Shown here: one piece after another, positions 1 to 64,000 of the stretch | Numbering within the stretch: position 1 is the first letter of the stretch | How the letters are laid out: each line of letters opens with the position of its first letter | Virus genome (UHGV): UHGV-1352889 | Origin: a virus | Direction: 5' to 3' (one strand) | DNA length: 64,000 nt | Position numbers and translations under genes: made by a program | Notes under the pieces: generated by a model | What the model was told of the DNA's origin: nothing | The model's database searches: none | What the model saw: only the letters and a program-made list of their open reading frames with translations

Positions 1-159
1 AAAGTACTGTATATTACGACCAAAGAATATTCACAAACCACTACCCGGCAAATGCGGGATATGGAACGGCTCGCAAGTTGCAACGGCTTTCATATCGTAC
101 CTACCGAACGCGTTGAAGCCTATGCAAATATCCTTGAAGGACAGTATCATACATATTAA
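1..159 (+). CDS. 3' end of an upstream plus-strand gene (partial, hypothetical)
   Basis: Frame 1 is open from the window edge to TAA at 157-159 (…ANILEGQYHTY*); co-oriented with the downstream early gene block. Confidence 0.3.
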   Translation, partial: KVLYITTKEYSQTTTRQMRDMERLASCNGFHIVPTERVEAYANILEGQYHTY

Positions 160-189
160 AGTAAAACCTGATAGAGTATTATCTTTTCT

Positions 190-219
190 CTTAGAACCAA
201 CAAAGAACACTACAAAATT
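190..219 (+). promoter_or_regulatory. conserved early-gene upstream motif (TTAGAACCAACAAAGAACACTACAAAATT variant)
   Basis: Related to the TTAGAAACCTCA…CTCTAnA motif present immediately upstream of the ATGs at 856, 1241 and 1629. Confidence 0.35.
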
Positions 220-825
220 ATGACTGCATTTGACATTGATATTAAGGGCAGGAAACGTGATGAACTTTCCCGCACGGAATGGCTTAAACTCACAAATCAA
301 ATCAATAAACTTCAACCTGCAATCTTTTCTTTTAAGGCAGGTGTAATATCCCATAGGATAGACAGGCCTTCCGAATGGAATGGAGAAGGAACGGTATGTG
401 TTAAGCCGTACATGCGGCCCTACGCAATCGAACTGGAACGCACACACAATGGTGCGTGCATTGTCCGGCTCCACAAGTTGAAGTGGAATGGCACGGTGTG
501 GAAACTTGCGGAAACGGCGGCTCTGACTGTAGGGGATGCTATAGAACTGGCAAAGCACTTTATTGCGGTGGTTAATCAGAACTGGCAGGAAGTGGGGTTG
601 CGTATTGCGCAGGAAGCAGGGGCGGTGGACTTCATGGTGGACGGTAGCCTCACCTATATGCGCTTCCGATTCCTCACACCCGATAAGGAATCCATGAATA
701 AACTTAACTCCATAAAGGTTCGCAAGCTGGCAGAACGTTTCTTCCTCCCCTGCATGGTGAAGTTTACGAGCAACAAATGGCACGATGAATTGAATCTGGA
801 AACCGTGAAGCTCGTACTCCGTTGA
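220..825 (+). CDS. hypothetical protein (201 aa)
   Basis: Protein-like composition; preceded by conserved motif; the overlapping 311-aa minus ORF 31..966 looks like a shadow frame. Confidence 0.5.
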   Translation: MTAFDIDIKGRKRDELSRTEWLKLTNQINKLQPAIFSFKAGVISHRIDRPSEWNGEGTVCVKPYMRPYAIELERTHNGACIVRLHKLKWNGTVWKLAETAALTVGDAIELAKHFIAVVNQNWQEVGLRIAQEAGAVDFMVDGSLTYMRFRFLTPDKESMNKLNSIKVRKLAERFFLPCMVKFTSNKWHDELNLETVKLVLR

Positions 826-828
826 ACC

Positions 829-855
829 CTTAGAAACCTCACATAGCTCTATAGT
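829..855 (+). promoter_or_regulatory. conserved early-gene upstream motif CTTAGAAACCTCACATAGCTCTATAGT
   Basis: Near-identical to motifs at 1210 and 1591; sits in the 30-nt gap between two plus-strand genes. Confidence 0.4.
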
Positions 856-1209
856 ATGACCTCCGAAAAAGAATCTAACGTCGTCATCCTCCGCAAGAAC
901 TGTCTCCACCACATCGGGCGAGCCGATAGGCTTCATGCCTTGTGGAGCATCGTGGAGCACCTCCATTCGGTAGTGGACATTGTTGCCCTCGTAAGCGCAC
1001 TGGTTTGTTTAGGTTATCTCCTTGCCACTGGTGAACTTCTCGTATCGTACCTTACATGGTGCATCATCATCACGGGCTGGTTTGTCTTCCAGCTACTGGT
1101 AGAGTGGGGCATTGACATCATACGCCGACGCCTAAAGCGGCATCAGTTGGAGGCAAATCGCCTCGCCCGTTGCCTTGAAGATATGGGATTCACTCGACCT
1201 ATCTTCTAA
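856..1209 (+). CDS. hypothetical small membrane protein (117 aa)
   Basis: ORF with two hydrophobic helices (LVSALVCLGYLLATG…WCIIITGWFVFQLLV); motif upstream. Confidence 0.45.
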   Translation: MTSEKESNVVILRKNCLHHIGRADRLHALWSIVEHLHSVVDIVALVSALVCLGYLLATGELLVSYLTWCIIITGWFVFQLLVEWGIDIIRRRLKRHQLEANRLARCLEDMGFTRPIF

Positions 1210-1240
1210 TTAGAAACCTCAAAGCACGCTAGAAATTATT
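1210..1240 (+). promoter_or_regulatory. conserved early-gene upstream motif TTAGAAACCTCAAAGCACGCTAGAAATTATT
   Basis: Same TTAGAAACCTCA core; starts immediately after stop codon 1207-1209. Confidence 0.4.
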
Positions 1241-1594
1241 ATGGAGAATTTTGACCTAATACTTAGCCAAGCAGAAACCACAACTGGAAGGAAGCCGTAC
1301 CCCGATAAGCCGAAAGAGCAGGACCCTCTTGCAATCAGCTTCAAAATATCTAGTCGGAAAAAGCGGATGCTACTTTGTCTTCAACAAACAATATCATCAA
1401 AGACTGGAGAAAACATCTTCCCCATACGAACCTATAGGTTGCCCTATTCTATGGTTGTCAAGGATATATTCATTTATCTGTGCGGGTACGTCCCAGATAG
1501 CGTGACCTTCGTAATATCTCGTGACGGCATCTTCCTTTACCTTGAATCCAGTGAGGACGGCTACCCAACTATTCGCTGGAAACTGGATATTTAG
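1241..1594 (+). CDS. hypothetical protein (117 aa)
   Basis: ORF flanked by conserved motifs on both sides. Confidence 0.45.
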   Translation: MENFDLILSQAETTTGRKPYPDKPKEQDPLAISFKISSRKKRMLLCLQQTISSKTGENIFPIRTYRLPYSMVVKDIFIYLCGYVPDSVTFVISRDGIFLYLESSEDGYPTIRWKLDI

Positions 1595-1619
1595 AAACCT
1601 CACATCGCTCTACAAAAAC
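1591..1619 (+). promoter_or_regulatory. conserved early-gene upstream motif TTAGAAACCTCACATCGCTCTACAAAAAC
   Basis: The TAG of TTAGAAACC is the stop codon of the preceding gene; ATG of next gene at 1629. Confidence 0.4.
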
Positions 1620-1628
1620 AAAACAGAT

Positions 1629-2204
1629 ATGAAACCTATCGCACTCGCTCAACAAATCATGCTCCTTCATTCTTGGGCACGGGATAATAATGGTCGTACC
1701 GGAAAACTTGGAAGCCCTATGGTTCTTCCTGCCCATGTCAAGGGAGAGTTCTATATTCCCCGGAACCCGGAGGATAATAGTCTCCAATCTGAACAGACCA
1801 AATTCCAGATTGAATCCTTCGGTATTGGGGAGGTATTCACGTCAGGCATCTTCTTTGCGGTTAGGACACTCTACGACCCGAATGCCTATGAGGATAGAAC
1901 GGTGCGCATCATTCGTCTCAACTACCATAAGGTGAAGCGCGGAGAAAACCATGATTATGCCACCCTATTTTCCTACCATAATTTTTACGCCGTTAGGTAT
2001 AGCAAAACCCTTTACGATGCTATGTTTAAGGCCCGCCCATCTCTTGCCTGCTCCGTTAAATTGGGTTGTATATTTCCTACGGAGCCGGGTGCGGAGATTC
2101 TGTCCATGACGCCTGACCACATGGTGCTTAACATGAGCACGCTATCTAAGGATGAAATCCTCTCACTCCACAAAGATTCCTTCCAATGCAATCTAAGAGT
2201 TTAA
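1629..2204 (+). CDS. hypothetical protein (191 aa; longer ORF opens at 1521)
   Basis: In-frame ATG at 1629 (MKPIALAQQ…) directly downstream of conserved motif; chosen over the 1521 start that would overlap the previous gene. Confidence 0.5.
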   Translation: MKPIALAQQIMLLHSWARDNNGRTGKLGSPMVLPAHVKGEFYIPRNPEDNSLQSEQTKFQIESFGIGEVFTSGIFFAVRTLYDPNAYEDRTVRIIRLNYHKVKRGENHDYATLFSYHNFYAVRYSKTLYDAMFKARPSLACSVKLGCIFPTEPGAEILSMTPDHMVLNMSTLSKDEILSLHKDSFQCNLRV

Positions 2205-2318
2205 CCCAACAATTTCTTGCACTCCTTCGGGTTTCCCGTTTAACTCGGGAGATAATGGAGGAACAGAAAAAAGAATACGAACGAAATCCAAAAAGTTATA
2301 ACCACTACTATCAAGAAT

Positions 2319-2855
2319 ATGTTAGAACCCAAAGACTATCAAAAATATATCGACGAGGACATCAACCCCGGTGACTACATTGTCAGAGAACTGGGTGGAG
2401 AGTATTACGTGGGGAGAGTAGTCGAGCTTTCTCCAAACTTCTACAGATACAAAGTCTTAAATGCTTTCCCTCTGGGTGAGGGGGTTGTCCGTCATGAAGA
2501 AGCAATCAAATGTTACCCTACACCTCTTCGGAAGTTTAAGGAGGGGGACGAGGTAATTTGTAGAGAACATATAGGTAAATGGACTGTAATGGAGGACGAG
2601 AAGGATTCCGTTCTTGTTGGTATTAAGGATAAATGTACAGGAACTATCAAAGCAGTAACCCCTGCCTCTCTTCTTCTCATCAGGCCAATCGACCTGCATT
2701 ATCGGTTCAGAGTTATCGACGGAGCTATTTGGGACTTCAAGAAGAACCAGTCCTTACGTGTCAACCCTTCATGTGAGGGAACAACTGAAATGGAACGTCT
2801 CTGCAATCTTCTGAATGAATTAGACAGAAACGAAGAAACTTCTCTTGACAAGTAA
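2319..2855 (+). CDS. hypothetical protein (178 aa)
   Basis: ORF, protein-like composition. Confidence 0.5.
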   Translation: MLEPKDYQKYIDEDINPGDYIVRELGGEYYVGRVVELSPNFYRYKVLNAFPLGEGVVRHEEAIKCYPTPLRKFKEGDEVICREHIGKWTVMEDEKDSVLVGIKDKCTGTIKAVTPASLLLIRPIDLHYRFRVIDGAIWDFKKNQSLRVNPSCEGTTEMERLCNLLNELDRNEETSLDK

Positions 2856-2881
2856 TAAAACCCAGATACTATTATCCGCAC

Positions 2882-3484
2882 ATGAATAATACTACAGAAC
2901 CAAACAAATTGAGCCTCGATAATATTCAGGAAGAGGTAGCCCGCATTCTCACCGAACCGAAGTCTATCATGTTGAAGGAAAGACTGCAACGGGAGTGGGA
3001 TGCAGTCCCCGCATTCAACCTGCCCATCGACGCGCCTGCGGAGGCGGTTGCCGAGAAGGCTCTTGAACTGGGGGACTACGCCGCCAACATCTTTGATATT
3101 GAACCCCCGCCGCTGGCGGGAGTTCAGTTCATCATGGCAGAAGTCGCCGAGAACCTCGTCACTGTGAAGGAATACATTGCCTTCATGCAGGAGCTTGAGA
3201 ACCCCGGCAAGGCGTGCAATATCTTTACAGATTCCCACGTCATGATTAAGGCACTCGTCCTCTTCATGGCCATTCACCTCTTGGTAGCGTATGCCAGTCA
3301 GAACGACCCGGACCGCATTGATGAAGAGAAGGGAGGCATCTCCGCATTCCGTCTCTTCTCCGTGGCGAGCAATGTAATTTCCATGAACCTGATGGAACAG
3401 TCTACTCTTACCTTCGTAGATAAGTCGGAGCTTGCCGAGAAGGAAGCTAACGCCCGTAAAATTATTCTGCCTCACGAAGCATAA
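2882..3484 (+). CDS. hypothetical protein (200 aa)
   Basis: ORF, protein-like composition. Confidence 0.5.
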   Translation: MNNTTEPNKLSLDNIQEEVARILTEPKSIMLKERLQREWDAVPAFNLPIDAPAEAVAEKALELGDYAANIFDIEPPPLAGVQFIMAEVAENLVTVKEYIAFMQELENPGKACNIFTDSHVMIKALVLFMAIHLLVAYASQNDPDRIDEEKGGISAFRLFSVASNVISMNLMEQSTLTFVDKSELAEKEANARKIILPHEA

Positions 3485-3488
3485 AGCA

Positions 3489-3740
3489 ATGGAAATGACT
3501 AGCGAACAGAAGAAATATCGTAAACTTGTACGGAAAATTATTCGGACAATCTGTAAGAATTTAGTGAAGAAAGCTAGCGAGTATAACACAGTCCCTTTGA
3601 GGATGGAGTATGTTACCTTATTGGAGTTTGTACTTATGCCTCCTTCAGATTGTCACAAGATAGTAGAGAAAGAACTTGACAATCTCATTAGTGAAGGTAT
3701 TATTCCAGTCAGAAAGGAAGACGACAATGGAGATAGGTAA
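3489..3740 (+). CDS. hypothetical protein (83 aa from MEMTSEQ…)
   Basis: ORF 3432..3740; ATG at 3489 follows the stop of the upstream gene. Confidence 0.35.
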   Translation: MEMTSEQKKYRKLVRKIIRTICKNLVKKASEYNTVPLRMEYVTLLEFVLMPPSDCHKIVEKELDNLISEGIIPVRKEDDNGDR

Positions 3741-5721
3741 TCCTAAAAACATGAGCGTGATGGAGTTGGAAGAAGTGATTGCTATCTTCAATAGCTCCTA
3801 CTACAAAGAGGGGAAAACCCTTCTCCCTGACACGGTTTATGATACGCTGGTTGAAGAACTGCGTTCCCGTTCCCCGGAATCCAAGGAACTCGATAGTCTT
3901 GGGGACGACATACAACGGGGAGCCAAGACCTTCCGGCATCCTAATCCCGTGCTCTCCCTTGCCAAGATTCATGAGGGCAAGGACGGAATTGGTATGGACC
4001 AGCTTCGCGGCTGGATTGCCGGACGTGACGTCGTGGTTGAACCGAAGTACGATGGCCTCACCCTCGTTCTGTACATTGAAAAGGGACGGCTCGTCAAGGC
4101 CGTTACCCGTGGCAACGGAACCGAGGGGGAAGTAATCCCCCTTGATAAGGTTCTCTATATGGTCCCGCCAAGTTATGGCAATTACACGGGAGCTATCCGC
4201 GGGGAAGTGGTCGTAGCTAAGAGCGAAGAGGGGCGGGTGGAAAGCATGGGGTACTCCAACCTCCGCGCCTGTGCCGTTGGTCAACTCCGCAACAATAAGC
4301 TCAAGTGGTCTGACTGGCTCATTACCTTCATCCCGTTCGATGCAAGTCCCTTCCCGGAGGGTGTTGAATCCCGCATGGAACTGCATGGGTGGCTGATGGA
4401 AATGTTTGACCTCGTAACCCTCCCCAATGAATGGCCAGAAGGCGAAGCTCTGACAGATGAATACATCCGGGACATGGCCAAGTACCTGCGCGACGACATC
4501 GCATATCCTACTGATGGTATTGTGTTTAAGTTGAACCAGAAGAATGCCATTGCCGCGGCAGGGGAGGCTACCGCCCATCACCCGAAGGACGCGGTAGCCT
4601 TTAAGTTCAACCCGCAGGGAGTTGAAACTACCCTCCGAGATGTCATTTGGCAAGTAGGCAGAACCGGAGTTCTTACCCCGGTTGCTGTCTTCGATACGGT
4701 GAAGATTGGTGGAACCAACGTTTCCCGTGCCACCCTCTCCAACGTGGCTAATGCGGCCTCCTTCCACATTGGTGATACCGTGGAGGTGATTAAGGCAGGG
4801 GAGATTATTCCGTACATCCGCAAGGTTCGCGGCTGTGGCAATACGGTTTCCGTTGTCCCTCTGACCTGTCCCTGTTGCGGCTCCACGTTATCCTCTAGTG
4901 ACCTCAACATCTTCTGTACCAATCCGTTGTGCAGGGATAAGGTAGCGGCCAAGCTGGAATACGCATGCGGTAAGAATGCACTGGACATTGATGGCATGGG
5001 ACTTGTATTCTCACGTATGATTGCAGACAAACTGCTCGCCGGGGAGAATGATGTAGAGCCTCCGACCGCAGAAACTGCTTACCTCCACCACCCGTTCCTG
5101 CTTCTCATGTCCGGCACGATGGACAATCTCATCAACGGAATCCCCGGAACCCAAGGGTACAGAGGATTCCTTGAAATCGTGGAGGAACGGAAGCACCATG
5201 CAACCCTTGCTCAATGGATTACTGCGATGGAGATTCCCCATGTTGGTTGCACCCGTGCGGAAAGTCTCTCCTATGCTTACCCCAATCTCTACTCTTTCCT
5301 CACTCTCTTTCCCGAAGATTTAAGGAACAAGCGTCATGCGGAGTTCGGCCCCCTGATGACCGAGGCAATTCTGAATTACATGGAGACCGTGCCAACGTGG
5401 AACGAGATGACGGCAATGGTTATGACAGGAGATATTCCCAATGCCGAGGGCAATGTTCCCAAGAGCACCGCGTTGCGGGGAGTAAACTTCGTCATCACGG
5501 GAACCCTGTCCCAGCCTCGCCATGTATATAACCTGCTCGTTCAGGACATGGGAGGCACGGTCAAGGAGAACGTGTCGAGGAAGACCAACTACCTTGTTGT
5601 CGGTAAGGAACCGGGGGAGCACAAGCAAAAGATTGCGAGGCTCCACAAGATTCCTTCAATTACAGAAGAAGAATTCATGCAAATGATTAACCCTTCAATT
5701 ACAAATGAAAAAAATTCCTAA
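3727..5721 (+). CDS. ligA: NAD-dependent DNA ligase (LigA-like)
   Basis: N-terminal Ia-like region (ELEEVIAIFNSSYY…PDTVYDTL), adenylation KxDG motif (EPKYDGLTLVLY), Cys4 zinc finger (CPCCGST…CTNPLC), C-terminal BRCT-like segment (VNFVITGTL…YLVVGKEPG); AGGAAG 7 nt upstream of ATG 3727. Confidence 0.85.
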   Translation: MEIGNPKNMSVMELEEVIAIFNSSYYKEGKTLLPDTVYDTLVEELRSRSPESKELDSLGDDIQRGAKTFRHPNPVLSLAKIHEGKDGIGMDQLRGWIAGRDVVVEPKYDGLTLVLYIEKGRLVKAVTRGNGTEGEVIPLDKVLYMVPPSYGNYTGAIRGEVVVAKSEEGRVESMGYSNLRACAVGQLRNNKLKWSDWLITFIPFDASPFPEGVESRMELHGWLMEMFDLVTLPNEWPEGEALTDEYIRDMAKYLRDDIAYPTDGIVFKLNQKNAIAAAGEATAHHPKDAVAFKFNPQGVETTLRDVIWQVGRTGVLTPVAVFDTVKIGGTNVSRATLSNVANAASFHIGDTVEVIKAGEIIPYIRKVRGCGNTVSVVPLTCPCCGSTLSSSDLNIFCTNPLCRDKVAAKLEYACGKNALDIDGMGLVFSRMIADKLLAGENDVEPPTAETAYLHHPFLLLMSGTMDNLINGIPGTQGYRGFLEIVEERKHHATLAQWITAMEIPHVGCTRAESLSYAYPNLYSFLTLFPEDLRNKRHAEFGPLMTEAILNYMETVPTWNEMTAMVMTGDIPNAEGNVPKSTALRGVNFVITGTLSQPRHVYNLLVQDMGGTVKENVSRKTNYLVVGKEPGEHKQKIARLHKIPSITEEEFMQMINPSITNEKNS

Positions 5722-6025
5722 CGAATTTACACGCAACCCCTTCACCTGTCGCCTCATTTTCCGTGAGGCTGGCGTTGCCATCTATGAGCTAACCCATAAA
5801 GGAAGCGGGAAGGTAAACAATTATGAGGTTGTCATCGTCCGTCAGCACAAAGCGGACAATGATTTCATCAAGGTTAAAGCCGGAGATGAATACCTCCCCA
5901 GCACCAGTGAGTGGGGCCAGTATGGATGGACATTCCCCACTCTTGAACTCGCAAACTACAAAGCCAAACATATCATTCATGAACGTTCTATGGATAAATC
6001 AGGAAGTCACACTTCCGCTAACTAA
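5705..6025 (+). CDS. hypothetical protein (106 aa)
   Basis: ORF bridging ligase and thyX; overlaps both ends slightly. Confidence 0.35.
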   Translation: MKKIPNEFTRNPFTCRLIFREAGVAIYELTHKGSGKVNNYEVVIVRQHKADNDFIKVKAGDEYLPSTSEWGQYGWTFPTLELANYKAKHIIHERSMDKSGSHTSAN

Positions 6026-6641
6026 ATCAGTAATAGATAAACAGGTTGAGGCCGCAGAGATAATGGGTCGTATCTGCTATAAAAGCGAACCGAAGGGCGA
6101 CCCCATTGCGTTTCTCTCCCGTATCATTAACCGCGGACACGAAAGTGTCATCGAGCACATCAACATCCCGGCAGTCCTCTCGACGGATAGAGCGGTGACA
6201 CATCAGTTGGTGCGACACAGGCACATGAGCATCAGCATGGAGAGCCAGAGGTACGTCAACTATGACCGGAAGGGAATCATTTGCTTCGTCCGTCCGCAGT
6301 TCTTTAACGACGAGAAGGTTGACCCGAAGACCATTGAAGAGTTTAAGAATACCTGCCAGAACCTTGCGGAGAAGTACGTGGAACTTGTCCAAGGAGGACT
6401 GCCTCCCGAAGAAGCGCGGGGATTGCTTCCGAACTGTACGGCTACGGTGATTGGCGTGACTGCTAACCTCCGCGAGTGGAGGCACATCTTCCGTATGCGA
6501 TTGGACGGTGCGGCCCAGCCGCAAATCCGTGCGCTCCTTCTGGCCCTCCGGCAAAAGATGGAATTGAAGTACGACCTCGCATGGGCATTCAAGGACATCC
6601 CCGTTGATACTAACCGACTTCATTCCGTTCCAGAACTATGA
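5979..6641 (+). CDS. thyX: flavin-dependent thymidylate synthase ThyX
   Basis: ThyX signature RHRxxSxxxxSxRY present as VRHRHMSISMESQRYV; about 220 aa from ATG 5979 (ORF opens at 5823). Confidence 0.8.
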   Translation: MNVLWINQEVTLPLTKSVIDKQVEAAEIMGRICYKSEPKGDPIAFLSRIINRGHESVIEHINIPAVLSTDRAVTHQLVRHRHMSISMESQRYVNYDRKGIICFVRPQFFNDEKVDPKTIEEFKNTCQNLAEKYVELVQGGLPPEEARGLLPNCTATVIGVTANLREWRHIFRMRLDGAAQPQIRALLLALRQKMELKYDLAWAFKDIPVDTNRLHSVPEL

Positions 6642-7243
6642 GCCGTATCAGTCTCAAGAAGTATCGGGAACAGATGGCGGCTAACATGAAAGCCCCAACC
6701 GCGAAGCGTCGAAGAGGAAAGTTCAAGTGCAAGAAATATGGAGATAAATTTTACTGGTATCGAGATAGCCCCGCGGAGCAAAAGAAGTTCTTGAGGGAGA
6801 CAAAAGCTAACAAGCTTCGGTCTCGCATCATGCCTGAACATAAGCAACTTATCCATGCCTCTCTCCGGTCGAAGAAACAACTGACCGAGGAACAACTAAC
6901 CTACGGTCGCATCCTTGCGTCCAATAAAATATCTACTGGTGCAGTTGGAGAAACTACCCCAGATGAAACCCCTAGCTGGATTAAGGAGGACAACTCCTTT
7001 TTCTTCCAGTTTAAATTTCATGGCTATTTCATCAAAGGTGAAGTCCCCGTGGCTCTTGTTGGAAGTTCCTCTGCGGCTCTGGAAATATGCAGGAAGGCGT
7101 ACAAGTTCGCACGGAGAATTACAAGGAAGTGGACAGTCAAAGAAGGATGTTTAACTCTACCCTCTCCCCGCCTCTTCGTCATAGCCAAGATGTCTATTCG
7201 CAAATATATCAACAAACAAATTTACAAGCACCTCACAAAATAG
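6638..7243 (+). CDS. hypothetical basic protein (201 aa)
   Basis: Lys/Arg-rich N-terminus (KRRRGKFKCKKYGDKFYWY); ATGA start/stop overlap with thyX. Confidence 0.5.
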   Translation: MSRISLKKYREQMAANMKAPTAKRRRGKFKCKKYGDKFYWYRDSPAEQKKFLRETKANKLRSRIMPEHKQLIHASLRSKKQLTEEQLTYGRILASNKISTGAVGETTPDETPSWIKEDNSFFFQFKFHGYFIKGEVPVALVGSSSAALEICRKAYKFARRITRKWTVKEGCLTLPSPRLFVIAKMSIRKYINKQIYKHLTK

Positions 7244-7244
7244 T

Positions 7245-7751
7245 ATGCACGCGCACGAAGCAATCAACGCAATCGTTTCAACCAAGGTAAACTCACAGGC
7301 TTTTCCCGACCTGCCGGAAGGAAAGGAATCCATGAACGATGCCGTCAACCACCCGAAGCATTACACCTCCCACCCCAGCGGAATCGAAACCATAGAAATT
7401 ACTGGCAAGCTTCCCTTCGCATTAGGGAATGCCGTCAAGTATTTGATGCGGTCACAGTACAAGAAGGACCGTATTGAAGACCTCAAGAAAGCACGATGGT
7501 ATTTGGAGTACCACGCTAAGCACTGGTCCAAGGTGTTTGAAACGTTTGACCTTTACCTTATCCTTGAACAGTTCAGGCGCACGGTGATGAGCCATAGCTA
7601 CCAACGTAGTCCCGAAGATTCCATTCTGGTACGGCTCTTCTATATCTGGGCGCATGATAAGTTGGTTGAGGTAAACCCCGCATCGGAATTGCAACGATGT
7701 ATCGGCGAGATTACCCAGCTAATAGAATCCCTCGAAGCGAAACAGAACTAA
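7245..7751 (+). CDS. hypothetical protein (168 aa)
   Basis: ORF; last gene of plus-strand block, followed by terminator. Confidence 0.5.
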   Translation: MHAHEAINAIVSTKVNSQAFPDLPEGKESMNDAVNHPKHYTSHPSGIETIEITGKLPFALGNAVKYLMRSQYKKDRIEDLKKARWYLEYHAKHWSKVFETFDLYLILEQFRRTVMSHSYQRSPEDSILVRLFYIWAHDKLVEVNPASELQRCIGEITQLIESLEAKQN

Positions 7752-7758
7752 AACAAAA

Positions 7759-7788
7759 CCCCCGGAAGGAAATATCTTCCGGGGTTTT
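7759..7788. terminator. bidirectional rho-independent terminator (convergent blocks)
   Basis: 9-bp GC stem CCCCGGAAG/CTTCCGGGG with 7-nt loop, A-run upstream and TTTT downstream; lies between the end of the + block (7751) and the end of the - block (7875). Confidence 0.7.
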
Positions 7789-7874
7789 CGCTTAGAACCC
7801 AAACAACTTACAGTCCAAACAGAATGATGTCGTTGCGGATTCTTTATACCATGCAGTACCTATGATGTCAATAC

Positions 7875-8258
7875 CTAACTGACAGGAACTTCGTTTTTCT
7901 CAATGCTCGCCATCAGTTCGGCGAGCTTTTTCTTTCTGGTTTCGAGTTGTTGTTCGAGCCTCTCTATCTCTTTGACGTAATCATGGCACGCATGCTTGGC
8001 CGCATCCTCATAGGTGAGGAAGACAGTGTGGTTGAGATATCCGTTTTCTATGGTTCTGAATCGGTGGTTGATGTATTCGATTCTGACACGGGAAACGAAA
8101 CATTCAAAGGCGACATCAGATACTTCAACGGCTCTCACTGTGGGCATGCCACCGCAATGTACGTTAATGAACACCGTGCATCCCTTATACAGGGGGAGCT
8201 TGCTAGCTTCTTCTGCGGTGAAGGTTTGGTTCTTCATACGGAGGGAAGTATGTACCAA
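7875..8258 (-). CDS. hypothetical protein with C-terminal coiled coil (127 aa)
   Basis: ORF; C-terminal heptad-like IERLEQQLETRKKKLAELMASIEKNE; preferred over overlapping + ORFs. Confidence 0.5.
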   Translation of the reverse strand: MVHTSLRMKNQTFTAEEASKLPLYKGCTVFINVHCGGMPTVRAVEVSDVAFECFVSRVRIEYINHRFRTIENGYLNHTVFLTYEDAAKHACHDYVKEIERLEQQLETRKKKLAELMASIEKNEVPVS

Positions 8259-8277
8259 CTTGAAATAATGTCAAGGA

Positions 8278-8883
8278 TTATTTCAACCAGCAGTCAGATT
8301 CGATATCGAAGTGAGCCTTTACGGATAGGTCGCAACCGCATAAGGTACAATAGAGAGGGGCCTCCCCGTTGGTCAGGTCTGCCCGCCCGGAAATTTTTTC
8401 CTTGAGGAATTTGCGGCCAGCTCCTTCGGCTCCACATGTGGCGCACCCCTGCTTCTCTAAATCCGGGGGAGGCGTAGAGGTAGCATACGGACAGGAGGAA
8501 CAGATAGCATAGCGGCGGCGTGCTTCTGCCTCGTCTACAAATCTGTGTCCCCGCCGATACCAGAGAACCATAGTACCGAAGAAGGCCAGTACCTTCTTGG
8601 CACTCATGGGTTCATACTCCCTCCATTCAATCCCCTTATCCCCGCAGGTAGTACAGTATTGGGGAGGGAGAGAGGAACAGAGTTCTGATTCAAAGAGCGC
8701 AACCTGAAAGGGTTCTCCATTATTCATGAAGAGACGGGCAACGGATTTGCGAAGTTGTTCCAGTGAACCCGCGGAAACCTTGGTTCCCTTGAGCCTGACA
8801 CTCATGGATTCAGGGACAACAAACTTCCAGCCACCCGGAGGTGTAACCATAACATGATTGGGGACTATACGAAAAGAGGGCAT
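8278..8883 (-). CDS. hypothetical Cys-rich protein (201 aa)
   Basis: Multiple CxxC pairs (CTTCGD, CSSCPY, CATCGA, CTLCGC). Confidence 0.5.
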   Translation of the reverse strand: MPSFRIVPNHVMVTPPGGWKFVVPESMSVRLKGTKVSAGSLEQLRKSVARLFMNNGEPFQVALFESELCSSLPPQYCTTCGDKGIEWREYEPMSAKKVLAFFGTMVLWYRRGHRFVDEAEARRRYAICSSCPYATSTPPPDLEKQGCATCGAEGAGRKFLKEKISGRADLTNGEAPLYCTLCGCDLSVKAHFDIESDCWLK

Positions 8884-8933
8884 GGGAGAATTATAGCTCC
8901 CATGCCCCCGAAGGTCAAGGATATAAATCCTTG

Positions 8934-11900
8934 CTACTTCATCCGATTATGAATTTCCTCTGTACTCAATGCCCCATCAATCGGAATGCTACCCTTCTGC
9001 ATGAGGTTGATAATGAGTTGCTTCTGCTCTTCGATTAGGCGTTTGCCCTCGTCCGTGGTATTAGACTTCTGCAATTCACGGTTGAGCTTCGCGATAGCTT
9101 CACGTCCTGCTTGCGGACTAATGACGTAGGGCATGATGCCCTGCATGGCCGCGCCGTAGGTCTTGGCACTCATACCGGAACTCTCAATCACGGAGTCCAG
9201 AACTTCCGAACGGATGGACGGGTCAAGCATGTTTGTAATTTCCGTAACGAACCGGACACTATTGACTAGCTTGGTGAAATTCTTCACGGCATCCGCGGTT
9301 TCCACGGCTTCCATGAGTTCCACATCCATCCCGGATTCCATTCTCTTGTAGAAGTCCGGACGCAGAATGCTCATTCGCTTCGACTTAGTGACCGCCGCGT
9401 TGGCATTCTTTAACCCGGCGGCAAGGGCTTCGGTCAAATCCTTTGGACGACGGAGACCAGCACCGAACGTTTGCAACAAGTATGCCGCGGTACTCATGTC
9501 AGGTGTATCGCTAGCAAATTGTTTACCAGTCTTGACTGCCCAGCCGTAGAAGGGAATCTTTTTATTGGCAACCGTCGCAACTCGTTCAAGGGCTTGCCAT
9601 GTATGTCCACTGCCAAACGAGGGGTTCAGTCCTGCGGCCAACAGGATTGCGTTGCCGACTGCCGGGAGAACGTTGACGCTTTCATCACCGGAGAGGCTAT
9701 GCTTGTAATTGAAGTCTTCCTCATTAAACAATTCAGAAGCGGCATTCAGAAGGAGGGATTCTTCGAGCACCGTATTTTCCAGCAGGTTTTTCAGTTCGGC
9801 AACCTTGTTCATCCCCCACTTGTCCACATCCATATCCATGAAGAGGCTGGGCAGGGTTTTGGCTAACACCTTGATGGTCTTGAACGGGTTCATGTATTCA
9901 AGGTTCAAATACTCGAACTCATGCCGCTTCATATCTATGATGCCAATCAAGTCCCCGAACTTATCATAGTCAGGAATTAGCCCACTGTCTGCCAGCTTCC
10001 TCATGACTTCCGCGTCGTCAATGATTTTACGGTCATCGTCATCTCCCAAGACACTGGTGATAATCTGTCGGGCAAACAAAGAAGAGACCGCAGAGGTTGC
10101 AGAAATAGTTCCTACGGAACCAGCGGCGCGGAGGATAGCGCGTCCCAAGAGGTAAGCCCCCTCCTTCTTCATGCCGTTATTGATAGCCCACACACCATCT
10201 ACCCCTTCGCCTATGGCGTGGCCAAGGTTGTAGACTACGGACTGGGCGGTATGGTACTGGAACATGAAGAACGGAGCCATAACTATGTTCAGGATTTTCA
10301 CCCACGAAGGAGTACGCGAACCCGTGGGGAGCAAGCTCTTCACCATGTGGGCAGTATACCTATCCACATACGCATTCCAACTCTGGTCAGTCTGGCTCGC
10401 GTCAAGGAGTATCTGGTCCCGCGCATTGGGGTTGGCCTTGCCTTTCGCCCGTGCCAGTTGTACCTTTAATTGGGTGTCGGCAATCGCTCTCTGGTTAGTG
10501 AAGAGAACAATCTTGGCCGCCGCGTCCGGCAAGCCATAGGCGAAGGCCATCGTTTTGATGGGCCATGCTACCACTTTGCCCGCCATCTTGGCGGCATCCT
10601 TAGCCACCTCGCCCTTCGTCCGTTCCTGTTTCTCGTTCAGAGCTTCGGCGAGTTTGAAGAAGGAATCTTCATTCACTTCTTCGAATTCTCCTGCCATCTT
10701 ACTGAACTCGTCAGACTTCCAGACGTTGCGCAGGAACTCCCCTTGACCTGCGTCCAGCAGACCAAGCTCTTGCCAGTAGCGAATCTTCTCGTTGTACCTG
10801 TCTTCCGCGGCCAGCAGTCTATCCGCGGAAGCCTGTGAACCAAGGTCCTTGCCTTTGGACAACCGCCGCAACTTACGCAACTGAAGCCAGTCCCCGACAA
10901 GGTTTGCGATGTCTTTACTCCCCGTGAATGGAAGTGCACCCGCATGGGTCATTTGAGCTACTGTACCATATAAGTTACGTAACGTGGAATTAGGACTAGC
11001 TATTAAGACAGAAAGGTTAGCCAAGCTACCCGCCTTACTCCCCCATCCTTGACCCTTGCCGGACTTCTGCCAGTACTTGCGCACCTTCTTATAGTCGTCC
11101 GTCCGACTGTTCATGATGTCGTCGCTCGGCCTGTAGATGTGATAGATGGCGTCGGCTACATCCTTGTCGGCATATAATCCGTTCAACGCATTCTTCGTAT
11201 TCTTCAAGGAGATTTCCACCATGTCGGGGGTACGGTTCGTGCTAGTCGCGGGTACGACTACACCCTGTGCCTTGAGCACGGTGGCGTACTCGTCAGCAAG
11301 CAACTGGTTCACGGCAATCTTCGACTGCATGGATATGGTATTCTGCAATGTCCCAATGGCATCCCCAATGGTGAGGTCGCTAAGTTCATACATAGCTTTC
11401 CTCTGCCATTCGGGCAAGCGTTTCCGCTGGGCCAGCGCATCTTCATTCGTCCTCTTCTTGGTCAGCACTTCGTCGATGGCCTTCATGGCATCGCTCACCG
11501 CAAGACGGGAGAGTTCCGGATATTGCAACACTTTCAAGTCGGTAGCGGAGATGACGTTGCCCATATTGTTTGCCCTCATGAGAATGCCCGCCTGACCCCG
11601 GAGAAGATTGAGCGTCTTGTCCAGTCGTTCTGCGGCATTCATATTCGGAGCGTTCCATATCTGGTCGATGGCCGAAGTCGGGATAGTGGGGATGGCCTTG
11701 TTCACTTCGGAAGCCACGGATGCCGGGGATTCAAGGCCGCCGATTTTGTCGGCAATCGTGTTTCCCGGAAGGCTGGAGAAGACATCGGCGAGGAAACTAT
11801 CTCTGGCTTTCATGTCCAGAGTTTCTTTCATCTCTGCCATCTTTGACTTCGTGCGATAGTCTGCCTGTGCTATCATGCTCATGGCCTTGTTATACATGGC

Positions 11901-14900
11901 ACTGATGTTGTGGCCGTCCCGCAGGTCCGCAAGCATTTGAACCCTGCCGAAGTTGTTCTGAATGAAGTCAAGAATTTCTCTGGTCCTGTAGTTCTTGGCT
12001 ACACCTTCGAACAGGAGTTTATAATTCGAAGAGGCTCCCGGGGGAGCTGACACCAGCGGAAGTTTCAACTCGTCATGGAACGCGGCCAATGCTTGCATGT
12101 TGTCCAGCACTTGGCTTATGTTTTCGGACAACTCTGTCTGGTGCGCTTCGGCATGAGCGATTGCGGCTTCCTGCAACAACTTCGTCAGGCCATCATACTT
12201 CTGTGCCATCTCCCCGTTGGGATGTGCAATGATGTCCTTCATCGTCCGGGTGAAGTCTCCGGCATGGCGACCTACGGCCATGTAGGTGCGATGAAGATAA
12301 TTCATCTCCGCGGCGTTGTTAGCCATACGGCTATCCCCAATGAGCTTGGCAATAGAGATTTGCGTCGCGGCAATTTCTTTACGGGAATCGGCGATGACAT
12401 TGTAGACCAGTTGACCTACAACCCCTTGTGACAGAAGCCATTGTTCCGCGGCATCCCGCTTAGCCATATACTCTGCCTGTTTCTGACGGCGTGCATCGAG
12501 GATAGCGTTGTCCCGTTTCAGCCACACGGAACCAGCAGGAGTAGTTACGCCAGCACGAGTTACACCCGCTCTCTTTGTTGCAGCGTAGAAATCATCGTTG
12601 GCTTCCCGGATGATTTGTTTAGCTTCGGCCCGTGCCCTAGAGATGTCCTGAATCATAGGAGCAATGGCGGGGTGGTTTGTACTCTCCGCATAGAGGTAGT
12701 CGTTGCGAAGGTTGGACCACCTGTCCAGAAGTTCATCCATAGAGAAGGGACTGTCCACCTCGTTAATCATATCCGCGAGGTAGTTCTGCGTATCGCGGGC
12801 AAGACTAAAGTAGGAGGTTTCCAGATTGGCATCCCCTGTCGCGGAGATACGAGAGCCAAGGTCGGAGAGCGATTTGTGAATCTGCTGGGAGAGCATGGGG
12901 AGAGCCACCGTCTTGTCCAGCATGGCCCCATATCCCTTGACGCTCATGTCTTTAATCCGGCGCATCATGTCATTGATTTCCAATCGCCCTTCACTATTAA
13001 GCGCAAGGGAGTTGGCTAGACGCACCGCTTCCGCGTGCCTATTGACGGCATCGGTAACGGTCTTCTTAGCCAACGCGATACGGAAGTCGCGGGTCTGTTC
13101 GTGCTGGCGAACTTCTGCTTGGGCCTCTGCGTTAATGCGTGCAACGGTTTCAGGGTCAATGTCGTTGTCCATATTCCCCGACATGTCGAGAATGGACTTG
13201 CTCCATTTCTTTCGCGTGGCGGCATCCCAGCCCAGACTATCCGCACGGCGTTGAAGCATATCACCGATTTTGTCGATGCGTTTAATACTGCGCTCGTATG
13301 CCGCATTCACGTTGGTCCTTTGTTCCAGCACAATCAGCTTCTGTTCCTCGGACTTAACATTGATGCCAGCTTTGTCCCAGCCCTTAGACACGCCTTGCCA
13401 TACGTTCTTAACACTAGTCACCCAGTTCCCGGCATTCGTACCGATAATCTCTGCACCCAGACCGAAGGACAGTCTTTGGGTCATGTCGGTCTCATAGGCC
13501 AACGGGTTGAAATAATCTACCTCATGGCTCATGGTGTAGTCCGTATCGTCTACTTTCCATGATGGGGTGCGAGGCATATCGAACCACTTGCCGGGGGTTA
13601 TGTCCGCGACGCGGTCCACATAGGAATCCCATTCAGCCGCATTCTTGGCGGCGGTGGTTCCGTCCATGTCGTCCGCAGTTTGCCGCACATCTCTAATCAA
13701 ATCCTTAAGCCATTCAATGAGGCGCACGTGAACGGGTCTCCTGCCCCCAGCCGCTTCGGCATAGCGAGCCAAATCCGTGAGGGTTACATTGTCTCCGCTC
13801 ACCTCCGCAATCATGAAGTTCATGACAGGATTGGAGAACGCAACACTGGCAAATTCGTCCGGGCCACGGAGACCATAGTTGAGGTCGGAGGCAAGCGCGG
13901 CGATGGCATTCATCTCATTGATGTCCACGCTAGCTTCATACATAGCGGTGAGGCTATCAATGAATTGATTATAGTTCTCCGCAACTGCGCTTCTAATCTT
14001 GTCCATCCGCTGGGAGTAGTCCGCGTTAGTGGCACGAAGATGACGGTCAATGAGGTGGATGGCCTCATGCAGTACTGTTCCCGTTACGCTCTCAATCGCA
14101 TTGTCCCGGTCCATGTACAGGTCAATGACACCACCGACAAGCTTCCCGTCTGTTCCGTTCATGTAGGTGATACTGGCGGGGGAGGCTATATTGGCAGGAG
14201 CATTGGTGGCTCGGATAGCCACGTCCAAACCAGCGGCATGCAATGCGCGGAGCACTCCGTCAATGGCCGCGGCCTGTGCAGGAGATGCCTTGACGCGAAG
14301 GTCCGAAAGGATGCCGTAGGCATTTACGCCCGTCCCGTCAGAGGGGAGATTGAGAGCGGAGACCCTATCCCCCCACTTGGTGCTGGGTGTCCCTCCCTCG
14401 CCCATGTTGTACATGCTTGCGTGCGGAGAGACGACAATGGTTTCTCCCGTGTTGCTCGTAACCAGCGGGGCATTAATCCCGGTCATCTCGTTCAAGGAGA
14501 CGAGCTTGGTTCCGCGGTCAAGAGGTGAACCGGATGAAAGCCATGCCCCAGTGTTGGGGTCGAACGAAGTAATGGCGGCATCCAAGGTATCCACGGTTTC
14601 CACGGCTTCGGGGGTAACTACTCCCGTATCTACCATGTTAGTGACGGAGGCAATGGCTTGGTCCCTCTCCTTCCGTGCCGTGAGTTCCGGGGATTCCGTG
14701 GTAGCCGTGGGTTCCGTGGGCACCGGGGATTCCTTGGTAGCCGCGGCTTCCGTCAATCCGTTAATAACGTTAATGGCGGCATCGAGGTCTTCATCTCCTG
14801 TAGTAAGGATGGACAGGTCATCGTCTACTTCGATAACCTGAACCCGGTCTCCCATAGCATCAAGGGCTTCCGAAAGCATGGTGCGCATGGTGTCGAGGTT

Positions 14901-17900
14901 TTCCTTATTTGGGAATGACAGGGTATTGGGCAGGTCGTTAATGGCTTCTGCCATGAATGAGCTTGCCGCGGCACTGCCCTCGTAGGTATATATTTCGGAG
15001 GCCCGTTCCACTAGGTTGCGGAACTGGGTGAAATTGCTGATGCCCATACGGGTTGCGCCTTCCACCCATGCCTTCCGGGTTTCGTCGGAGACAACCAGAC
15101 TTTCATGGGCAATGGATTTGTCCACCCATTCGCGGGCAACTTCCGCGGCATCCCCCTTCTCCCCGGCAATCTCGATAACCTTCTTTCCGGTTTCTACCAA
15201 GCTTTCCGGCACATTGTTTTTGGTAATGGCTTTGCCCGTTTCCTCGATGATGTTGCTCGCATCTTTCGTAATATCCGGTAGCATGGAAGTAGCATCCTTT
15301 ACATCAAGGGTGGGAACGGCTTCGGTTTGGAAACGTATGTTCCCTTCCCCAGCTAACTGGCTACCAACGTAGCCGCCGATACCCCCAAGGAAAGCAATCT
15401 TTATAGCACCGCTAATCACTTGGTCAGTAGTGGCAATAGAGGATTCGGAGATTTCTCCGTTCTTCACCAGTTCAGTAAATGCCCATTCTTGGAATTCGTC
15501 TGCCAGTTCTTCGGTGGCTCCTTCCACTGCGGCCTTGCTCGTGCTGTACAGATAGGAAGCAACGGAAAGCGTCTTCTCCTTGGTAGTCATTTCAGACCAC
15601 GGCTTGCTTCTCCATCTGGCCATCTTCTGTTCAAGGGTTTGGAATGGAGATTGACCGCGAAGGTTTTTAGCTCCAACAATCTTACGCATGTAGGAATCCA
15701 CACCTGCGCGGTTGTTGATAAGCGTACTGCCAGCGGAGACCAGAGCCGCACCAAAGAGGGCACGCCTACTGGCAATGCTCTGTGCCCGGTTCGTGTTCTC
15801 GGCAGTCGGTTCCTTCCCTTCCATCTCCCTGTCATAAATGGTATAGAAGATGTCGGAGTAAGCATTCGGTGCAACCTGCGAGATGATGGTAAGGTTTACC
15901 CCAGCACCAGCTCCCGCCCTTTCAAGGCTCAAGGCCGCAAGGTTATTAAGGTTACGCTGAATAGTTCCACTCAAACGTCCCGCCAATCCCGGACGGGCGG
16001 CAGGGACCAAAGCTTCTGCCCGCTTCGCTACGACGTTAGCCGTTGCCCTCGCGAACTTGGTCAGAGCGGTACGTTCCAATGCGCGGCCAGCAAGGCCACC
16101 GATTTTACCAGCCCCCGCGGTTGCCACCATTTGGTAGCCGAGGTTAGCGATTTCCGCAGTATAGTCTGCAAGGATGTTGCCTCGAACAAGTTCAGCTTCC
16201 GCTTCCTGTTTTTTGTTCAGCTGGTCCCAGAGGGTGCGGGTATGTTCCATCGCCGCACGACTGCCGACTGCATTCTGCGCAAAGAGAAGAGCACCATAGG
16301 CGGCCCCTGTCCCAAGGTCGATGGCTTTGTGCGTGCCTATCTGGAACCCACGGAGAATAGGATTGATGTGAGCCTGTCCTTTCTCCTGCCACGCGGAGAG
16401 AATGTCCTCGTCGCTCTTGCCCGCTTCCTTCTGTTCATTGTAGAAATTCTTGAAGGAAAGGTACTTGTCCAGATACTTCATGCTTTCGGTCCAGATAGGG
16501 TAGACCCGCATGCCGAAACCAAGCCACGTATCATGGAGCGTTCCCAGCGTTTCATCTAATGCAATGTTGTCCTTCACAAGTTCCTGTGCGGATTTCGTGC
16601 GGAGGTTCTGGAACTTTTCAATGGTGCGATTAATGAGACCTTCGTCCGCGCCGCTAGCACGGAGAGCCTCAATGCTCTTGTCCATCAGCTTGTTGTCGTA
16701 GAGAGCATTGGGGTTCAGTTCGAGAGTGGCGTTCGTATCAACTTCCTTGGTGTGCGGGTTGTACGCAAAGAGACTGCCACGGCCTACGCCCAAGTCACCC
16801 ATACGTGCGGCATGGGAGAGGGAGTTGAGGGCATCGCGAGTATTTTCAATATGGTATTGGGCCATGTATTCCTTCAACCGTTCGGGACCTACATCAAAAG
16901 AGGGACCCCCCAGTACGCCATACTCCCATGTGCCACGCCTCGTTCCCTTTCTCCACTCCATTGTACTTAATGGGTCAGAGGTCTTGCCCACACTATCTCC
17001 CGGCTGGAGGGTAAGCACATCCGCAATTTGTCCCCCCGTGCTTCGGTAGTTAGCCATTGCGCCCTTGACCGCATCCATGAGAGTGCCTCTCGGCGTAGCC
17101 TTGGCGACATAACCCTGAATCAGATTGGTTACTCCCGCTTGGTACAGGATGGATTTGGGAACCCCCGGAAACCTTGTAGCCACGGCTTCCAGTATAGCCT
17201 CACTCATGCCAATCTGTTCATCGGTCTCGAAGGTCAGGGGGCGGTCCTTCTTGCGACGAAGGTCCTTGGCAAGAACTTTGGCCCTTGCACGTATTGCGTC
17301 CATGTCAGCATTGGGGACTAAAGACAGAAGGGTAGAGGCCGCGGCTTCCGGATTGAGAATCGCGTCGCGAAGTTCGAGGTAGGGAAGGCCAGTGTAGTCT
17401 TCTTCGAGCCGACGTACCATTTTGTCTGCCGCCTCTATCTGTTCACGAATCCTATCCTCAACAGGCTTTTCTTTCTTTGAAGTTTGATGCCTGGGGATAT
17501 AGATATCACCGTTCCGGGAAAGGTAATCCCCGTAGTCGCGGACAAGCCGGAACATTTTGCTGGGAGACTTAGAGAGGTTGGCGAGTTCAGCAAAAACATT
17601 CCCAGTAAATGAAGGTGCTGAATCAGAGAATTCGCCAACGCCAAGCTCCCCCACGTTCGTCTGGCTGGGGGTTTTCTTCTGCACGTTCTCCGTCGAAGCG
17701 GCTCGGTGCTTATTATAGAGAGACTTAGCGGCACGATAGTTGTCAATGTCTTCGCGCCTAATCGTATTGATGATGCTTTCTATTTCCTCCGCAGTGTAAG
17801 CAATGGGTGCGCTCTCGATGGCTTCTGCTTTAGGTTTACCTGAATAATCTAGATGCGAGTTGAGGTAATCCTTCCGGGCCTTTTCCATTGTGCTGGCAAT

Positions 17901-18578
17901 GGATTTGGCCACCGCCTTTGCGTTACGGTTTCTGTCCGCGGCAATGGCGAGGAACTTTTCCGTTACGACGGGGTTCCCGTCCTCTCCCATGCCGAAGCCA
18001 AAGCGGGATAAGAATGCGGGTTGCTGGGGAGAAAGTTCGGAGGAAGAGACTGCGACGATGCCCGTGTTATTCGTAAGCTTTTTAATGGCGTCACTATCAC
18101 CACGAGCGGCGGCCTTCAAATCAACCCGCGCATCTTCTCCGCTGTCTAGGTAGTTCTTTATGTAGTCGATTCCCTCAAAGGTGAACCCACGGTTTCCTTT
18201 GTTCAAGACATCAACGTCAGCCTTTTCCGCGGCGGTTTTCCATTGTTGTTCCGTATGGGCGCGGGTTTTTGTTTCCCATTCTACGTTACGTGCGCGGTCT
18301 GCCTGTTCAATCTGTTTCTTCTGAAAGTCCTCAATGGACTTAGAGACATAGTCATCAAACTCCGCGGTAGCTCCTGCGGCTTTCTCCGCGTGGGTCTGTT
18401 TCTTTTCCGCTAACCTTTGCTCGCGGTCTAGTGCTTTCTGTGCTCTGTCTTCCTGTTTCTGTTTTTGCGTCTCTTGCCACGTGGCGTGCCTTTCTGCGGC
18501 TCGCTGTTCACGCGCGATACTGCTTGCCGACGTCGGAGCGAAGTCGGACATATTGGCGGTACTAAAGTCAATGGCCAT
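8934..18578 (-). CDS. giant multidomain virion-associated protein (3214 aa)
   Basis: Uninterrupted 9.6-kb ORF; coiled-coil/Ala-rich N-terminus; HExxH (VLHEAIHLI) mid-protein; no canonical RNAP DxDGD motif found by eye. Confidence 0.8.
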   Translation of the reverse strand: MAIDFSTANMSDFAPTSASSIAREQRAAERHATWQETQKQKQEDRAQKALDREQRLAEKKQTHAEKAAGATAEFDDYVSKSIEDFQKKQIEQADRARNVEWETKTRAHTEQQWKTAAEKADVDVLNKGNRGFTFEGIDYIKNYLDSGEDARVDLKAAARGDSDAIKKLTNNTGIVAVSSSELSPQQPAFLSRFGFGMGEDGNPVVTEKFLAIAADRNRNAKAVAKSIASTMEKARKDYLNSHLDYSGKPKAEAIESAPIAYTAEEIESIINTIRREDIDNYRAAKSLYNKHRAASTENVQKKTPSQTNVGELGVGEFSDSAPSFTGNVFAELANLSKSPSKMFRLVRDYGDYLSRNGDIYIPRHQTSKKEKPVEDRIREQIEAADKMVRRLEEDYTGLPYLELRDAILNPEAAASTLLSLVPNADMDAIRARAKVLAKDLRRKKDRPLTFETDEQIGMSEAILEAVATRFPGVPKSILYQAGVTNLIQGYVAKATPRGTLMDAVKGAMANYRSTGGQIADVLTLQPGDSVGKTSDPLSTMEWRKGTRRGTWEYGVLGGPSFDVGPERLKEYMAQYHIENTRDALNSLSHAARMGDLGVGRGSLFAYNPHTKEVDTNATLELNPNALYDNKLMDKSIEALRASGADEGLINRTIEKFQNLRTKSAQELVKDNIALDETLGTLHDTWLGFGMRVYPIWTESMKYLDKYLSFKNFYNEQKEAGKSDEDILSAWQEKGQAHINPILRGFQIGTHKAIDLGTGAAYGALLFAQNAVGSRAAMEHTRTLWDQLNKKQEAEAELVRGNILADYTAEIANLGYQMVATAGAGKIGGLAGRALERTALTKFARATANVVAKRAEALVPAARPGLAGRLSGTIQRNLNNLAALSLERAGAGAGVNLTIISQVAPNAYSDIFYTIYDREMEGKEPTAENTNRAQSIASRRALFGAALVSAGSTLINNRAGVDSYMRKIVGAKNLRGQSPFQTLEQKMARWRSKPWSEMTTKEKTLSVASYLYSTSKAAVEGATEELADEFQEWAFTELVKNGEISESSIATTDQVISGAIKIAFLGGIGGYVGSQLAGEGNIRFQTEAVPTLDVKDATSMLPDITKDASNIIEETGKAITKNNVPESLVETGKKVIEIAGEKGDAAEVAREWVDKSIAHESLVVSDETRKAWVEGATRMGISNFTQFRNLVERASEIYTYEGSAAASSFMAEAINDLPNTLSFPNKENLDTMRTMLSEALDAMGDRVQVIEVDDDLSILTTGDEDLDAAINVINGLTEAAATKESPVPTEPTATTESPELTARKERDQAIASVTNMVDTGVVTPEAVETVDTLDAAITSFDPNTGAWLSSGSPLDRGTKLVSLNEMTGINAPLVTSNTGETIVVSPHASMYNMGEGGTPSTKWGDRVSALNLPSDGTGVNAYGILSDLRVKASPAQAAAIDGVLRALHAAGLDVAIRATNAPANIASPASITYMNGTDGKLVGGVIDLYMDRDNAIESVTGTVLHEAIHLIDRHLRATNADYSQRMDKIRSAVAENYNQFIDSLTAMYEASVDINEMNAIAALASDLNYGLRGPDEFASVAFSNPVMNFMIAEVSGDNVTLTDLARYAEAAGGRRPVHVRLIEWLKDLIRDVRQTADDMDGTTAAKNAAEWDSYVDRVADITPGKWFDMPRTPSWKVDDTDYTMSHEVDYFNPLAYETDMTQRLSFGLGAEIIGTNAGNWVTSVKNVWQGVSKGWDKAGINVKSEEQKLIVLEQRTNVNAAYERSIKRIDKIGDMLQRRADSLGWDAATRKKWSKSILDMSGNMDNDIDPETVARINAEAQAEVRQHEQTRDFRIALAKKTVTDAVNRHAEAVRLANSLALNSEGRLEINDMMRRIKDMSVKGYGAMLDKTVALPMLSQQIHKSLSDLGSRISATGDANLETSYFSLARDTQNYLADMINEVDSPFSMDELLDRWSNLRNDYLYAESTNHPAIAPMIQDISRARAEAKQIIREANDDFYAATKRAGVTRAGVTTPAGSVWLKRDNAILDARRQKQAEYMAKRDAAEQWLLSQGVVGQLVYNVIADSRKEIAATQISIAKLIGDSRMANNAAEMNYLHRTYMAVGRHAGDFTRTMKDIIAHPNGEMAQKYDGLTKLLQEAAIAHAEAHQTELSENISQVLDNMQALAAFHDELKLPLVSAPPGASSNYKLLFEGVAKNYRTREILDFIQNNFGRVQMLADLRDGHNISAMYNKAMSMIAQADYRTKSKMAEMKETLDMKARDSFLADVFSSLPGNTIADKIGGLESPASVASEVNKAIPTIPTSAIDQIWNAPNMNAAERLDKTLNLLRGQAGILMRANNMGNVISATDLKVLQYPELSRLAVSDAMKAIDEVLTKKRTNEDALAQRKRLPEWQRKAMYELSDLTIGDAIGTLQNTISMQSKIAVNQLLADEYATVLKAQGVVVPATSTNRTPDMVEISLKNTKNALNGLYADKDVADAIYHIYRPSDDIMNSRTDDYKKVRKYWQKSGKGQGWGSKAGSLANLSVLIASPNSTLRNLYGTVAQMTHAGALPFTGSKDIANLVGDWLQLRKLRRLSKGKDLGSQASADRLLAAEDRYNEKIRYWQELGLLDAGQGEFLRNVWKSDEFSKMAGEFEEVNEDSFFKLAEALNEKQERTKGEVAKDAAKMAGKVVAWPIKTMAFAYGLPDAAAKIVLFTNQRAIADTQLKVQLARAKGKANPNARDQILLDASQTDQSWNAYVDRYTAHMVKSLLPTGSRTPSWVKILNIVMAPFFMFQYHTAQSVVYNLGHAIGEGVDGVWAINNGMKKEGAYLLGRAILRAAGSVGTISATSAVSSLFARQIITSVLGDDDDRKIIDDAEVMRKLADSGLIPDYDKFGDLIGIIDMKRHEFEYLNLEYMNPFKTIKVLAKTLPSLFMDMDVDKWGMNKVAELKNLLENTVLEESLLLNAASELFNEEDFNYKHSLSGDESVNVLPAVGNAILLAAGLNPSFGSGHTWQALERVATVANKKIPFYGWAVKTGKQFASDTPDMSTAAYLLQTFGAGLRRPKDLTEALAAGLKNANAAVTKSKRMSILRPDFYKRMESGMDVELMEAVETADAVKNFTKLVNSVRFVTEITNMLDPSIRSEVLDSVIESSGMSAKTYGAAMQGIMPYVISPQAGREAIAKLNRELQKSNTTDEGKRLIEEQKQLIINLMQKGSIPIDGALSTEEIHNRMK

Positions 18579-18606
18579 GTTTGTTGAGTGTTAGTCTAAT
18601 AAGTTT

Positions 18607-18649
18607 GCCCCACTCATGTGGGTCTTCAACATCCTATCATGAGTGGGGC
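18607..18649. promoter_or_regulatory. perfect 12-bp inverted repeat hairpin (GCCCCACTCATG…CATGAGTGGGGC)
   Basis: 12/12 complementary arms with 19-nt loop in the 103-nt gap between the tail-gene cluster and the giant gene. Confidence 0.5.
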
Positions 18650-18681
18650 GAGGGTCAAGTGAAATATCAACTATGACAAAT

Positions 18682-19809
18682 TTATTTTCGGAATTCCAAA
18701 TGGGCGAACTCCGGACCTTGCATCAGTTCGGTATATAGCGCGAGCCTTGCTTGCGGGTCTTTCTTCTGTAGGGCTTGATACTGCGCGTACTGCCGCGCAA
18801 AGCGGGGGTCTCGGATGTTGAGCCGATTCCTGAACATGTTGCGCAGTTCCTGTTTTTTAGCCCGTTCCAGCTTTTCAAGGAGTTTAATTTCCTTGCCATA
18901 CTTTTCCGGCTGGGCGTACATGGTTCGGACCTTGAGGTATGTTCCTGCCTGTGCTCTAGCTTCTGGGCTGGCCGTGTTGTCCTGTAGGGTTCGAAGCATG
19001 TACTCGGCAGTCCCGCCACCGGGACTGTTGGAAGTATCCACGGCGGGCGCACTTGTGGTTGAACTTCTCGTGGGAATGGGAGTATTGCCAGAGGGCAGTG
19101 CGTTTGTGGAGCGTGCGGAGGGAGACGGAGCAGAACCTTTCGGTAATGCCGCCGTGGTAGCGGCTGGTGCATTCTTGGTCACCATCTCGGCGTACTTGCT
19201 ATATATGGCTTCCTGCCGTTCCTTCGGCATAGACTGGAATACCTTGTACCCTTCCGAACCGAGTTTATCTTGCAGATATTTTTGAGCCGCTTCCGTCGTT
19301 CCCGTGGGACGTCCGGTTGCCGTGGATGCCGTGGATGCCGTGGGACGTCCGGTTGCCGTGGGAACCACGGATGCCACAGGAGAGATGGTGGGCATCAATC
19401 CCCTGCTCACATTCTGGTCAACTCCCCGAAGCATGAGCCTGTCCTCCGCAGAGAGTTTCCCCGCCGCGGCTTGTTGCATGCCAGCCCGGAACGCCGCTTG
19501 TTGCCGCGCGGCGTAGCTTGCGCTATTGGGGTCAACCGCGCCCGGCACTGCTGGTTCCGTAATCCCCCGCCCGTAGGGACTGGCGGGAGGATTCTTAATC
19601 CCGTGGTTGCTATTGGCCGCGGCGATGGTGTTCATCTCCTTCGCGTCGATAGGCTTGTTCGGGTCGTTGTTATTCATGGGACGGAGAGGGATGTTGGGAT
19701 TCGACTTCGGAAGCACCTCGTCCATCGTCTTCTGTTTGAGAGACTTGGCGGCGGGGATACCCCCGCTCGCGTTCATCTCACTCGATATGTCAGTCTTTTT
19801 GGTCGGCAT
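18682..19809 (-). CDS. low-complexity Ala/Thr/Pro/Ser-rich protein with internal tandem repeats (375 aa)
   Basis: TATGRPTASTAS/TATGRPTGTTEA peptide repeat encoded by DNA tandem repeat at 19304-19380. Confidence 0.55.
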   Translation of the reverse strand: MPTKKTDISSEMNASGGIPAAKSLKQKTMDEVLPKSNPNIPLRPMNNNDPNKPIDAKEMNTIAAANSNHGIKNPPASPYGRGITEPAVPGAVDPNSASYAARQQAAFRAGMQQAAAGKLSAEDRLMLRGVDQNVSRGLMPTISPVASVVPTATGRPTASTASTATGRPTGTTEAAQKYLQDKLGSEGYKVFQSMPKERQEAIYSKYAEMVTKNAPAATTAALPKGSAPSPSARSTNALPSGNTPIPTRSSTTSAPAVDTSNSPGGGTAEYMLRTLQDNTASPEARAQAGTYLKVRTMYAQPEKYGKEIKLLEKLERAKKQELRNMFRNRLNIRDPRFARQYAQYQALQKKDPQARLALYTELMQGPEFAHLEFRK

Positions 19810-19811
19810 AA

Positions 19812-20555
19812 TTACATGAGGTTAAGTCCGGGGCACTGCATGATGCCGCCGTTCTGAATAATATTCGGAGCCTGATACGTACCCTGACGATATTTGCGCA
19901 GGTGGTCGTTCAGGTATTTGACGGCAAGGCCATAGCTGTCCGTCCCCATTTGAGTGTTGCCCTGCTCATTATAGACCACGGCCAGCATCATTGCCTTCAA
20001 TGCCGGAAGACATCCGGGGTAGATACGAACCTCCTTGTCTTCCCATGCCGCGTCATCATAAATGTTGAGGGATAGGCCGCGCAATGCGCACCGTGCCGAA
20101 ACCGTCATGACGTTGCTTGCGGGGTTGTCGTTGATACCGCTACCACCAGACAATACTGAATAGGTGCGGAGGTTCTGCTCATTCAGTCCCATGTCCAGCA
20201 TGATGGCATGGTAGCCACTGTCATGCTTCGGGTATTCGGAACGGAACCAAGTGTTGCTTTCGAACATGGCCCGGTCGATGATGTGGTATTTCTTGCCGCT
20301 GGGCGACCATGCCTCAACGATACTGTCATATTCTTCGGGCAGGGAGATAGTTCCCTCGCGAGGGATTCCTTCAAAGTCCAAGGTTTCCACGGAATCCGGG
20401 GATACCGTGGCCTCATTCAGCAGGAGGTTCTGCGCTTCCTTCAATATGCGACGGAAGTCAACGTTGGACTTGGACGGCGGCTGGTTCGTAATGAGCATGC
20501 AAAGCTCGTCACAAACATTGCGATAGGTTAAATAGGATTTGGTAATGAATGCCAT
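19812..20555 (-). CDS. hypothetical structural protein (247 aa)
   Basis: ORF packed between tail-like genes. Confidence 0.55.
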   Translation of the reverse strand: MAFITKSYLTYRNVCDELCMLITNQPPSKSNVDFRRILKEAQNLLLNEATVSPDSVETLDFEGIPREGTISLPEEYDSIVEAWSPSGKKYHIIDRAMFESNTWFRSEYPKHDSGYHAIMLDMGLNEQNLRTYSVLSGGSGINDNPASNVMTVSARCALRGLSLNIYDDAAWEDKEVRIYPGCLPALKAMMLAVVYNEQGNTQMGTDSYGLAVKYLNDHLRKYRQGTYQAPNIIQNGGIMQCPGLNLM

Positions 20556-20559
20556 GAGA

Positions 20560-23451
20560 TTAACTGGGTGGATAAATGGTTACTTTCTTGCACATCATGC
20601 CCCCGTTCCACGGGGATGCGTAATAGGAGGTCACGGGTTTCCAATCTGTGTGGGCAGTCCCCGGAAAGTTTGTATTAAACCCGCCGGGAAGCCACTTGGC
20701 GTCCTGACTGCCAATGGTTACGGATATAGTCAACGGGCCGTGGAGGCATGCGGGCAGACGGTAATCGCAAAGCGGCGAAGAGAAATACCCACTGTTCGTC
20801 GTGAATTGTACCGACGTCCCAAGACCCCAGCCTTTAGGCCATGTACCATCAGGGGAGAAGGCTTCCTCTACCACGGCGGTGCAGGGGCCGGAGTAACTGT
20901 CCCTCAACATCTTGGTCTGCGGGAAGTACTTGCCTTCCTGTCTGCCAGAGCGGTCGGGCCTCGTATCCCACGGAATCCACTGAACCGAACCGAACACGGC
21001 GGGGAAACTGTAGTTCATCGTCGTGGTATATTTTTTGTAGTACCCGATTCCCGGAATCTGCATGTAACTATCTACGGCGTAACAGGGGTTCACCCACTGG
21101 CGCAGGATGACGCGTTGAATCTTGTCGCCCGTCGTGACCTTGAACGTATTGCCTCGGAGCTGACATATAGTGATTCCGAACTGGAAGTACGGGAACTTCG
21201 CCCCATCATAGGTCAGGGTAATCTTCTCGGCAACCTCGGCATTAAGGATATAGTCCCCAACACGGTATTTAGTCTTCGCGCCGTAGGATGTATTGACCGT
21301 AGGTTCCGGCTGGTTAGGCAGTCCTACATTGCTAGTCGTGACTACCTTGATATCAAAGACCTTTGTCCCGTTGAGGAAGATAGGGATAACTCCATTGATG
21401 ACGCCGCAGTAGGGGTTAGAGACATGTACGGTCATGTTCAGCTGGCCGTTCTCCACGTCAAAATATACGTTGCCAATACCGTTAGGCAGTGTACCTATGG
21501 TGAATCTCATCTCTGGGTTATATCCATCGTCTCGCTTGTAAATGGCCGCAGTATCCGAGACACCCAGCGGGAACACCCACGGAGCACTCGTTACATCCTC
21601 CGCATAGAGGGTATCCCGGATAATCGCCTCCATCCTAATCTTGTACCATCCGTTCTGTGTCATCCACGGACCATCGGGGTTAGGGGCGTTGTAAAAATAA
21701 TCTGCTTTCATCGTGCCTGGGGACTGAACTCTGGGATAGCTGTTCTGGATATATATGTTCCACCAGCGGACCCCCTTAAACCGGATGCCCACATTCATGC
21801 CACGGTCAGCATCTTGGTTGTCCATACTAAACGAGCCGAGTAATGCGAAAGTATTCGCGAACTGGGGATAATTGGGGTCGTTCCATCCATTGATGAGGGA
21901 CATGTTTTGGAGCATACCCGTTGCTGGGGATGAATCCTCAACCGCAGTAAAGTCAGAAAGGTTATATCCGATTCTGGTCCACGGCGTGTCGGGGATAGTA
22001 ATGGCTACCTCGGTTTCCGGGGTTTCCAGCTTCCGGGCATAGTAGGCATTACCCACGGCATCCGTGTATTTGGTGAATCCTTCCCTCTGCCAGTCTGTGT
22101 CGAAGTCAGTGCTCGGATTGGGCACAATCTTCCGCAGTACCGGATAAACTTGGTTCGTAATTCGGTCAAAGGAGGATTCCCAGAACTCGTCAATCTGGTC
22201 GTAGGTGGTGCAACTCTTTCGCGTTTCCTTGTGGCTATATCCCTCACGGACTACTACAGAGGAATCGACGCGCCATTGGCTACAGTTTTCACTGGGGTCC
22301 GGGGGGTCAATCGCAGGGACGTCGCCATTCGCCGTCCAGTCAACAGACTGGCTAGTCGTCACGGTCGTATTGATGCACCGGACAAAACGGGAATCCGGGT
22401 TGCAACAATTGCCGGAGAGGGTGTTCTGTTCCTCCTTTTCCGCGATGCCGCTGTTCCGTTTGTACATGGATACGAGGGTGTACATTTGCGTACTCGGATA
22501 ACTGCCCTTGTCCCAGCCCGCACTAACGGGCCTATTGTCCAGTTCAAGCGTGGGCATGTGGGGAATGCGGGCCTGTCCCGGTTCCTTCCCTCCACCATCG
22601 ACGGGCCAAAGCGGCGCGGCCCATACCTCTCTCGATAACTTAATTGCAGTCTGTGCCACCCATTCAGATTCGGGCAGGGCCGTTCCCGGACCCCCTTCAT
22701 CCCACACCGTATCTCCCTTCCGCCAAATGTTATAAGGGATGAACTCTTTAACCACCGGGCCGGGCAGGGTCTTGTACACGCGTACCACCTTACGAAAATA
22801 CTTTCGCAGGTGTTCTTCTCCAAACTGGACTACTTCTTCAAATACCAGCTGGGCATCGTAGGCCGTGTAGAAGTGCTGGTCATAGAAGTCAGGGTCAAGC
22901 TTTTCGTTGCTGGGGTCAAACGAGCCAAGGGGAAGCGGGGCATACGCGGAATCCAAGGGTTCCACCCACTCCCGTGTAATCTCGTAAAAGTCTTTCAGCT
23001 CGTCGGTGTCTGCATCGGGTCCCATGAACTTACCCGTAGCGGCAGTATCCTTTAAGGTATAGCCGTCACGAATCTTCTTCATGTCCTGAATGTTATACCG
23101 GAACTGCTGTTCCGGCGGGACCATGTAGTAGAAACGATAAACGTGCTGTCTCGCCGCCTCGTTGACGGGTTCGACATGCACAAGAACTGCATCCCGCATG
23201 AACGGAAGGAAGGTCGTACCCGCAGTAGGTACGAACGGTGTTCCCAATTCAATGGTAATCTCGCTGGGATTCTTGGCAATCCTCTCAACGAAGAACATCA
23301 CGTTTTTTACCACCGGAGTGGGAAAGTTAATTATCGGCTCACCCATTGGCCTGTCAGGACTGAACCCATTGCGCCACGAGGAATCCGTGGTTCCAATGGG
23401 TATTGTCGGAGGCTGTGGAGTGGAGGCCGTGGTATTAGGAATTAAGGCCAT
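20560..23451 (-). CDS. large tail-associated protein (963 aa)
   Basis: 2.9-kb ORF, Trp/Tyr/Asn/Gly-rich beta-type composition typical of tail/receptor-binding proteins; function inferred from size and context only. Confidence 0.65.
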   Translation of the reverse strand: MALIPNTTASTPQPPTIPIGTTDSSWRNGFSPDRPMGEPIINFPTPVVKNVMFFVERIAKNPSEITIELGTPFVPTAGTTFLPFMRDAVLVHVEPVNEAARQHVYRFYYMVPPEQQFRYNIQDMKKIRDGYTLKDTAATGKFMGPDADTDELKDFYEITREWVEPLDSAYAPLPLGSFDPSNEKLDPDFYDQHFYTAYDAQLVFEEVVQFGEEHLRKYFRKVVRVYKTLPGPVVKEFIPYNIWRKGDTVWDEGGPGTALPESEWVAQTAIKLSREVWAAPLWPVDGGGKEPGQARIPHMPTLELDNRPVSAGWDKGSYPSTQMYTLVSMYKRNSGIAEKEEQNTLSGNCCNPDSRFVRCINTTVTTSQSVDWTANGDVPAIDPPDPSENCSQWRVDSSVVVREGYSHKETRKSCTTYDQIDEFWESSFDRITNQVYPVLRKIVPNPSTDFDTDWQREGFTKYTDAVGNAYYARKLETPETEVAITIPDTPWTRIGYNLSDFTAVEDSSPATGMLQNMSLINGWNDPNYPQFANTFALLGSFSMDNQDADRGMNVGIRFKGVRWWNIYIQNSYPRVQSPGTMKADYFYNAPNPDGPWMTQNGWYKIRMEAIIRDTLYAEDVTSAPWVFPLGVSDTAAIYKRDDGYNPEMRFTIGTLPNGIGNVYFDVENGQLNMTVHVSNPYCGVINGVIPIFLNGTKVFDIKVVTTSNVGLPNQPEPTVNTSYGAKTKYRVGDYILNAEVAEKITLTYDGAKFPYFQFGITICQLRGNTFKVTTGDKIQRVILRQWVNPCYAVDSYMQIPGIGYYKKYTTTMNYSFPAVFGSVQWIPWDTRPDRSGRQEGKYFPQTKMLRDSYSGPCTAVVEEAFSPDGTWPKGWGLGTSVQFTTNSGYFSSPLCDYRLPACLHGPLTISVTIGSQDAKWLPGGFNTNFPGTAHTDWKPVTSYYASPWNGGMMCKKVTIYPPS

Positions 23452-23991
23452 TTATATTGGATTGAAAGAAGGGCATGATTGCACCGGGAAGCGGGGTGTC
23501 CACATCATGCTAATATGCCCGTTCAACGTTAATTGCATTGGTTCTCCCCGCGGAAAACTTACTGTCTCGCCCCGATAATATGTTCGGTTCGTTCGCCTGT
23601 CAATAACATATCCTTGTATGACAAGTAATTTATGGCTTCTCTCCGCATCAATAATTCTTGGCAGTTGAACTTCTTCACGAGTTTTAACCTGTGTGACCGA
23701 AGAGGTAAAAGTTTCTCCGTCATAGCGTATCCCTACTTTCCCCCGTAAAAAATAGGCCCATCGGTTTCTGGGCAGTTTTAGCTCACCCTCGCGACCAAAG
23801 GGAAGGGAGGCATAGAATTGATTCCTTGAGCGGAGCCTTTCAGTACACGCATGGATGCTTTCCTGTAACTGATTAAGATTCTGGGTCAACTCGTTTTCGA
23901 GTTGTTCCTGCTCTGGATTTTTTCGGAACAGATTGAATAGCTTCATGTCTGTCGGAGGGGGTATCTTGTTGCGTAATTGCGCGGAAGGCAC
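23452..23991 (-). CDS. hypothetical protein (179 aa)
   Basis: ORF, start abuts stop of 963-aa gene. Confidence 0.5.
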   Translation of the reverse strand: MPSAQLRNKIPPPTDMKLFNLFRKNPEQEQLENELTQNLNQLQESIHACTERLRSRNQFYASLPFGREGELKLPRNRWAYFLRGKVGIRYDGETFTSSVTQVKTREEVQLPRIIDAERSHKLLVIQGYVIDRRTNRTYYRGETVSFPRGEPMQLTLNGHISMMWTPRFPVQSCPSFNPI

Positions 23992-23997
23992 AATCCA

Positions 23998-24303
23998 TTA
24001 TTGCTTCATGGTCGCTTCATGGTCGCTTCGTAGGTTGTCTATTTTTCCATGTAATTGGTCTAGAGATTCATCCAACTCGGATATAACTCTTAGAGCCTCT
24101 TGCAATAGTATGAGAAATGACTTCTCCTTGTCAAGACTAAACTCTATCTTTTTTGAGAGATACTTATACGCCAGCTTTACTGCCACGTAAATAACTCCCA
24201 CAAATACGAGATATGCGGGAGACATTTCCTCGACGATACGAGTGAGAAACAAAGTCCATACGTTACCGTCAATGGTGTTTAGCTGTGCGACGAATTTAAA
24301 CAC
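23998..24303 (-). CDS. small membrane/coiled-coil protein, holin or spanin candidate (101 aa)
   Basis: One hydrophobic helix (AYLVFVGVIYVAVKLAY) plus coiled-coil tail; immediately downstream of endolysin-like gene. Confidence 0.45.
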   Translation of the reverse strand: MFKFVAQLNTIDGNVWTLFLTRIVEEMSPAYLVFVGVIYVAVKLAYKYLSKKIEFSLDKEKSFLILLQEALRVISELDESLDQLHGKIDNLRSDHEATMKQ

Positions 24304-24370
24304 GGCGGCAAGGAATTACCTTGCCGCCATGTTATCATTTGGGGTTTAACGGGTCAAGAAAATTCCCCGA

Positions 24371-25135
24371 CTATTTCCTTGACAATAGGGTTAGGGCATA
24401 GGCATGTCGCGCATCGCATCGGTTCATCCAGCCCGTAAGGAACTTCGCCTTCACTGGATTGGCCCTTACAATGGAGTGGTAGCGGGCACGACAAGCGCGG
24501 TCCAGCGAATCGAGAACTACCATTTCCTCCCATGATAGGACGGCGTCCGTCCATTTGGCTTGAGTAGTTTTTCCCCACTTGCCGTCAATATCAATGTCGA
24601 GCATGCGCTGGACAACCTTAGTCGTTCCCGCCGTACCCATGTTGAAGGTCATGTCACGGAGCATGAATTCAATGGGGTAGCTTCCTGCAACACCCTTAGA
24701 GACTAGTGGTTCCGTATTGGCGAGAACATAGCGGAGGCATTCGTCCCATGCCTCTTCTCTATCCCCCCGGTCCAACATGGACTTGATTAGATTGAATTCC
24801 TTAGGTTCAATCCCATCACAGATACCGGCAATCTCCCACGTGCCGCCGCCGTCGCCAGAGGGGAGACGGGTAACGCGCAGAGAATCGGGACCTGTAATCT
24901 TATAGTCCTCCATGTTGAGAATCTTCTTGGCCATTCCTTTGCGGATAATCTCTGCCGGGGATTCCACGGGACCCACGGATTCCACGAATTCCGGGACGTC
25001 CATAGGTCCCACGGAAACCGTGGGTTCCGGTTGTATCTTTTTCCATATAGCATCAATGGTCTTCTCCCCAAGGATACCGTCGGGTGAAGTTCCCGCCCAC
25101 TTCTGTATGTCCTTTACTTTGTCTTTCCTTGTCAT
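24371..25135 (-). CDS. endolysin-like protein with N-terminal peptidoglycan-binding motif (254 aa)
   Basis: N-terminal SPDGILGEKTIDAIWKKIQ matches the DGxxGxxTxxAxxxFQ PG_binding_1 signature; catalytic domain type not resolved. Confidence 0.55.
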   Translation of the reverse strand: MTRKDKVKDIQKWAGTSPDGILGEKTIDAIWKKIQPEPTVSVGPMDVPEFVESVGPVESPAEIIRKGMAKKILNMEDYKITGPDSLRVTRLPSGDGGGTWEIAGICDGIEPKEFNLIKSMLDRGDREEAWDECLRYVLANTEPLVSKGVAGSYPIEFMLRDMTFNMGTAGTTKVVQRMLDIDIDGKWGKTTQAKWTDAVLSWEEMVVLDSLDRACRARYHSIVRANPVKAKFLTGWMNRCDARHAYALTLLSRK

Positions 25136-25565
25136 TAGTTGTTTCTACTTTGATTTCGTCAGGGGTTAACTTCCCCAATGAGATTTGATGGTTAATGATG
25201 TCCGCCATCGACTTGGCAATCTCTTCGGCCCATTGATTGAAATGAAGAGTTCCCAACGGGGTGGGTATTTCATTGGTAATTCCTGCGACAACATAGGTGT
25301 CCAACTTAACCCGAACTATATCCGAGAATACTTCTACCTTGGCTTTCGAGGGTACGGGTTCGACTTCATACCACATGACATCCTGTATCTCTTCGTCTTC
25401 ACTATCTGCTTGAGGGTAATGGACATGGAGGACACCAGCATCATCCTCGTCGGATAATACTCGGAGAATTGCATCTACCGGGATGCTATCCCCACAGGTT
25501 CCGCATCTACCCGTATCTACTCTGCGAACGATGTCCCCGCACTTAAATCTGGCTTTCATTATCAT
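25053..25565 (-). CDS. hypothetical protein (170 aa)
   Basis: ORF; CxxxxxxxxxxxCGTCGD N-terminal Cys cluster; 3' end overlaps endolysin start. Confidence 0.45.
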   Translation of the reverse strand: MIMKARFKCGDIVRRVDTGRCGTCGDSIPVDAILRVLSDEDDAGVLHVHYPQADSEDEEIQDVMWYEVEPVPSKAKVEVFSDIVRVKLDTYVVAGITNEIPTPLGTLHFNQWAEEIAKSMADIINHQISLGKLTPDEIKVETTNDKERQSKGHTEVGGNFTRRYPWGEDH

Positions 25566-25770
25566 TTTTCGTTTGGTTTATGTCTGGCAACATGACATGC
25601 TCGTTAAGGTCCTCAACGATTTGATTAGCCCAGTCCACCACCTCACAACACATATCGACCTCTTGGTCGCCCAGCTTATATCTGGTAGGTATGCGGAGAA
25701 CGGGCCGATAGTTGAAGAGGATGATAGCCTCGTCCTGTGTGTATCGGACGAAGACTTTATCGTTGGTCAT
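25543..25770 (-). CDS. small protein, tandem paralog array member 1 (75 aa, divergent)
   Basis: MTND… start shared with members 2-3; overlaps neighbour by 14 nt. Confidence 0.5.
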   Translation of the reverse strand: MTNDKVFVRYTQDEAIILFNYRPVLRIPTRYKLGDQEVDMCCEVVDWANQIVEDLNEHVMLPDINQTKNDNESQI

Positions 25771-26014
25771 TGGTGTCGTCCCTTTCGACGAAGGTAATTC
25801 CCGTGTCAGATTCTTCCGTCGTTAACTTCTTAATCTTGTCACGAAGTTCGATTGCCATTTTGAGGGCGCAGTCTCTTGTCGGAACTCCCTTCTCGTCCTC
25901 CTTCTTGCAATAGGGGAACAGGGCGATACGGTAGTTTCGATGAATCACCGCAAGGATTCCTGCTCGCGGATATTCCATTAAGAAGGTTTCCAGTAAATAT
26001 TTTTCGTTAGTCAT
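25757..26014 (-). CDS. small protein, tandem paralog array member 2 (85 aa)
   Basis: Shares the …hAhhhxxYCxxxxxxxxxxxxxAxKhAxxLxxKIxK…T…G… pattern with members 3-5. Confidence 0.55.
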   Translation of the reverse strand: MTNEKYLLETFLMEYPRAGILAVIHRNYRIALFPYCKKEDEKGVPTRDCALKMAIELRDKIKKLTTEESDTGITFVERDDTNDQR

Positions 26015-26252
26015 TGGTGTTGTTCCTTTCCCGTTTGACTAGTTTAAATCCCTTCTTGGTTTTGATGGTGGTGCTCTTTTCAATTTTGCGGACGAGCTTT
26101 TCAGATAGCTTCTTTGCTTGCTTCTTGGTGAAGAATCCTCCCTCACCTTTCGTGCAATAGTTGAAAGTGGCAACGCAATGGTCTTCGAGCATGACCCGGA
26201 ACATTCCGGGAAGGGGGTCGTTTATGGTAGTAATAGTCAGAGTATTAGTCAT
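26007..26252 (-). CDS. small protein, tandem paralog array member 3 (81 aa)
   Basis: VATFNYC…KKQAKKLSEKLVRKI…TTIKTKKGFKL; 8-nt overlap with neighbours. Confidence 0.6.
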   Translation of the reverse strand: MTNTLTITTINDPLPGMFRVMLEDHCVATFNYCTKGEGGFFTKKQAKKLSEKLVRKIEKSTTIKTKKGFKLVKRERNNTND

Positions 26253-26484
26253 GGATGTTGAAGTATATTTGGTTTAATTCTATTCCCTTAGGGGTAAGGA
26301 AAGTTCCTCGGCTAACAATGTAGCGGGCAACTTTCGTTGCCAGTTTCTTTGCCGCTTTCCTGCTTAGGTAGAACGGTACGTTCTCGTCGATGCAGTAGTA
26401 GAAACTGGCAACGACATTCCCATTATGGACTACTTCGAATTTGCCTCTCGCTATATCTTCGAAAATTCTTACGTTATCGTTCAT
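26245..26484 (-). CDS. small protein, tandem paralog array member 4 (79 aa)
   Basis: VASFYYC…SRKAAKKLATKVARYI…TFLTPKGIEL. Confidence 0.6.
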   Translation of the reverse strand: MNDNVRIFEDIARGKFEVVHNGNVVASFYYCIDENVPFYLSRKAAKKLATKVARYIVSRGTFLTPKGIELNQIYFNIHD

Positions 26485-26487
26485 GGT

Positions 26488-26727
26488 TTATTCCTCGTGG
26501 ATTGCAATGTGTTTAGGAAGTAGGCCAATACCCTTCGTGGTTGGGATAGCCTCATAGGTAAGAAGGCTACGAGCAAATTCTTTAGCCATTTTGATGGCAC
26601 TATCCTTGGTGAGGTATTTGTAATCTTCTCCTTTTTTGCGGTAGAAGACTTCCGCAAAAACGATTCCATCATACTTCACCTGAATAATCCCTACGTCAGT
26701 GTAGTCTATTACGGCTAGCTTATACAT
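26488..26727 (-). CDS. small protein, tandem paralog array member 5 (79 aa)
   Basis: FAEVFYR…KDSAIKMAKEFARSL…IPTTKGIGLL. Confidence 0.6.
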   Translation of the reverse strand: MYKLAVIDYTDVGIIQVKYDGIVFAEVFYRKKGEDYKYLTKDSAIKMAKEFARSLLTYEAIPTTKGIGLLPKHIAIHEE

Positions 26728-26748
26728 AAGTTGTCTGGATTGTTTGGG

Positions 26749-27258
26749 TTAAACAGTTGTGGTTTCTGGTTTCGTGGGGTCCCCAGGAATGGCAATCTCC
26801 CAACAGAAGGAGACGATGAAATCGTTGCGAAGAGTTACCTCTTCTCCGACTTTATACCACCCATCAGGGAGTAGATAATCTCTCTTCATATCAATGGCGG
26901 CTCCTGCCTCTATCCGTTCCAACGCCATGAAACGGTAGTCCCATTCGTTGTTTTCCGTCTTAAAGGATTGCAGGATGAACCAAGGGGTAACGTCGGCATC
27001 TTCATCCCTATTCTCGGTTTCCTCCCCGGTAGATGTTCCTACGACGCGGGCACAATAACCATTCCTCATGTTCTCCAAGGCAACGCCGAAGGGCAGGTTG
27101 AAGTGAGTGAGGGAATAGGCAATAACGCCCCACGTCAAGGACCGGGCGCGGGAGCAAACCCCGTCAAGCCGTGGAAGTACCGTGGCTATTACTTCGGGGT
27201 TGCTCTCCGGGCCGTCGGAACAAAGAAAAAATTCTCGGACGCGAGTTGTTGTGGGCAT
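26749..27258 (-). CDS. hypothetical protein (169 aa)
   Basis: ORF. Confidence 0.5.
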   Translation of the reverse strand: MPTTTRVREFFLCSDGPESNPEVIATVLPRLDGVCSRARSLTWGVIAYSLTHFNLPFGVALENMRNGYCARVVGTSTGEETENRDEDADVTPWFILQSFKTENNEWDYRFMALERIEAGAAIDMKRDYLLPDGWYKVGEEVTLRNDFIVSFCWEIAIPGDPTKPETTTV

Positions 27259-27266
27259 GGGTTCTA

Positions 27267-27638
27267 TTAGACGTAATTGTTCAGTAGTCCGTAAATCTTT
27301 TGGGCACTCTGCTCGAAGTCCTCTGCCAGTTTCCTTAGCGCGGGTTCATTCCCGGCAATGGTGTAGAGGTAGGGAACGAGGTCATGTAGGATGACATTTC
27401 TGTATATGATAATGCAATTGGTAGAAGTATCAGGCAACACGGGGCGTTCCAACATGGGCTTTACCGTCCAGTTGCGGCCATGTAATCCGAGATAGGTTTC
27501 AATGAAACTATCGGCAATGCCGCCCAATTCTTCTACCGCATCGTCGTATCGTTCATGATGGAAGCCACTACTTGTCTGGTAATGGAGGACCTTCAGGACG
27601 GGGTAGAGTTGCAGGATGTGAGATAAATCCAATTTCAT
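27267..27638 (-). CDS. hypothetical protein (123 aa)
   Basis: ORF. Confidence 0.5.
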   Translation of the reverse strand: MKLDLSHILQLYPVLKVLHYQTSSGFHHERYDDAVEELGGIADSFIETYLGLHGRNWTVKPMLERPVLPDTSTNCIIIYRNVILHDLVPYLYTIAGNEPALRKLAEDFEQSAQKIYGLLNNYV

Positions 27639-27640
27639 GG

Positions 27641-28093
27641 CTAGACGATTTGAAGTGTGAGGGGGAAGGTGCGGGTCCAGTCAACTGTATCGGAGAACTC
27701 AACAGTCATCCAGTAGGTCCCGGCAGGATATTCGGCAGGGTCTAATTCAAAGAAGTCGGTGGGGAGGATAACGGTATCGGCAGTGCCTCCGGGTTTCTCC
27801 GGGGCCGTCATGCCAGACGCGACCGTCTTCCATACAGGTAGTCCCCCAGCATTGAGCTGGGCTAACTGAAACTTCCATGTAAAGGGGCTTGACGTGGAGA
27901 CGTTGCCAAGAAGGGCAGAGGCATGGGAGATATTAAATCGGAGGTCTCCCTTAAATCCTGCGCCAAACTGGAGGACAAGTGAGGATATTCCATGCTGGAC
28001 TTCCAATGAGGCGTCTACGCTTACCTGTTCATATCGAGCCTTGCGAATGAACTGACCAAGGCTTCCGTCAAAATATAATTGGTTTGTGTTCAT
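27641..28093 (-). CDS. hypothetical protein, beta-rich (150 aa)
   Basis: ORF; composition resembles small structural proteins. Confidence 0.5.
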   Translation of the reverse strand: MNTNQLYFDGSLGQFIRKARYEQVSVDASLEVQHGISSLVLQFGAGFKGDLRFNISHASALLGNVSTSSPFTWKFQLAQLNAGGLPVWKTVASGMTAPEKPGGTADTVILPTDFFELDPAEYPAGTYWMTVEFSDTVDWTRTFPLTLQIV

Positions 28094-28116
28094 GTGGTGA
28101 ATGAAGATTAGCGATT

Positions 28117-28785
28117 TTATTTGACCGTGTCAACCATAACTTGCACGCGCCGGGGATAATCCGCAGAACAGGGGGCGGTGCTCGCGTTCTTTTCCCAGCC
28201 GCGTTTCACGGCGACGTCCAGTACATCTTTATCGTACTGGTAGTCGAGGCTCACCCCGAAGTGACCAGCGAACGCGTCATGATAGACGAGGTAGGTATTG
28301 CGCATCCTCTTAATGGCCTTAAGGTCGCTGTCGTGCCGGAACCCCCACACGCTACCATCAACGATGCCAGTCCATTCAGGATAGTCTGCGACGTTCGTCC
28401 GCTTCAATCCCATGTAGGCAGAGATGAAGATGACATCCTTCTCGGTGACAATTTGGCTGGCCATAACGTCGAGGAGGTCCGCTTCGCGTACCGGGCATTG
28501 GGTGTCGAGCACCATGATATTCTTTCCCGCATGCTCTGCGGCGATGGAGAGGATAGCCTCGTCGGGCGCGTCAGGGACACGGGCAACGTTCAGCCCCTCC
28601 GCTCTGGCCCATGAGAGAACGCCGAGGTCTTCGGACATGACGGTAACGTTCTCGCCGGGAATGTTCAGGGATTTAAGATAGTTGACTGTGTAATGGATTA
28701 GGTTCGATTCCCTCTCCGGCCAATGGAGGGAAGGGTTATACGCGCTAATAATATAATGGAAGTTGTTGTCCATGCCCGCTATCAT
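28117..28785 (-). CDS. hypothetical protein (222 aa); weak resemblance to nucleotidyltransferase-like folds
   Basis: ORF; the assignment is a guess from local sequence patterns only. Confidence 0.45.
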   Translation of the reverse strand: MIAGMDNNFHYIISAYNPSLHWPERESNLIHYTVNYLKSLNIPGENVTVMSEDLGVLSWARAEGLNVARVPDAPDEAILSIAAEHAGKNIMVLDTQCPVREADLLDVMASQIVTEKDVIFISAYMGLKRTNVADYPEWTGIVDGSVWGFRHDSDLKAIKRMRNTYLVYHDAFAGHFGVSLDYQYDKDVLDVAVKRGWEKNASTAPCSADYPRRVQVMVDTVK

Positions 28786-28848
28786 ACACAGGAAAAGATT
28801 CTGGTCAAGAAATTTTTAATTGGTATGACACAGCCGTATCACAACGAA

Positions 28849-28899
28849 GGAACCCACGGAACCCATTGTGGCCATTTGGCCGTGGGTTCCGTGGGTTCC
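28849..28899. promoter_or_regulatory. 17-bp perfect inverted repeat built from tandem GGAACCCAC 9-mers (GGAACCCACGGAACCCA…TGGGTTCCGTGGGTTCC)
   Basis: Arms 28849-28865 and 28883-28899 are exact reverse complements; inner TGGCCA…TGGCC partially pairs; lies in the 176-nt gap between two minus-strand genes, no T-run. Confidence 0.55.
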
Positions 28900-28961
28900 G
28901 TGGGAGTTTAACGTCCTGACATTTCGATGTACGAAATCGATAAGCCAGTTGTACTGCTATA

Positions 28962-29774
28962 TCAAAGTGTCGTGAACTGTAATCCCTTAAACCATTGATT
29001 CATTTGGGAGATTTCGGGAGCGGCAACGTAGGGGGTCCAACAGTAATAACTTCCAAGGCAGTCAACTTCTACTCCACCTATCGTGGTGCTCCATGTGACT
29101 GTTCGCATGGAAGCCTTATTCCCATTCGCCCAATATTTAATGGGGTAGCCTACATAGGCAAGTATCGAAAAGGTCTGCCATACACCAGAGGATGTTTTTC
29201 TCTCATACTTGAAGCTTAAATCGATACTTACATCCAGATAAACTGCTCCACTTTCTGATTCAATATACCACATATTATCCATAAATCCGCTTCCATAATG
29301 TGGTCCGTATATACTGTTTTGGTATAGCCAGCCGTCGTCATAGTAGGGCCAATCGCGGGCTTCCTGCAATGTGACTTCATGTGGAGTAATTTCAGTTCCT
29401 TCCGGCACTCCCTGCCATGCGAACCAAAGTGCTGGCTCGTATACTCGATATTGAGTACGAGCATCGACGCCTCCGGGAATGCCATTCTGACTAGGCAACT
29501 TCGCCGGAAGCGCGATGGAGTTAAATCCTTTCAATGTGTTGAAGACTTTCCACGCGTCCACAAGGTTCTTGCACTTAATCCCCGGTTTATGCGTTGCGTT
29601 TGGTGAAATAGCTACGGCTCGACCTAGAGGTACAGGAAGCCCGGAAACCGTGGGTCCTTGGGTTCCATACCACAAACTACTTTTATATTGTTCAGTGTAG
29701 TCAGGATTATTCTTCCTCATTAAAACCGAAATATCCTTCGACGAGTTCGTGGGGAGTAAGAGGTGAGACTTCAT
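28962..29774 (-). CDS. hypothetical protein, Trp/Tyr-rich (270 aa)
   Basis: ORF; stop/start overlap with upstream gene. Confidence 0.55.
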   Translation of the reverse strand: MKSHLLLPTNSSKDISVLMRKNNPDYTEQYKSSLWYGTQGPTVSGLPVPLGRAVAISPNATHKPGIKCKNLVDAWKVFNTLKGFNSIALPAKLPSQNGIPGGVDARTQYRVYEPALWFAWQGVPEGTEITPHEVTLQEARDWPYYDDGWLYQNSIYGPHYGSGFMDNMWYIESESGAVYLDVSIDLSFKYERKTSSGVWQTFSILAYVGYPIKYWANGNKASMRTVTWSTTIGGVEVDCLGSYYCWTPYVAAPEISQMNQWFKGLQFTTL

Positions 29775-30802
29775 GGTGCTACGGTAGAAACTTCTGCATA
29801 TTGCCCAACACGTCCGCTTACTCCATCCACGTAGCCACTATACCAGACGGCGGCCAGTCCAGTATTGACCAGCTGGGATTTCACGGTTGCGTCGAGACTA
29901 TTGTCCTGCGGGTTTCGCGTTACTGTCAGGATGGCAATCGCGCATTTGCTCTTACCCGTTCCCTCGGCACTCTCAATCGGAGTGATTACCTCCTTACCAT
30001 CCCACGGCTTATCATCAACAACCAGCTTGGCGTTCGTCACGGTATTGGCGGGCCAAGTGTATTCCCATTCAAGGAGTACGGGAAGTTCACCGTCGGTTAC
30101 GATTTCCTTCTTAGCCGCGCCGTCTTTGAACCCGGCAATCTCCACCTTCTTCCGTTCGGTATCACGGAAACCGCCCGGCTCGATAACTGCGTAGGTATGC
30201 CAGTTCTTGTTTGCGTCCTGCTCCTTAGTCGTCGTGACCTTGTATGGGAACTTGCCGCCACCGCCGCCGCCTCCAATGAAGATAGCACCTCGGTGAAGTT
30301 GCTGGATATATCCGTTCCTGCCCTTGCTCATCCTCGCAATGGGGACGGAGAAGTCCGCGCTGGTGTCTTTCTTACTAGACACGGTGGAGGACTTGCGGTC
30401 GGATTTAACATTGACATACCAGATAATATCCTTATCCAATGGTGCCTTCTCTCCACTATCCACTGCCTTCAACGTCCCCGGCGCACCACCAATTTCATGC
30501 ACCTCATTATCATCAATGACAACACCGCAGGTGTACATGACCTTTGCGTTAGGTCCGGAATCCGTTGGGTCATACACGACGGAGAACATGCTCTCTTCCC
30601 TGTTGCGCATGAGGGGGTCATCATTATATACCGGGGTATGGAACGTCCCTATATCACTATCCCCATAGACAGGGGCAATCGGGTCCGGCATTGAATCAAA
30701 CGGCGGGGCCTCATTAAACATCTCCGTACCCACGGGAACCGAGGGTACGGGATGATTAAAGAGGTCAGGAGCTTGTGGAATCTCGCTGTACTCTTCTGCC
30801 AT
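29771..30802 (-). CDS. hypothetical protein with Gly7 tract (343 aa)
   Basis: ORF; internal IGGGGGGGK. Confidence 0.55.
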   Translation of the reverse strand: MAEEYSEIPQAPDLFNHPVPSVPVGTEMFNEAPPFDSMPDPIAPVYGDSDIGTFHTPVYNDDPLMRNREESMFSVVYDPTDSGPNAKVMYTCGVVIDDNEVHEIGGAPGTLKAVDSGEKAPLDKDIIWYVNVKSDRKSSTVSSKKDTSADFSVPIARMSKGRNGYIQQLHRGAIFIGGGGGGGKFPYKVTTTKEQDANKNWHTYAVIEPGGFRDTERKKVEIAGFKDGAAKKEIVTDGELPVLLEWEYTWPANTVTNAKLVVDDKPWDGKEVITPIESAEGTGKSKCAIAILTVTRNPQDNSLDATVKSQLVNTGLAAVWYSGYVDGVSGRVGQYAEVSTVAP

Positions 30803-30803
30803 A

Positions 30804-31238
30804 TTATTTGCAGTATTCTTTGGAGGGGATTACCACCGGACCTGCATCCGTCTTGGGCTGTTCCTGCGTAAAGGTCAACCTTCCGGGGCTAACGATTACA
30901 CAGGATTCTCCATTGCAGATAACTGCGCGGTCCTTACTCACATCCGCGTAGGTGCAACTACTCTGCCCCAATGCTCCAAACATGGCTAAAGCTCCAAGGG
31001 CGGCACTAATAATCCCGGAGATGATAGTCTTGTACTTGCCGGGTACACCAAGCTGGACACAGTACTTCGCCGTCAGCTGGGCAAAGATGTCAGCCTCTCC
31101 CTTGATTAGTTTGCCCGCCATGTTCATGTAGGGCTTCTTCTTTACCGCGGTGAGCTGGTCCCACGGGGTTGGAAGTTCAGCCATGCTATAGAGCTTGGCC
31201 GCGACTTCTGCCTGTTCATTGAGATTATTTTTTTCCAT
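30804..31238 (-). CDS. hypothetical protein with central hydrophobic helix (144 aa)
   Basis: IISGIISAALGALAMFGALG segment. Confidence 0.45.
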   Translation of the reverse strand: MEKNNLNEQAEVAAKLYSMAELPTPWDQLTAVKKKPYMNMAGKLIKGEADIFAQLTAKYCVQLGVPGKYKTIISGIISAALGALAMFGALGQSSCTYADVSKDRAVICNGESCVIVSPGRLTFTQEQPKTDAGPVVIPSKEYCK

Positions 31239-31246
31239 GTCGTTGA

Positions 31247-31600
31247 TTAGATTGTTTGTGGCCGGAAGATGTCACGACAGAAAGTGATACCTTTCGGAGT
31301 TAGTTTACTTTTAGTTTGTTTCCTCGACCCCCTCACTCCCTCGTATTCAATATACCCTTTTTCTTCCAGCTTGCGCAGGACATAGTAGAGAGATGATATC
31401 TGGATGCGAGTACCCCTGCTAATTTCCGGGTTACTATGCTCACTCTCAAATCCATTGGCGTGCATGTACAGAAGAACACGTATGTTATCAATGGTGAGGG
31501 AGAAGTCAAGGAGGTCGATATTCAGAAGGAGACCGAGCAAGGTTTGTTGATTGCTCTGGCCCTTCTGCACTGTTCTGGTTGTGGAGTAGGTCGTTCTCAT
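31247..31600 (-). CDS. PadR-like winged-helix transcriptional regulator (117 aa)
   Basis: …EISRGTRIQISSLYYVLRKLEEKGYIEY… matches the PadR recognition-helix/wing signature (lYpaLkrLEekGli). Confidence 0.5.
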   Translation of the reverse strand: MRTTYSTTRTVQKGQSNQQTLLGLLLNIDLLDFSLTIDNIRVLLYMHANGFESEHSNPEISRGTRIQISSLYYVLRKLEEKGYIEYEGVRGSRKQTKSKLTPKGITFCRDIFRPQTI

Positions 31601-32073
31601 ATGCCAGAGCTATCTAAACCCAAATGAGAAAGGAGGTCAAGCAAATTGTACGCAAACCGTGTCCTACGACCGCGAGGGTCGCTGTCGTCACGATACCGTA
31701 CACGTTGAACCTTGCCCCGCTTGAATAGGGTGGTCAGATACGCCGGAGACTTCAAGCCCGTAGATTCCAATGCGGTAGCTACATCAACGTACCCTTCCGG
31801 GATGCTGTCATATAGACCTTTGACCTGCATCTGAATATATTCATTGGCTCCTTCCCCTTCCCAGTACATGGTATGCCCACAACGAACGTGTTTGACCTTC
31901 AATCGGTTCAGGGCGTGAATTACCCACACGGAGCTTCTCCCGATTTTATCGGCAATCTCCCCAGTGGCAATGTAGCCCCGTGGCACGTTCTTTACCGGGG
32001 GAGTACTATGCCGCGGCCTCCGTGGATGTTTCAATCCGGGATGGACGATTAGTCCTCTACTGTTCTTCTTCAT
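31597..32073 (-). CDS. HTH-containing protein (158 aa)
   Basis: IATGEIADKIGRSSVWVIHALNRL helix-turn-helix-like segment. Confidence 0.45.
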   Translation of the reverse strand: MKKNSRGLIVHPGLKHPRRPRHSTPPVKNVPRGYIATGEIADKIGRSSVWVIHALNRLKVKHVRCGHTMYWEGEGANEYIQMQVKGLYDSIPEGYVDVATALESTGLKSPAYLTTLFKRGKVQRVRYRDDSDPRGRRTRFAYNLLDLLSHLGLDSSGI

Positions 32074-32160
32074 GCAGGGGTTAAGTCGTTGTCGTTATTG
32101 TTCTCGATGATGTAGTAGAAGAGAATACCGAGAAGGAATCCAGTGAGTGTGTACATGCGT

Positions 32161-32391
32161 TTAGCGGGTGAATTTGACTGCATGGTTCAATGCGTCATTA
32201 GGGATTAGGAGGATTTCATCCCCGGTCGTATAACTACCGTTGTACGGTACGACAAAGGAATATCCTCGTTTGAGGATTGTATCGAGTAGCTCTGTGTCAG
32301 AGGCTAGACCGACTTCGATAGGGGAGAGAATGCGCTCGTCAATGAGGAATTGGCGAAGCCCTTTAATTTGTCCGATGTATGGTAGGTTCAT
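32161..32391 (-). CDS. hypothetical small protein (76 aa)
   Basis: ORF. Confidence 0.4.
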   Translation of the reverse strand: MNLPYIGQIKGLRQFLIDERILSPIEVGLASDTELLDTILKRGYSFVVPYNGSYTTGDEILLIPNDALNHAVKFTR

Positions 32392-32488
32392 GAGATGAAA
32401 TGTTATGCGGCGAGGTCTCCCTCCGCGATTAGTATGGAGTTAATGGGGAGGACGAATCCTCCCCCGCTAATGGTTATCCAGTGGTCGT

Positions 32489-33523
32489 TCATTTTTCTTG
32501 GGACTTCATAGTTAATATGAAGCTATTCCAGCGGGCTACCGCTTCTTCGCGAGTGCGGCCATGAATGGAAAAGCTATGAGGAAGGAGCTTGACCCCGTTG
32601 CAGACGACATAGCAATGTTCCTCTCCGGGATAGATGGTTTCCCCCACGACCTCCGGGATTTCTCCGCAGTAGAAGCAAGGACGTGGATGGGCGTCGCAGG
32701 CTTCAAAATGCCGTCGCACCTCTTGCCCCACTCTTTCGACAAACATATCAACAATATGCTTCGGCACAATTTCTGTGACCCCGGAATCCGTGGAATCCAC
32801 GGGTCCCCCGGTGCCTTCGTCCTCGGATTCCGTGGCTTCCTCGTAGTTCAGGGGATGGTCCAGCCCCTCGTCGAAACAGGAAGCACAGGGTCCCACGGTT
32901 CCGGGCAAGTCCCCATACTTACAGGTAGCGCAGGGGGAGAGGACATCCTCTTCATCCCCTTTATCCTCTTCATATTCCGGGTACTCAATTCCCCGCTCCT
33001 GTCGGCAATGAGAGCATGGAGGATTGCAACGGAGGTTATCCCGGTGAGTGCAAGTATTGCACGGTTCGATGACATCGTCGTTCTCGTCCGTACCTTCGGC
33101 ACATGGCGCAGATTCATCCGGGGTATAATTCTGATAGCCGTTGCAGGAGATGCAGGGTTCCTCTTCGATAGATTTCCCCTTATATTTACATGTCTGACAG
33201 GTCTGCCCCGTCATCTCGGCTTCTCTCCGCTTTGCTTCTTCCCGCTTCATCATCTCCACCTCTACCAACTTGTTGGTATCGAAGGTGTAGCAGGGAAGTC
33301 CGGGAGTGAGAGCACACTTCTGGCAGGGGGATTGCACCAGCAAGGTATCACGGAATTTGCAGAGGGAGCACCTCCGTGCATCCTCGCTTGCCGCGGTGTC
33401 CGTCGCTTGCGTGGATTCCGTGGATTCAAAGTGGCTAAAGTACATGTCACAACTGGCGCAGGGTTCCGCGGTTTCGGGGAAGTTGCTGTATGCGCAGGTC
33501 CAACAATTTGGTTCGTCGGTCAT
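32489..33523 (-). CDS. multi-zinc-ribbon protein: five tandem CxxC-x11-14-CxxC modules plus C-terminal Lar-like (restriction alleviation family) domain
   Basis: CWTC…CASC / CSLC…CQKC / CQTC…CISC / CNTC…CSHC / CATC…CASC separated by acidic linkers; terminal CFYCGE…HCYVVCNG…EEAVARWN matches the Lar-family pattern CPFCGG…C..CG…EAIxAWNxR. Confidence 0.6.
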   Translation of the reverse strand: MTDEPNCWTCAYSNFPETAEPCASCDMYFSHFESTESTQATDTAASEDARRCSLCKFRDTLLVQSPCQKCALTPGLPCYTFDTNKLVEVEMMKREEAKRREAEMTGQTCQTCKYKGKSIEEEPCISCNGYQNYTPDESAPCAEGTDENDDVIEPCNTCTHRDNLRCNPPCSHCRQERGIEYPEYEEDKGDEEDVLSPCATCKYGDLPGTVGPCASCFDEGLDHPLNYEEATESEDEGTGGPVDSTDSGVTEIVPKHIVDMFVERVGQEVRRHFEACDAHPRPCFYCGEIPEVVGETIYPGEEHCYVVCNGVKLLPHSFSIHGRTREEAVARWNSFILTMKSQEK

Positions 33524-33881
33524 TTTCTTTTGATATGCTTCTTAATGGTTTCGATTACCCACAGGGTGAATAGGACGAGGATGCACAGAGTAATTCCTAT
33601 CCATGCAAGGATGTCAGTAATACTAACAAATATCGTTGTGGTCATGGTGAATGTATTTGCTGGGATTTAGTAGGAATAAGAATAGAATTCTTACGAGGAT
33701 AGATGTACTCGTTATGATACAGAATGCAAGGATTAAATTGAGGAAGAGTGTCATACTCCTTCCTCCTTCTGCTTCATACCTGCCCTTAGCCCAGCGTAAT
33801 ACGCGAGGACCATTCCGAGAGCGGCGATGCTCATGGGACATACGATGAAGATAATGAATAAGAGGTAGGCAATCATGGAGG

Positions 33882-34292
33882 TTAATCGATTAGTTTGAGG
33901 TCAAAGAACATAACGGTGTTGAAGTAGTTGACGGTTACTCCATCGATAGCTACCCAGCCATCGCTGTCTTCATCATCGTAAACCGCGTACTCCTGATAGG
34001 GCGTAGGCTCTTCATCATAGCTTACCCAGCCGCGAGGAACGTATTGTACCCTATCCCCTCTCTTGAACGGTCGCCGGGGTTTGGCGGCGTTAGTGCAACC
34101 AGCGCGGACAGATTCTTCTGGCGCATCTAGAATTTCTTCCATCTGGTTAGCAGAGGCCCACTCCGCTAATCCTCCCGAATAGCGTACCTTGTACGGGTAG
34201 GAAGAACGTTCGTTGTCGATTTCCACGACGCGACCGCAAGGGCCGCCGTCGACGCGGACAATCATTCCGAGTTTAATTTGATTCTTTTCCAT
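33882..34292 (-). CDS. hypothetical protein with two SH3/KOW-like GxxVxV segments (136 aa)
   Basis: GMIVRVDGGPCGRVVEI and GDRVQYVPRGWVSY. Confidence 0.45.
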   Translation of the reverse strand: MEKNQIKLGMIVRVDGGPCGRVVEIDNERSSYPYKVRYSGGLAEWASANQMEEILDAPEESVRAGCTNAAKPRRPFKRGDRVQYVPRGWVSYDEEPTPYQEYAVYDDEDSDGWVAIDGVTVNYFNTVMFFDLKLID

Positions 34293-34293
34293 G

Positions 34294-34755
34294 TTAGAAT
34301 TTGATGTTTGGGTATTCGCGGTAAAGTCGATAGCGGGTCATCCACATGAAAACCCCCGTGGTTATGTAGTTAGATACAACAATAAAGAGATACCATGCGG
34401 CAATCCATGCGGAGATAAGAGAGAGGACATAAAGCGGAGGTGCGGGAAGAGTGAAGAGGCACTCGGCAATGATACTTACAGTTAGTCCGATTAGCCCAAA
34501 GATAACCCACTGAACCGAGGTATTGAAGATATGGTTGTATATGTTCTCCATTTCCTTGCGCTCATATAGGGTATACTCGCTTCCTCTCGTCCGGTAGCTA
34601 TTGGTCTCAATACCAATGAGCTTCAAGTGAGCTTTCAGCCTCTTGGCCATCTCGGTGAGGGCAGTACCTCCTAAGCCGCGGAAAGCTACACCCGCAAGCG
34701 CGAAAAGGCCCGCAAGCGCGAAGTATTGTGTGGTTGATAGATGCAATGCGTTCAT
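34294..34755 (-). CDS. membrane protein (153 aa, 3-4 TM helices)
   Basis: Several long hydrophobic stretches (YFALAGLFALAGVAF; VIFGLIGLTVSIIAECLF; ISAWIAAWYLFIVV). Confidence 0.5.
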   Translation of the reverse strand: MNALHLSTTQYFALAGLFALAGVAFRGLGGTALTEMAKRLKAHLKLIGIETNSYRTRGSEYTLYERKEMENIYNHIFNTSVQWVIFGLIGLTVSIIAECLFTLPAPPLYVLSLISAWIAAWYLFIVVSNYITTGVFMWMTRYRLYREYPNIKF

Positions 34756-34773
34756 GATTGTTCTCCTTCTTGG

Positions 34774-35358
34774 TTACTCGGCTTGCTCCATTCCCCACGG
34801 CCATTCAACTATCCTGCTGGGTTCAATGCTTCGTCCGTCTTCCAACAGGATGCGCATGGAGACGCGGGTTCTTCCTGCAACGATTCCGGTATGCCGACGG
34901 AACATACCATCGAAGTACTGGATTTCGGAACCGGGTTGAAGACGCAGAAGCGGAGGACAATGGTCAATGAAGAATCGAGCATTATTCCATGCCTCTTCAT
35001 ACGCTGTCTCCGGGTCATCGTTATCACATCCTTGCACGGCCAGTGAGCAACTCACACATTGAATGAACTCGTAGTTACCCTTCCGTCTTTCTTCCAGCAG
35101 ACCGCCGCAGATAGGACAGAACAGTGGGGGATGTTCTTCCTCTGGGAATGCCTCATCAAAGGCCTTCTCAACTACTGCTTGCGATTCTACGGATTCATCG
35201 CGAAAAGAGAATTCGCTCTTGGTAGGAATGTTCGTTGGGGCCGTGGTATTGGCTTTAACTATTTTCGGGCTAAGGTCTGACATATAAACGTGTGTCAAGC
35301 CATTGGCCTCGTCAATAACAATCTTGGTTATCTGTTTGGGGTTTGATGTCTTGGACAT
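34774..35358 (-). CDS. Lar-like restriction-alleviation family protein with extra C-terminal domain (194 aa)
   Basis: PLFCPICGGLLEERRKGNYEFIQCVSCSLAV…ETAYEEAWNNARF fits the Lar-family zinc ribbon + AWN helix. Confidence 0.55.
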   Translation of the reverse strand: MSKTSNPKQITKIVIDEANGLTHVYMSDLSPKIVKANTTAPTNIPTKSEFSFRDESVESQAVVEKAFDEAFPEEEHPPLFCPICGGLLEERRKGNYEFIQCVSCSLAVQGCDNDDPETAYEEAWNNARFFIDHCPPLLRLQPGSEIQYFDGMFRRHTGIVAGRTRVSMRILLEDGRSIEPSRIVEWPWGMEQAE

Positions 35359-35403
35359 GGCACCACCATATAATAGTTTTATTATTTGTCAAGAAATTAT
35401 TTC

Positions 35404-35436
35404 AATAAAAATCCCCGGAGGGGTTAGCCTCCGGGG
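35404..35436 (-). terminator. rho-independent terminator for minus-strand transcripts
   Basis: Perfect 9-bp stem CCCCGGAGG/CCTCCGGGG with 6-nt loop; A-run on + strand upstream = U-run after hairpin on - strand; sits after stop at 35497. Confidence 0.65.
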
Positions 35437-35496
35437 CGATGTGCTACTTGCGCTTCCAGCCAAGTAAGTCAAGAAGTTCGAGTAAGCTCATGATTA

Positions 35497-35889
35497 TCAT
35501 CCTTTTGTGAAGAAGTTAAAGAAGGATAGTGTACCGCTATCGGTGAGTACGAACTGGGGATATTGGTCAGGGGTAAATATTTTTGTACCCCCGGAATCCC
35601 CGGTAGCCTCGACAGTCAGAAGGACTGCGGGCACCTTGTCCGTCGGGCTGGAAGGAGATGGAACCTCTCCCAATCGTGCCCAAACTTGGCACGCTTGCCA
35701 CTGTTCGTCAAGAGCGGCAATGGCCTCGATAGCCCCCGCGAGGGTGGGTATCTGCTCCTTCGGCAACGTGGTCTCACTGTACTGGTCAAGGTGCGTAAAG
35801 CCCAGTGCGTCCGCGTAGATTACACTCATAATGAGCTTGGTCCAGTCGCCGGGCTGTGGGAATTGAATTTGTATTTCTGCGTTGTTCAT
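35497..35889 (-). CDS. hypothetical protein (130 aa)
   Basis: ORF; start overlaps upstream gene end. Confidence 0.5.
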   Translation of the reverse strand: MNNAEIQIQFPQPGDWTKLIMSVIYADALGFTHLDQYSETTLPKEQIPTLAGAIEAIAALDEQWQACQVWARLGEVPSPSSPTDKVPAVLLTVEATGDSGGTKIFTPDQYPQFVLTDSGTLSFFNFFTKG

Positions 35890-38033
35890 GCCTGTTCAAG
35901 GGGGATGTTAATATCTTCGAAATCCGTGGCTTCCTCGGATTCAATGGCATCGACGGCCATTGCTTCCAGTCCATAAAAGACCGGGTTCGTGCCTCCCGGC
36001 TGGTAATAGGTGTGCTCTCCGTCGCCTGCATAAACAGAAATGTTGCCAGTCGAATTATTCACCACATCAGTTACCCAGCTGATAATGCCGGAGTTTGTCT
36101 CAAAAGTGGAGACGCCGCGGCATGTGGCAATTTTATACAGATTATTCGCCTGACCTCCGGTGAGCATGAGCCAGAGTGCACCTAGATTATCATACTGGGC
36201 AATATTGGCCGAAGCGTTCTGCTGGTAAATAACCTTGGCAATCGTCCAAGGGATGGGTTCGTTTTGACTGGCCGGGATGAAGCTGGTGGTGGTTTTCACC
36301 TGCCAGCCCGCCGTGGAATTGAGCGCGTAAATCTCACGCACCCGCACCGTATAACCGTTACGCTGGGTATCTCTGACGTTGTCAAAGGTAATATCCAGAA
36401 TTTCGCCCTGATTGTACGCCAAATCGTTTGCCGGGATAATACTGTAAGAATCTATGGAAAGGTCGGAACGAACCGTCTTCGCGCCACGGCCAATACCAAA
36501 GGTCAACTTTGCCGCACCAGTAGCACGCCAAACGAAAGAGAACCCTGCGAAACTGGAATAATTCCAGCGGGCATTAACTCCCACAAAGTCTGCCTGAATA
36601 GTCGAATGAGTTCCCGGTGGAACCTTAATAGTAGCTATATGGTATGGGACTGTTTGTGTCACCGTCGAAGTCCCTGTCTTGGTAATGGTCGTCGTATTGA
36701 GGAAAGCATTAGTGGTCAGGATGTTCGCCTCGCTAGCCAATCCCAACGCATAAAAGCGATTAACCGCCCCCGTATTCGTCGGTGCACCCACGGCCAACGG
36801 GATGTTGATGCCGCTGTTGGCATTGGGGGTTTTGGTGAACGTCAGAACACCGCCCACGGAAATGGTGCCGTACATACGGGTTTGGGAGTTGAACGTAACT
36901 ACCCCGTTATGGTTTTCATTTTTGTAGACCCACAAGTCCCCAGACGTATCGATGGTCAATGTCTTATTGTTGACGTTATTGGGGTCAGTTATGGAGAGGA
37001 AACCGTCGGATTCTTCGTAAAGTATGGCTCGCGTAGGACCGCTCTCCTTGCCGAAGAGGATGCACTTCATCTTCTCGCCAGTGGTGGCAACGAAGCTAAT
37101 GCCGTCATCAAAAGTGGTGGGGTTTTGGAACTTGACAGGAATCGCAACGTCCATGTGGGAAGCGTCCGTCCCCTCAATGACTGCGGCTCCGCTACCATCG
37201 CCGTGGATTTTCACCGCGTCATCCCCTTGTCCGAGAACTAAAGGAACTTCGTTTCCGAGAACTAATCCCGCCGTGTTGGTGAAACTCCATGCCCCGGAGA
37301 TTGTCTGGTCACTAGCTGGGTCAAAGCCAGTGCCAGAACCGCCACCCTCACCGGAGCCTAACCTAAAATTTCTGATGGAGACGAAGTAGCCCGCTTCTTC
37401 AATCGTACTACCGAGAGAAAGAATTGCAGAAGTTTCAGTTGCCACAAAGACCAGCTGGTCAGTAGTCTTACCGCCAGCGAGGAATGCCTTAGGATTGTTG
37501 TCGGCTCCTACGCTAAAGAGCGCATAGCTGAATTCCGGATTAGGCTTCGTTTCCATCAAGCCGCCCAAGTCAGGATGCACATTGATAGAGTAGAGCTTAC
37601 CGCTTTCGAGGTTGGAGATTTTGTAGAAACCTTCGGAGACAGGGCCATCACCGTCCAGCGGAAGGGCCTGATACTCTTGGTCGTAGTCGAACCCCAACGG
37701 GTGAAGAGCAATCGTCGCGTGTGCACTTTCGACGGAGGCGTTCTTGTCCTGCGCGTTAGTGGGGACGACGAAGTACTTACCGTTGGGAGATGCAATCTCA
37801 ATCACCTGTCCCGCGACCGAACCATTGATGATGAACTGTTCCGGCGTAATGTTGGACCACAGTTCGTCAGTAGGAGCGGTAGCGGAAAGCTTGAAGAGAC
37901 AGGGAGAACTGGAAGCAAGAAGCCACGCGGTGTGCGTGTCGGCATCGCCCAGCTTATAGGTTACGCCCGGCGTAATAGGAGAACCGTTGACGTAGTTTTC
38001 AATATTGATTTTAGAAGAACGTTTACGTGCCAT
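35886..38033 (-). CDS. tail fibre/tailspike-like protein (715 aa)
   Basis: Gly/Thr/Ser-rich beta composition; GSGEGGGSGTGFDPASD linker; repetitive T-G-x segments. Confidence 0.6.
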   Translation of the reverse strand: MARKRSSKINIENYVNGSPITPGVTYKLGDADTHTAWLLASSSPCLFKLSATAPTDELWSNITPEQFIINGSVAGQVIEIASPNGKYFVVPTNAQDKNASVESAHATIALHPLGFDYDQEYQALPLDGDGPVSEGFYKISNLESGKLYSINVHPDLGGLMETKPNPEFSYALFSVGADNNPKAFLAGGKTTDQLVFVATETSAILSLGSTIEEAGYFVSIRNFRLGSGEGGGSGTGFDPASDQTISGAWSFTNTAGLVLGNEVPLVLGQGDDAVKIHGDGSGAAVIEGTDASHMDVAIPVKFQNPTTFDDGISFVATTGEKMKCILFGKESGPTRAILYEESDGFLSITDPNNVNNKTLTIDTSGDLWVYKNENHNGVVTFNSQTRMYGTISVGGVLTFTKTPNANSGINIPLAVGAPTNTGAVNRFYALGLASEANILTTNAFLNTTTITKTGTSTVTQTVPYHIATIKVPPGTHSTIQADFVGVNARWNYSSFAGFSFVWRATGAAKLTFGIGRGAKTVRSDLSIDSYSIIPANDLAYNQGEILDITFDNVRDTQRNGYTVRVREIYALNSTAGWQVKTTTSFIPASQNEPIPWTIAKVIYQQNASANIAQYDNLGALWLMLTGGQANNLYKIATCRGVSTFETNSGIISWVTDVVNNSTGNISVYAGDGEHTYYQPGGTNPVFYGLEAMAVDAIESEEATDFEDINIPLEQA

Positions 38034-38107
38034 GATAGTAAAAATTTGGGGCTGAACCCATAGAAGTTTAGCTCATGAGTTCAGCCCCGTCAAGGTTTAA
38101 TTGTTGG

Positions 38108-39079
38108 TTATGCGATATTTCCAACGAAGGTAATCACCGCAGTTCCTTTAAAGGTCCCGGCATCACCGCCCGTAGGAATCTGGAACGAGGCAACGGCGGC
38201 TCGCTGTCCCGCACCAAGAGCAGTCCCCTGTGAAAAGATAAGAGTTCCTCGAAGGTTCTTACCAGTCACAATACCCTGCGCGGCCTCGAGAGGAAGAAGA
38301 CCTTGCGCCCCTGCTTCCCCAACTACGTTGGTAAGGACTACGTTCTGGTTCTGGATAGTGATGTTGCCATCGTATTGGAATTCAGGTGCGGCGGCTTCGG
38401 TCACGAAGTCCACGCGGTAATATCCGGCAGGGGTAGGACCTACAAGAGCTACGTCGGAAACGGTGTCCGAAAGGGTCGTAAGCTGGGGAGCGGTAAGACC
38501 CTCAATCCCCTGCGCGGCTACGATGTCAACGTTAGCCTTTACTGCTCCATCTACGTACACCCACGCTTTCGTACCGGTGGAAGTGAAACGAGTGGTCCCT
38601 GCGGCAGTTACAAACGGAGGTTCTTCTATTGCGTCTGCAATGGTATCTCCTGTCTTGACAAATACGGTTACAGGGACTTCCGCACTTACTTTCAATTCGT
38701 ACCCCGTATCTGCGACTAAATCACCGATACTATACCACTTGTCAGGTGATAAGTCTGCGGGAAGAGTTGCTTCTTCGGGGGCCGGAATTTGGTCGGCCTT
38801 CATAGTCAGGGTAATCTCCGCGCCTTCAAGGGCATCGATGCGGAGGTAAGCGTTAGTCTGACCACCTTCCGTCACGAAGTAGAAAGCACGGCCAGAAAGA
38901 TACCCTTCGGCTTCCACCTGCTCCAACGCTTCATCTTTCGCGATGACCACATGCGGGCACTTGGTAGACGTGACAATAAACTTATACCGAGTGGCCTCGG
39001 TCAGTCCGGTAAGCTGATAGATTTGCCCGCGAGCGATAGTTGCATTCTCTGCGGGGATGGGAAGATTTTCTATTGCCAT
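38108..39079 (-). CDS. structural protein, Ig-like/beta-sandwich composition (323 aa)
   Basis: Ala/Thr/Val/Gly-rich, no Cys except one; adjacent to capsid genes. Confidence 0.55.
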   Translation of the reverse strand: MAIENLPIPAENATIARGQIYQLTGLTEATRYKFIVTSTKCPHVVIAKDEALEQVEAEGYLSGRAFYFVTEGGQTNAYLRIDALEGAEITLTMKADQIPAPEEATLPADLSPDKWYSIGDLVADTGYELKVSAEVPVTVFVKTGDTIADAIEEPPFVTAAGTTRFTSTGTKAWVYVDGAVKANVDIVAAQGIEGLTAPQLTTLSDTVSDVALVGPTPAGYYRVDFVTEAAAPEFQYDGNITIQNQNVVLTNVVGEAGAQGLLPLEAAQGIVTGKNLRGTLIFSQGTALGAGQRAAVASFQIPTGGDAGTFKGTAVITFVGNIA

Positions 39080-39109
39080 AATTCTTCGTTAAGAGTTTTA
39101 GTTAAAAGA

Positions 39110-39391
39110 TTATGCTCCAAAGCCAGAGGCGATAATAGAACCAATGTCGGCTCCTTCTGCCAGTTCTTCGGCTTCTTCGGTTTCGGTTTCCTGTTTGGGA
39201 GATTCGGTTTCTTCTTCTTCGGAGTTATCGTCGTCATCGTCGTTGCTATCATCGTCACCTATTTCTTGGTCCTCGATAGAAACAATCTCAATAGATTTGC
39301 CATCATCTGAAACAACGCCAACTCCCATGAGCTGAACCTCATCCCCCGGTTTAAGGTCTCCAAATTTTTCAGGGTCATACGTAATCTTCAT
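39110..39391 (-). CDS. highly acidic small protein (93 aa)
   Basis: C-terminal DDDSNDDDDDNSEEEETESPKQETETEEAEE. Confidence 0.5.
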   Translation of the reverse strand: MKITYDPEKFGDLKPGDEVQLMGVGVVSDDGKSIEIVSIEDQEIGDDDSNDDDDDNSEEEETESPKQETETEEAEELAEGADIGSIIASGFGA

Positions 39392-39458
39392 GCAGATAAA
39401 AAATTGAGGCGAGCGGGTTCATCCCGCCCGCCTCGGTTTAAGAGTTATAGGTTTAGGC

Positions 39459-40715
39459 TTAGAGGCCCGGCACTGCCGCGGGGGTACTTACCAGAGAGCC
39501 AACGGGCTTGCCGTCAGCACCAACGAGTTCGCGGCCAGCGGTCGTGCGAATGTGTCGGATGACTACACCGTGACGCGGGAAGACAGGCATCGGAGCGGCA
39601 GAAAGCGTCGCGATGAACATGCCCTGCGTACCCATGTAGTTATCGCCGTTGTCCTTGTTGTTCACCCAAACCAGCTCACCAGCGTAAGTCACGGGGTCCC
39701 ACTTGGCCTGACCGTAGGCAGACACCGGACGAGGAACGAGGGACTTGTACACGTCCTTCACAAAGATAATCGTATCTTCGTAGGGGGCATTCATGTACGC
39801 GGGGTTCGGCACATAGCGGTTGCCAACAGTCGTTTCCACCTTGATATACTGGGGAACTTCCACCCACTTCTGACCAGTCGGCTTGGTGTCGTCGAAGGTG
39901 TAGCGGGGGTTCATGTTGTCCACGATGTAGGTAAAGCCCTTGTACGTCCACTTCACGCCCAGCTGACGCAGGAGGGTAGCATCCTTGCCTTCCGCGGCCT
40001 CTGCGAAGTTCCAGTCCTTGCGGATAACTTCGTTGTGACGCAGGATGAAGTCCACGGTGTCCTTAGACGTGTAAGCCAAGAAGACAGGGGAACCTTGGTC
40101 CATCAGAGCGGCAGATTCGCCAGCACCTTCATTGATGAGCAACTGCCAAGCTTGGTTCATCAGGTCGTCGTTCAGAGCGGCTTCGGGCTTAACTTCCGGC
40201 ATGGAGTTAATATCGTTGCTCACGACATCGAGACCAACAACACCCGCCTTCGTGGGGATGAGTTTGTAGCTGGCGATGTTGATGTAGCTCTGACGGTAGA
40301 AGCGAGACCAAGTATTACCGACGGCACGGACCAACTGCTTCACCGCATTCTCGGCCTGTTGCTTAGCTTGCCATGACTGACGCATACGGAGTACGTCCAG
40401 TTTCTGGGAGGAAAGCCTCGTGATGAAGCGGCTGTAGGAGTATTCCGTAGCCCCAGTATCATTTACCGTAATCGGAATCTGGTTGGAGGTGGAAGCGAGG
40501 TTAATGTTCATCCATTCGGCACGGGGGTCCGTAGCACCGAAGGTTGCGATGCGCCCGGAATCACCAACACCGTCAGTCCATTCACCCGTCATAATCATCT
40601 GGGAGTTCCACGGAGAAGTACGAGCAAAGGTGCTGAACATGTTGGCGTTAAGAAGGTTGGTCATCGTGACCAGCTTCAATTCTTGGGCCTGAATATCGTT
40701 AGGAGAAGTAGCCAT
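39459..40715 (-). CDS. candidate major capsid protein (418 aa)
   Basis: Cys-free, typical MCP composition; preceded by a 212-nt intergenic region; position after scaffold-like and portal-like genes. Confidence 0.45.
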   Translation of the reverse strand: MATSPNDIQAQELKLVTMTNLLNANMFSTFARTSPWNSQMIMTGEWTDGVGDSGRIATFGATDPRAEWMNINLASTSNQIPITVNDTGATEYSYSRFITRLSSQKLDVLRMRQSWQAKQQAENAVKQLVRAVGNTWSRFYRQSYINIASYKLIPTKAGVVGLDVVSNDINSMPEVKPEAALNDDLMNQAWQLLINEGAGESAALMDQGSPVFLAYTSKDTVDFILRHNEVIRKDWNFAEAAEGKDATLLRQLGVKWTYKGFTYIVDNMNPRYTFDDTKPTGQKWVEVPQYIKVETTVGNRYVPNPAYMNAPYEDTIIFVKDVYKSLVPRPVSAYGQAKWDPVTYAGELVWVNNKDNGDNYMGTQGMFIATLSAAPMPVFPRHGVVIRHIRTTAGRELVGADGKPVGSLVSTPAAVPGL

Positions 40716-40927
40716 TTGTAAATTAAATTTGGTTTAATTTGCAACGCCTAGTTCTCTTTGGAAGATTTTGTTTTGGGGTCTTACGCGGTCATGGCAGGGT
40801 CAGGACCAAGAATTTTCACACCTGCATAAAGGTTTGTTTTGGTTTGCTCGCGGGAAAGCAAGAATGGGACACCGCATTTGATGCCCCATTCTTGTCATAA
40901 AATTACCAGTATGTCAAGGAAAATTTA

Positions 40928-42130
40928 TTATAATCCGAAGGCACTACCAATAATGTCCCCGACTGCGGTCGGCCCGGCGGGTGGCTGGGTCTCTGGGGCT
41001 TTGGAGCTACCACTGTTAGCGGAGGGGCGGGCCTTGCGAAGTTTGGCCACCTTCACGTTGAGAGCCTCGATTGTCGCGCGAGCATCTGCCAGTTCCTTAA
41101 CCATGAGTTCGGCCAGTGCGCCATCCATGAAGGAACCATTATTTATCTTGTGAGCAAGATGGCGGGCATGCTTCACATTCTCTTCGGTAATCTCCGTGGT
41201 CATGCCCAGTTCCTTGGCGCGTTCCTGCATCGCTTCCAACGTGTAGTTGTCGAGATTGACGGTGTAGGTTGCACCTTCGGATTTGCCGCCGCGGCTGGCC
41301 TTCAACTCTTCCACATACTTGTCGGCTTCGGCCTGATAGTTTCCGTGGGCGACAATGGCCGCGTCGCGGACCTTAGCCATGCGGACAAATTTGAACACGG
41401 CAGAATCGCTGATGCCCAGTTCCTTCCCAATGGCCTCATACGCTTCTTCCCGGTCGTACTCGTCGAGGTCAGGATTAAGGGCAACTTCATTCAGCTTGTC
41501 CATGTCCAGAGATGCACCAGAGGCGCGGGCAATCTCTGCAAGTTTGGCGTTAGCCTTATTGTACGGGGCAGTTACATTGGTCTTGTATTCTTCGGTTGCG
41601 GTGAAGGCATAGCCGCGTACAATTTCTCGCAGAGATTCAAGCTCTTCATTGCTTGACGTGGACTTACCCGCTTCTTCCAGCTTGGCCTTCAAGTCCGCGA
41701 TTTCTTTCTTCGCGCCCCTCAACTGGACGCGCATTTCAGCGAATGCCTTGCTCGCGGCCTTGCTCGCTTTCTGTTCCTTAGGACCGTTGTTCTGTTCTTC
41801 CTTCTTCCCTTCTTCGTTTTCTTCCTCTTCGTTTTCCCCCTCTTCGTTCTGTTCTTCCTCGGTTTCCTCGGATTCCGTGTCATCCGGGGGAACCGGGGTT
41901 CCCGTGGTATTGACTACTTCATCATCCGCGATGCGGGGACCAGCGTCCGGCATGACTACCGTACCATCCGGGGATTCAATGGGAGCCGTGGGGTTAGCGG
42001 GATTGGAGGGTTGAGTGGAATCCGTGGAATCCGGGGCGAACAGGGTCTGTTCGAAAATGCTATGTACGTCGTTGTGAATGGCACCACCTATGATGCCCTC
42101 CGCTACTGCGGGAATATTTACATTATCCAT
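40928..42130 (-). CDS. acidic coiled-coil protein, scaffold-like (400 aa)
   Basis: EEEQNEEGENEEEENEEGKKEE tract then long heptad-like segment (IADLKAKLEEAGK…). Confidence 0.45.
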   Translation of the reverse strand: MDNVNIPAVAEGIIGGAIHNDVHSIFEQTLFAPDSTDSTQPSNPANPTAPIESPDGTVVMPDAGPRIADDEVVNTTGTPVPPDDTESEETEEEQNEEGENEEEENEEGKKEEQNNGPKEQKASKAASKAFAEMRVQLRGAKKEIADLKAKLEEAGKSTSSNEELESLREIVRGYAFTATEEYKTNVTAPYNKANAKLAEIARASGASLDMDKLNEVALNPDLDEYDREEAYEAIGKELGISDSAVFKFVRMAKVRDAAIVAHGNYQAEADKYVEELKASRGGKSEGATYTVNLDNYTLEAMQERAKELGMTTEITEENVKHARHLAHKINNGSFMDGALAELMVKELADARATIEALNVKVAKLRKARPSANSGSSKAPETQPPAGPTAVGDIIGSAFGL

Positions 42131-42137
42131 CTATGTA

Positions 42138-42455
42138 TTACTTGTTTGGTGAAAGTGAGTTAATCCAAGCGTTACGCTCGGTCATGGGATGATTCATCAT
42201 AGTTACCGGGGATTCGGTTTCTTCATTCTCTTCGGCCAGATTGAAGAGAGCGGCGATAACGGATTTAGCCCCAGCCGCGAAAGCTCCATTCAATGCGGCG
42301 GCTTCCATTGTGGGCTGTAATGTCGCATTGAGTTTTGACTGAACAATGCAGAGAGCTTCTTCCATTACCGGGTCATGCAGGAGTTCAGCAAGGCGGCCAG
42401 TCGCCGCCTTGTTGCTTTTGAACCCTTCGACAGTGTAGGTAGGAACTGCCTTCAT
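42138..42455 (-). CDS. hypothetical protein (105 aa)
   Basis: ORF with ATGA-type overlap with upstream gene. Confidence 0.5.
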   Translation of the reverse strand: MKAVPTYTVEGFKSNKAATGRLAELLHDPVMEEALCIVQSKLNATLQPTMEAAALNGAFAAGAKSVIAALFNLAEENEETESPVTMMNHPMTERNAWINSLSPNK

Positions 42456-44722
42456 CGTGCACCTCCCAGCGATTGAGCCGCTTTAGCGTTAGCTTCTACG
42501 GCGTTACGAGTAATCTCGGCATCCTGCTTTTCCTTAGCCAACTGGATTTCAGCTTCCGTCTTCATGCGCTTCAATTCAATTTCGGCTTCGGCTTTCATCT
42601 GTTCAGGAGTAGGTCCTTCTTGGGGAGCCGCTTCTTCGTTCTGTTGCATCGCTTCCAAGGCCCGCATGCCGTTGGTAATAACCTCGTTGCACCTCTTGAC
42701 CAGTTTCTCGTACTGTTCAAATTCGGGGACAACTTCCTTGGCGGCCTGCAAATAGTCCATGTGTCCTGCCAACTGGGCGACCAGAAGCTGTAGAGGTTGA
42801 GCTAGCTGGGCCATCTCTTCGGGTTCCAGCTGTGCGTCCGGTAGCATGGACATGATGAAGTTGGCATGCACTTCCGCGTGCGTCCTGTGGTCCTCGTTCG
42901 GCATAACCGGAACTTCCTGACCTGCCATGAGCTGGTTGTTCTGGATGGATGCGATAGAGGCGGCCACGGTTTCGGACGGGTTGGGGTCATCCTTCAACGG
43001 CATGAACAACTGCGCGGTGCGTCCATTCGTTTCATTGGCAATGGCCATGCGGATGAGACGTTCCTGCCCAGCGCGGGGCATGAACTGCATGTAGTTGAGA
43101 CACTGACGGAGAGCCATTGTACGGCGAACCTTACTGCCCGCACCGATAGGGGGAAGAGCGGTAACGCTGTCAAGGTCGATAGCGAAGAAGGCATCCCTTG
43201 GCACACCTGCTTCGTCCAGACGTTGGAGCATGCGTTCACGTTCCTTAAACCCGCCAATCCCTTCATCGTAGTCCTTGCGGATGATACGGCGAACGATTTC
43301 ACGGAGAAGGATGGTCATGTGCTCCAAGAGCATATCCATGATGTTATTGCTGACCTTGCTCGCATTACCCATACGGATTTCAGCTTCCAGCTGGGTGCGG
43401 CCCATGCCTCCATCAGCATTCACGTCAATCTCGCCCAAGCGTTCCCGGATTTGGTTCTGCAAGAATGCGAGGGGAGTTCCGGCAACTTGTTGCAGATTCG
43501 GCACGGGATTAGGAACCACTTGCGTTGACGGGTCCAAAATGGTATAGGCCCCCATCGGGTTCACCATTGCGGAGAGACGGGAGGTTTCATTGGTGGCAGA
43601 GACGTTCAGAGCCATGCCGAGGAACGCCGCGTCCGTCGCTTGGTTCATCAACTTGTCAATGACACGAGTGTGAGGCAGAAGGTCATTGCCATATCCGCGA
43701 AGGGCATGAATATCTCCATTGGTGCTACTGCCCAGCGGGAAGAGAATGAAGGCTTCTTCCATAGAGTTGTAGGCTCCTTCCTTGGTGTAGAGGAACTTGG
43801 TGTCATCTACATCGCGGTTCTGGTCACGCTTCACATCCTGACCATTGCCGCCGCTTCCGTTGACGAAGAAAATGGAATGAGTAACCGTACCGTTGAATTC
43901 GCGTACCCACATGTGGGCAATCGGAATACTGGTTCCAATTACGTCGGTCAGGGTGTAGTCTCCGTTTTTGAGCATCTTCTCGGTCTCCCAAGAAATGCGC
44001 TGGGGCTGTACTGTCTGATTGTAACTACAGGTCTTCAACACCTTCATGACCTCTTCCACATCCCAGCCAGCTTCCCTTGCGGTCTGCGGGTCACGAATGA
44101 AATCGTAGAGTTCATGGGCACGAAGGGTACGAGTAGCAAACACAACCTCAAGGGTGCTACTGTCCGGCTTAACCTTTCGCTCGAAGGCAAACTCGTTCAG
44201 ACTACCCGCCTTGAAGTACCAAGTGTCAGGGTCCTCAAAGTAGGCAAGGCCGAAGCCGTGGAAGGAGAAGTTGTGAAGAAGGTCTGTCATGATGGAAGTG
44301 AATCCCGGCATGGACTTGACCATCTTCGTCACCTCGGTGGAAAGGATGTCTGAATAAATGGGGCGACGAGCATTATCTCCGAAGGTGGTTTGCACCGAAA
44401 CAAGTTCGGGGTTATCCCACACTTCACGGAGGCTGGCCGCCACCTTTTCACGAACAATCCGCATCGTGCGGAAGTTGTAGTTGGTTCGATAATTCTGACC
44501 AACTGCGGAAAGGGCCATTGGGTCATACGGGCGTTGTCCGTCCAGCTCTGCCTGTGCCTCTGTCCTCGCTTGCATGGATAGCTGGTCAGCGGTGAGGCAG
44601 AAGTAGAGCAAGGCGCGGGCTTGGTCAGCGGTCGGAACCCTTCGCTTGAGAAGAGTTCCGTTCTCGTCAACCACGCCAATAACCCCCGGACCTACGGGAG
44701 CATTTGCGTCTGGTTTCGGCAT
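42452..44722 (-). CDS. candidate portal protein (756 aa)
   Basis: Size and position between terminase and capsid/scaffold genes; no motif-level confirmation. Confidence 0.45.
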   Translation of the reverse strand: MPKPDANAPVGPGVIGVVDENGTLLKRRVPTADQARALLYFCLTADQLSMQARTEAQAELDGQRPYDPMALSAVGQNYRTNYNFRTMRIVREKVAASLREVWDNPELVSVQTTFGDNARRPIYSDILSTEVTKMVKSMPGFTSIMTDLLHNFSFHGFGLAYFEDPDTWYFKAGSLNEFAFERKVKPDSSTLEVVFATRTLRAHELYDFIRDPQTAREAGWDVEEVMKVLKTCSYNQTVQPQRISWETEKMLKNGDYTLTDVIGTSIPIAHMWVREFNGTVTHSIFFVNGSGGNGQDVKRDQNRDVDDTKFLYTKEGAYNSMEEAFILFPLGSSTNGDIHALRGYGNDLLPHTRVIDKLMNQATDAAFLGMALNVSATNETSRLSAMVNPMGAYTILDPSTQVVPNPVPNLQQVAGTPLAFLQNQIRERLGEIDVNADGGMGRTQLEAEIRMGNASKVSNNIMDMLLEHMTILLREIVRRIIRKDYDEGIGGFKERERMLQRLDEAGVPRDAFFAIDLDSVTALPPIGAGSKVRRTMALRQCLNYMQFMPRAGQERLIRMAIANETNGRTAQLFMPLKDDPNPSETVAASIASIQNNQLMAGQEVPVMPNEDHRTHAEVHANFIMSMLPDAQLEPEEMAQLAQPLQLLVAQLAGHMDYLQAAKEVVPEFEQYEKLVKRCNEVITNGMRALEAMQQNEEAAPQEGPTPEQMKAEAEIELKRMKTEAEIQLAKEKQDAEITRNAVEANAKAAQSLGGAR

Positions 44723-44727
44723 ATCTA

Positions 44728-45618
44728 CTATTTGTCAATTTCGTCTTTACCCTCAACCGCATCAGCCTTCATGGCTTTCTTGGTCTTGGGCTTCACAGGT
44801 GCAGGTGTAACAACTTTCGCGCTGGGTGTCAAGTCTTCTGCTTCACTTAAATCCTCGCGGGCTTTAGTTGCTCCACCTACTTGCTCGGACTGTCCCATCA
44901 TATTGATAGATTCCGCTTTGATGCTGGCGATAGATACCTCGGCAGGGGTCGTCACCGTGACTTCGCCAAGAACTTGGGGAAGCTTAAAGTTGTCCGCGTC
45001 GGGGATTTCACCAACGGTGATGAGGTCGTCCCAGTTCTCCACGTTGAAGCACTTCTCGGTCAGCACCTTGTCAAGGAAGAGACGGAAATGCTGGGAGATG
45101 GTGACGTAGGGAACTCGCTGGGGATAGAGCTTCGCCAGCTGGCTGGACATGACGAAGGTTCCGTCCACGGTGCGAGATTCGTAGGAACCTTCGGTAGCGG
45201 GAACGGTGAAGTATTTACCCGCAATAACCGGAGCCTTCTTGCGATAGAACGTTGCATCCAGCGTATCAATCGCGCCGGGCTTAAACTTTTCATTGCCGCG
45301 TTCGGAAACCCAAATGATAGCTCGTTCGTCCGGCGCGTTCTCGTAAGCCAGAGCCTGTTGCAGTCGGGCGAAGAGATGAGTAACGAGAGCGTAGCTACCC
45401 GTGACAGGGGTCAGCAACTCAATCGTGCGAAGGTCCCGGAACTGATTCTTCAAGATTTTAACCATGGGTTCAGCGGCGGCCTTGGCCCGGTAAGGGAGCA
45501 GGAGCCAAACATCGTGGTCGCCACGGCTGGAAGCCGCAACGCTGTCAATGAGGTTCTGTGCAATGTTCGCGCCGTTGATAAGGACGCGAGGTTCACAAGG
45601 GATTGCTATTGTAGCCAT
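44728..45618 (-). CDS. hypothetical protein (296 aa)
   Basis: ORF. Confidence 0.55.
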   Translation of the reverse strand: MATIAIPCEPRVLINGANIAQNLIDSVAASSRGDHDVWLLLPYRAKAAAEPMVKILKNQFRDLRTIELLTPVTGSYALVTHLFARLQQALAYENAPDERAIIWVSERGNEKFKPGAIDTLDATFYRKKAPVIAGKYFTVPATEGSYESRTVDGTFVMSSQLAKLYPQRVPYVTISQHFRLFLDKVLTEKCFNVENWDDLITVGEIPDADNFKLPQVLGEVTVTTPAEVSIASIKAESINMMGQSEQVGGATKAREDLSEAEDLTPSAKVVTPAPVKPKTKKAMKADAVEGKDEIDK

Positions 45619-45624
45619 TGTCGT

Positions 45625-46116
45625 TTATTTTGTTTTAGTTGCTTTGAGGGCGCGGCGTTCAGCCTGTATGCCCAAGGATGTGTCCGCTTGAGGCGGCAGG
45701 ATATTGAATGCCCATTCAGTTACCAACTGCTGGAAGAGATACCAGCGGAAGTAGAGCTGGGATTCGACGAGAGGCTCATACATTAGATAGGAGAAGAAGG
45801 GGTACTTTCGAGGACTGCCCGGAGTTAGCGTGAGGGGTCTAGTGAGGGGGGTTTCCGTACTATTCGAGAATATCTTTGTCCGAAAGTATTTAGGACGCAC
45901 TCCATGCACCGGGTCAACATCCTTAAAGGCCATCACGTGTGTAGGGTTCGCCCGGTCGGGGTATGGGTGCATGACCTCGCCACGTGTAGGCGCAAGCCTC
46001 GCGGACTTCCCGTTCACCCACGCAAGGTAGTAGGCACGGTATCTCCATGCTTTTCCCCACACCTCCTTATCCCGTGCTACCTCATGGAAGACGGCGGCAT
46101 TCTCACTTATCGCCAT
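45625..46116 (-). CDS. hypothetical protein (163 aa)
   Basis: ORF. Confidence 0.5.
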   Translation of the reverse strand: MAISENAAVFHEVARDKEVWGKAWRYRAYYLAWVNGKSARLAPTRGEVMHPYPDRANPTHVMAFKDVDPVHGVRPKYFRTKIFSNSTETPLTRPLTLTPGSPRKYPFFSYLMYEPLVESQLYFRWYLFQQLVTEWAFNILPPQADTSLGIQAERRALKATKTK

Positions 46117-46867
46117 TGTCGGACGTGGGTTTCAGGTTTTTATCCTCTTGTGCGTCTGCAAGGTAGTTGACGAAGTTAATGAAGGTAGCCGCGTCAAATT
46201 CGGGCAGTTCGTTCTTGTAACTGGCATACGCGCTTGTATTCGCCATTGGGATTGCGGGCCAAGGTTTATATTCCTTGGTCAGCTTCTCGGCAATACTGCG
46301 TAGGAACTGACTATATTCCTCCGACGGTGCGATGAGGGAAAGGAAAGCGTCCACCCCGTCAGGGCTACCGGAGGTCTCTACCTCCCTGTCAAACGTCAGC
46401 GGGTCGTCCGCGTACTCGACATGGGAGAGCTTGGCATTGTACTTGTTCGTTCTCTTGACGGCCTTCTTGTACTTCTTCGCGTGTTCGCGAAGCTTGTCAA
46501 GGTCATCGAGCCACAGAGGAACCTGTTGCCACCATGAACGCATAGCTTCTACCCGCAAGCGGATAAGATAGGATGAGCGCATGATTTGGGTCAGGCATCC
46601 ACAATGGTGTTGCTTGCGCGTTAATTGCAGACGGTTCATCGTGACCACATTCCCGCATGCACATTGCGCGACATACGGATATCGGACATCGTGGGAGTAC
46701 CCGATAACTGTTAGAATCCCTTGGGTATGACCAACAGGCAACGGTTCATCATCCGTTCCCATATAATCGGGGAACGTTTCTGGGGTCTTCACTTCCTCCG
46801 GCAAGTTCATGAGAGCTACCGGGGTCCAACGACGGAAGACTTCTTGAATTGATTCGGGTTGAGCCAT
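46103..46867 (-). CDS. hypothetical Cys-containing protein (254 aa)
   Basis: ORF; CxC…C..C pattern (AQCACGN…HHCGC). Confidence 0.5.
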   Translation of the reverse strand: MAQPESIQEVFRRWTPVALMNLPEEVKTPETFPDYMGTDDEPLPVGHTQGILTVIGYSHDVRYPYVAQCACGNVVTMNRLQLTRKQHHCGCLTQIMRSSYLIRLRVEAMRSWWQQVPLWLDDLDKLREHAKKYKKAVKRTNKYNAKLSHVEYADDPLTFDREVETSGSPDGVDAFLSLIAPSEEYSQFLRSIAEKLTKEYKPWPAIPMANTSAYASYKNELPEFDAATFINFVNYLADAQEDKNLKPTSDNGDK

Positions 46868-46903
46868 GCCCTCAATATAGGAGAAAATACGAACTTGTCA
46901 ATA

Positions 46904-47563
46904 TTATTTTTCGTCAGCTTCGGGCTTTTCGCCCTTCTTCTTTAGCTTCAAGGTGATGGTACGGGCCGCGCTTCCTTCTTCCAGTTCAGGACGAGTGCCA
47001 TCCTTGTTCAGAGTTACTGGTCCACCCTGCAATCCCATCTGCGTCACTATCTCGGTTTGTTCCAGCTCGAACTGCTGGATAACCTGTGACAGTAGGTCCA
47101 TGTCGCGCTTCGCAATCGCTTCGTTAAACTTCTCCCACAGACCGTGGCTTCGCTCCATGATAGAGAGGAAGAGAGGTACATCCTTAATGGATTGTATCTC
47201 TGCGTCGGCCATGAAGGAAGCGACACGGGAGAATCCACTGTTCATCAGTTCTTTGTACTGGCTACTCATGGATTCAACGATGTCAAGCTCAATCTTCGTC
47301 CTCGCCTCTTGGCGTTGGAGGATGCGTGCCTGTGTGTTCTGTGTGTACGTATTGAGAAGTTCATTGCGGATAGCCAGTTCCTCCTTCGAGAGTTGGACGC
47401 TATCAACAATCTTATCAACACGTTCACGGGAGAGGCCAGTAACTTCCGAGATGACAGGAACCGGGGTCCCTGCCTTGTACATCTCAATGGCCTTCCTTAT
47501 AACGGTGTTCTCGTTAGTGATTGGTTTGGGAGCAGAAATCTTAGCGGCGGCTCTTAGGTCCAT
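46904..47563 (-). CDS. HTH-containing protein downstream of terminase (219 aa)
   Basis: VISEVTGLSRERVDKIV helix-turn-helix-like; coiled-coil C-terminus. Confidence 0.45.
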   Translation of the reverse strand: MDLRAAAKISAPKPITNENTVIRKAIEMYKAGTPVPVISEVTGLSRERVDKIVDSVQLSKEELAIRNELLNTYTQNTQARILQRQEARTKIELDIVESMSSQYKELMNSGFSRVASFMADAEIQSIKDVPLFLSIMERSHGLWEKFNEAIAKRDMDLLSQVIQQFELEQTEIVTQMGLQGGPVTLNKDGTRPELEEGSAARTITLKLKKKGEKPEADEK

Positions 47564-49392
47564 AGCATGTTCATTGCGGCGGTTACGTCGGAGGCAAAGG
47601 TGTCGCGGGCAGGAGCGGGAGCGGGGGCATTGCCTCCGACGAAGCCTCCGAGATACCTGCCAATGTCTGCGGCTTCAATATATGCGGTTCCGTCTTCGCG
47701 ATATTTGATTACCTCTTGATGTTCTACCACCTTATGGTTCTGAATGTCAAGCCTAATCTTACCGAACTCCGGTCCCATGATTCCCCGGCACACGTGCACC
47801 AATAGTGCTAGTGCGTCCGCGTTGTCCGGGGATTTATGAATCCGCTTCTTCATGGCCGCCTTGGGTTCCACGGCAATTCGGGTTCCATTCATGGTGTAGA
47901 GCCGGGATTTAAGCTCGACGATAGTTGTCGGGTCGAGGCCATAAAGTTGGCGAGCATTGATTGCCAGTTTCATACATCCCCAAAGCTCGGAGACCTTGTT
48001 GCTATATTGCTGGCATGCCTCCTGATTCTGCAACAGGCCAATGGGCACCTTGCTCGCCATACCCGCGAAGCTGACCGTCTGGAAGTCCGTGCCGACATGC
48101 TGGGCGAGGATGTCGATGAAACCAGTACCTCCGGTTACGTCCACGGCAAGGTACTTACTTTCAACCCCGTTGGCCCGGAGAATCTCTCCAACTTGCTGGG
48201 CGATGTCGAAGTTCCTTTGCTTCATCCGTTCCTTGTCGGACGTAGACTTCAACAAATAGGTACGGAACACCGCGCACGCCCAAAGCCCTTCAACCGTTCG
48301 TCCGACTTTGGCGAGCTTCAAACATGACTGGTCGCCGCCGTTGGTGTAGGCAGGGTCGAGACCCGCTATCGTAATCAACCCGCCGTCTCCCCAGACGGGC
48401 ATGGCATCCGCGCCACTGCCGTAAATTTCAGCCTCCGACATTAGTGAACCTTCTTCCGTATCGTCTGAAAAGGTAGCCCGGTGGAACCGCATCACGAACG
48501 GACTATTCTCCCCGTACTGTTCAATCGTTTGCTGAACGATGTCCAACGGAGTGTAGAAGCTCCAATCCTCGCGGCCATATTTGATGCGGGGGTTCTGGGT
48601 GTTGTCGAAGCGGATGTAAATCCCGTCCTTGGTCTCCCACTCGTATTCCTCAAAGATGTCAACGCTGTTCCACCCATCCTTGGGCATAGCCATAACACCA
48701 AAGGCATCGGTGCGGCTCTTGGGGTTAGAGGCGGCCATCAGGGTAGGAGGCGTGTCCGCTCTGTTGGTGATGAGGTTGGTACGCCACACCTCGACGAGTT
48801 CAATCGGCAATTCGGAAAGCTCGTCGTAAAAGACGTGCATGTTCTTTGCCTTAATACCGATAAATCGGCTACTGGGGTCGCCGACGTTCGCGCAGGGGAT
48901 AATGGAGATGCCGCGGGAATCGTCAATATCTCCGTCCTCGTTCACGCCTTTAATCTGTCCCTTGCCATCAACGAGCTTACCCGGAAATTCCTTGCGCCAC
49001 AACCGTTTAATATCCTTGAAGATACGTTTCTTCGCACCTTCAATAGTAGTCGATGTGACTAGGCAAAGGGTATCGACGGGGTCGGCCAGATAGAAGAGCG
49101 TCGCCATGATAGCCATAGATAATGACTTCCCAGAGGACGAGCCTCCACCCATGATGACCACATCATATTTGCACGCGGTTTCAATCATCCGTTCAATCCA
49201 CGGTGTCCAGATAATGGGAGTAGGACTGCCCTTGTAATTCCACAGGAGATTGATGGCGTTCTTAGCGTGTCCATACCTGCCCAGCCCTCCCTTCTCTTCG
49301 GGCCACGCGTATTTGAAGCACCAGAGTTCGATGTCAAGCTCTGATACTCCGTACTCCCATTGTCGTCCGTAGCGAGTAAAGTGTCGTGCCAT
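47554..49392 (-). CDS. terL: terminase large subunit (TerL)
   Basis: N-terminal P-loop VVIMGGGSSSGKSLSMAIMATLFYLA (Walker A) followed by acidic Walker B-like HVFYDELSEL; C-terminal nuclease-sized domain; 612 aa. Confidence 0.7.
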   Translation of the reverse strand: MARHFTRYGRQWEYGVSELDIELWCFKYAWPEEKGGLGRYGHAKNAINLLWNYKGSPTPIIWTPWIERMIETACKYDVVIMGGGSSSGKSLSMAIMATLFYLADPVDTLCLVTSTTIEGAKKRIFKDIKRLWRKEFPGKLVDGKGQIKGVNEDGDIDDSRGISIIPCANVGDPSSRFIGIKAKNMHVFYDELSELPIELVEVWRTNLITNRADTPPTLMAASNPKSRTDAFGVMAMPKDGWNSVDIFEEYEWETKDGIYIRFDNTQNPRIKYGREDWSFYTPLDIVQQTIEQYGENSPFVMRFHRATFSDDTEEGSLMSEAEIYGSGADAMPVWGDGGLITIAGLDPAYTNGGDQSCLKLAKVGRTVEGLWACAVFRTYLLKSTSDKERMKQRNFDIAQQVGEILRANGVESKYLAVDVTGGTGFIDILAQHVGTDFQTVSFAGMASKVPIGLLQNQEACQQYSNKVSELWGCMKLAINARQLYGLDPTTIVELKSRLYTMNGTRIAVEPKAAMKKRIHKSPDNADALALLVHVCRGIMGPEFGKIRLDIQNHKVVEHQEVIKYREDGTAYIEAADIGRYLGGFVGGNAPAPAPARDTFASDVTAAMNMLWT

Positions 49393-49393
49393 G

Positions 49394-49909
49394 CTATATC
49401 CTTTCTATATCCCAGTTGTCGAGGGTCAGTGTGTGGTCGTCGTTCAGTTCCCGGTACGCGTACAATAGAATGAGAAGAGCGTCCGCGTTCTGCAATGTCA
49501 CCTTCGCGCCGGGGAAGTTCTCCATCGCGATGCGTTTCAGGTTGTTCTTCCACTTGGTCCGGTCCCTTGCGGTTAGTCCCGTATCATACGCGCCCATAGC
49601 CCGCATCCATACGATTGGGGAAACCTTTGTGACGGTGTACCCTGCCGCCGCGGCGTAACCGAGGACCTTCCCGGTTGCCTCTCCCAATACGCCACTACTT
49701 CTCGGATTGGACACCTTGCCGCCTCCGCTCATGGCATAGCTCATCTTCTCAATGTACATGATACGATGACGGCTACGTGGCAGTTTGTTCAATATGATTT
49801 CCAGTTCCCTTTCGTCTTCTGGCATGTGCTTTATCCAGATTTTCTTGCTCCGGGTGTCCGCGAGTACAAGGGCGCCGTGGGTTCCGGGGTCAACTCCTAC
49901 TAGTTGCAT
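49394..49909 (-). CDS. RuvC-like Holliday junction resolvase (171 aa)
   Basis: N-terminal MQLVGVDPGTHGALVL resembles RuvC ILGIDPGSRxTGYGV catalytic-Asp motif. Confidence 0.55.
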   Translation of the reverse strand: MQLVGVDPGTHGALVLADTRSKKIWIKHMPEDERELEIILNKLPRSRHRIMYIEKMSYAMSGGGKVSNPRSSGVLGEATGKVLGYAAAAGYTVTKVSPIVWMRAMGAYDTGLTARDRTKWKNNLKRIAMENFPGAKVTLQNADALLILLYAYRELNDDHTLTLDNWDIERI

Positions 49910-50051
49910 AGGAGAATATATCCCACAAAGTCCAGAAGGTCAAGCACAAAAATAAGACGGCCACCCCGGTATGGGATGGCCGAATGGAACGTGCTCCTTT
50001 TTTACCCGCAATGCGGTGCTACGGGATAAACCCGTCAGAGCCGGGAGGGGG

Positions 50052-50819
50052 TTACTTAGTTACCGCGGAAAGGAGGCCCATCTCTTGGATGGCTTCAACC
50101 TGTCCTTCCACCGGGTGCGGTTTGAACTTGAGGAACGCTTTGGCGTAGCTGTTCTTACCGTCACGGGAGACGGCGCGTTGTGCACCAATCTGCACACGGA
50201 AGGGCAGGGAGCCGAGCTTGTTCCCCTTCAACATCATGAACTGGATGAAGGGAGCACCAACGCCCGTGTACTGATTACCTTCCGGAGTGTATCGTGCCAG
50301 CGTCCACTGGTCGCCCATGAAGTCAATGGTGAAGAGAGCGTCAAGGTCATCCTCGGTGGTACTTGCGTCCTTAATACCCTGCGGCTTCTTAACCAGTAGC
50401 CACATGGCAAGGGCACGGTTGACCTGCGACTTGTCGAATCCTTCTGCTTCATACTCTTCCTTCGTATTCCACGTCTTGGCATATACGCCGGGCTGACGTT
50501 CGTTGTACGGGATGTATTCGCGGAAGAACTTACGAGCCTTCAATACGATACATTCAAGAGGATTATTGCGCTCGGCAACGACCAGACCGTTGAGAAGGAA
50601 CGCACCCAAACTGCCAATCGGTTCTTCCAGTTTAGCCTCATCGCAAGAGGCTTGCCAAAGTTTGAGGTAAGGAATCTGGATATCCGAAGCGTCGGTCTCG
50701 CCCTCGAAGGAGTGGTATTCCGTAGCGGTTGCGAGTTGATTGGGTTCGGGAGTTCCCAGTTCCAATGCGTCTCCCGGGTCTATTCCCAAGGTTTCGTGTT
50801 CTGTTTTCTTAGTAGCCAT
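50052..50819 (-). CDS. hypothetical protein, possible SSB/annealing partner of adjacent nuclease (255 aa)
   Basis: Context only (between RuvC-like and PD-(D/E)xK nuclease genes). Confidence 0.4.
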   Translation of the reverse strand: MATKKTEHETLGIDPGDALELGTPEPNQLATATEYHSFEGETDASDIQIPYLKLWQASCDEAKLEEPIGSLGAFLLNGLVVAERNNPLECIVLKARKFFREYIPYNERQPGVYAKTWNTKEEYEAEGFDKSQVNRALAMWLLVKKPQGIKDASTTEDDLDALFTIDFMGDQWTLARYTPEGNQYTGVGAPFIQFMMLKGNKLGSLPFRVQIGAQRAVSRDGKNSYAKAFLKFKPHPVEGQVEAIQEMGLLSAVTK

Positions 50820-50928
50820 AGTATTCGTTTATTCTTGGTTTTGGGTTGAGGGCTTCTTTGGCGAGTGAACTACCCTCGGTAACTTCTCTGACGTGACTAT
50901 ATCACAAGTTCGTGAAATGTCAAGATGT

Positions 50929-52143
50929 TTATTTGATTTTGAGCAAAGCCATCGCGCTCGTCACTTCTTTCACTACTCCAAGTTCTTGAAGCTCTTCGAG
51001 TAAGGATTCCTTGGCTTCTTTCATCTCGGCACGTGTGGCTCCTTCAACTTTGTTTTTATCTACCACCATGTCAAGAAGCTTCGACACAGGGAGGCGGGAG
51101 ATGCTGTCCAGAATTTCCTCTGGGGAAATGTACTGCTCGACGTAGGCACGGAAGGCATCGTTGTCCACCTTTACGGTATTACCTCGCCGTGCATACTTCC
51201 ATCCGGGAACATCAACGCCGCAAGCGAAGAGGGTCTTGGCATAGTCCTTATGCACCTTGTTGGCCTCCGCGATAATGTTCGCAAAGGAAAGAAGGGAGCC
51301 AAGGGTTTCCGGGTTGTCCATCGCCGTACCGACGCTATCAATCATCCCTTCGGCTAGGTCCTTGTCCTTCAACACTTTGAGCGAGAAGTTACGGGCCATG
51401 CTAGTCACCTTCTTACACCGGGCGAGACGGGAACAGTAGGGGCAGACGTGCGGAGAGGATGAGTAAGCGTAGGGGTTCTCCGCGTCACGGCAATGGCGGG
51501 CAATGACTGCGGACATGTTTCCCCTTGCGGTAGCCTCGTCCATAGGGACTGCGGACATGTCGGTGGTGAACTTCGGCCCCTTACCGTCGCGGTAGAACGC
51601 CGCAATCTTCATGCTTTCGGTCTGGCTGGGTTGTACCACCGCGAGGATAATGCGCTTACATTCAGGGCGTTCTGCCATTTCCAGCAAACCATAGTAGATG
51701 AACTGGGTATTCTCGGCAGGGTCAGAGACAGGGACCATCCCCATTTTGTAGTCGATAATCATGGAAGTATCACCATGCCGGACAAGAACGTCAGCCGTTC
51801 CGGTTTGTGCTTCGTCGTCTGGGTTGAAGACGATTCCTTCAAACTTGTGTTCCGGGAGTACTTCTACCTTGTCCGTTTGTACCTCGGTTGCGAAGATGGA
51901 CATGAGCCTATCCACCATGTTGGATGCCGCAGTGTAGAGGATGTGCTCATGCTTGGTAAGAAGGGATTCTGGGTTCTTGGTTTCGAGGGCCGCGTGAACA
52001 CGGGTCCCAATGGCCGCCGGGGAGAAGTCATCCTCTTCTTCCTCTTTAGTCATGGGGCGTGGGACATATCCGGGACAGGTGGCGAGCAATGCCATCTTAC
52101 TCGGACTGTACTTGCTGTGAGTGTTGGTTTCGTTATAGGCCAT
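50929..52143 (-). CDS. PD-(D/E)xK nuclease, Cas4/RecB-like, with C-terminal Cys cluster (404 aa)
   Basis: MIIDYKMGM (RecB motif III hhDYK) and HCRDAE…VCPYCSRLARC Cys cluster typical of Cas4-like Fe-S nucleases. Confidence 0.55.
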   Translation of the reverse strand: MAYNETNTHSKYSPSKMALLATCPGYVPRPMTKEEEEDDFSPAAIGTRVHAALETKNPESLLTKHEHILYTAASNMVDRLMSIFATEVQTDKVEVLPEHKFEGIVFNPDDEAQTGTADVLVRHGDTSMIIDYKMGMVPVSDPAENTQFIYYGLLEMAERPECKRIILAVVQPSQTESMKIAAFYRDGKGPKFTTDMSAVPMDEATARGNMSAVIARHCRDAENPYAYSSSPHVCPYCSRLARCKKVTSMARNFSLKVLKDKDLAEGMIDSVGTAMDNPETLGSLLSFANIIAEANKVHKDYAKTLFACGVDVPGWKYARRGNTVKVDNDAFRAYVEQYISPEEILDSISRLPVSKLLDMVVDKNKVEGATRAEMKEAKESLLEELQELGVVKEVTSAMALLKIK

Positions 52144-54559
52144 TTGATGTTAATGCGTTAAAACAAATTTCTTTAATATTGAGTGATTGTATGATTCGTT
52201 CTTCCACTGTACCAGAGGCAGTCACAATGTACTGCAAGGTGTGTGACTTAGCACCAAGACGGGCAATGCGTCCTTGTGCCTGAACCAGATTAACCAGTGA
52301 AAAATCTAAGTTAATGAGAGATGCTCTAGGGTTACTTCCTGTCGTATCGTGAAGTGAAACTCCTGCGCCCCCTGCACTGATTTGTACTAAGGCTAATCTA
52401 TTAGTATTGTTTTGGAATTTAGTTATTTCATTGTCTCGGTCATTCCCTGTAACTCGTCCACTTATCTCGGAGTAAGAGATGTCCTTACCTGCTTCTTCGT
52501 TGATTAAGTTGCTTAGACTGTCTAGACTGTCTATGAACGCAAGGAAAATCACTACGCTATAGCCACTGTCTAAAAGTTCTACTGCTTTTTTAGAGAGGGC
52601 AGGAAGCTTAGCCAGTTCCGATTGCTGACGAAGCCGCAGGAGTTCCACGATAGCGGGAAGTTCGGTTCCCTTCTCGTTAGCCCGTTCGATGGACTGGTCC
52701 CATGATTTGTCCAGCTTGTCAAGTGCTTTCTGTAATTGTTTAATCTCTCTCATACCTTTCATGTCCACGTCCACGGACAGATATTCGATTCTATTCTCTG
52801 GGAAGAAAGTGTCAAGCTTTTCCTTGTCAATCTCTGTCATAACCCCCGCAGTGTAGAGCTTTTGTTTCAGGCTCTCCATCATGGCGTGGTTACGTGGGTT
52901 GAGCTTGAACTCAATGCCTCCCCAGAAACAGTCGGTGCATCCGTGCATGCGTGCCCAGAGCCAGAACCCGCGCCGGGGGTCTTGAATCCACTTGGCATAC
53001 GTCGCGGGGACGCTCATGTCGAGAGGGGAGATAAAAGGTGTGGCAGAGAGCATAATCGTCGGAAGTCCTTGATGAGCCGCGGTTAATGCCATTATGTTGC
53101 TCTGACTTCCATAGGTCTTGGCCTTGTGGCTTTCATCGAAAATGAGTAATGAGTTGTTAGGAAGATTCCATGTACCAAAAACAACACGAGACTTAGGAAT
53201 CTTTGTGGGGCGTTTGTAGTAGGGAGTACCGCCTCTGCGCACCTTCTCCCATGAGAGGACTTCTATATATTCTACTCCTTGTTGTTCGAAGGCTCGCTTC
53301 CATTGGGTCACGACGATGGCGGGACAGACTACTAACGGCTTGAGATTTAATGTGCTCGACGTTTCTATTGCGCATAAAGTATTGTGAGTAATTGTAAAAT
53401 CTCCGAGCAAGCAATGCGGTTCTTCCTTTAGAGTGAATCCGAAGTACTCTCCTTTTCCTATAGGCTCTAGCTTAAAACTATCTCCCACTCGCCCCATAGT
53501 TTCTCCCTGCCAAGCCTTCTGGGGAATTTGTTTTCTCTTTAGTCTTGTGGGGATTATATGGATAGGACCAGTTATAAGTATCAAGTAGCATTGCGACTTG
53601 GCATGGCCGTTCTGATGCCCCGCTTGCATTGAAGTTTTCAGGCCCAAGGAATTTGCTAAAAATTGAACTCCTTTCAGTATATCTTCATTAGTATTACTAA
53701 ATTGTAATACGTGTTTAGGAGCATAGTAACAACCATCTGTATCAATTAACCCTGCTAAAAGTTGGAGACGGTCTTCTCGACTTGCTGTTAAATAATTATG
53801 AAGGATTGTCTTATATGGAGTATCTCCTTGACATACTCTCCTAATTACTCGGTAGGGGGTTTCCGCATCTTCTTTGCCTTTAATGATATGCCATTGAGCA
53901 CATTGAGTGGACACGCCGTTGAAGTACGGTCCCGTTAATTTCCACCCCTCCTTACGGCAAGTTTCCTCCACTGCCTCTTTAATTTCATGGTCATTGACGT
54001 TAATTGATATTTTAGCTCCATACTCTCGGACGGAGGTCCCATCTCCCAAATAAGCTCCTACGAAATAAGGGTCCAACGGCAGTTCCTTTTCTTCAAAATC
54101 TACCGAAGCTGTCACGAGCCTTGCACGCTTCCTCAAAGTAGGGGCTATGGCCATAAACTCTGAAATTGTGTAGTCATGAAGTTTTCCCTGCACATTTCGC
54201 CAAAAAGGTCGTAAAGAAGGTTCTGCGGGACTTACCGCAAATTGAACCGTGAGAATATGAGAGGCATTACAGGTCCAAGGCTTACCACGTCTGGGAATGA
54301 CTTTGTACATTTCTTCCTCCCCGTGAGCTAAACTGGTAATTGTTCGAGGCTTGGAATCAGGTCCCATTAACTGGTCCCCTACTTTCAAGGTTTCTACCGG
54401 AACTATGGTTCCATCATATTTGAGCATAGGGGTCCCCTTCCCCCAGCATTTACCACATCCTGTGGCACTTGTGTTAATAGTATAGCCTTGAGTTTTAATG
54501 GCTTCTACCATCTCGTTTATACATTGTTGTTGCGGAGGGAAGGGAACTAGAGGTTTCAT
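52133..54559 (-). CDS. SF2 (SNF2/DEAD-like) helicase precursor interrupted by an intein in the Walker A motif
   Basis: Walker A split: …TSATGCGK|C…intein…HN|TLCAIE; DExH box LIFDESHKAKT; motif VI LVQAQGRIARLGAK; extein about 452 aa. Confidence 0.75.
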   Translation of the reverse strand: MKPLVPFPPQQQCINEMVEAIKTQGYTINTSATGCGKCWGKGTPMLKYDGTIVPVETLKVGDQLMGPDSKPRTITSLAHGEEEMYKVIPRRGKPWTCNASHILTVQFAVSPAEPSLRPFWRNVQGKLHDYTISEFMAIAPTLRKRARLVTASVDFEEKELPLDPYFVGAYLGDGTSVREYGAKISINVNDHEIKEAVEETCRKEGWKLTGPYFNGVSTQCAQWHIIKGKEDAETPYRVIRRVCQGDTPYKTILHNYLTASREDRLQLLAGLIDTDGCYYAPKHVLQFSNTNEDILKGVQFLANSLGLKTSMQAGHQNGHAKSQCYLILITGPIHIIPTRLKRKQIPQKAWQGETMGRVGDSFKLEPIGKGEYFGFTLKEEPHCLLGDFTITHNTLCAIETSSTLNLKPLVVCPAIVVTQWKRAFEQQGVEYIEVLSWEKVRRGGTPYYKRPTKIPKSRVVFGTWNLPNNSLLIFDESHKAKTYGSQSNIMALTAAHQGLPTIMLSATPFISPLDMSVPATYAKWIQDPRRGFWLWARMHGCTDCFWGGIEFKLNPRNHAMMESLKQKLYTAGVMTEIDKEKLDTFFPENRIEYLSVDVDMKGMREIKQLQKALDKLDKSWDQSIERANEKGTELPAIVELLRLRQQSELAKLPALSKKAVELLDSGYSVVIFLAFIDSLDSLSNLINEEAGKDISYSEISGRVTGNDRDNEITKFQNNTNRLALVQISAGGAGVSLHDTTGSNPRASLINLDFSLVNLVQAQGRIARLGAKSHTLQYIVTASGTVEERIIQSLNIKEICFNALTSNGL
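53381..54448 (-). mobile_element. intein (356 aa) with LAGLIDADG homing endonuclease domain
   Basis: Starts with Cys right after GCGK of the P-loop, ends ITHN followed by Thr (+1) that restores GKT; two LAGLIDADG motifs (GAYLGDGTS and LLAGLIDTDGCYY); boundaries verified by reverse-complementing 53381-53404 (GDFTITHN). Confidence 0.75.
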
Positions 54560-54614
54560 GTGTTTGAAATTTGTGATAGGTTTACTATAGTAATTCTCTA
54601 GTAAATGTCAATCA

Positions 54615-56534
54615 TTATTTTCTGTACTTGTCCATGATTTCAGGTTCGGCAAGGAGCGGAAGGGATGAAGCCCACTGCGGAGTTTCTTCCATTATCTGTT
54701 CGATGCGCTGGGCGTATTCCTCGGCATGGTCAGCCGGAACCATCACTACGGCTTCGTCATGCACGAGAAGGATAGGTTGCGCACCCTCTAATTCCTTGCA
54801 CAGGCGGTTGAACGTGCGGACCATGAGGTCACGTGCGATTGACTGGATGTTATTGTTGCTAAGGAGGTTAGTATTGACGATGGAGGACTTGTACCCGAAA
54901 TCGACGCAGGTTGCGAAATAGGGACGACGACCGTCCTTGGGTTGAATGAGTTTCTTGTAACAGTTACGATAATAGAGCTTCCGGCCAGAGGGAAGGGAGA
55001 GCGCGAAGCTATGGGAGGGGGTACGATAGCCGCGAGCCGCTAATGCGTCCAACTCTCTCCACCATGCTACCACTTCTGGGCTACGACTGCGGTACATGTC
55101 CACAATCGCTTGGCACTGGTCCCTGTCCATTCCGGGGTTCGAGCGTTGAATAGCCTTCCATCCAGCACTAAAGCCGCAAGCAAGTACCCCCGCCTTCACA
55201 TGCTGACGAAGGTCCGCTTGCCCCGGAGTTTCCTTGCAGTACTGTTTGAAGTCCTTGACATCCGCGGGGATGAGGCCCCAACCTTTCGCGTTAGCGGCAT
55301 AGATGTCCTTCTCACCAGCACGGAGGGTATCAAGAATTTTCTCCTGCCCGCAGAGCCAAGCGGTCAGACGTGCTTCAATCCCAGCCCAGTCACATACCAC
55401 GAGCTTATACCCTTCGGGTGCTTGAATGGCGTTGCGCTGGTTAAAGCCCAGAACGTCTTCACGGTTAAGCTGTTGCAGGTTGAGCTTATCTCCCCCGGCA
55501 GTCCAACGGCCCGTACTTGCGCCACAATAGGTCAGGGTGTAGGGGAGACGTTCTATCCCTTCATGGTCAGTATAGACGCGGGAAAGCATACGCTCGGTAA
55601 TGCTAATCATGCGGTTCACGCTCCTGTACTTCCCGATAAGAGTTACCCACGGAACGAGGTGGCCATACTCTTCCAGCCAGTCCGTAAAATCTTCGCTGGA
55701 CTTGCTGGTGGTTGTGGGGGGCGGGATGTTCAGTTCCTCGCACGCTCTACGTAGTTGGGGAATGGAGAGTTTCTTTTCAAGCGGGATAGCTTCCTTGTAT
55801 TCCTCCTGCGCCTGATGGAGTTTCTCCAATCCGTCAAGAAGATACTGGCGGGAAGTAGGAACTCCGCGCCATCCCATGATGCAGGTATTGAGCCAACAGG
55901 CGCGTTCATCTTCCGGCCAGAAGTTCTTCATCTTGTCCCACAAGGCGAGACAGTAGTAACTATCGCCCGCCACGTATTCCTTCATGTCGTCGGGGATGAC
56001 TTCCATCTTGCGGAAGTCAACACCTTCGGCTTTGGCTCGGACTTCCTTGCTAATCTCTACACCCCAAAGCTTTGCGACAATCTTGTCAAGAGAGCCATAG
56101 ATGGCGAGATAGTTGGAAGCGGCGCGGGAACAGAGCCATGCCTTGAAGGGCGGCTGGAAGCTTGGCGTGCACGGGATGCCCTTGGACCCCGGCGCGTGAA
56201 GACCGAAGAGGTAAACGGCATAGTCGAAGCTGGCGTTAAACGCGACGAGGGTTTTGTCCTTCGTAGTTTTCTCCCAGTCAAAATCCTTCGGATGTCCTAC
56301 CCAGCAATACTTCCCGTCATAGACGGACATGATGTATGCGTCGAACCGCGGGTCCCTACAATAGGAATGCGGGTCCATGAACTTGAGGGAATATTTCCCC
56401 TCATAATACGTTTCAAAGTCAACGGCAAGAGTATCGCCTGTGAGTTTGGTCTGGTCGTCTGTAATCTCCATTTCATACCCCGGAATGCGAGGCAGTGAAA
56501 ATGATATAGGGTTCTTATCTATTTCTTCGTGCAT
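54615..56534 (-). CDS. family A DNA polymerase with 3'-5' proofreading exonuclease (639 aa)
   Basis: Exo I LAVDFETY, Exo II LVAFNASFDYAV, Exo III YVAGDSYYCLAL; Pol motif A VVCDWAGIEARL, motif B RQHVKAGVLACGFSAGW, motif C LLVHDEAVV. Confidence 0.8.
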   Translation of the reverse strand: MHEEIDKNPISFSLPRIPGYEMEITDDQTKLTGDTLAVDFETYYEGKYSLKFMDPHSYCRDPRFDAYIMSVYDGKYCWVGHPKDFDWEKTTKDKTLVAFNASFDYAVYLFGLHAPGSKGIPCTPSFQPPFKAWLCSRAASNYLAIYGSLDKIVAKLWGVEISKEVRAKAEGVDFRKMEVIPDDMKEYVAGDSYYCLALWDKMKNFWPEDERACWLNTCIMGWRGVPTSRQYLLDGLEKLHQAQEEYKEAIPLEKKLSIPQLRRACEELNIPPPTTTSKSSEDFTDWLEEYGHLVPWVTLIGKYRSVNRMISITERMLSRVYTDHEGIERLPYTLTYCGASTGRWTAGGDKLNLQQLNREDVLGFNQRNAIQAPEGYKLVVCDWAGIEARLTAWLCGQEKILDTLRAGEKDIYAANAKGWGLIPADVKDFKQYCKETPGQADLRQHVKAGVLACGFSAGWKAIQRSNPGMDRDQCQAIVDMYRSRSPEVVAWWRELDALAARGYRTPSHSFALSLPSGRKLYYRNCYKKLIQPKDGRRPYFATCVDFGYKSSIVNTNLLSNNNIQSIARDLMVRTFNRLCKELEGAQPILLVHDEAVVMVPADHAEEYAQRIEQIMEETPQWASSLPLLAEPEIMDKYRK

Positions 56535-56917
56535 TAGTGTTTGGGTGTATTTAGTTGTTCCTTCGCTTGCGCGTAGTATTCTTGGGGGGTGCTCATAGGA
56601 ATTCCGGCGGCCCTATCCTTCTTGTACAGTTTCACGGCACGGTTCATGCGGTTCACGACTTCCCGGCATTTTTCGTTTGCGAGGAATATCCCATCCTCAA
56701 AGGAGAAACCTTCATCGCGCCCCGTAGCGGCTACTAGGCGCAATGCGAGAATGGCGATGTCGGTTGCCTCCTTTACGCGGTCCTCCGCGTCAGCTTCCCG
56801 GTATTCTTCAATCTCCCACAGAAGATGGCGCAGGAGGTCAGCGGCTGATTCCTCTAATCCCATATAGGAGAAGTGGGAATCAATAGTTTGGGCGGCGATG
56901 GCAATTTCGTTGTACAT
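56534..56917 (-). CDS. MazG-like all-alpha NTP pyrophosphohydrolase (127 aa)
   Basis: EESAADLLRHLLWEIEEYREADAEDRVKEATDIAILALRL fits the E-x2-E…E-E-x2-D metal-binding helices of the MazG/dUTPase-like fold. Confidence 0.4.
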   Translation of the reverse strand: MYNEIAIAAQTIDSHFSYMGLEESAADLLRHLLWEIEEYREADAEDRVKEATDIAILALRLVAATGRDEGFSFEDGIFLANEKCREVVNRMNRAVKLYKKDRAAGIPMSTPQEYYAQAKEQLNTPKH

Positions 56918-56920
56918 AGT

Positions 56921-57181
56921 TTAGAGTGATATGATTATGAAGAAGAGAGTGACCAATGTTGCGGAGAGGCCGAAGATATTGATGTTCATGTCCCGGTTAC
57001 TCCGTTTCAATAGATGTGTGATGGTGATGTAGATGAAGGACCATACCCACAGAACGATGAGGACGAGAATGAGCGAGAAGATGAGGGAGGCCAGTAGGGG
57101 CATACCATTGACCAGAAGGCCCATAAATAGGGAGAGGTAATAGATGCCCATGTAGGGAGATAATTCTGCTAGGTCTTTCAT
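56921..57181 (-). CDS. small membrane protein (87 aa from MKDLAE…; ORF opens at 57361)
   Basis: Two TM helices; the start chosen avoids overlap with the upstream membrane-protein gene (stop 57187-57189, ATG 57181). Confidence 0.4.
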   Translation of the reverse strand: MKDLAELSPYMGIYYLSLFMGLLVNGMPLLASLIFSLILVLIVLWVWSFIYITITHLLKRSNRDMNINIFGLSATLVTLFFIIISL

Positions 57182-57186
57182 GATGT

Positions 57187-57510
57187 CTATACGTTGATAC
57201 CCATCCAGTGGCAGAAGAGGAAGGGGGCAATAAAGAAGGCAGTACCGAGAATGACCAGTCCGTAGAACTTGTGCTCCTTCTTCGGAATGGATATCATGGC
57301 CGCGGCAAAGAGAATCAGAATCAGGCTCATGCCGACAACGGTCAAGAAGCACATCATCCAAGAAGACTGGGGCAGGTGTGATTTAAGGTACGTGACAAAG
57401 ATTAAAGGACAGAAGAAGGCATACGGAAGCATCCGTACCATGTCCATGAAGTTATCCTTAAATCTGTCAGAGTAGTCCATGTTTTCCAATGTCATAAGTC
57501 TTTTGGGCAT
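57187..57510 (-). CDS. small membrane protein (107 aa)
   Basis: Three hydrophobic helices. Confidence 0.45.
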   Translation of the reverse strand: MPKRLMTLENMDYSDRFKDNFMDMVRMLPYAFFCPLIFVTYLKSHLPQSSWMMCFLTVVGMSLILILFAAAMISIPKKEHKFYGLVILGTAFFIAPFLFCHWMGINV

Positions 57511-57522
57511 AAGAGGTTAGAC

Positions 57523-57912
57523 TTAGAATTCGGCTTCATTGGCTTCCTGCACATCAATAATCCAGTCAAGACTGTCAATGCACTTGTTCAGCTGGTCACG
57601 CTTCTGGCTAAGCTCGTACCGGTCGCGGAGGTTCTGGTTCTGCGCCTTCAAGTTGGCGAGACGTTCATTGGACGGGCGTCCCAGCTTCTTGCCATTCTTG
57701 CTATAGCCGGGGCGGGGAGAATCCGCAACCGTGGTAACGTGCGTACTATTCATCAAGTTGCCAAGACCGTCAAGGAGATTGATGAGCTTGACAATGCGGT
57801 TGTGGTTATTGCGAAGGGACTTCAATTCCTCTTCGGCTTTTTCCACCTGTGAGCGAAGCTCGGATTCAAGAGCTTTCAACTCGGTAATCATGTTGTCGTC
57901 GGTCGTAGTCAT
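57523..57912 (-). CDS. coiled-coil protein (129 aa)
   Basis: Heptad-like N-terminus (ITELKALESELRSQVEKAEEELKSLRNN). Confidence 0.5.
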   Translation of the reverse strand: MTTTDDNMITELKALESELRSQVEKAEEELKSLRNNHNRIVKLINLLDGLGNLMNSTHVTTVADSPRPGYSKNGKKLGRPSNERLANLKAQNQNLRDRYELSQKRDQLNKCIDSLDWIIDVQEANEAEF

Positions 57913-58042
57913 GTTTATTGCTGGTTTGCTTTTTATTATTCTATGGGATTAGCGGAACGGGATTGGCCCCGCCCCGGAATCCCGGTGACGAGGCCAATGT
58001 ATCATAGCTTAGATTTTTGTCAAGAAGTTTTTAGAAGAAATT

Positions 58043-60913
58043 TTACATGGTTTCCGCAAGTACCTTAATATGTTCATATTGTGAATACACCCTTGCCTTC
58101 GTTTCTGCGCTTGCTTCCTTCAACCAAATGTCGATTGGCATGAAGAAGAAACGCTTTGTACGCTTGGGGTCATCGAGGCGTTTGACATTTTGACGTATCA
58201 GAGAATCGGAACCGTAGGACGCGATGAGGTCTCGTTTGAAGTTAGCGTCTGCCCAGTTCTCCACCTTCTCCATGTCTCCGAAGTTCTTACGGACATAAGC
58301 GAGGATGTTGCGCATAGCGGTAAAGTCGCCCGGTATCTTTTTGGAGAGCCTCTCTCCCTTCGTGTCCGTATCATTGGGAGCCACGGGGACAAGGTACTTC
58401 GTCAGGTCAGTATCATTGCCTCGGCAACTGGCATACTGTTCCGCGAGGAATGCACCGACTTTTTCCAGATTAGCCCAACGGTATTCGCCATCTTCATGAG
58501 CGTCTACCATGTATTTAATCTGTGCCCAAAGTTGCTGGTTGTCAAGTTTGAAGAGCTTCTCCACCGCCCAGCTGTTGGCACTAAACCCGGCAGGGATTTC
58601 TTCCTCCGGCGTGGTGCGTTCACCTAAGATTACCGGGTAGTAACGGCGAGTGCCTGTGGTATCTCTCAATACCTCTTCTTGGTTCGTACTCCCAATGATA
58701 CTTGCGCAGTACTCATAGGTTCCCGGAGAATGGGCGAAAGCAACACGGCAACTTTCAGATTCCCCGGTAATGATTCGCTTCAACTTACTCTCCTTTATTT
58801 TGTTAGCGACTTCTTCATCAATCTCGTCCAAGACGATAGCAGAGTGCCGGGCCATCTGGACCACGCTATCCGCACTATTCAATCCTTCGATGGAGCTAGC
58901 CACGTCATTGCGGACCCCACGGAACAACCAGTCCGTGGCTTTCGTTTTACCCAGCCCCTGCGCACCTGTGAGCATGGGAACGTAGTTCTGCGGGAAGCTG
59001 GTCTGGGATTCCACATGGGTGAGGAAGCAGAGACGGCGGGTCACGCGCTTCCACAAGGTGACGAGCCATGTCGTGAGCACCATGTCCCGGTACTTGTCCG
59101 GGGTCCAGCCTTCGGGCATATCTATGTTCTGATTCATGGGAAGGTAGTCCAAGAACGCACGCAAACGGTCCTGCCCGTCCCAAGGACGAGAACTGACGAA
59201 CGTAGCCAGCGGGTGGTAGTAGTTGGTCTGCGCAATACTTGACAACGCGTCGCGAAGTCGCGGAGTAGGAATGGCCTGACCGGGAACAATCAACTGCCAG
59301 AAGCTCGAAATCTTGCTCAATATAGTATCACTCGTCTCGTACCACCTGCTGTTCTTAAAGTCCAAGAGCAGGAGTTCGTTCGTGTTCATTCGACGGAAGG
59401 CACGGAGATTTAGGCCATGATGAAGAAGATACTTGATGTTCTCGTCGGTCAGGATGGGGATGCTCTTGCCCGCCTTGTTCTTTCGGACATAGGGGAACTT
59501 GAGAGAGCAGAGCTTCAACGCGCTGACCTCCGGGAGAGGGGTGTTCGTATTTACCGGAGCAATTCCCTGCATGAAGCACTTCATCAGGAGAGGGTCTTGA
59601 CACCACGGCTCAACCCCTGCCTTCTTCTCGGCTTCCCCCTCCAACTCCGTCAGGTACATGTCGAAGAGCCATTGCACCGACATAATCTCCGGGTTCGCGC
59701 CATTGCAACTGGCATGGAAGCAGTGGAAGTAGGACTGCCGGGGGTACTGGGGATTGGGGTAGAAGCGAAGGTCCGTGTTCTGGCTATTGCCCGATTTGCC
59801 TCCCTTGCACTGTGGGCACTCACCATAGAGGCAACCGTCCCCCTTAATATAGTCCATGCGGGAGAGGCCTTCGGCGGTATCATAATACTCGTTCACCTTC
59901 AACCACGCAATGAAGTCCTCGAATATCTTGGGACGGGAACTGCCGGGAGCCACGGACGGAAGTTCGTAACTGACCGCCCGGTTCTTGTCGTATTGAAGGT
60001 AGTCCGCTTTCGCCTTCTCCATATCGGGTACATGGAATCGAGGGGTTCCGGGGGTTCCGGGGATGAAGGTGTCCAGATAGAAGAACTGCATCCGCGCAGG
60101 GTCGGTACAGGCCATGTCGAGAACAAATCCGGTTCCCTCGTGGATGTACTGCGCGAGGGAATGATATACTGCTTTGTGGAGATAGATGCGTTCATTTGCC
60201 AATCGCTTCACGTCCAGTTCATCATTTCCCTCGTCCTCCACCACCTGCGGATTCTGGTTCAGGTATTGGAGCGTAGAGTTGGAGATTTGGAAGAATGCCT
60301 TAATCCCCTGATTGGGACTTACGTATGCGAAGAGGAAGCCATCCAGCTGGGGAAGCTTCTCCTGCGCCGCGGCGAGAAGAGATTCCGCAGTATGTTTCTT
60401 GTTCTCCTTGAGGTCTACGTCAATTCCGAAGATACCCGTATGCCGCCACGATGTTCCATCTACACTGACGAGGCTACGGTTGGTATAGTACCTTGCACCC
60501 TTGCTGTCGAGGGCGTAGTCATACAATCCGGGCTTGCTTAGGAACTGGACAGAGGGTACGATGGCAGGAAGCGCGGGCTTAATATCCTTGGCTTCTACAC
60601 CGTGCTTGTGCCAGTTGGAGAGGATGCTCTTATATACGGGAGGCATGGAGAGCGAGTTCTCGTCCAGCTTCCCCTGCATCACCTTAAAGAGTTGCACCTG
60701 ATAGTAATACTGCATCAGTTCCTGATTTTCTACCGTCATGCCCATGAGAAGGCGAAGGACCTCCGGCAGGGCAATGGCGACGGCGCGGTTGCAACTGCCC
60801 CCGGTGGGGAGTTTCTTCATACCTTCGGCCAGCTGTAGTTGAGATATGCGGGGTGCGGTAAAGGTCAGTTCAAGTTTCTGAACTGTTTCATCGTTAAGTA
60901 GTTCTATGGTCAT
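58043..60913 (-). CDS. putative primase-helicase (Zn-finger + P-loop NTPase, 956 aa)
   Basis: CPQCKGG…SYFHCFHASCN zinc-binding element resembling primase CHC2-type fingers; Walker A LTGAQGLGKTKATDW and Walker B AIVLDEIDEE in the C-terminal half. Confidence 0.55.
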   Translation of the reverse strand: MTIELLNDETVQKLELTFTAPRISQLQLAEGMKKLPTGGSCNRAVAIALPEVLRLLMGMTVENQELMQYYYQVQLFKVMQGKLDENSLSMPPVYKSILSNWHKHGVEAKDIKPALPAIVPSVQFLSKPGLYDYALDSKGARYYTNRSLVSVDGTSWRHTGIFGIDVDLKENKKHTAESLLAAAQEKLPQLDGFLFAYVSPNQGIKAFFQISNSTLQYLNQNPQVVEDEGNDELDVKRLANERIYLHKAVYHSLAQYIHEGTGFVLDMACTDPARMQFFYLDTFIPGTPGTPRFHVPDMEKAKADYLQYDKNRAVSYELPSVAPGSSRPKIFEDFIAWLKVNEYYDTAEGLSRMDYIKGDGCLYGECPQCKGGKSGNSQNTDLRFYPNPQYPRQSYFHCFHASCNGANPEIMSVQWLFDMYLTELEGEAEKKAGVEPWCQDPLLMKCFMQGIAPVNTNTPLPEVSALKLCSLKFPYVRKNKAGKSIPILTDENIKYLLHHGLNLRAFRRMNTNELLLLDFKNSRWYETSDTILSKISSFWQLIVPGQAIPTPRLRDALSSIAQTNYYHPLATFVSSRPWDGQDRLRAFLDYLPMNQNIDMPEGWTPDKYRDMVLTTWLVTLWKRVTRRLCFLTHVESQTSFPQNYVPMLTGAQGLGKTKATDWLFRGVRNDVASSIEGLNSADSVVQMARHSAIVLDEIDEEVANKIKESKLKRIITGESESCRVAFAHSPGTYEYCASIIGSTNQEEVLRDTTGTRRYYPVILGERTTPEEEIPAGFSANSWAVEKLFKLDNQQLWAQIKYMVDAHEDGEYRWANLEKVGAFLAEQYASCRGNDTDLTKYLVPVAPNDTDTKGERLSKKIPGDFTAMRNILAYVRKNFGDMEKVENWADANFKRDLIASYGSDSLIRQNVKRLDDPKRTKRFFFMPIDIWLKEASAETKARVYSQYEHIKVLAETM

Positions 60914-61905
60914 TTGAGAATGAATACTTTGTTTTCGGGGTTAATGATTTTCGAAGTGTAATCAAAAGTTATTTGCATACGGTAGATGATGTCATCCAAG
61001 TACTTGAGGGCAGTGTTTCGGCAATTACCACAGGACCGGGCGAGTTCGAGGTACTCCCGTTTCGTCATGGAGGCTCCGTTCAGCCGCCCCATTGCACGAA
61101 GCACAAAGTGCAGTATGCTGTCCGGGAAGGTGAGGTAGATGCGCTTAATACTGCGCCGGAAGTCCTCATCGATTACCCAACGGGCGAAGTGGTCTTCTTC
61201 CTTGAGCAGGTCACAACGCCCAGCGGCGGCTACTACATCTTTATATTTGGCGTAGTACCGCCACTTCCAGTCGGGAAGTACTCCACCCTCCGTAAGATGT
61301 TGGAGATAGGGGAAGACCTCGTACTTAGGCCAAATGCTCGTCTCATCTATATAGTTGAATGCCCTTGCGTACAGGAGGTCAAGGGAATGGTCGCTAAGTT
61401 CACCAAGGTAGGTGGTGCTGGCGAATGCGCGTACCATTTCCTTGGTCGGCATGAGTGGGACGTTGTAGAAAAAGTCCAGCATCTGGACGAGGGCTTCACA
61501 ATATCCTTCCGTGCCATAATTGGAATAGGCCGCCGTGATGGTGTGTCTACCGTAGGGTGTCCATACCGTTTGAGGAATGGAGTAGACGAATTGGTAGAAG
61601 TGCTCCCAGCGAAGTTCTCGCGGGGTGGAGGGTGCGATAGGTATGTCGTACATGAGCGGAACGGTAGCATGGTTGAGACAAGTTGTCAAGCTCAAACCGA
61701 GACAAAACGTTTTTCTCTTTGACCACGGAACCCACGGTAGCCGGGGGAGAACGTATGCTAAGGAGTTGAGAGCAAATGAGTTATGAAATGAGACACAGAG
61801 AAAGCTGTCCGTTGTATCACTGGGAACTCGTTGAACATAAATGGGTAATATAATTGGGTCCGTGGGTTCCGTGGGTTCCGGGGAGACAAAAGTTTGTCTC
61901 ATCAT
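60910..61905 (-). CDS. hypothetical protein, first gene of the minus-strand replication block (331 aa)
   Basis: ORF; N-terminus PEPTEPTD encoded by tandem GTGGGTTCC 9-mers; immediately downstream of AT-rich noncoding region. Confidence 0.5.
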   Translation of the reverse strand: MMRQTFVSPEPTEPTDPIILPIYVQRVPSDTTDSFLCVSFHNSFALNSLAYVLPRLPWVPWSKRKTFCLGLSLTTCLNHATVPLMYDIPIAPSTPRELRWEHFYQFVYSIPQTVWTPYGRHTITAAYSNYGTEGYCEALVQMLDFFYNVPLMPTKEMVRAFASTTYLGELSDHSLDLLYARAFNYIDETSIWPKYEVFPYLQHLTEGGVLPDWKWRYYAKYKDVVAAAGRCDLLKEEDHFARWVIDEDFRRSIKRIYLTFPDSILHFVLRAMGRLNGASMTKREYLELARSCGNCRNTALKYLDDIIYRMQITFDYTSKIINPENKVFILK

Positions 61906-61954
61906 AAGTCATTGATTTTCAACAGGGGAACTTTCCTTTTTTTATATTGAGACA

Positions 61955-62025
61955 TGAGACATATAAATAAATAAATTATAATATATAATAATATAATAGG
62001 GGTATACATATATATATATATATAG
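61955..62025. repeat. AT-rich tract with (AT/TA)n microsatellite
   Basis: …aaataaataaattataatatataataatataat…atacatatatatatatatatag…. Confidence 0.8.
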
Positions 62026-62196
62026 GAGGGAGCGGACTTGTCTCGCGTCTCACCCCGCCTGATTTAGTTGTAACTATATGCGGCTCAAGCACTTAACCCC
62101 CTGTCTCAACACGTCTCCGCCTTGTCTCACTTGGCTCACTTTTTCACAATCCTTTAACTCTCAATGCTTACCGCAGATTAGGTTTCTGTCTCACCC

Positions 62197-62236
62197 AAAA
62201 GAAAACCCCGGAAGCAGGACGAGCCTACCTCCGGGG
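62197..62236 (-). terminator. candidate rho-independent terminator for a minus-strand transcript arising in the noncoding region
   Basis: Stem CCCCGGAAG/CCTCCGGGG (7 bp + 1 mismatch), A-run AAAAGAAAA on + strand upstream; shares the 14-mer CCTCCGGGGCGATG with the terminator at 35428. Confidence 0.4.
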
Positions 62237-62365
62237 CGATGACGAAAACATCATACCTATCAAATAACCACGGCCACTATACCAAACCTCCAGCCAATGT
62301 CAAGACCTTTGTGCGTCCTCTTGTACGCACGCGCCCACGCGGGTGTACGCCCCATTTCCAAATCC

Positions 62366-62438
62366 CCTGAATTTAATCGAGGGTCCTACCCTAGAACGCG
62401 CCGCACGGGGCGGTCCGCTACAACTATCCACCCGGACC
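62366..62438. repeat. about 73-bp element, copy A (GAATTTAATCGAGGGTCCTACCCTAGAACGCGCC core)
   Basis: 34-bp identical core plus about 85% identity over about 70 bp with copy at 62845; flanked by a 10-bp inverted partner GATTAAATTC at 62468. Confidence 0.7.
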
Positions 62439-62844
62439 CCATCCCCTCCTTCTACCTCGCCACACTGGATTAAATTCGTAAACGCGCGGACTCTGTCGAT
62501 TTCCTCTTGACTTTCTCCCCTGATGTGGTATGTTGCACCTGTTCGCTCCGAACGGCAACCGAACCAGCTAAGCTCAATGCTTCTGGCTATCCCAAGCAAG
62601 GAACTTGCTCGCCACAGGAGCGGACTAAACACTCTCCTTTCTACAGGCATTTTCCATAGTTACGCCCGTGGGTAGTCTCGTCAAGCTACCTGCGGGCTTT
62701 TTCTTTACCGCCAAATCCGCGAGAGCCGCTCCGTCGCATTATGCCCGCCGTGCGCAAATTTGGTCGATGGTAGTGCCCTATCTCCTGTTTCATGACTAAT
62801 GTACCATCTCGCTACCTATACCCCGTCACACTCTTGTAAATTTG

Positions 62845-62918
62845 CCCGAATTTAATCGAGGGTCCTACCCTAGAACGCGCCACAACCGCTGGTCCGCTAT
62901 AACTACCTGCCCGAAGGG
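62845..62918. repeat. about 73-bp element, copy B
   Basis: See copy A; spacing about 479 bp. Confidence 0.7.
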
Positions 62919-62949
62919 TATGCCCGCCTTCTAGGTCGATACGTCCCCC

Positions 62950-63076
62950 CCCGTGGAACGGCCGCGTGTCGATTTTGCTTGACATGGCAGGAATGGGGTG
63001 CAGACCAGATGAGGCTGAAACAGACCAGAAGTATATCCCGCCCGTGGAATGGCCGCATGTCGATTTTGCTTGACAT
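62950..63076. repeat. two copies of a 35-bp direct repeat (CCGTGGAAyGGCCGCrTGTCGATTTTGCTTGACATG), period 91 bp
   Basis: 33/35 identical; each contains TTGACA; CAGACCAGA duplicated between them. Confidence 0.7.
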
Positions 63077-63209
63077 GCCCAGAAGGGTACTCCCTCCCCC
63101 GTACCCCACGGAAAAAATTTGACCCAACTATTTACTATGGGCCACGTGCAACCCCGGAGCCTGGGAAACCGTGGTGGTGTTTGGATTTCCTTGGCATCCC
63201 ATTACCCCC

Positions 63210-63435
63210 TGTACCCACGGAATCGGTGCATCACGGAGCCTTTTTGCCCCTGATTGCACCGGGAACGGTATATCCCGGGGGGCCTGCCTATCTCCCACAT
63301 GTAGCGGAATCGGTATGATAGGCCACCGTATTGCAACGGGAATGGTATACCACCTGCCATGAACTGCCCTCGCCCCTGTCACGGGAACGGTACGCCATGC
63401 AACCCATTGAATCCTCGGAATCAGCGGTAGCCGTT
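63210..63435. repeat. iteron-like array of about 6 ACGG(G)AAyGGTA motifs at 34-45 bp spacing
   Basis: cccacggaatcggtg, accgggaacggtat, agcggaatcggtat, acgggaatggtat, acgggaacggtac, ctcggaatcagcggtag. Confidence 0.55.
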
Positions 63436-63796
63436 TGAGCATGTGGGACTTGTAGGGAAATGGTGTGCAATGGAGACCGAGGAATCCGAGGGTGCAATAC
63501 CTGTTTCCTATTGACACCCTGATATGCGTAACTCGTTGATACTCTAAGCAATCCGCTTCCATACTTCGCATAATACATATAATGCAAAATCGGCAAATGG
63601 TAATCCTACTAATCCGATAGGAATTGAAATTGAAGGTGCCGGAGAAGGCAGAAAAGGGGCAGGGTCTTGCCCTCAAATTGTCTGGTCTGGGACTGGTTAA
63701 GTATCAACAACATGTGAAGCATACCCATGCGGGTATAGGTATTTTTCCCTCATTAATAGTCAAATATTGGACTAATGGTTTTACATTTTTGTAAAG

Positions 63797-63846
63797 CCCC
63801 TATATCTTGTACGGCATATTGTTGCACGCCCCTATATCTTGCGTAC
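63797..63846. repeat. 14-bp direct repeat GCCCCTATATCTTG ×2
   Basis: Copies at 63797 and 63827. Confidence 0.6.
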
Positions 63847-63935
63847 CTGTAGCGGTGCAATCGGCGTGCGGCCAGTCCTTGCGGATTTGCCGTCAGATAG
63901 TCAACTATCGGACTATCTATCTATCTTCAAAGATT

Positions 63936-64000
63936 GTTAGGCTGGACTTAAAAGTTAGACCGGACTTACAATGTTAGGCTGGACTTAAAAGTTAGACGGC
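63936..64000. repeat. tandem 18/19-bp repeats (GTTAGGCTGGACTTAAAA / GTTAGACCGGACTTACAAT), at least 3.5 copies, truncated by window end
   Basis: A-B-A-B arrangement = 37-bp higher-order unit ×2; runs off the window edge. Confidence 0.8.

Follow-up and report, generated by a model that had tools for sequence, protein, structure and literature searches.

A one-directional repeated sequence in front of the small early genes of an uncharacterised phage: candidate promoter and cassette junction

Four consecutive small genes near the beginning of a 64,000-nucleotide phage sequence (UHGV-1352889; the whole stretch is hereafter called the window) are each preceded by a copy of the same short sequence, here named S. 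Which process reads S is the question addressed here, as a signal in front of early genes is a way into studying how this kind of phage gains control of the host cell. The phage is abundant, uncharacterised and metagenomic, with a genome of ~70 kb. A search with its giant protein (3214 aa) gave 400 matches and, among the 120 matches listed, all were 88-100% identical, on contigs of up to ~70 kb. The family is common in public metagenomes, yet it has no characterised relative and almost no nameable proteins. No match was obtained with positions 1-8000 of the window among 50,697 phage records, nor in a protein search with the 756-aa ORF, and the DNA polymerase A ORF shares no more than 27% identity with known phages. 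The only nameable genes encode a ligase, a Thy1-type thymidylate synthase, a nucleotide kinase, DNA polymerase A, helicases and a PD-(D/E)XK nuclease; nothing informative came from PHROG, Pfam or PDB for the 3214-, 963-, 756-, 715- and 612-aa ORFs or for any early ORF, and the 963-aa protein is Cys-rich and structural-looking. The host is possibly a member of the Verrucomicrobiota such as Akkermansia. A ligase scan of a genome collection gave only 25-30% matches from mixed phyla, and a search for tRNA genes found none.

Copies and extent of S

The 12-mer TTAGAAACCTCA has three exact matches in the window (830, 1210 and 1591), all on the + strand, and together with a looser copy at 191 they lie in short gaps 5' of ATGs. 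The features of the early block are as follows.

1..159, + strand: 3' end of a 109-aa early gene, whose own S copy, TTAGAACCCTCAAATAACTCTAACCAA, lies ~210 nt 5' of window position 1 (L002, 5419-5445)
191..217, + strand: looser S copy, TTAGAACCAACAAAGAACACTACAAAA; A22 is at 212, then 7 nt to ATG 220; kept in relatives
220..825, + strand: early gene, 201 aa, no family match; sister-lineage orthologues are also preceded by S
830..856, + strand: S copy, TTAGAAACCTCACATAGCTCTATAGT / TTAGAAACCTCACATAGCTCTATAGTA; A22 is at 851, and 4 nt (TAGT) separate it from ATG 856
856..1209, + strand: early gene, 117 aa, with a long hydrophobic stretch
1210..1236, + strand: S copy, TTAGAAACCTCAAAGCACGCTAGAAAT, directly 3' of the stop codon TAA 1207-1209; ATG 1241 is downstream
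1241..1594, + strand: early gene cassette, 117 aa, missing in L004, L014, L017, L034 and L037
1591..1617, + strand: S copy, TTAGAAACCTCACATCGCTCTACAAAA, containing TAG 1592-1594, the stop codon of gene 1241-1594; ATG 1629 is downstream
1629..2204, + strand: early gene, 191 aa; a tandem duplicate in L004, L014 and L034, with S before each copy
2845..2872, + strand: sigma70-like promoter, TTGACA-N16-TACTAT, 9 nt 5' of ATG 2882
7760..7784, bidirectional: terminator hairpin that closes the + strand early block
7792..7815, + strand: degenerate half copy of S, TTAGAACCCAAACAACTTACAGT / TTAGAACCCAAACAACTTACAGTC, with a broken 3' half, 3' of the terminator hairpin

The preliminary description of this DNA had reported a motif in front of four early genes. 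The motif is real and larger than described, and what had been noticed is the downstream third of its family of copies. S is a one-directional sequence of 22-27 bases found 5' of nearly every small early gene. Its consensus, over ~22 bp, is a pyrimidine tract followed by T-n-G4A5A6, N5, Y11A12M13R14, N2 and R17C18-n-C20T21A22. Contrary to the 27-38 nt given for the gaps of the four genes, that of ATG 220 is 60 nt; the motif does double as a stop codon at 1591, whereas at 1210 the TAA lies just before it. The additional copy reported at 7791 amounts to a degenerate 5' half at 7792, which retains GAA, A12 and A14, lacks C18 and CTA, scores below 8 bits with the PWM and has no + strand gene downstream; it is probably a relic.

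Two degenerate patterns, both built from the same S sites that they then recovered, gave four matches each (0.07 and 0.17 expected), all on the + strand within 191-1614. With a 27-nt PWM, members of the S family score at least 27 bits, and the next best score in the 69.5 kb composite genome is 9.6, which is noise level. That composite genome contains 10 copies of S, every one in a + strand gap of the early block; the rest of it has none. The series ends before the 2845 promoter, the early block 3' of 1617 being free of S, and it reaches ~4 kb upstream of the window, where 6-7 further copies are seen in relatives, giving 10-12 copies per genome. The product of 856..1209 has a single, sub-threshold match (MscS_TM, 18.3 bits for a cut-off of 28); its membrane location is a guess.

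Conservation, start geometry and RNA context

In 25 relatives, 202 matches to S were found (63 variants), all on the early-gene strand and none on the opposite strand. A logo of 111 distinct copies has eight invariant positions (G4 A5 A6, A12, C18, C20 T21 A22), and the positions interleaved with them vary freely. Among 18 orthologous groups, the mean number of polymorphic groups was 0.125 for the invariant positions, against 3.9 for the remaining positions of the motif and 4.4 in the flanks. S is also kept in two sister lineages at ~50% protein identity: L071-L073, whose ligase is ~51% identical, carry 3-4 copies each of CTAGAAyCyTCATAkAACsCTA, an identically spaced form of this bipartite motif, and in L068-L070 the spacing is shorter by 1 nt. 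The copies of both sister lineages precede orthologous genes. The more distant L056 lineage has the 5' half only (TTAGAAyCTCAAC), once immediately 5' of an ATG, and no S-like repeat was found in L057, a 25% lineage. A 15-mer search of IMG/VR gave 29 unrelated matches with zero similarity to the window, which were taken as chance, and no relative of the P0121 lineage was found in IMG/VR.

The positions of S relative to start codons are consistent with an mRNA 5' end at A22. In L071, L072 and L073, one copy each reads ...AACGCT followed directly by ATG, so that A22 opens the start codon, whose position an N-terminal alignment confirms; this sister-lineage copy precedes the orthologue of gene 856..1209. 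No S copy has its ATG upstream of A22. If messages start at A22, leaders fall into two groups: those of at most 19 nt (19 distinct) never contain a Shine-Dalgarno (SD)-like motif, and 31 of the 34 leaders of 31-46 nt do, the latter being A/C-rich and most bearing ATAGAAAG 9-11 nt before the ATG. The half motif of L056, directly before its ATG, does not fit a start at A22. The phage demonstrably favours a leaderless design, since sigma70-like promoters lie 4-8 nt 5' of an ATG in six cases (0.36 expected); several of its sigma70-like promoters are placed for leaderless mRNAs.

The reading that we favour, to which we give a probability of about 0.45, is that S is a phage-specific promoter with its start at or near A22, which doubles as a recombination module. 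S would be the contiguous, asymmetric ~22 bp recognition sequence of a promoter class, transcription would begin at or beside A22, a pyrimidine-purine step, and each small early ('host take-over') gene would thereby receive its own start signal. The resulting mRNAs would be leaderless or have a short leader (0-19 nt, no SD-like motif), or carry A/C-rich leaders of 31-46 nt. S would then predict transcript 5' ends to the nucleotide, serve as bait for its reader protein and delimit the set of take-over genes. Against a promoter, the strand bias could stem simply from cassette duplication in a co-oriented gene block. Moreover, a sigma70-like promoter lies upstream of S in every genome and no terminator separates the two. 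The early block could thus be read from that promoter with no need of S, in which case its RNA would always include S.

These last observations suggest a somewhat unlikely alternative, in which S acts at the RNA level, within polycistronic early transcripts that begin at the sigma70-like promoters, as a sequence-specific cleavage, 5'-end-defining, stability or protein-binding site. Early RNA would be cut into single-gene units, possibly leaderless or short-leader mRNAs beginning at A22. S is on the sense strand, always 3' of a sigma70-like promoter, and no terminators separate the early genes. There is one S per gene boundary, which resembles the arrangement in T7, where RNase III sites lie between early genes. 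The region is G-poor and single-stranded, and the copy whose A22 begins the ATG, as well as the short leaders without SD-like motifs, fit cleavage at A22 equally well. Where S is joined to a promoter cassette, the message before it would have its 3' end marked by S. However, neither structure nor covariation was detected, no nuclease or RNA-binding family was matched by the early proteins, and we know of no endoribonuclease that reads a dispersed ~20 nt code in unstructured RNA; were S an RNA site, it would belong to an unusual sequence-specific processing system.

S is unstructured. All 10 copies, folded as RNA together with 35-nt flanks, gave z-scores of -0.24 to +2.25 with no common hairpin, S has no inverted repeat and is not palindromic, and it gave no Rfam match. 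This excludes a T7 intercistronic site of the RNase III type, which is a long irregular hairpin. The preliminary description had proposed a phage-specific promoter or an RNA processing site; both are still the leading readings, with the RNase III hairpin type removed from the second. N4-type promoters for virion RNA polymerase, which have a stem of 5-7 bp and a 3-nt loop centred at -11 (PMC4496689), were dropped for the same lack of an inverted repeat.

The sigma70-like promoters near S form cassettes, here called P, made of TTGACA-N16/17-TAAACT with a 5' stem-loop (hairpin GCGGGG...CCCCGC). S copies lie downstream of P cassettes and interleaved with them, and might constitute a second temporal or regulatory class. 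About 31 of the 202 S copies sit 9-10 nt 5' of the -35 element of a sigma70-like promoter. A second promoter at this place looks redundant, and the arrangement draws attention to an unlikely reading in which S is the DNA-binding site of an early phage protein and not itself a start site. As an operator, roadblock, activator or antiterminator-loading site, it would switch the early block on or off, for example in the later shut-off of early genes or in the activation of adjacent promoters. These 31 copies occupy, at a fixed distance, the place where activators and UP elements act, and S is an asymmetric ~20 bp sequence with dispersed invariant positions. Its 3' half, CGCTCTA..., loosely resembles boxA, which is GCTCTT(T)A; the resemblance fails in the CACTA, CGCTA and CCCTA subfamilies, and there is no boxB-like hairpin. 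The majority of S copies have no sigma70-like promoter downstream, which argues against a regulator site. Many uncharacterised early proteins are candidate ligands, such as a conserved 249-aa protein encoded just 5' of the S cluster, yet no DNA-binding domain was detected in early proteins. The model of the 249-aa protein (pLDDT 75.5, pTM 0.75) matched no PDB fold at E<=0.001, and on this model the protein has a predicted new fold.

Comparison with known promoters and search for a reader

As stated in the preliminary description, S does not resemble sigma70 -35/-10 elements, no such pair being present at a spacing of 16-18 bp. Promoters of the sigma70 family at large (housekeeping, ECF and sigma32-like), which start 6-8 nt 3' of their second block, were rejected because the GAA-CTA spacing is 13 nt instead of 16-18 (13-17 for sigma32), the TAnAAA hexamer mostly lacks a final T, and a start 3' of CTA is at odds with the copy whose A22 belongs to ATG. 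The sigma32 consensus (cccCTTGAAA...CCCTATAA), ECF sigma sites, the MotA box, boxA and Type I restriction sites were dropped on spacing or composition. TAGAAA as a -10 element, suggested by TAGAAT-CTCAAC-ATG in L056, was rejected since the upstream subfamily reads TGAAAA or TGAATA. T4 middle promoters (a MotA box at -30 with a sigma70 -10) resemble S in that they form a second class interleaved with early sigma70 promoters, and S has an upstream box TnGAA 12-13 bp before the TAnAAA hexamer. In contrast with them, the S hexamer mostly lacks its final T and no MotA or AsiA homologue was found; a start downstream of the hexamer is also incompatible with S, because one copy has A22 in the start codon.

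A similar layout is that of the class II and III promoters of the T7 group, which like S are contiguous, asymmetric sequences of ~22-23 bp repeated ~10 times before early or middle genes, in short gaps and sometimes overlapping the upstream stop codon; T7 class II promoters are comparably dense. S likewise is conserved over ~20-23 bp, is on the sense strand and precedes many genes, and it would end at the start site. If A22 is taken as +1, its conserved blocks are centred around -18/-16, -11/-8 and -4/+1, and in some copies ACACTATA is present, as it is in the SP6 and T7 promoters. Unlike T7 promoters, S would likely initiate at A rather than G, its sequence is otherwise unrelated, and there is no T7-like polymerase gene: PF00940 (RNA_pol) and its PHROG equivalents found nothing in ORFs of at least 290 aa or in early ORFs. 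More generally, Pfam and PHROG gave no match to a phage RNA polymerase, sigma factor or MotA-like factor in these ORFs, and a search for polymerase motifs B and C gave nothing convincing.

In phage P23-45, a strongly conserved motif lies 5' of 14 pre-early starts, and the pre-early polymerase is hidden in a giant virion protein, fused to the tape-measure protein (bioRxiv 10.1101/2022.12.01.518664). The present phage is similar in having a strong motif 5' of many small, presumably first-expressed genes and a giant, presumed virion protein, and sequence searches revealed the polymerase in neither phage. It differs in that its giant protein lacks the conserved two-barrel catalytic motif and has only HExxH, and in that the P23-45 motif is AT-rich and unrelated to S. 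The 3214-aa protein contains no DFDxD; it has two strings of the DxDxD kind, DNDID (aa 1804) and DMDVD (aa 2915), neither of which is conserved in P0121, P0122 and P0124, and its conserved signature is the invariant HExxH. An exhaustive HMMER search with aa 1251-2450 recovered only three distant full-length homologues, and the AlphaFold2 model of aa 2441-3214 was all-helical and too poor for a fold search (pLDDT 55.8). The distant homologues have no conserved DxDxD in common, and the giant protein was set aside as a candidate polymerase.

The analogy with the virion-delivered RNA polymerases of crAss-like phages, put forward in the preliminary description, is not supported by these searches, since the large proteins gave no PHROG, Pfam or PDB signal. 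Like the crAss-like phage phi14:2, whose early genes are transcribed by the virion polymerase gp66, the present phage has a block of small early genes and a giant protein encoded at the end of the virion gene block; unlike crAss-like phages, to which it has no detectable similarity, it has no DFDxD protein. No common motif was reported upstream of the gp66 transcripts of phi14:2, so that there is no crAss-like early-promoter consensus for S to join.

Under the promoter reading, S might be read by the polymerase of the host after an early phage protein has redirected it, or by a polymerase not recognisable by sequence methods. A bolder form of this idea, which we consider doubtful, is that the phage family uses a transcription system invisible to sequence methods, either a novel polymerase or a novel mechanism that redirects the host enzyme, for instance by way of an unrecognised early factor or a virion-delivered modifier. 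Such a system would have a contiguous ~22 bp promoter, a start exactly at A22 and early mRNAs with no leader or almost none. Were the reader a new polymerase or a new sigma-redirecting system, it would represent a new class of phage transcription machinery.

S at cassette junctions

T4-type PeSLs combine a sigma70-like promoter with a GC-rich stem-loop (PMC2839356, PMC4122927). They share with S that they recur as regulatory modules flanking the ORFan early genes of a hyperplastic region, and that the junctions of insertions, deletions, duplications and replacements are located within the repeats. S differs from a PeSL in having neither a -35/-10 pair at 16-18 bp nor a stem-loop, and the neighbouring P cassettes fit the PeSL description. 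Junctions within S were observed in relatives. The deletion of the 1241-1594 cassette has both breakpoints inside the flanking S copies (left 1210, right 1591), and the 1591 copy is also a boundary of the tandem duplication of gene 1629-2204. S is involved in this duplication, in the 1221|1588 junction and in an extra copy present in L017. Among the breakpoint clusters, 9 of 42 are within 15 nt of S (4.5% expected); many others are at non-S boundaries or at unrelated microhomology, for example 37|201 and 2501|3565.

These junctions raise the question of whether S has any function in expression. A mobile-cassette end or recombination scar that spreads with ORFan genes would account for the deletion and duplication junctions inside S, and for the reordering of cassettes among relatives. 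We find this improbable: a scar would decay, yet the eight invariant positions avoid polymorphism and persist to ~50% protein identity, and the many breakpoints located elsewhere (37|201 and 2501|3565 among them) also speak against it. An integron attC site, an imperfect palindrome at the 3' end of a cassette used by an integrase, was rejected as S is not palindromic, and neither an integrase family nor any other recombinase family was matched in ORFs of at least 290 aa or in early ORFs.

In the favoured promoter reading, every gene boundary repeats the same 20-30 nt, and S and P cassettes would for this reason act as homology patches, where recombination deletes, duplicates and reshuffles early cassettes as it does at the T4 PeSLs. 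This would explain the exchange of take-over genes as cassettes.

Constraint on the repeated early element

The repeated 22- to 27-nt element that precedes the small early genes (S) is real: a directional cis element, under strong constraint, that belongs to the early gene block. A motif had been placed, in the preliminary description, in the gaps before the ATGs at 220, 856, 1241 and 1629, and the quoted sequences are present in all four. Exact copies of TTAGAAACCTCA lie at 830, 1210 and 1591, on the + strand every time. Degenerate patterns, derived from the copies themselves, gave four matches in the 64 kb window versus 0.07 and 0.17 expected, and upheld the motif as to strand and location: every match is on the + strand, inside 191-1614. 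Two other statements held in part. The TAG or TAA of the motif was said sometimes to double as the upstream stop codon, which is the case for the copy at 1591 (its TAG ends gene 1241-1594); the supposed additional copy, at 7792, keeps the 5' half of S but not the full motif. This degenerate half copy directly follows a terminator hairpin, in the gap separating convergent gene blocks.

Terminator in the gap
7760-7784, bidirectional terminator hairpin, perfect (CCCCGGAAGG...CCTTCCGGGG), T/A runs on either side, between the convergent early and late blocks

The whole genome is about 69.5 kb, of which the window is the major part; window end 64000 is bridged to window start 1 by 5.46 kb in the relative L002. 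Six to seven more S copies lie upstream of the window (e.g. TCTGAAAAGTTACACCGCCCTATAAAA). The two S subfamilies, aligned on CTA, have nnnGAAnnnnYAMRnnRCnCTAnAAAA in common, and a position weight matrix run on the composite genome detected 10 copies at 27.7 bits or above and otherwise only noise.

Relatives were retrieved with a coding-sequence anchor, so that the sample is free of motif-driven bias. In 25 of them, 202 S matches (63 variants) were found, on the early-gene strand only, with 10-12 copies per genome; almost every small early gene is preceded by one, and S is always downstream of a first sigma70-like promoter. Among 111 distinct copies, G4 A5 A6, A12, C18, C20 and T21 are invariant and A22 differs once, positions 7-10, 15-16, 19 and 23 being variable; a pyrimidine tract precedes the element, an A-rich run follows it, and G is nearly missing elsewhere. 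Among 18 orthologous groups, invariant S positions were polymorphic in a mean of 0.125 groups, as against 3.9 elsewhere in the motif and 4.4 in its flanks.

Sister lineages at about 50% identity were found via ligase homologs and their contigs retrieved. L071-L073 carry CTAGAAyCyTCATAkAACsCTA in three to four copies each, with S spacing and strand unchanged, ahead of orthologs of window genes 220-825, 856-1209 and 1629-2204. L068-L070 carry TAGAACCAAAGACAACsCTACAA, in which the spacing is 1 nt shorter and TAG is the upstream stop codon. Only TTAGAAyCTCAAC is retained in L056, whose giant protein (the product of a 3214-aa ORF) is 28% identical, and nothing S-like was found in L057 (25% identical).

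Leaders and the putative start point

In L071, L072 and L073, one copy each reads TTCTAGAACCCTCATAGAACGCT|ATG. Here the ortholog of window gene 856-1209, whose N-terminus aligns, uses A22 as the first base of its start codon; a start site can therefore lie no further downstream than A22. C20-T21-A22 forms a pyrimidine-purine step. The distances from A22 to the ATG fall into two classes, 0-19 nt and 31-46 nt. None of the 19 distinct leaders of 0-19 nt has a Shine-Dalgarno-like motif, and ATAGAAAG is present 9-11 nt before the ATG in 31 of the 34 leaders of 31-46 nt. This long-leader motif looks like a candidate Shine-Dalgarno variant, by its complementarity to the extreme 3' end of 16S rRNA (...CCUCCUUUCU). 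It is also present in the sister lineages L056, L068 and L073, and the ligase gene leader carries AGAAAGGAAG in place of ATAGAAAG, 9-11 nt upstream of the ATG.

Long-leader motif sites
L002 1685-1702
L002 2190-2206
L002 3345-3361
L002 4621-4639
Window 3714-3726

As had been remarked, S is not sigma70-like: the GAA-CTA distance is 13 nt, and the final T is missing from most copies of the TAnAAA hexamer. The sigma70-like promoters of the phage itself are of the textbook kind (TTGACA/C-N16-18-TAnnnT). Six of them lie 4-8 nt before an ATG, versus 0.36 expected in the genome; leaderless mRNAs are implied, four of these ATGs having been called as gene starts.

Sigma70-like promoters near an ATG
8883, 35358, 46867 and 49909 (starts), - strand, TTGACA/C-N16-18-TAnnnT
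2845-2884 (promoter 2845-2872), + strand, 9 nt to the ATG, outside the counted N4-8 pattern

The leader pattern at S is the one expected for mRNAs that begin at S in a phage otherwise building leaderless genes. The best-supported mechanism, to which we give a probability of about 0.45, is that S would act as a phage-specific promoter with a start at or near A22 and would double as a recombination module. A processing or 5'-end site acting at the RNA level is one of the two main rivals, at a lower probability; cleavage at the same point would yield an identical leader pattern.

RNA folds of all 10 S copies gave z-scores of -0.24 to +2.25 with no hairpin in common, and an Rfam search of S returned no matches. 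Because the element is thus unstructured, an intrinsic terminator, an RNase III site, an N4-type hairpin promoter and an attC site were all rejected.

Rearrangements of early cassettes

Gene 1241-1594 is absent from five relatives, with the junction within the flanking S copies (1221|1588). Gene 1629-2204 is duplicated in tandem in three, with S before each copy; L017 has an additional S copy ahead of gene 2319, and the upstream cassettes of L014, L022 and L037 are reordered or duplicated. Of 42 breakpoint clusters, nine are no more than 15 nt away from an S copy (4.5% expected); most of the remainder coincide with further gene boundaries or with P cassettes, which combine a sigma70-like promoter with a GC-rich stem-loop. 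Such junctions would suit a purely structural cassette end, a reading that we consider unlikely for this strongly constrained element.

In its cassette behaviour S agrees with the PeSL mechanism known from T4-type phages (PMC2839356, PMC4122927). The true structural analogs of T4 PeSLs are the P cassettes, S being a second kind of module. S is akin to known phage-specific promoter-like repeats and to PeSL-like regulatory cassettes. In the early block, 4-6 further sigma70-like promoters are each followed by a GC-rich stem-loop.

P cassettes upstream of the window (four, about 125 nt each)
L002 560-660
L002 998-1090
L002 2547-2635
L002 4533-4639

P cassettes consist of an AT-rich stretch, TTGACA-N16/17-TAAACT/TAATTT and a GC-rich stem-loop (e.g. 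GCGGGG-GACAA-GCCCCGC) at the predicted transcript 5' end. About 31 of the 202 S copies are 9-10 nt upstream of a P-cassette -35 element. Some natural deletions occurred without S. In one, L017 867-890 (window 37|201), which used a CAAAGAA microhomology, the S copy at 191 lost its 5' half and the upstream ORF came to read in frame into gene 220-825; another, L002 8126-8132 (window 2501|3565), took out window 2501-3565.

Candidate readers, genome layout and host

Among ORFs of at least 290 aa and the early ORFs of the phage, neither a polymerase of the T7-like, N4-like or two-barrel kind nor a sigma factor or MotA-like protein was detectable. The suggested analogy with crAss-like phages is without support, because early transcripts of the crAss-like phage phi14:2 have no common motif. 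In P23-45, the polymerase that reads a conserved pre-early motif is concealed within a giant virion protein (bioRxiv 10.1101/2022.12.01.518664), a precedent by which a similarly hidden polymerase might possibly read S here.

Proteins considered as readers of S
8934-18578, - strand, giant protein (3214-aa ORF), very small family
L002 4640-5389, 249-aa early protein (P0250 family), conserved, directly following a P cassette and closely preceding the S cluster

Metagenomic contigs of about 70 kb carry hundreds of relatives of the giant protein (88-100% identity among the matches listed), and an exhaustive search of its family gave three full-length homologs, all distant, and no more. The homologs do not conserve its DxDxD-like strings; the signature that is conserved is an invariant HExxH (aa 1504-1508). 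No PDB sequence was matched in a profile search, and the AlphaFold2 model of the C-terminus is helical, with low confidence. Our guess is that it is no recognisable RNA polymerase but a polyvalent virion protein, ejected or internal, that has a zincin-like domain. It also has Gly/Ala-rich hydrophobic stretches.

The 249-aa protein gave a usable AlphaFold2 model (pLDDT 75.5, pTM 0.75), which combines a small sheet with long helical hairpins and matched no PDB fold; the protein may be one candidate factor acting on S. Such a factor would also suit S as a regulator-binding site, the other main rival, which we regard as slightly less probable than RNA processing.

The + strand block (about 13 kb) begins at a repeat-rich, origin-like region and contains about 20 small ORFs without family matches, then the NAD-dependent ligase, a Thy1-type thymidylate synthase and a nucleotide kinase. 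The rest of the genome, on the - strand, encodes a primase-helicase, DNA polymerase A, another helicase, a PD-(D/E)XK nuclease and unrecognisable virion genes, with the 3214-aa ORF at the end. No nucleotide-level similarity to known phages was found with window 1-8000 as the query; the phage belongs to a new phage family.

Ligase gene
3727-5721, + strand, phage-encoded NAD-dependent DNA ligase

Among named cellular ligases, those closest to it (30-32% identity) come from Opitutaceae, Opitutus and Lacunisphaera, which all belong to Verrucomicrobiota, and one match at 30% is from an Akkermansia genome assembled from a metagenome. These matches are a weak hint that makes Akkermansia a plausible candidate host. 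The G+C content of the window is 51%. Some IMG/VR sample identifiers resemble those of Human Microbiome Project samples.

The origin-like region, between divergent gene blocks (L002 1-560, adjoined by window 63831-64000), carries GGACTTAATAAGTTAGAC repeats, CCCCGGAACC iterons and the palindrome TGTTCCACGTGGAACA. A second iteron patch lies within the early block (L002 3910-4110), and analogous iterons are found at the same place in L056, L068 and L073.

Follow-up and report, generated by a model that had tools for sequence, protein, structure and literature searches.

Intrinsic terminators place a G+C-rich hairpin of the sense-strand RNA just past a stop codon and follow it with a U-rich stretch, and in phage T7 RNase III sites or 3' protective hairpins lie between the early genes. 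Ribbon-helix-helix (RHH) proteins use operators and centromeres composed of contiguous repeats, such as the omega repressor heptads of pSM19035 and the MetJ met-boxes, with units of 7-8 bp. Iteron-type origins of phages and plasmids, as for example lambda ori and P1 oriR, combine an AT-rich block and initiator-specific iterons with adjacent initiator or helicase genes, and their iterons change with the initiator. Coding minisatellites (VNTRs), finally, consist of tandem in-frame units whose copy number varies between near-identical genomes.

We analyzed a stretch of 64 kb from the viral genome UHGV-1352889 (in the following, the window), in which an intergenic palindrome at 28849-28899 and a recurrent 9-mer had been noticed, and compared both with these systems. 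The palindrome resembles intrinsic terminators as a G+C-rich sense-strand RNA hairpin that stands just past a stop codon and is followed by a U-rich stretch and the next promoter, and a related clade carries a canonical example at the same position. Unlike typical intrinsic terminators, it has a stem of 17 bp, a loop of 17 nt with an inner helix and an interrupted U tract, and tandem 9-bp units, which are also found elsewhere in the genome, make up its stem. As in RHH operators, these units follow one another head-to-tail without spacers, close to promoters and the origin, with both direct and inverted orientation and a variable number of copies; in contrast to them, the unit measures 9 bp, no cognate protein was found for the arrays, and the arrays lie off the -35 and -10 elements at a variable distance from the promoter. 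With coding VNTRs they share tandem in-frame units of three codons in acidic Pro/Thr/Ser linkers and a copy number that differs between near-identical genomes, but the same 9-bp unit also occurs in non-coding hairpins and origin arrays and is common to many unrelated genes of one genome. The origin-like region corresponds to iteron origins in its AT-rich block, its initiator-specific iterons, its adjacent initiator and helicase genes and the change of iterons with the initiator, whereas this lineage has an extra class of repeats, which appears to be initiator-independent and is conserved across replicon types. The 9-bp arrays hold the place that host-factor sites (DnaA boxes, IHF sites) take elsewhere, and their sequence matches none of them; the likeness to the DnaA box TTATCCACA is restricted to 5 of 9 positions.

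General features of the phage genome

From about 8 kb to 62 kb nearly all genes are located on the minus strand. The genome contains a replication block (primase-helicase, PolA, helicase, exonuclease and a RuvC-like resolvase) and, on the plus strand at 3.6-7.7 kb, genes for a ligase, a thymidylate synthase and a nucleotide kinase; an endolysin and a 3214-aa protein are encoded in the window as well, and the phage looks to be of the lytic type. An attP or parS site was rejected as an explanation of the palindrome, since none of the scanned ORFs (about 45 of about 65) was recognized as coding for an integrase, a recombinase or a partition protein. Neither megablast nor tblastn with the terminase revealed a close cultured relative, and no GenBank phage has a DNA polymerase with more than 27% identity. 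No tRNAs and no Rfam families were found in the window. Shine-Dalgarno sequences are absent ahead of all genes, and about 13 sigma-70-like promoters of the form TTGAC(A/C)-N16-17-TAnnnT, with AT-rich upstream flanks, lie in the minus-strand gaps (8900-62310); several of them are followed 5-7 nt later by an ATG, which looks like a leaderless start. A hairpin at 7748-7795 (AAAACCCCCGGAAG/CTTCCGGGGTTTT) separates the end of the plus-strand block (7751) from a minus-strand gene ending at 7875. It has a T-run after it on the plus strand and a complementary A-run before it, and it looks like a bidirectional terminator.

Certain restriction sites are very strongly avoided in the window. We observed no GATC (196 expected) and no CTCAG/CTGAG (57 expected), one GCAGC/GCTGC (89 expected), two GAGTC/GACTC (71 expected) and four CCWGG (132 expected), and the sites ATGCAT, CGTACG, CTGCAG, GAGCTC, GCCGGC, GCGCGC and GGGCCC are absent. 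Codon-pair usage is distorted by this avoidance, with no GAT-CCN and no GAG-TCN, and the avoided sites may help to identify the host.

An intergenic palindrome at a probable operon boundary

Positions 28849-28906 of the plus strand read GGAACCCAC GGAACCCAt tgtGGCCatttGGCC GTGGGTTCC GTGGGTTCC GTGGGag. The initial annotation had reported a perfect palindrome of 17 bp in this intergenic gap, and we could confirm it: the arms at 28849-28865 and 28883-28899 are complementary at 17 of 17 positions and form the longest perfect local inverted repeat of the 64-kb window. Read as minus-strand RNA, the 5' arm (28883-28899, GGAACCCACGGAACCCA) is composed of two 9-bp units, with an extra partial unit at 28900-28906, the 17-nt loop covers 28866-28882, and the 3' arm (28849-28865) is UGGGUUCCGUGGGUUCC. 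Within this loop lies an inner 4-bp stem, in which GGCC at 28878-28881 pairs with GGCC at 28870-28873. On the 3' side of the stem a U/pyrimidine-rich tail follows at 28838-28848 on the minus strand (UUCGUUGUGAU; in relatives UUCGUUGUGU, UCUUUGUGU or UCUCCGUUGUGU). Between the stop codon of the upstream gene and the main hairpin the same strand carries a small hairpin, AUUUCG...CGAAAU (28921-28941), which is missing in the relatives with an alternative 3' flank. The complete 176-nt gap folds with -64.6 kcal/mol (z = -5.1), a value that was reached by 0 of 200 shuffles, and the hairpin segment alone folds with -45.5 kcal/mol. A small ORF over the hairpin (28723-28911 on the plus strand, or a minus-strand frame) was rejected because of 1-nt indels beside the stem in relatives.

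The hairpin starts 62 nt past the stop codon (28962-28964) of the co-directional minus-strand gene 28962-29774, whose transcript it presumably ends. Its own end lies 40 nt ahead of the sigma-70-like promoter P28808 (TTGACC-N16-TATGAT, 28781-28808, minus strand), which is conserved in relatives, and the ATG at 28773, 7 nt past P28808, is likely the leaderless start of gene 28117-28773. The same layout of terminator and then promoter, with canonical U-tract terminators, is found directly ahead of the promoters 49943 and 35392, and a further canonical terminator is located at 62235-62195, downstream of promoter 62303. As regards the features of an intrinsic terminator, the palindrome shows a stable stem, a position past a co-oriented stop codon and a structure that is conserved over sequence. 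Its tail contains 6 U in 11 nt, while the other terminators of this genome have clean U tracts, and a consensus terminator scan did not call the palindrome at 28849-28899.

We consider it somewhat probable that the palindrome acts in the minus-strand RNA as a hairpin of the intrinsic-terminator type, or as one protecting a 3' end, at an operon boundary, because of its position, the restriction of its stem changes to G-U and the fact that a distant clade has, in this place, a canonical terminator of unrelated sequence. According to this reading, the minus-strand operon ending with gene 28962-29774 would be transcribed into two 9-bp units and then into their inverted copy, and the nascent RNA would fold into the 17-bp G+C-rich stem with its U-rich tail. 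There, we infer, RNA polymerase would terminate by release or would at least attenuate transcription, and the sigma-70-like promoter 40 nt downstream would start the next transcription unit. What speaks against this reading is chiefly that the U tract is interrupted and that stem (17 bp) and loop (17 nt) are unusually long.

These features could also belong to a dsRNA processing or stability element (an RNase III site or a 3' protective hairpin) that acts in a polycistronic transcript without any termination. A perfect 17-bp stem with an inner 4-bp helix exceeds most terminators, the U tract is weak, and the G-U pattern indicates a function in RNA. However, the promoter follows directly, as it does at the canonical terminators of this genome, and what the distant clade has at this position is a classic terminator complete with U tract. 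We therefore regard processing in place of termination as improbable, whereas the terminator-type reading can reasonably be varied to include a role in RNase III processing or stability.

A different unit of promoter and terminator was observed on the minus strand at 62195-62303, where the canonical terminator CCCCGGAGG...CCGGGG UUUUCUUUU stands about 70 nt past the promoter TTGACA-N16-TATAGT with no ORF between them. This unit is conserved in one relative (L088), a similar arrangement is present in another (L001), and it possibly encodes a small RNA next to the origin.

The hairpin in related viral contigs

Conservation of the palindrome in relatives, which the initial annotation had left as a check, was observed: the hairpin is kept in about 30 related viral contigs (designated by L numbers where they have to be distinguished). 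L086 and L054 keep it although their upstream gene is just 49% identical and their 3' flank is unrelated, and in L086 the identity to the window begins or breaks exactly at 28904, at the outer edge of the repeat run beyond the 5' arm. In L017, L024, L040 and L072 the 5' arm is one unit shorter, yet the pairing still comprises 13 bp. All stem changes among the relatives turn G-C into G-U, a pair that forms only in the minus-sense RNA; the outermost stem pair is changed in about 10 loci, and the inner stem is GGCC/GGUC in most relatives, where the G-U pair is again possible in the minus-sense RNA only. L127 has two C-to-U stem changes and folds with -46.3 kcal/mol on the sense strand versus -38.6 kcal/mol on the opposite strand. 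As no double compensatory change of the stem occurs among the relatives, which are a shallow sample, the backing for the stem structure comes down to these G-U changes and to a positional replacement.

The latter was observed in a distant clade (L124, L125 and L192-L194), whose downstream gene is 44-45% identical and which has in the same gap an unrelated perfect hairpin, ATTGCGGGAATATACA/TGTATATTCCCGCAAT, followed by CGUUUUAUGAG. This hairpin is a predicted intrinsic terminator of the textbook kind, and its occurrence at this place is the strongest evidence for reading the palindrome as a terminator.

The region between hairpin and promoter is variable in length. L064-L086 carry here a 27-nt tandem repeat, GTTGTGTCATACCCACTAGCGTGTGCG, corresponding to positions 28810-28848 of the window, which has one degenerate copy that forms a small hairpin. 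Relatives have 0-2 extra copies, by which the distance from the hairpin to the -35 element of P28808 ranges from about 40 to 94 nt, and this variation argues against the role of a phased operator.

We also considered that the palindrome has no selected function and is a by-product of slippage and template switching in an unstable 9-bp minisatellite that happens to lie in a gap, where it may persist as micro-homology at a module-exchange boundary. Array copy number does vary everywhere, and the break of identity in L086 coincides with the outer edge of the flanking repeat run. Inversions are seen as well: CCACGG/CCGTGG flips occur in the coding arrays, and between L192 and L193/L194 the loop of the canonical terminator is inverted (GAAAA versus TTTTC) while the stems are identical, an apparent signature of palindrome-mediated template switching. 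On the other hand, the stem is invariant in about 30 genomes with varying flanks, the substitutions preserve pairing, and the distant clade has a functional equivalent at the same site, so that a palindrome free of selection seems hardly likely to us.

A 9-bp unit in genes and in non-coding DNA

The 9-mer GTGGGTTCC/GGAACCCAC had been described as recurrent, and this is borne out by its frequency: both strands together contain 10 exact copies, whereas dinucleotide shuffles have 0.71 on average and 4 at most, and 37 matches are found when one mismatch is allowed (18 expected). The non-coding DNA, which totals about 5.6 kb, carries 6 of the 10 exact copies (28849, 28882, 28891, 61727, 61862 and 61871), and these fall at just two loci of the window. 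The remaining four lie in genes (14707, 16343, 25020 and 49877), where 1.2 copies are obtained by synonymous-codon shuffling (p ~0.02) and 0.6 by codon permutation. Throughout the lineage, similar 9-bp units occur that combine the core CC(A/C)CGG with a spacer of 3 nt, and the 9-mer is one of this family. For the family pattern CNCGGWWNCC we counted 66 matches in the window versus 13.5 under a Markov-3 model, along the lines of the enrichment check that had been proposed for the motif. Within genes there are 56 matches, as compared to 13.3 after synonymous shuffling, 11.0 after codon permutation and 22.8 under a 3-periodic Markov model of order 5.

To a certain degree such a recurrence might be a mere effect of codon usage and amino-acid composition. 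The codon phase xxC NCG GWW NCC, which encodes [PTSA][EDV][PTSA] in acidic Pro/Thr/Ser linkers, is shared by 49 of the 62 genic family matches. Moreover, part of the codon bias was traced to the very strong avoidance of restriction sites, by which Glu/Asp-Ser and Asp-Pro codon pairs are channelled; the avoidance of GATC, GAGTC and CCWGG steers the codon choice to GAATCC and GATTCC. However, the excess in genes persists under synonymous shuffling, codon permutation and the 3-periodic order-5 model, exceeding all codon-aware nulls, and therefore codon usage is no explanation; in addition, more than half of the exact copies lie in non-coding DNA. An origin of the recurrence in codon usage alone is thus largely refuted and very improbable, and the earlier suggestion that one motif is common to peptide linkers and non-coding DNA holds.

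A search of the literature for the 9-mer strings gave no paper. Scanning 185,579 species genomes for the hairpin pattern as a host repeat or uptake sequence gave 34 unrelated single matches, scattered over diverse high-G+C taxa, with no enriched genome and no host signal. A REP, MITE-like or DNA-uptake repeat was rejected because the unit occupies just two non-coding loci in the window and no species genome is enriched. A link of the 9-mer to the 5' UTR of a regulator gene was likewise rejected, since the CCCCGGAATCCCGG-like sequence at 57973 forms just an ordinary stem close to where transcription starts. At this place (57960-57998, minus strand) a stable 5'-UTR hairpin, UUGGCCUCGUCACCGGGAUUCCGGGGCGGGGCCAA, starts just past the -10 element of promoter 58023, upstream of the regulator-like gene 57523-57912.

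The variant sites named by the initial annotation do encode peptide linkers (SPVPTEPTATTESPEL, QPEPTVSVGP...VESVGPVESP and ATESEDEGTGGPVDSTDSG), and three arrays with a 9-bp period were delimited on the minus strand: at 14662-14751 in the ORF of the 3214-aa protein (linker ...TKESPVPTEPTATTESPELT...), at 24948-25028 in the endolysin-like gene (QPEPTVSVGPMDVPEFVESVGPVESP), where length and unit sequence vary among relatives, and at 32772-32850 in gene 32489-33523 (again ATESEDEGTGGPVDSTDSG), where relatives show indels of 9, 15 and 18 bp. In general, linkers with conserved flanks differ between relatives of otherwise about 80-95% identity by 9-, 15- and 18-bp indels and by swaps of units, including the CCACGG/CCGTGG flips. 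Relatives whose remaining sequence agrees to at least about 90% show differences of copy number and unit sequence in coding arrays as well as in the hairpin arm and the arrays of the origin, and in another type of primase-helicase a (CCACGGATT)n tract ranges from 2 to 6 copies. The 9-bp family thus appears to behave as an in-frame minisatellite, and descent of the units by slippage or template switching would explain their identity at the codon level better than selection at each site. In genes the unit would be tolerated, as 9 bp equal three codons and give a flexible acidic Pro/Thr/Ser linker whose length can vary; inverted arrays in non-coding DNA would form hairpins, and the stem of the palindrome would be built from this minisatellite-like, lineage-specific unit with its CC(A/C)CGG core and 3-nt spacer. 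A collagen-like Gly-X-Y coding was rejected, as the runs of 9-10 triplets lie in the -1 frame and not in the frame of the ORF.

The 9-bp arrays of the origin-like region

The tandem 9-mer at 61862-61879 had been assigned to the 5' end of a replication gene, which turned out to be wrong. ORF 60910-61905 is over-extended by 84 codons, and alignment with L089 places its real start at ATG 61653. The segment 61654-61905 is non-coding because its divergence from L089 includes indels that are not multiples of three, and conservation begins at ATG 61653. It is part of an origin-like non-coding region (61654-62300) with a (TA)n/AT-rich block at about 61960-62035, iterons, 9-bp arrays and the promoter TTGACA-N17-TACCGT-N7-ATG(61653). 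The left array (61856-61883, minus strand) reads CCCCGGAAC CCACGGAAC CCACGGACC; the right array (61723-61742, plus strand) is inverted, reads CCACGGAACCCACGGTAGCC and is complementary to the left array, 122 nt away, at 15 of 15 positions. An iteron palindrome, GAGACAAAAGTTTGTCTC, stands beside the left array at 61883-61900, and GAGACA iterons also extend over 61690-62210. The plus strand of the left array forms one of only two canonical G-quadruplex motifs in the window, the other one (41970-42010, plus strand) being antisense to a linker in gene 40928-42130; a quadruplex at the left array is a lead only.

The region has the AT-rich element, the iterons and the adjacent initiator and helicase genes of an iteron-type origin, and iterons and initiator change together. 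Among the relatives we recognized the iteron types GAGACA (as in the window), GGACAA, CTAACA, GTTGTTA and TTGTTCC and one further type, and relatives with other replication cassettes have different initiators, with primase-helicases 27-31% identical to that of the window. The joint change of iterons and initiator between the window, L001, L014, L026 and L089 appears to be a clear case of replication-cassette exchange. The CC(A/C)CGG-N3 array was kept in 9 of 9 origin contexts, while iterons and initiators were swapped in the 6 that have recognizable iterons. The arrays always lie beside the AT-rich/iteron block, mostly in constant orientation, and in relatives their units are (CCACGGAAC)2-4, (CCCCGGTTC)6, (CCACGGTAG)5 or (GGTTCCGGG)6. 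The window, L089 and L014 allow pairing between the left and the right array, and L003 has a stem of about 37 bp with (CCACGGTTT)3 arms. As the array is located inside the exchanged cassette and is kept all the same, its survival suggests a DNA-level function that is independent of the initiator, probably separate from the role of the unit in the RNA hairpin.

Two observations concern the vicinity of this region. In L003 (2840-2960) and L014 (1680-1790) a cluster of arrays, or very long hairpin, (CCACGGTTT)3 ... (CCACGGAAC)3-4 ... (AAACCGTGG)3, lies upstream of a promoter, at a position equivalent to that just past the right end of the window. In the window itself, the sequence from 62300 to 64000 comprises about 1.7 kb without a convincing ORF, contains internal repeats of 94, 51 and 26 nt (each present twice) and is about 90-95% identical in relatives with different replication cassettes.

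The conservation of the arrays in the origins of every replicon type would fit a DNA-binding role, which the array could possibly also have at 28.85 kb. We therefore weighed whether the arrays are duplex-DNA sites for a conserved phage or host factor binding cooperatively to contiguous CC(A/C)CGG-N3 units of either arrangement, direct or inverted, in the manner of RHH repressors and centromere-binding proteins, with the palindrome at 28.85 kb as a second site besides those of the origin, regulating P28808 or organizing the DNA. Origins with exchanged iterons all keep such an array beside the AT-rich/iteron block. While the 3-nt spacer varies (AAC, TTC, TTT, TAG, ATT), core hexamer and 9-bp phasing stay conserved; three sigma-70-like promoters (P28808, P61689 and one in L003/L014) have an array upstream, and the phage encodes several HTH or winged-helix proteins. 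However, none of these proteins could be linked to the motif, and the small ORFs showed no match to RHH, HTH or other families. As compared to RHH arrays, contiguous direct and inverted units are present, but a fixed position relative to the promoter is not observed at P28808, where the distance to the -35 element changes among relatives. Furthermore, the arms in L127 differ in sequence (GGAATCCAC versus GGAACCCAC) and yet pair as RNA, the distant clade has an unrelated terminator at the site and no other array, and a period of 9 bp would put successive sites on different faces of the helix. Taken together, we judge binding of a factor to the arrays, with the palindrome included, to be rather unlikely and continue to favor the terminator-type hairpin for 28.85 kb. 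For the origin arrays by themselves a protein-binding role is plausible, while at P28808 it is weakened by the variable distance.

Broader still is a speculative proposal, to which we attach only a minor likelihood: the CC(A/C)CGG-N3 arrays might be a functional, initiator-independent origin component throughout the lineage, either bound by a conserved host or phage factor or adopting non-B DNA, whose expansion-prone unit was recruited repeatedly for the terminator stem and for interdomain linkers. One module would then have three roles and would mark points of gene and domain exchange.

Implications

The initial annotation had offered a protein-binding site, a structural DNA or RNA element, or a modification/recognition site as functions of the motif. 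A structural RNA is favored for the palindrome by its position, its folding energy, the restriction of stem changes to G-U and the terminator of the distant clade, whereas we found nothing that speaks for a site of modification or recognition. In the palindrome we probably see an ordinary terminator, with a stem composed of a lineage-specific 9-bp unit of variable copy number. Taken alone, the hairpin is a routine regulatory element, and its use lies mainly in drawing operon boundaries of an uncultured phage without close GenBank relatives. The repeat family is the more interesting part, as one 9-bp unit is present in protein linkers, in the stem of a terminator and in every origin variant of the lineage. 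The linker VNTRs are ready strain markers for the phage in metagenomes. If it is true that the origin arrays bind a factor, they would represent a new accessory origin element and could provide a handle on the host or on the mode of replication.

Follow-up and report, generated by a model that had tools for sequence, protein, structure and literature searches.

The 344-aa gene and its surroundings

The window, by which we mean the whole stretch of DNA analysed (64,000 nucleotides of the virus genome UHGV-1352889), carries a single long ORF at 32489-33523 on the minus strand. This ORF runs from ATG to TGA and encodes 344 aa, and on the plus strand of the same interval a stop interrupts the same frame. 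The 344-aa protein placed here by an earlier sequence-only reading was confirmed as a real ORF, with minus as its strand. The gene overlaps both of its neighbours, its ATG with the stop of a 41-aa hydrophobic ORF and its TGA with the ATG of a 29-aa ORF, and it is thus part of a tight run of small same-strand genes. It is flanked by genes on the replication/packaging strand and does not lie within a recognisable early region.

The protein contains 28 Cys among its 344 aa and has a pI of 4.54 and a net charge of -35. The N-terminal 244 aa have a pI of 4.25 and a net charge of -31, in agreement with the acidic linkers that had been described. Scans of the whole protein showed no Pfam match at E<=1, two weak PHROGs families of unknown function and nothing else, and a chance-level match to cytochrome c550 as the only NCBIfam result. 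The features of the gene and of the region upstream of it are listed below.

32489..33523, minus strand: coding sequence, 344 aa, with five Cys4 modules, acidic linkers, a helix and the Lar/RalR-like domain; also called on locus L001
33449..33505, minus strand: module 1, aa 7-25, CWTCAYSNFPETAEPCASC; C7, C10, P21, C22 and C25 invariant in alignment A2
33314..33370, minus strand: module 2, aa 52-70, CSLCKFRDTLLVQSPCQKC; missing from the 1345 and 135 variants
33209..33277, minus strand: predicted charged helix, aa 83-105, between modules 2 and 3 (AlphaFold full-length model)
33143..33199, minus strand: module 3, aa 109-127, CQTCKYKGKSIEEEPCISC; present twice in 123345 variants
33005..33061, minus strand: module 4, aa 155-173, CNTCTHRDNLRCNPPCSHC; lost in locus L002 by an in-frame 141-nt deletion
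32876..32932, minus strand: module 5, aa 198-216, CATCKYGDLPGTVGPCASC; joins module 1 in the fusion of locus L011
32774..32875, minus strand: acidic linker of variable length, aa 217-250, from the array to the C-terminal domain; many indels in alignment A2, pLDDT <50
32699..32761, minus strand: helix alpha-1 of the C-terminal domain, aa 255-275, with the conserved motif HIVDMF
32519..32686, minus strand: Lar/RalR-like core, aa 280-335, made up of a CFYCG knuckle, a beta-hairpin, H-C-x3-C, a third strand and the helix EEAVARWN
32641..32645, minus strand: G5 tract within the Lar-like core; frameshifts of the G4/G6/G7/G9 type in relatives
34774..35358, minus strand: second, weaker Lar-like gene, 194 aa, core at aa 81-124 (Pfam E 0.0054)
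35365..35436, minus strand: terminator-like hairpin followed by a promoter-like site (from a consensus scan only)

The window is a phage genome and encodes a large terminase, an exonuclease, helicases, a family A DNA polymerase, a primase-helicase and an NAD ligase. Its GC content is 46-55%, and no tRNA genes were found in it. The DNA polymerase is ~27% identical to that of the best isolate, and a cultured relative was not found. In a 715-aa gene upstream, a 1-kb stretch is 80% identical to Akkermansia phage Chantilly, which hints at an Akkermansia host. The ~70-kb genome size and a 3214-aa ORF had suggested an N4-like phage. This assignment was unsupported, as the giant ORF had no Pfam match and the polymerase is only ~27% identical to isolates; a literature search on N4-like Akkermansia phages returned nothing relevant.

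The second Lar-like gene lies three called genes upstream of the 344-aa gene, with short uncalled ORFs also between them. Both Lar-like genes possibly belong to one transcription unit, and the hairpin and promoter-like site at 35365..35436 are a possible start of such a unit. The second gene also has alleles and length variants, and at least one relative, P0124, shows recombination between it and the 344-aa gene: P0124 is an in-frame fusion of the N-terminus of the second Lar-like gene product with the C-terminal domain of the 344-aa protein.

The Cys4 array and the C-terminal domain

The N-terminal part of the protein contains five exact CxxC-x11-CxxC units, at aa 7-25, 52-70, 109-127, 155-173 and 198-216. 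The count of five agreed with the sequence-only reading; the spacing did not, being 11 residues in every unit and not 11-14. We shuffled the protein 20,000 times keeping its composition, and just 241 shuffles contained at least one such unit, with a maximum of two compared to the five observed. Elsewhere in the 64-kb window, whichever frame was read, no ORF carried the pattern.

The modules share the consensus C-x-T-C-K-[YHF]-x7-E-P-C-x-S-C, after which comes a tail of aromatic and acidic residues (e.g. NYTPDE, EYPEYE, LNYEEA). Across ~480 module instances from relatives, representing 122 distinct sequences, the four Cys were invariant and the other positions variable, with Pro preceding the third Cys in 121 of the 122. 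In nucleotide sequence they are not close repeats, and TRF and a repeat finder returned short, weak matches only.

The modules showed no relation to the Lar family. None of 30 diverse modules matched PF14354, and hhalign of the modules against the C-terminal domain gave a probability of 0.3%, with no profile similarity. The N-terminal units also differ from the Lar-like unit in their spacing and in having no WN helix. The six tandem Lar units proposed for this protein were therefore replaced by one Lar-like domain plus an array of a different module. A PDB search with the module profile found nothing, and judged by these searches the N-terminal units are a Cys4 module type unclassified in Pfam and the PDB.

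Structure prediction gave a confident model for the C-terminal part and left the array without a confident fold. The last 97 aa were modelled by AlphaFold with a pLDDT of 82.7 as a helix, a knuckle, three strands and a helix. The array model had pLDDT <50 and no strands, with the exception of the charged helix at aa 83-105, where block means were 56 (aa 81-90), 72 (aa 91-100) and 47 (aa 101-110). The modules presumably bind zinc and may adopt a zinc ribbon fold; both suggestions come from the conserved Cys pattern, because the predicted fold of the array is not confident.

The sixth unit is of a different kind from the other five, with C283-x2-C286 followed by H302-C303-x3-C307 and then EEAVARWN. 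This unit had been read as matching the Lar signature, and the resemblance held at a weaker level than implied. Against the last 60 aa, PF14354 (Lar_restr_allev) scored 13.3 bits (E 0.099), below its gathering threshold of 28.6. TIGR03655 (anti_R_Lar), the sole NCBIfam match when these 60 aa were scanned alone, scored 18.9 bits for the window and 23.7-27.2 bits for relatives, below its cut-off of 39.6; the positive control RalR scored 55.3 bits. The C-terminal domains of relatives matched PF14354 at E<=1 in 19 of 20 cases, with a best E of 8.9e-6. NF007260 (RalR type I toxin-antitoxin) matched RalR alone (166 bits) and no phage protein.

Profile comparison gave a clearer result. Hhalign of E. 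coli RalR (ralR, b1348, of the Rac prophage of E. coli K-12) with the C-domain profile A1 gave a probability of 90.3% and an E of 1.5e-6, with 37% identity over 49 columns. Profile A1 matched just 24 of 1.84 billion representative proteins at E<=0.001, and distant matches among these exceeded the PF14354 threshold (83, 49, 33, 30.5 and 29.5 bits). We also built a custom Lar HMM from RalR and eleven distant domains, leaving out the family of the 344-aa protein. It found a single domain in the window protein, at aa ~280-334 (43 bits, E 2.3e-12), in a test that is not fully independent because its members were picked from the A1 matches. A BFVD fold search with the C-terminal domain gave weak matches only, several of them named 'restriction alleviation protein Lar', and a PDB sequence search with its profile gave nothing meaningful.

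Residue by residue, the first knuckle and the final helix follow the Lar pattern and the second knuckle departs from it. The first knuckle, C-P-x-C-G in Lar, reads CFYCG in the window, where most relatives have CPYCG, and the E-A-x-x-x-W-N helix is present as EEAVARWNSF, with W332 and N333 invariant. At the second knuckle, KCNGC of RalR aligns to VCNGV (A in relatives), so that C-x-x-C is absent, and a conserved H-C pair (HCYVVC, with the His invariant) lies four to five residues upstream. Some sister-lineage proteins retain CNGC or CDGC at this position. On these comparisons the C-terminal ~95 aa is a divergent relative of Lar/RalR of the E. coli Rac prophage, a link that is valid at superfamily level.

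One alternative treats the array as a DnaJ-like zinc-finger or metal-handling (zinc-buffering) region, with the resemblance to Lar reduced to an uninformative shared zinc-knuckle pattern. DnaJ_CXXCXGXG (PF00684) was the sole recurring match of the modules, sub-threshold in 6 of 30 with a best E of 8.5e-4, and 28 Cys in 344 aa would suit such a role. However, the modules have no GxG and the best score, 20.4 bits on one module, was well under the cut-off of 32.7 bits. The Lar match also reaches past the cysteines into the strands and the EEAxxRWN helix, with the 37% identity to RalR. We consider this alternative very improbable.

Module number among relatives

A search of 5.8 billion proteins returned 121 relatives, 190-413 aa long; every one came from a metagenomic contig, the largest being ~70 kb. 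No match to the 344-aa protein was found by tblastn in 50,697 GenBank phage records, no relative was found in a scan of 185,579 species genomes, and megablast against plasmids returned nothing. The full-length search returned this gene or frameshifted forms of it only, and so no array with another C-terminal domain is known.

Among the relatives the C-terminal domain was nearly constant and the number of modules ranged from 1 to 6. We counted ~40 architectures among ~95 apparently intact relatives, with modules numbered as in the window: 12345, the arrangement of the window itself (22 proteins), 1345, 1235, 135, 123345, 12334(5) and others. In alignment A2 these appeared as whole-module gaps with sharp edges. 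The protein is thus in two parts with different evolutionary behaviour, a constant C-terminal domain and a variable array. The variation in module number is the main finding of this analysis, and it was absent from the sequence-only reading.

Gene calls can mislead, and the architectures were therefore checked on DNA. ORFs re-derived in 32 loci fell into 13 architecture classes. Seventeen loci had 12345, and the rest had 1345, 1235, 123, 123345, 123(5)4(5), 123(5)5, two '14345' forms, one single-module form and a few frameshifted genes, with an intact gene in about 27 of the 32. Two kinds of apparent architecture were rejected. The zero-module proteins P0118 and P0119 were frameshifted calls, and P0102, which seemed to start at module 3, was an internal-start call of the 1235 gene at locus L002. 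For this reason module-3-first architectures from the protein clusters were dropped as evidence.

The DNA of individual loci showed how the architectures differ. Locus L002 (a 70,109-bp contig) carries its 1235 gene by an exact in-frame loss of 141 nt, comprising module 4, between two linker motifs. Loci L006 (12345, 339 aa) and L011 (151 aa, one hybrid module) have 2-kb flanks that are 100% identical and differ by four modules. A single in-frame deletion of 564 nt in L011 accounts for the difference; at a 7-nt microhomology it links module 5 to what is left of module 1, its first knuckle. The two '14345' forms are versions in which module 2 has the loop of module 4 copied in (gene conversion). 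From these loci we conclude that module turnover is recent, recurrent and frame-preserving. It works by recombination between modules and linkers, with deletion, duplication and gene conversion as its outcomes.

For the seventeen 12345 genes, dN/dS was 0.49 in the array and 0.57 in the C-terminal domain. Twelve neighbouring genes ranged from 0.14 to 0.43, which makes the 344-aa gene the highest of the 13 compared locally. Its median amino-acid identity across loci was 88-89%, compared to 83-98% for the neighbours, and is low within the local range without being unique.

The sister phage lineage has an ortholog at the same position with ~32% identity, where syntenic proteins are 26-75% identical. 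This ortholog has 2-3 modules, a helix and a Lar-like core with the ligand pattern CIC ... H ... CNGC or CNGS. The most distant relatives (P0125, P0127 and P0129) consist of the helix and core alone, at ~100 aa. In this comparison the array seems to be an old addition within this phage group.

The gene could also be a decaying or non-functional ORF with merely unstable repeats, as several relatives are frameshifted, its dN/dS is relatively high and the array can be almost wholly deleted (L011). We find this scarcely credible, since the cysteines are invariant, about 27 of 32 loci are intact with module indels in frame, dN/dS is below 1, and the architecture is kept at the same position in a sister lineage at 32% identity.

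Possible function and the closest known systems

Both Lar and Ral are believed to enhance the de novo methylation that EcoKI, a Type IA enzyme, carries out (PMC3177214, PMC12707154), and incoming DNA would then be modified instead of cleaved. How Lar itself works is unknown (PMC3177214). RalR, which is the same protein as Lar, has been reported to be a non-specific DNase toxin under the control of the sRNA RalA (PMC4041452). Because the founding Lar protein has also been reported as a DNase toxin, 'anti-restriction' is not the sole precedent. A literature search on tandem zinc ribbons in anti-restriction found nothing relevant, and a paper on polyvalent proteins did not discuss Lar.

Our preferred reading, which we hold tentatively and with a little less than even confidence, is that the protein is an accessory effector with host DNA or restriction-modification as its target. 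In this view the active part would be the Lar-like domain, docking either on host DNA or on a complex that modifies or restricts DNA, as is believed for Lar/Ral with the EcoKI methyltransferase. The array may give multivalent, tunable binding or may serve as a polyanionic decoy, and through changes in its valency or composition the phage could keep up with variable host targets. The protein would be active once infection has taken place and would protect the phage DNA.

The locally highest dN/dS, the nearby second Lar-like gene and the net charge of -35 were counted for an accessory or arms-race role. Counted against the preferred reading were the DNase-toxin precedent, the scores below all curated cut-offs, the altered second knuckle, the low-confidence model of the array, a divergence that is not exceptional locally and a position outside any recognisable early region.

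The toxin precedent offers a different function for the same two parts. The protein could be a RalR-like DNA-directed toxin or nuclease for host takeover, with the polyanionic array as an in-cis DNA mimic that masks the C-terminal domain until it is needed, and the C-terminal domain would then bind or cut duplex nucleic acid. However, structural matches are no more than marginal, RalR has no defined catalytic residues and the second zinc knuckle has changed. The existence of one-module and six-module phages with otherwise identical genomes is also hard to reconcile with a strict mask, and we regard the toxin as fairly unlikely.

The protein could instead be a transcription or replication accessory factor with no role in evading defence. 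Its tandem zinc modules and zinc-ribbon-plus-helix domain would then bind host RNA polymerase or single-stranded DNA, like the ribbons of Elf1/TFIIB or the C-terminal ribbons of topoisomerase I. All such matches were below significance, copy-number turnover with a dN/dS of ~0.5 would be unusual for a core factor, and there is no relative among cultured phages. This role seems distinctly unlikely.

The turnover itself may also have a function. In such an intragenic 'accordion', in-frame microhomology-mediated gain, loss and conversion of modules, possibly together with on/off slippage at the G5 tract in the Lar-like core, would supply the phage population with effectors that differ in valency and specificity and so track variable restriction-modification or other defence components of the host. 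We consider this quite doubtful; if true, it would be an undescribed way to diversify a phage counter-defence protein.

Lar-family domains are common in phages, yet how they work has been unknown since 1995, and the founding member is described in two conflicting ways, as a protein of restriction alleviation and as a DNase toxin. The relatives described here form a natural series in which the same Lar-like domain carries from 1 to 6 modules in near-identical genomes, and this series provides ready constructs for asking what the Lar-like domain binds and whether valency matters. The analysis also adds a small Cys4 module of a new type and shows that repeats can be gained and lost fast and in frame within a phage accessory gene, in a lineage with no cultured relative that possibly infects Akkermansia.

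Among known systems, T7 Ocr and ArdA are acidic phage and plasmid proteins that counter Type I restriction-modification as rigid, folded DNA mimics. They share strong acidity with the array (pI 4.25, net charge -31). In the 344-aa protein, in contrast, the charge sits in flexible linkers between Cys4 modules, and no sequence or fold match to Ocr or ArdA was found. Eukaryotic RanBP2/NZF fingers and DnaJ CXXCXGXG repeats are, like the array, small tandem CxxC-x(10-11)-CxxC units with multivalent binding. However, they have no significant similarity to the modules, whose consensus C-x-T-C-K-[YHF]...E-P-C-x-S-C is distinct. The double-stranded-RNA-binding domain fold is also to be named among the closest known systems.

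Lambda Ral is likened to the 344-aa protein by proposed function. This small phage protein is believed to relieve Type IA restriction by making HsdM-dependent de novo methylation faster (PMC12707154). Ral contains neither cysteine modules nor a repeat array, and we make no claim of sequence kinship for it. Lar/RalR of the E. coli K-12 Rac prophage shares with the C-terminal core the CPxCG first knuckle, the beta-hairpin, the third strand and the E-A-x-x-x-W-N helix. Lar is a 64-aa single domain, whereas the 344-aa protein adds an N-terminal helix and a 245-aa array before the core, and where Lar has CxxC at the second knuckle the 344-aa protein has H-C-x3-C instead.

Variation in the Lar-like core

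The Lar-like core of the 344-aa gene contains a homopolymeric tract.
32641-32645, minus strand: G5 tract inside the Lar-like core; sequence GTGGGGGAAACC, encoding EVVGET

Among the related proteins from metagenomic contigs, frameshifts were found at exactly this site, as G4, G6, G7 and G9 equivalents, and resulted in a truncated Lar-like domain. The alternative allele GGAGG, which encodes EVVEET, showed no frameshift at the equivalent position among the relatives. The tract variants could be true slippage with on/off switching, or they could be assembly error.

The syntenic ortholog in the sister phage lineage, on four IMG/VR contigs of 38-72 kb (L035-L038), was 190-193 aa long with three Cys4 modules. 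The first knuckle of its Lar-like core was shrunk to C-I-C, and the second was CNGC at some loci and CNGS at others. Judged from these sequences, the predicted zinc ligand set of the Lar-like domain is evolutionarily plastic.

Neighboring genes and a putative operon start

A second Lar-like gene and several small genes lie around the 344-aa gene.
34774-35358, minus strand: second Lar-like gene, 194 aa (Pfam Lar, E 0.0054)
35365-35436, minus strand: terminator-like hairpin, then promoter-like site, closely preceding the second Lar-like gene
33520-33876, minus strand: three short ORFs with hydrophobic products (41, 72 and 41 aa), directly upstream of the 344-aa gene
31247-31600, minus strand: winged-helix protein, 117 aa, three genes downstream of the 344-aa gene (HTH_27, E 5e-6)

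The 194-aa protein carries its Lar-like core mid-protein, with an extension at the C-terminus. Across loci the core occurred in two allelic types and the product was 140, 194, 195 or 208 aa long; in one relative (P0124) the N-terminus of this protein was fused in frame with the 344-aa protein's C-domain. The hairpin is GC-rich, with nine pairs and a T-run, and is directly followed by the promoter-like site TTGACA-16-TATGGT; together they may mark the start of an operon that includes the 344-aa gene.

The three hydrophobic ORFs were absent from the gene calls on the source contig, and the end of the last one overlaps with the ATG of the 344-aa gene (ATGA). The winged-helix protein showed weak likeness to replication-initiator O-like PHROGs.

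Large ORFs and similarity to Akkermansia phages

Two further features lie in large ORFs.
8934-18578, minus strand: giant ORF, 3214 aa
35842-36825: Akkermansia-phage-like stretch of ~1 kb, by DNA identity, within a 715-aa ORF (35886-38033)

The Pfam search of the giant ORF returned nothing at E<=0.001, and the ORFs of 963, 756, 715 and 400 aa had no match in Pfam or PHROG. At the DNA level, 35842-36825 was 75% identical to Akkermansia phage DTMo-2021a and 80% identical, over ~1 kb, to Akkermansia phage Chantilly, where the matching part is the C-terminal half of the hypothetical protein WAK79040.1. This nucleotide identity suggests module exchange, and Akkermansia is possibly the host of the phage.

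Follow-up and report, generated by a model that had tools for sequence, protein, structure and literature searches.

A putative PI-SceI-type class 1 intein with a two-motif LAGLIDADG homing endonuclease in the ATP-binding loop of a phage SF2 helicase

Based on profile, sequence and structural matches, we conclude with high confidence that a 1,068-nt segment on the minus strand of the window (the entire 64,000-nt stretch of UHGV virus genome UHGV-1352889 analysed here, part of an assembled contig of ~70 kb) is a PI-SceI-type class 1 intein, in which a Hint domain is split by a two-motif LAGLIDADG homing endonuclease, and we propose that it splices and homes. It lies within the ATP-binding loop of a superfamily 2 (SF2) helicase. 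The features of the locus are as follows.

52133..54559, minus strand: helicase precursor ORF, 808 aa, SF2, made up of N-extein, intein and C-extein, with ResIII/DEAD and Helicase_C regions and a DESH box
54449..54559, minus strand: N-extein, 37 aa, with the motif I residues S-A-T-G-C-G-K at its end
53381..54448, minus strand: intein, 356 aa, class 1, 1,068 nt (Pfam, PI-SceI alignment, AF2 model, Foldseek and homologue alignment)
54110..54448, minus strand: Hint splicing domain, N-terminal portion covering intein residues 1-113 and carrying blocks A and B (Hom_end_hint profile positions 1-78 correspond to residues 1-69)
53549..54088, minus strand: LAGLIDADG homing-endonuclease domain, intein residues ~121-300 (matches above cut-off to Hom_end and LAGLIDADG_3; similar in fold to PI-SceI, PI-PfuI and I-DmoI)
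54032..54070, minus strand: LAGLIDADG motif 1, with Asp136 equivalent to D218 of PI-SceI
53732..53761, minus strand: LAGLIDADG motif 2, with Asp238 equivalent to D326 of PI-SceI
53381..53491, minus strand: C-terminal part of the Hint domain, residues ~320-356, with blocks F and G (EYFGFTL ... GDFTITHN); alignable with the C-terminal end of PI-SceI as far as HN
52133..53380, minus strand: C-extein, 415 aa plus stop, beginning with Thr+1 and holding the DESH box and Helicase_C
53061..53380, minus strand: candidate co-conversion tract, the ~320 nt immediately downstream of the intein (55-85% identity to a ~95% identical intein-less phage; GC 46.6%)
54560..54614, minus strand: AT-rich spacer, 55 nt, 27% GC, separating the polA stop from the helicase ATG, present in intein-bearing alleles only

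An initial sequence-only reading had placed a 356-aa intein at the helicase P-loop, at 53381-54448. The coordinates were right, with the correction that the gene runs on the minus strand, so that the intein begins at 54448 and its last base is 53381. It is in frame, corresponds to residues 38-393 of the 808-aa ORF, maps exactly to 54448..53381, and is inserted between Lys37 and the motif I Thr (SATGCGK/T, the slash marking the junction here and below). The junctions read ...TSATGCGK/CWGKGTPML...LLGDFTITHN/TLCAIE..., and the boundaries, Cys1 on one side and HN/T on the other, proved exact. All class 1 splicing residues are present, namely Cys1, block B N61-A-S-H64, H355-N356 and Thr+1. In an alignment of 32 homologues C1, N61, H64 and N356 each reach 90% conservation or more, the glycines and Asp of the LAGLIDADG motifs are invariant or nearly so, and the consensus at the intein C-terminus is GDFTVTHN. 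Among homologous inteins the +1 position is occupied by T, S or C; the Thr+1 nucleophile of the helicase intein is uncommon.

Removal of the 356 aa restores the GCGKT loop and yields SATGCGKTL, which corresponds to SF2 motif I (AxTGxGKT); the protein junction becomes ...SATGCGK-TLCAIETSSTLNLK and the DNA site ...ACAGGATGTGGTAAA/ACTTTATGCGCAATAGAAACG.... The effect on Pfam scores was clear (cut-offs: ResIII 22.5, DEAD 26, Helicase_C 23.5 bits). While the unspliced ORF gave Helicase_C at 37.9 bits and only sub-threshold ResIII (18.4 bits) and DEAD (17 bits), in the in-silico-spliced protein both of the latter were regained, at 39 and 28.6 bits, respectively, with matches spanning the junction, and Helicase_C scored 39.2 bits. 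The spliced product, which carries both SATGCGKT (motif I) and FDESH (motif II), also matched PHROG 62 'DNA helicase' (2.4e-38), and its alignment with intein-less phage helicases was free of gaps. The assignment of the helicase to a phage was borne out as well: TerL, DNA polymerase A, primase/helicase and exonuclease genes confirm the phage context of the window, and its relatives are IMG/VR viral contigs. That the helicase is an essential replication gene, as the sequence-only reading had it, we infer from gene position only.

The profile, sequence and fold matches of the intein itself are far above chance. Hom_end_hint (PF05203) was found at E=1.9e-15 (57.9 bits against a cut-off of 32.1), and Hom_end (PF05204; E=8e-8, 32.8 bits) and LAGLIDADG_3 (PF14528; E=1.8e-7, 31.8 bits) were likewise above their gathering cut-offs, in keeping with the earlier suggestion of a full-size intein with a homing endonuclease and two LAGLIDADG blocks. 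A phmmer match to PI-SceI (E=2.4e-14) covers the whole length from C1 to HN, including both LAGLIDADG motifs with the catalytic Asp. The AF2 model (pLDDT 90.6, pTM 0.89), in which the N-terminal Hint part is rich in β-strands with a short low-confidence loop at residues 79-86, was used to query Foldseek; the top matches were all PI-SceI (E=1.4e-26, TM 0.78), with the TliVMA and PI-PfuI inteins and I-DmoI next in rank. The model also superposes on the Prp8 intein, in agreement with a Hint fold. NCBIfam gave no intein-specific match above cut-off, the sub-threshold matches being an intein-containing RNA polymerase A'' model and rSAM_Rv_intein.

Translation would yield an 808-aa precursor with a broken ATP-binding loop, presumably inactive. 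Splicing would then begin with an N-S acyl shift by Cys1 and continue with attack on the thioester by Thr+1, a residue that doubles as splice nucleophile and as the Mg/ATP-coordinating Walker A Thr of the P-loop; cyclisation of Asn356 would release a 452-aa helicase whose SATGCGKT loop is whole, together with a free 356-aa endonuclease. In a mixed infection, this endonuclease could cut the P-loop codons of intein-less helicase alleles, and repair from the intein-bearing copy would copy in the intein together with flanking extein DNA. From these residues and motifs we infer that both splicing and cleavage would actually occur. Could the insert instead be a permanently co-opted, non-splicing domain, or a bacterial intein-like (BIL) domain? 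BIL or Hog-Hint domains are Hint domains without a homing endonuclease, usually lack a canonical +1 nucleophile, and sit in variable regions of non-conserved proteins; here we found a full endonuclease, a canonical HN/T junction with its +1 nucleophile, and an insertion in the most conserved motif of the host. Moreover, the insert separates Lys from Thr in Walker A, making ATP binding impossible unless it is removed, all class 1 splicing residues are present and conserved, and close homologues function without it. We regard this alternative as having almost no chance of being correct, and retain the splicing intein.

The empty site is seen in relatives. Five close intein-less homologues (451-454 aa, 65-80% identical) read TGTGK/TL without an insert, and across intein-less homologues the site conforms to [ST]xTG[TCV]GKT[LV]. 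A syntenic phage, L002, shares 13 kb at ~95% identity and has no intein, its allele reading ...ACAGGTACGGGGAAG/ACATTGGTTACTATCGAAACC... at the site; the intein is also absent from 4 of 4 IMG/VR relatives. Between the window and L002, identity collapses only within an interval that opens at the polA stop and closes ~320 nt beyond the intein. Neither the primase (956 aa) nor polA (639 aa) nor TerL (612 aa) differs in length between the two, so that no further intein polymorphism was seen in the window. DNA flanking the intein is only 50-68% identical to that of all six intein-less relatives checked; this holds for the N-extein against every one of them (GC 40.5%), and the sampled intein-less alleles differ from the intein-bearing allele at many positions around the junction. 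GC content amounts to 43.8% in the intein and 40-47% in its flanks vs. 53% in neighbouring genes and 51% in the window. The 55-nt spacer, which contains a promoter-like TTGACA-N16-TATAGT at 54611..54584, delimits the presumed imported tract on its upstream side. In addition, synonymous divergence of intein and extein is discordant between phage pairs (Fisher p=1.7e-4), which fits an intein moving independently of its host gene.

Taken together, a ~95% identical intein-less phage and a drop in identity to 50-80%, confined to the low-GC flanks, suggest that the intein was imported, perhaps recently, into the lineage of the window together with co-converted flanks. A second divergent low-GC patch at 52257..52557, ~800 nt beyond the intein, indicates that the helicase gene is itself mosaic, and not all flank divergence need be due to co-conversion. 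The donor lineage is unsampled: the nearest inteins are 35-38% identical and reside in other host proteins, and for the divergent flanks there was no helicase above 50-68% nucleotide identity. No close relative of this uncultured phage is present in GenBank, megablast of positions 45000-64000 of the window against 50,697 phage records having given no match. A tRNA scan found none.

The homing cycle is known to include a step of precise intein loss, and the intein-less allele is far commoner (the P0001 cluster comprises 564 member sequences). It is thus conceivable that the common ancestor of the phage group already carried the intein and that the intein-less relatives lost it by precise deletion, with no recent import into the lineage of the window. 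However, such a deletion should leave flanks resembling those of the intein allele, which is not what the relatives have. In all intein-less relatives (65% to 82% identity) the layout is equally compact, the polA stop overlapping the helicase ATG, and the loop reads TGTGKT. Intein-bearing alleles alone have the 55-nt spacer, a Cys at position -3 and flanks that are both divergent and low in GC. We therefore consider ancestry followed by loss quite improbable, and favour import.

The endonuclease has been maintained. Its LAGLIDADG blocks occupy intein residues 131-139 (GAYLGDGTS) and 230-242 (LLAGLIDTDGCYY), and both motifs, YFVGAYLGD136G and LLAGLIDTD238G, align with those of PI-SceI, catalytic acidic residues included; the fold matches to PI-SceI and I-DmoI agree with the αββαββα pseudo-dimer of such endonucleases. 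Seven intein-bearing variants, 97-100% identical, keep every catalytic residue. In two cluster members, each 763 aa long, the called protein begins only at intein residue 8, as if the 5' end were disrupted; the start is intact in L008 (MKPLVPFPP...) and the apparent truncation comes from the start chosen by the gene caller. Among intein-bearing variants, at dS 0.34-0.48, dN/dS was 0.056 for the whole intein and 0.055-0.07 for the endonuclease domain, a constraint equal to that of the helicase. Such low values (~0.06) imply that the endonuclease is maintained and show purifying selection on it; judging by its sequence, the intein looks still active. A splicing-competent intein with a dead endonuclease, late in the homing cycle, fixed in the lineage and inherited only vertically, might nevertheless be considered, keeping in mind that the intein is 98 aa shorter than PI-SceI, that residues 79-86 are reduced and of low confidence where PI-SceI has its DNA-recognition region, and that variable amino-acid positions number 17 of 356 in the intein vs. 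12 of 415 in the C-extein. Against this stand the intact D136, D238 and LAGLIDADG helices, the helicase-like constraint, the sporadic rather than fixed occurrence of the intein among ~95% identical phages, and the discordant divergences of intein and extein. We judge a dead endonuclease unlikely and continue to favour a functional one.

The junction TGCGK/C creates a C-G-K-C (CxxC) sequence, which raises the question of whether the intein acts as a redox-gated switch: a disulfide between Cys35 (-3) and Cys1 would block the first splicing step until conditions become reducing, and so delay helicase activation. Splicing is governed by such a Cys-3/Cys1 disulfide, a 'redox trap', in an engineered Ssp DnaE intein and, natively, in the MoaA intein of Pyrococcus abyssi (PMC3922620, review), and P-loop inteins in DnaB serve as stress sensors (PMC6195587). 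Cys is found at -3 in all intein-bearing variants vs. Thr in close intein-less relatives. On the other hand, none of ~40 homologous inteins has Cys at -3, the distant intein-less helicase P0006 also reads TGCGK, pointing to a Cys that is merely tolerated at a variable P-loop position, the bacterial cytoplasm is reducing, and one residue makes for thin evidence. A redox-gated switch is unlikely, and slightly more so the idea that the lineage-specific Cys -3 could make maturation of the phage helicase depend on the redox state of the infected cell. If true, the redox trap would give a P-loop intein a natural regulatory role within a phage replication module. An intein that splices and homes is the reading we keep.

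No intein situation is commoner than a LAGLIDADG intein in the Walker A motif of a replication ATPase, and the helicase case is ordinary in kind. The intein itself is distinct: among 5.8 billion proteins nothing else found exceeds 38% identity to it, and its divergent sequence combined with the uncommon Thr+1 may be of use to intein engineers. Uncultured phages that are ~95% identical, with and without the intein, together with co-converted-looking flanks and a promoter-like spacer, offer a clean comparative case of inter-phage homing. There is also a warning for annotation, as similarity between inteins visibly misleads the database labels of other phage genes.

Among known systems, PI-SceI (the Saccharomyces cerevisiae VMA1 intein; PDB 1vde, 1ef0, 1lws) is the best sequence and fold match and shares the architecture, with a LAGLIDADG endonuclease of two motifs interrupting a Hint domain. 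Both belong to the Hom_end_hint and Hom_end families, can be aligned from Cys1 to His-Asn, conserve both catalytic Asp residues and reside in P-loop ATPases. They differ in that identity is ~20-23%, the helicase intein has 356 aa vs. 454 aa and a much smaller DNA-recognition region, its +1 residue is Thr instead of Cys, and its host is a phage SF2 helicase with the insertion inside Walker A itself. K/T is the 'classic' P-loop insertion site (PMC5050341; PMC4760082), and insertions between, or adjacent to, the invariant Walker A Lys and the Thr or Ser are common in bacteria, archaea and phages (Kelley et al. 2016, PMC5050341; PMC4760082; PMC6195587). The helicase intein, with GCGK/C...HN/T, lies at this very site, and its relatives are in P-loops of DnaB, RecA, AAA_24 and ResIII proteins, at GK/[TS] or G/[SCT]GK. 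Classic P-loop inteins (mycobacteriophage TerL1-a, DnaB site b, i.e. Msm DnaBi1, MCM site a, RFC-S site a and Pho RadA) likewise use the Walker A Thr or Ser as +1 nucleophile, but they are found in other host proteins, and some are mini-inteins or class 3 (DnaBi1), in contrast to the full-size class 1 intein described here. GenBank already contains phage helicases interrupted by inteins at this position, one of them labelled accordingly. In two examples, gp3 of Salmonella phage St162 (MF158037, 'putative intein-containing helicase') and the D10-like helicase of Bacteroides phage BS162P1 (OP172706), the insertion point is identical, G-x-G-K/C...T-H-N/T, and the helicase gene adjoins that of DNA polymerase. 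Their inteins are of the same family, with the GPDSxPR, SHIL, LGDGT, LLAGLIDxxG, YYGFTL and GDFTVTHN blocks conserved, although the inteins are only ~30-35% identical to ours, the exteins can barely be aligned outside the motifs, and the phages belong to other groups.

The intein lies in a helicase precursor whose gene and immediate neighbours in the window are as follows.

50929..52143, PD-(D/E)XK/DUF2800 exonuclease, one neighbour of the helicase gene
52133..54559, minus strand, helicase precursor ORF, 808 aa
53381..54448, minus strand, intein, exactly residues 38–393 of the precursor
54615..56534, family A DNA polymerase (polA), the other neighbour of the helicase gene

With a slash marking the splice junction, the N-terminal boundary reads ...TSATGCGK/CWGKGTPMLKYDG... 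and the C-terminal boundary ...HCLLGDFTITHN/TLCAIETSS.... ORF and residue mapping bore out in full the sequence-only reading of boundaries, junctions and LAGLIDADG blocks (intein residues 131–139 and 230–242), the minus-strand orientation being the sole addition.

The insert exceeded the curated cut-offs of all three relevant Pfam families, namely Hom_end_hint (57.9 bits vs. 32.1), Hom_end (32.8 vs. 21.1) and LAGLIDADG_3 (31.8 vs. 22.5). When all PDB sequences were searched, the top matches were PI-SceI entries (E=2.4e-14), in an alignment running from Cys1 through the terminal His-Asn, with both LAGLIDADG motifs included and with Asp136 and Asp238 paired with the catalytic D218 and D326 of PI-SceI. 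Searching a database with only the insert as query retrieved 43 relatives, each at most 38% identical, among which C1, N61, H64, the LAGLIDADG Gly/Asp positions and N356 were invariant or nearly so; H64 of block B occurs in an NxxH motif, as in PI-SceI. Further, the AlphaFold2 model built from the alignment of these relatives was confident (pLDDT 90.6, pTM 0.89), and its closest folds were 11 PI-SceI chains (E down to 1.4e-26, TM 0.78), followed by the TliVMA and PI-PfuI inteins, with the Hint part resembling Prp8 mini-inteins and the endonuclease part I-DmoI. The insert is an intein by its sequence profiles, and the family and fold evidence is concordant, in support of the earlier interpretation. 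With high confidence as to its identity, the mechanism is class 1 protein splicing with LAGLIDADG homing, the activity itself being inferred.

Splicing in silico yields a helicase of 452 aa, which aligns with five close intein-less homologues (451–454 aa, 65–80% identity) that are contiguous at the intein site, with the sequence TGTGK/TL. The unspliced protein falls below the ResIII (18.4 bits) and DEAD (17.0 bits) cut-offs, while the spliced protein passes both (39.0 and 28.6 bits) in a single match over residues 6–153 that crosses the junction, and PHROG 62 'DNA helicase' matches it at 2.4e-38. Since SATGCGKT (motif I), FDESH (motif II) and Helicase_C are all present, the host protein is an SF2 helicase. 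Separately, similarity between inteins seems to have skewed database labels: intein-containing helicases are labelled 'terminase large subunit' in two RefSeq copies but 'helicase' in the GenBank originals, and PHROG families with the terminase label are matched by the intein alone (records concerned: Klebsiella phages NC_054652.1 and NC_020204.1, crAss-like cr118_1 MT774379/NC_055872, MW202426; PHROGs 36964, 19299 and 15).

A VapE-like primase/helicase lies upstream of the helicase region and a large terminase downstream; the window belongs to an assembled contig of ~70 kb, and the contigs related to it are viral ones from IMG/VR, 64–72 kb long. The description of the helicase gene as an essential gene of a phage is thus supported as regards the phage, and membership of the replication module is the one ground for calling the gene essential. 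Elsewhere in the window, the left arm, transcribed opposite to the remainder, encodes an NAD-dependent DNA ligase (3676..5721, plus strand) with adenylation, OB-fold and BRCT domains. A giant ORF of 3,214 aa (8934..18578, minus strand) has no Pfam match at E<=0.001, and others of 963, 756 and 715 aa match neither Pfam nor PHROG; presumably these ORFs code for virion proteins, the phage group being an uncharacterised one.

The contig of a syntenic phage, L002, encodes an intein-less helicase that is 80% identical, and shares ~95% nucleotide identity with the window over ~13 kb. Identity drops in one block beginning at the polA stop codon, in which the N-extein is ~64% identical and the intein is absent from L002; past the intein ~320 nt remain at 55–85% before identity returns to ~90% or more. 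The flanks are 50–68% identical to each of six intein-less relatives examined, and GC content is 40.5% in the N-extein, 43.8% in the intein and 46.6% in the downstream flank vs. 53% in polA and the exonuclease gene, so that the flanks look foreign. The polA stop overlaps the helicase ATG in every intein-less relative, whereas the intein-bearing alleles (the window and contigs L001, L008 and L009) carry a 55-nt, 27%-GC spacer followed by a differing start region. The simplest interpretation, judged from these sequence comparisons, is that homing or recombination brought in an intein-bearing helicase 5' region from a donor of lower GC, the flanks being co-converted in the process. The spacer (54560..54614, minus strand), found between polA and helicase in intein-bearing alleles only, contains a near-consensus sigma-70-like promoter, TTGACA-N16-TATAGT (11/12 matches; also L001 9880–9907, L008 2817–2844 and L009 2949–2976), and the imported allele may have brought this putative promoter with it.

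A second divergent patch of ~300 nt in the C-extein (52257..52557, minus strand; GC 42.5%), with conserved sequence between it and the intein flank, is only 50–60% identical to all relatives, including L002 (~95% otherwise). The helicase gene is therefore mosaic beyond the immediate intein flanks, and the patch possibly came from the same donor. Between primase and polA, the window also differs from L002 by small-ORF swaps (56957..57156 and 57531..57913), with ~190 nt absent from L002 and ~380 nt replaced by unrelated sequence (~50% identity).

Seven intein-bearing protein variants, 97–100% identical, occur on several contigs. Comparison of the window with L009 gives 64.5 synonymous and 15.5 non-synonymous differences in the intein (dN/dS 0.056; 0.055 for the endonuclease domain alone), and we judged it as constrained as the C-extein (0.034). 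Synonymous divergence of intein vs. extein was 0.34 vs. 0.15 for window/L009 but 0.048 vs. 0.12 for L008/L009, giving ratios of ~2.2 and ~0.4 (Fisher p=1.7e-4 on counts). This suggests that the intein has a genealogy separate from that of its host gene among these phages, as would be expected if it moved independently, and the low dN/dS together with this discordance favours an active endonuclease.

Extein position −3 is Cys in the intein-bearing allele (TGCGK/C) but Thr in close intein-less relatives. Together with intein Cys1, this Cys forms a CxxC across the N-terminal junction (C35-G36-K37-C38; 54446..54457, minus strand), which is kept in all intein-bearing variants and resembles the Cys-3/Cys1 disulfide documented as a splicing redox trap in engineered Ssp DnaE and native Pab MoaA (PMC3922620). 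No homologous intein has Cys at −3, and TGCGK also occurs in one distant intein-less helicase. That the pair would play a regulatory role by analogy seems unlikely.

All relatives of the intein reside in the Walker A loop of some other ATPase (DnaB, RecA/RadA, AAA_24 and ResIII helicases), inserted at either GK/[TS] or G/[SCT]GK. Kelley et al. describe the 'classic' P-loop K/T insertion as frequent in bacteria and archaea, and report it from mycobacteriophage terminases (PMC5050341); in Novikova et al. (2016), SNF2/HepA SF2 helicases rank with the leading intein hosts, and intein clustering at the P-loop is stressed (PMC4760082). Moreover, tblastn against GenBank phages matched hundreds of records, many in one alignment covering N-extein, intein and C-extein. 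Salmonella phage St162 gp3 ('putative intein-containing helicase') and the Bacteroides phage BS162P1 helicase carry an intein at the identical position, G-S-G-K/C...T-H-N/T. Given this literature and these same-site inteins in phage helicases, the element is of a kind already well known.
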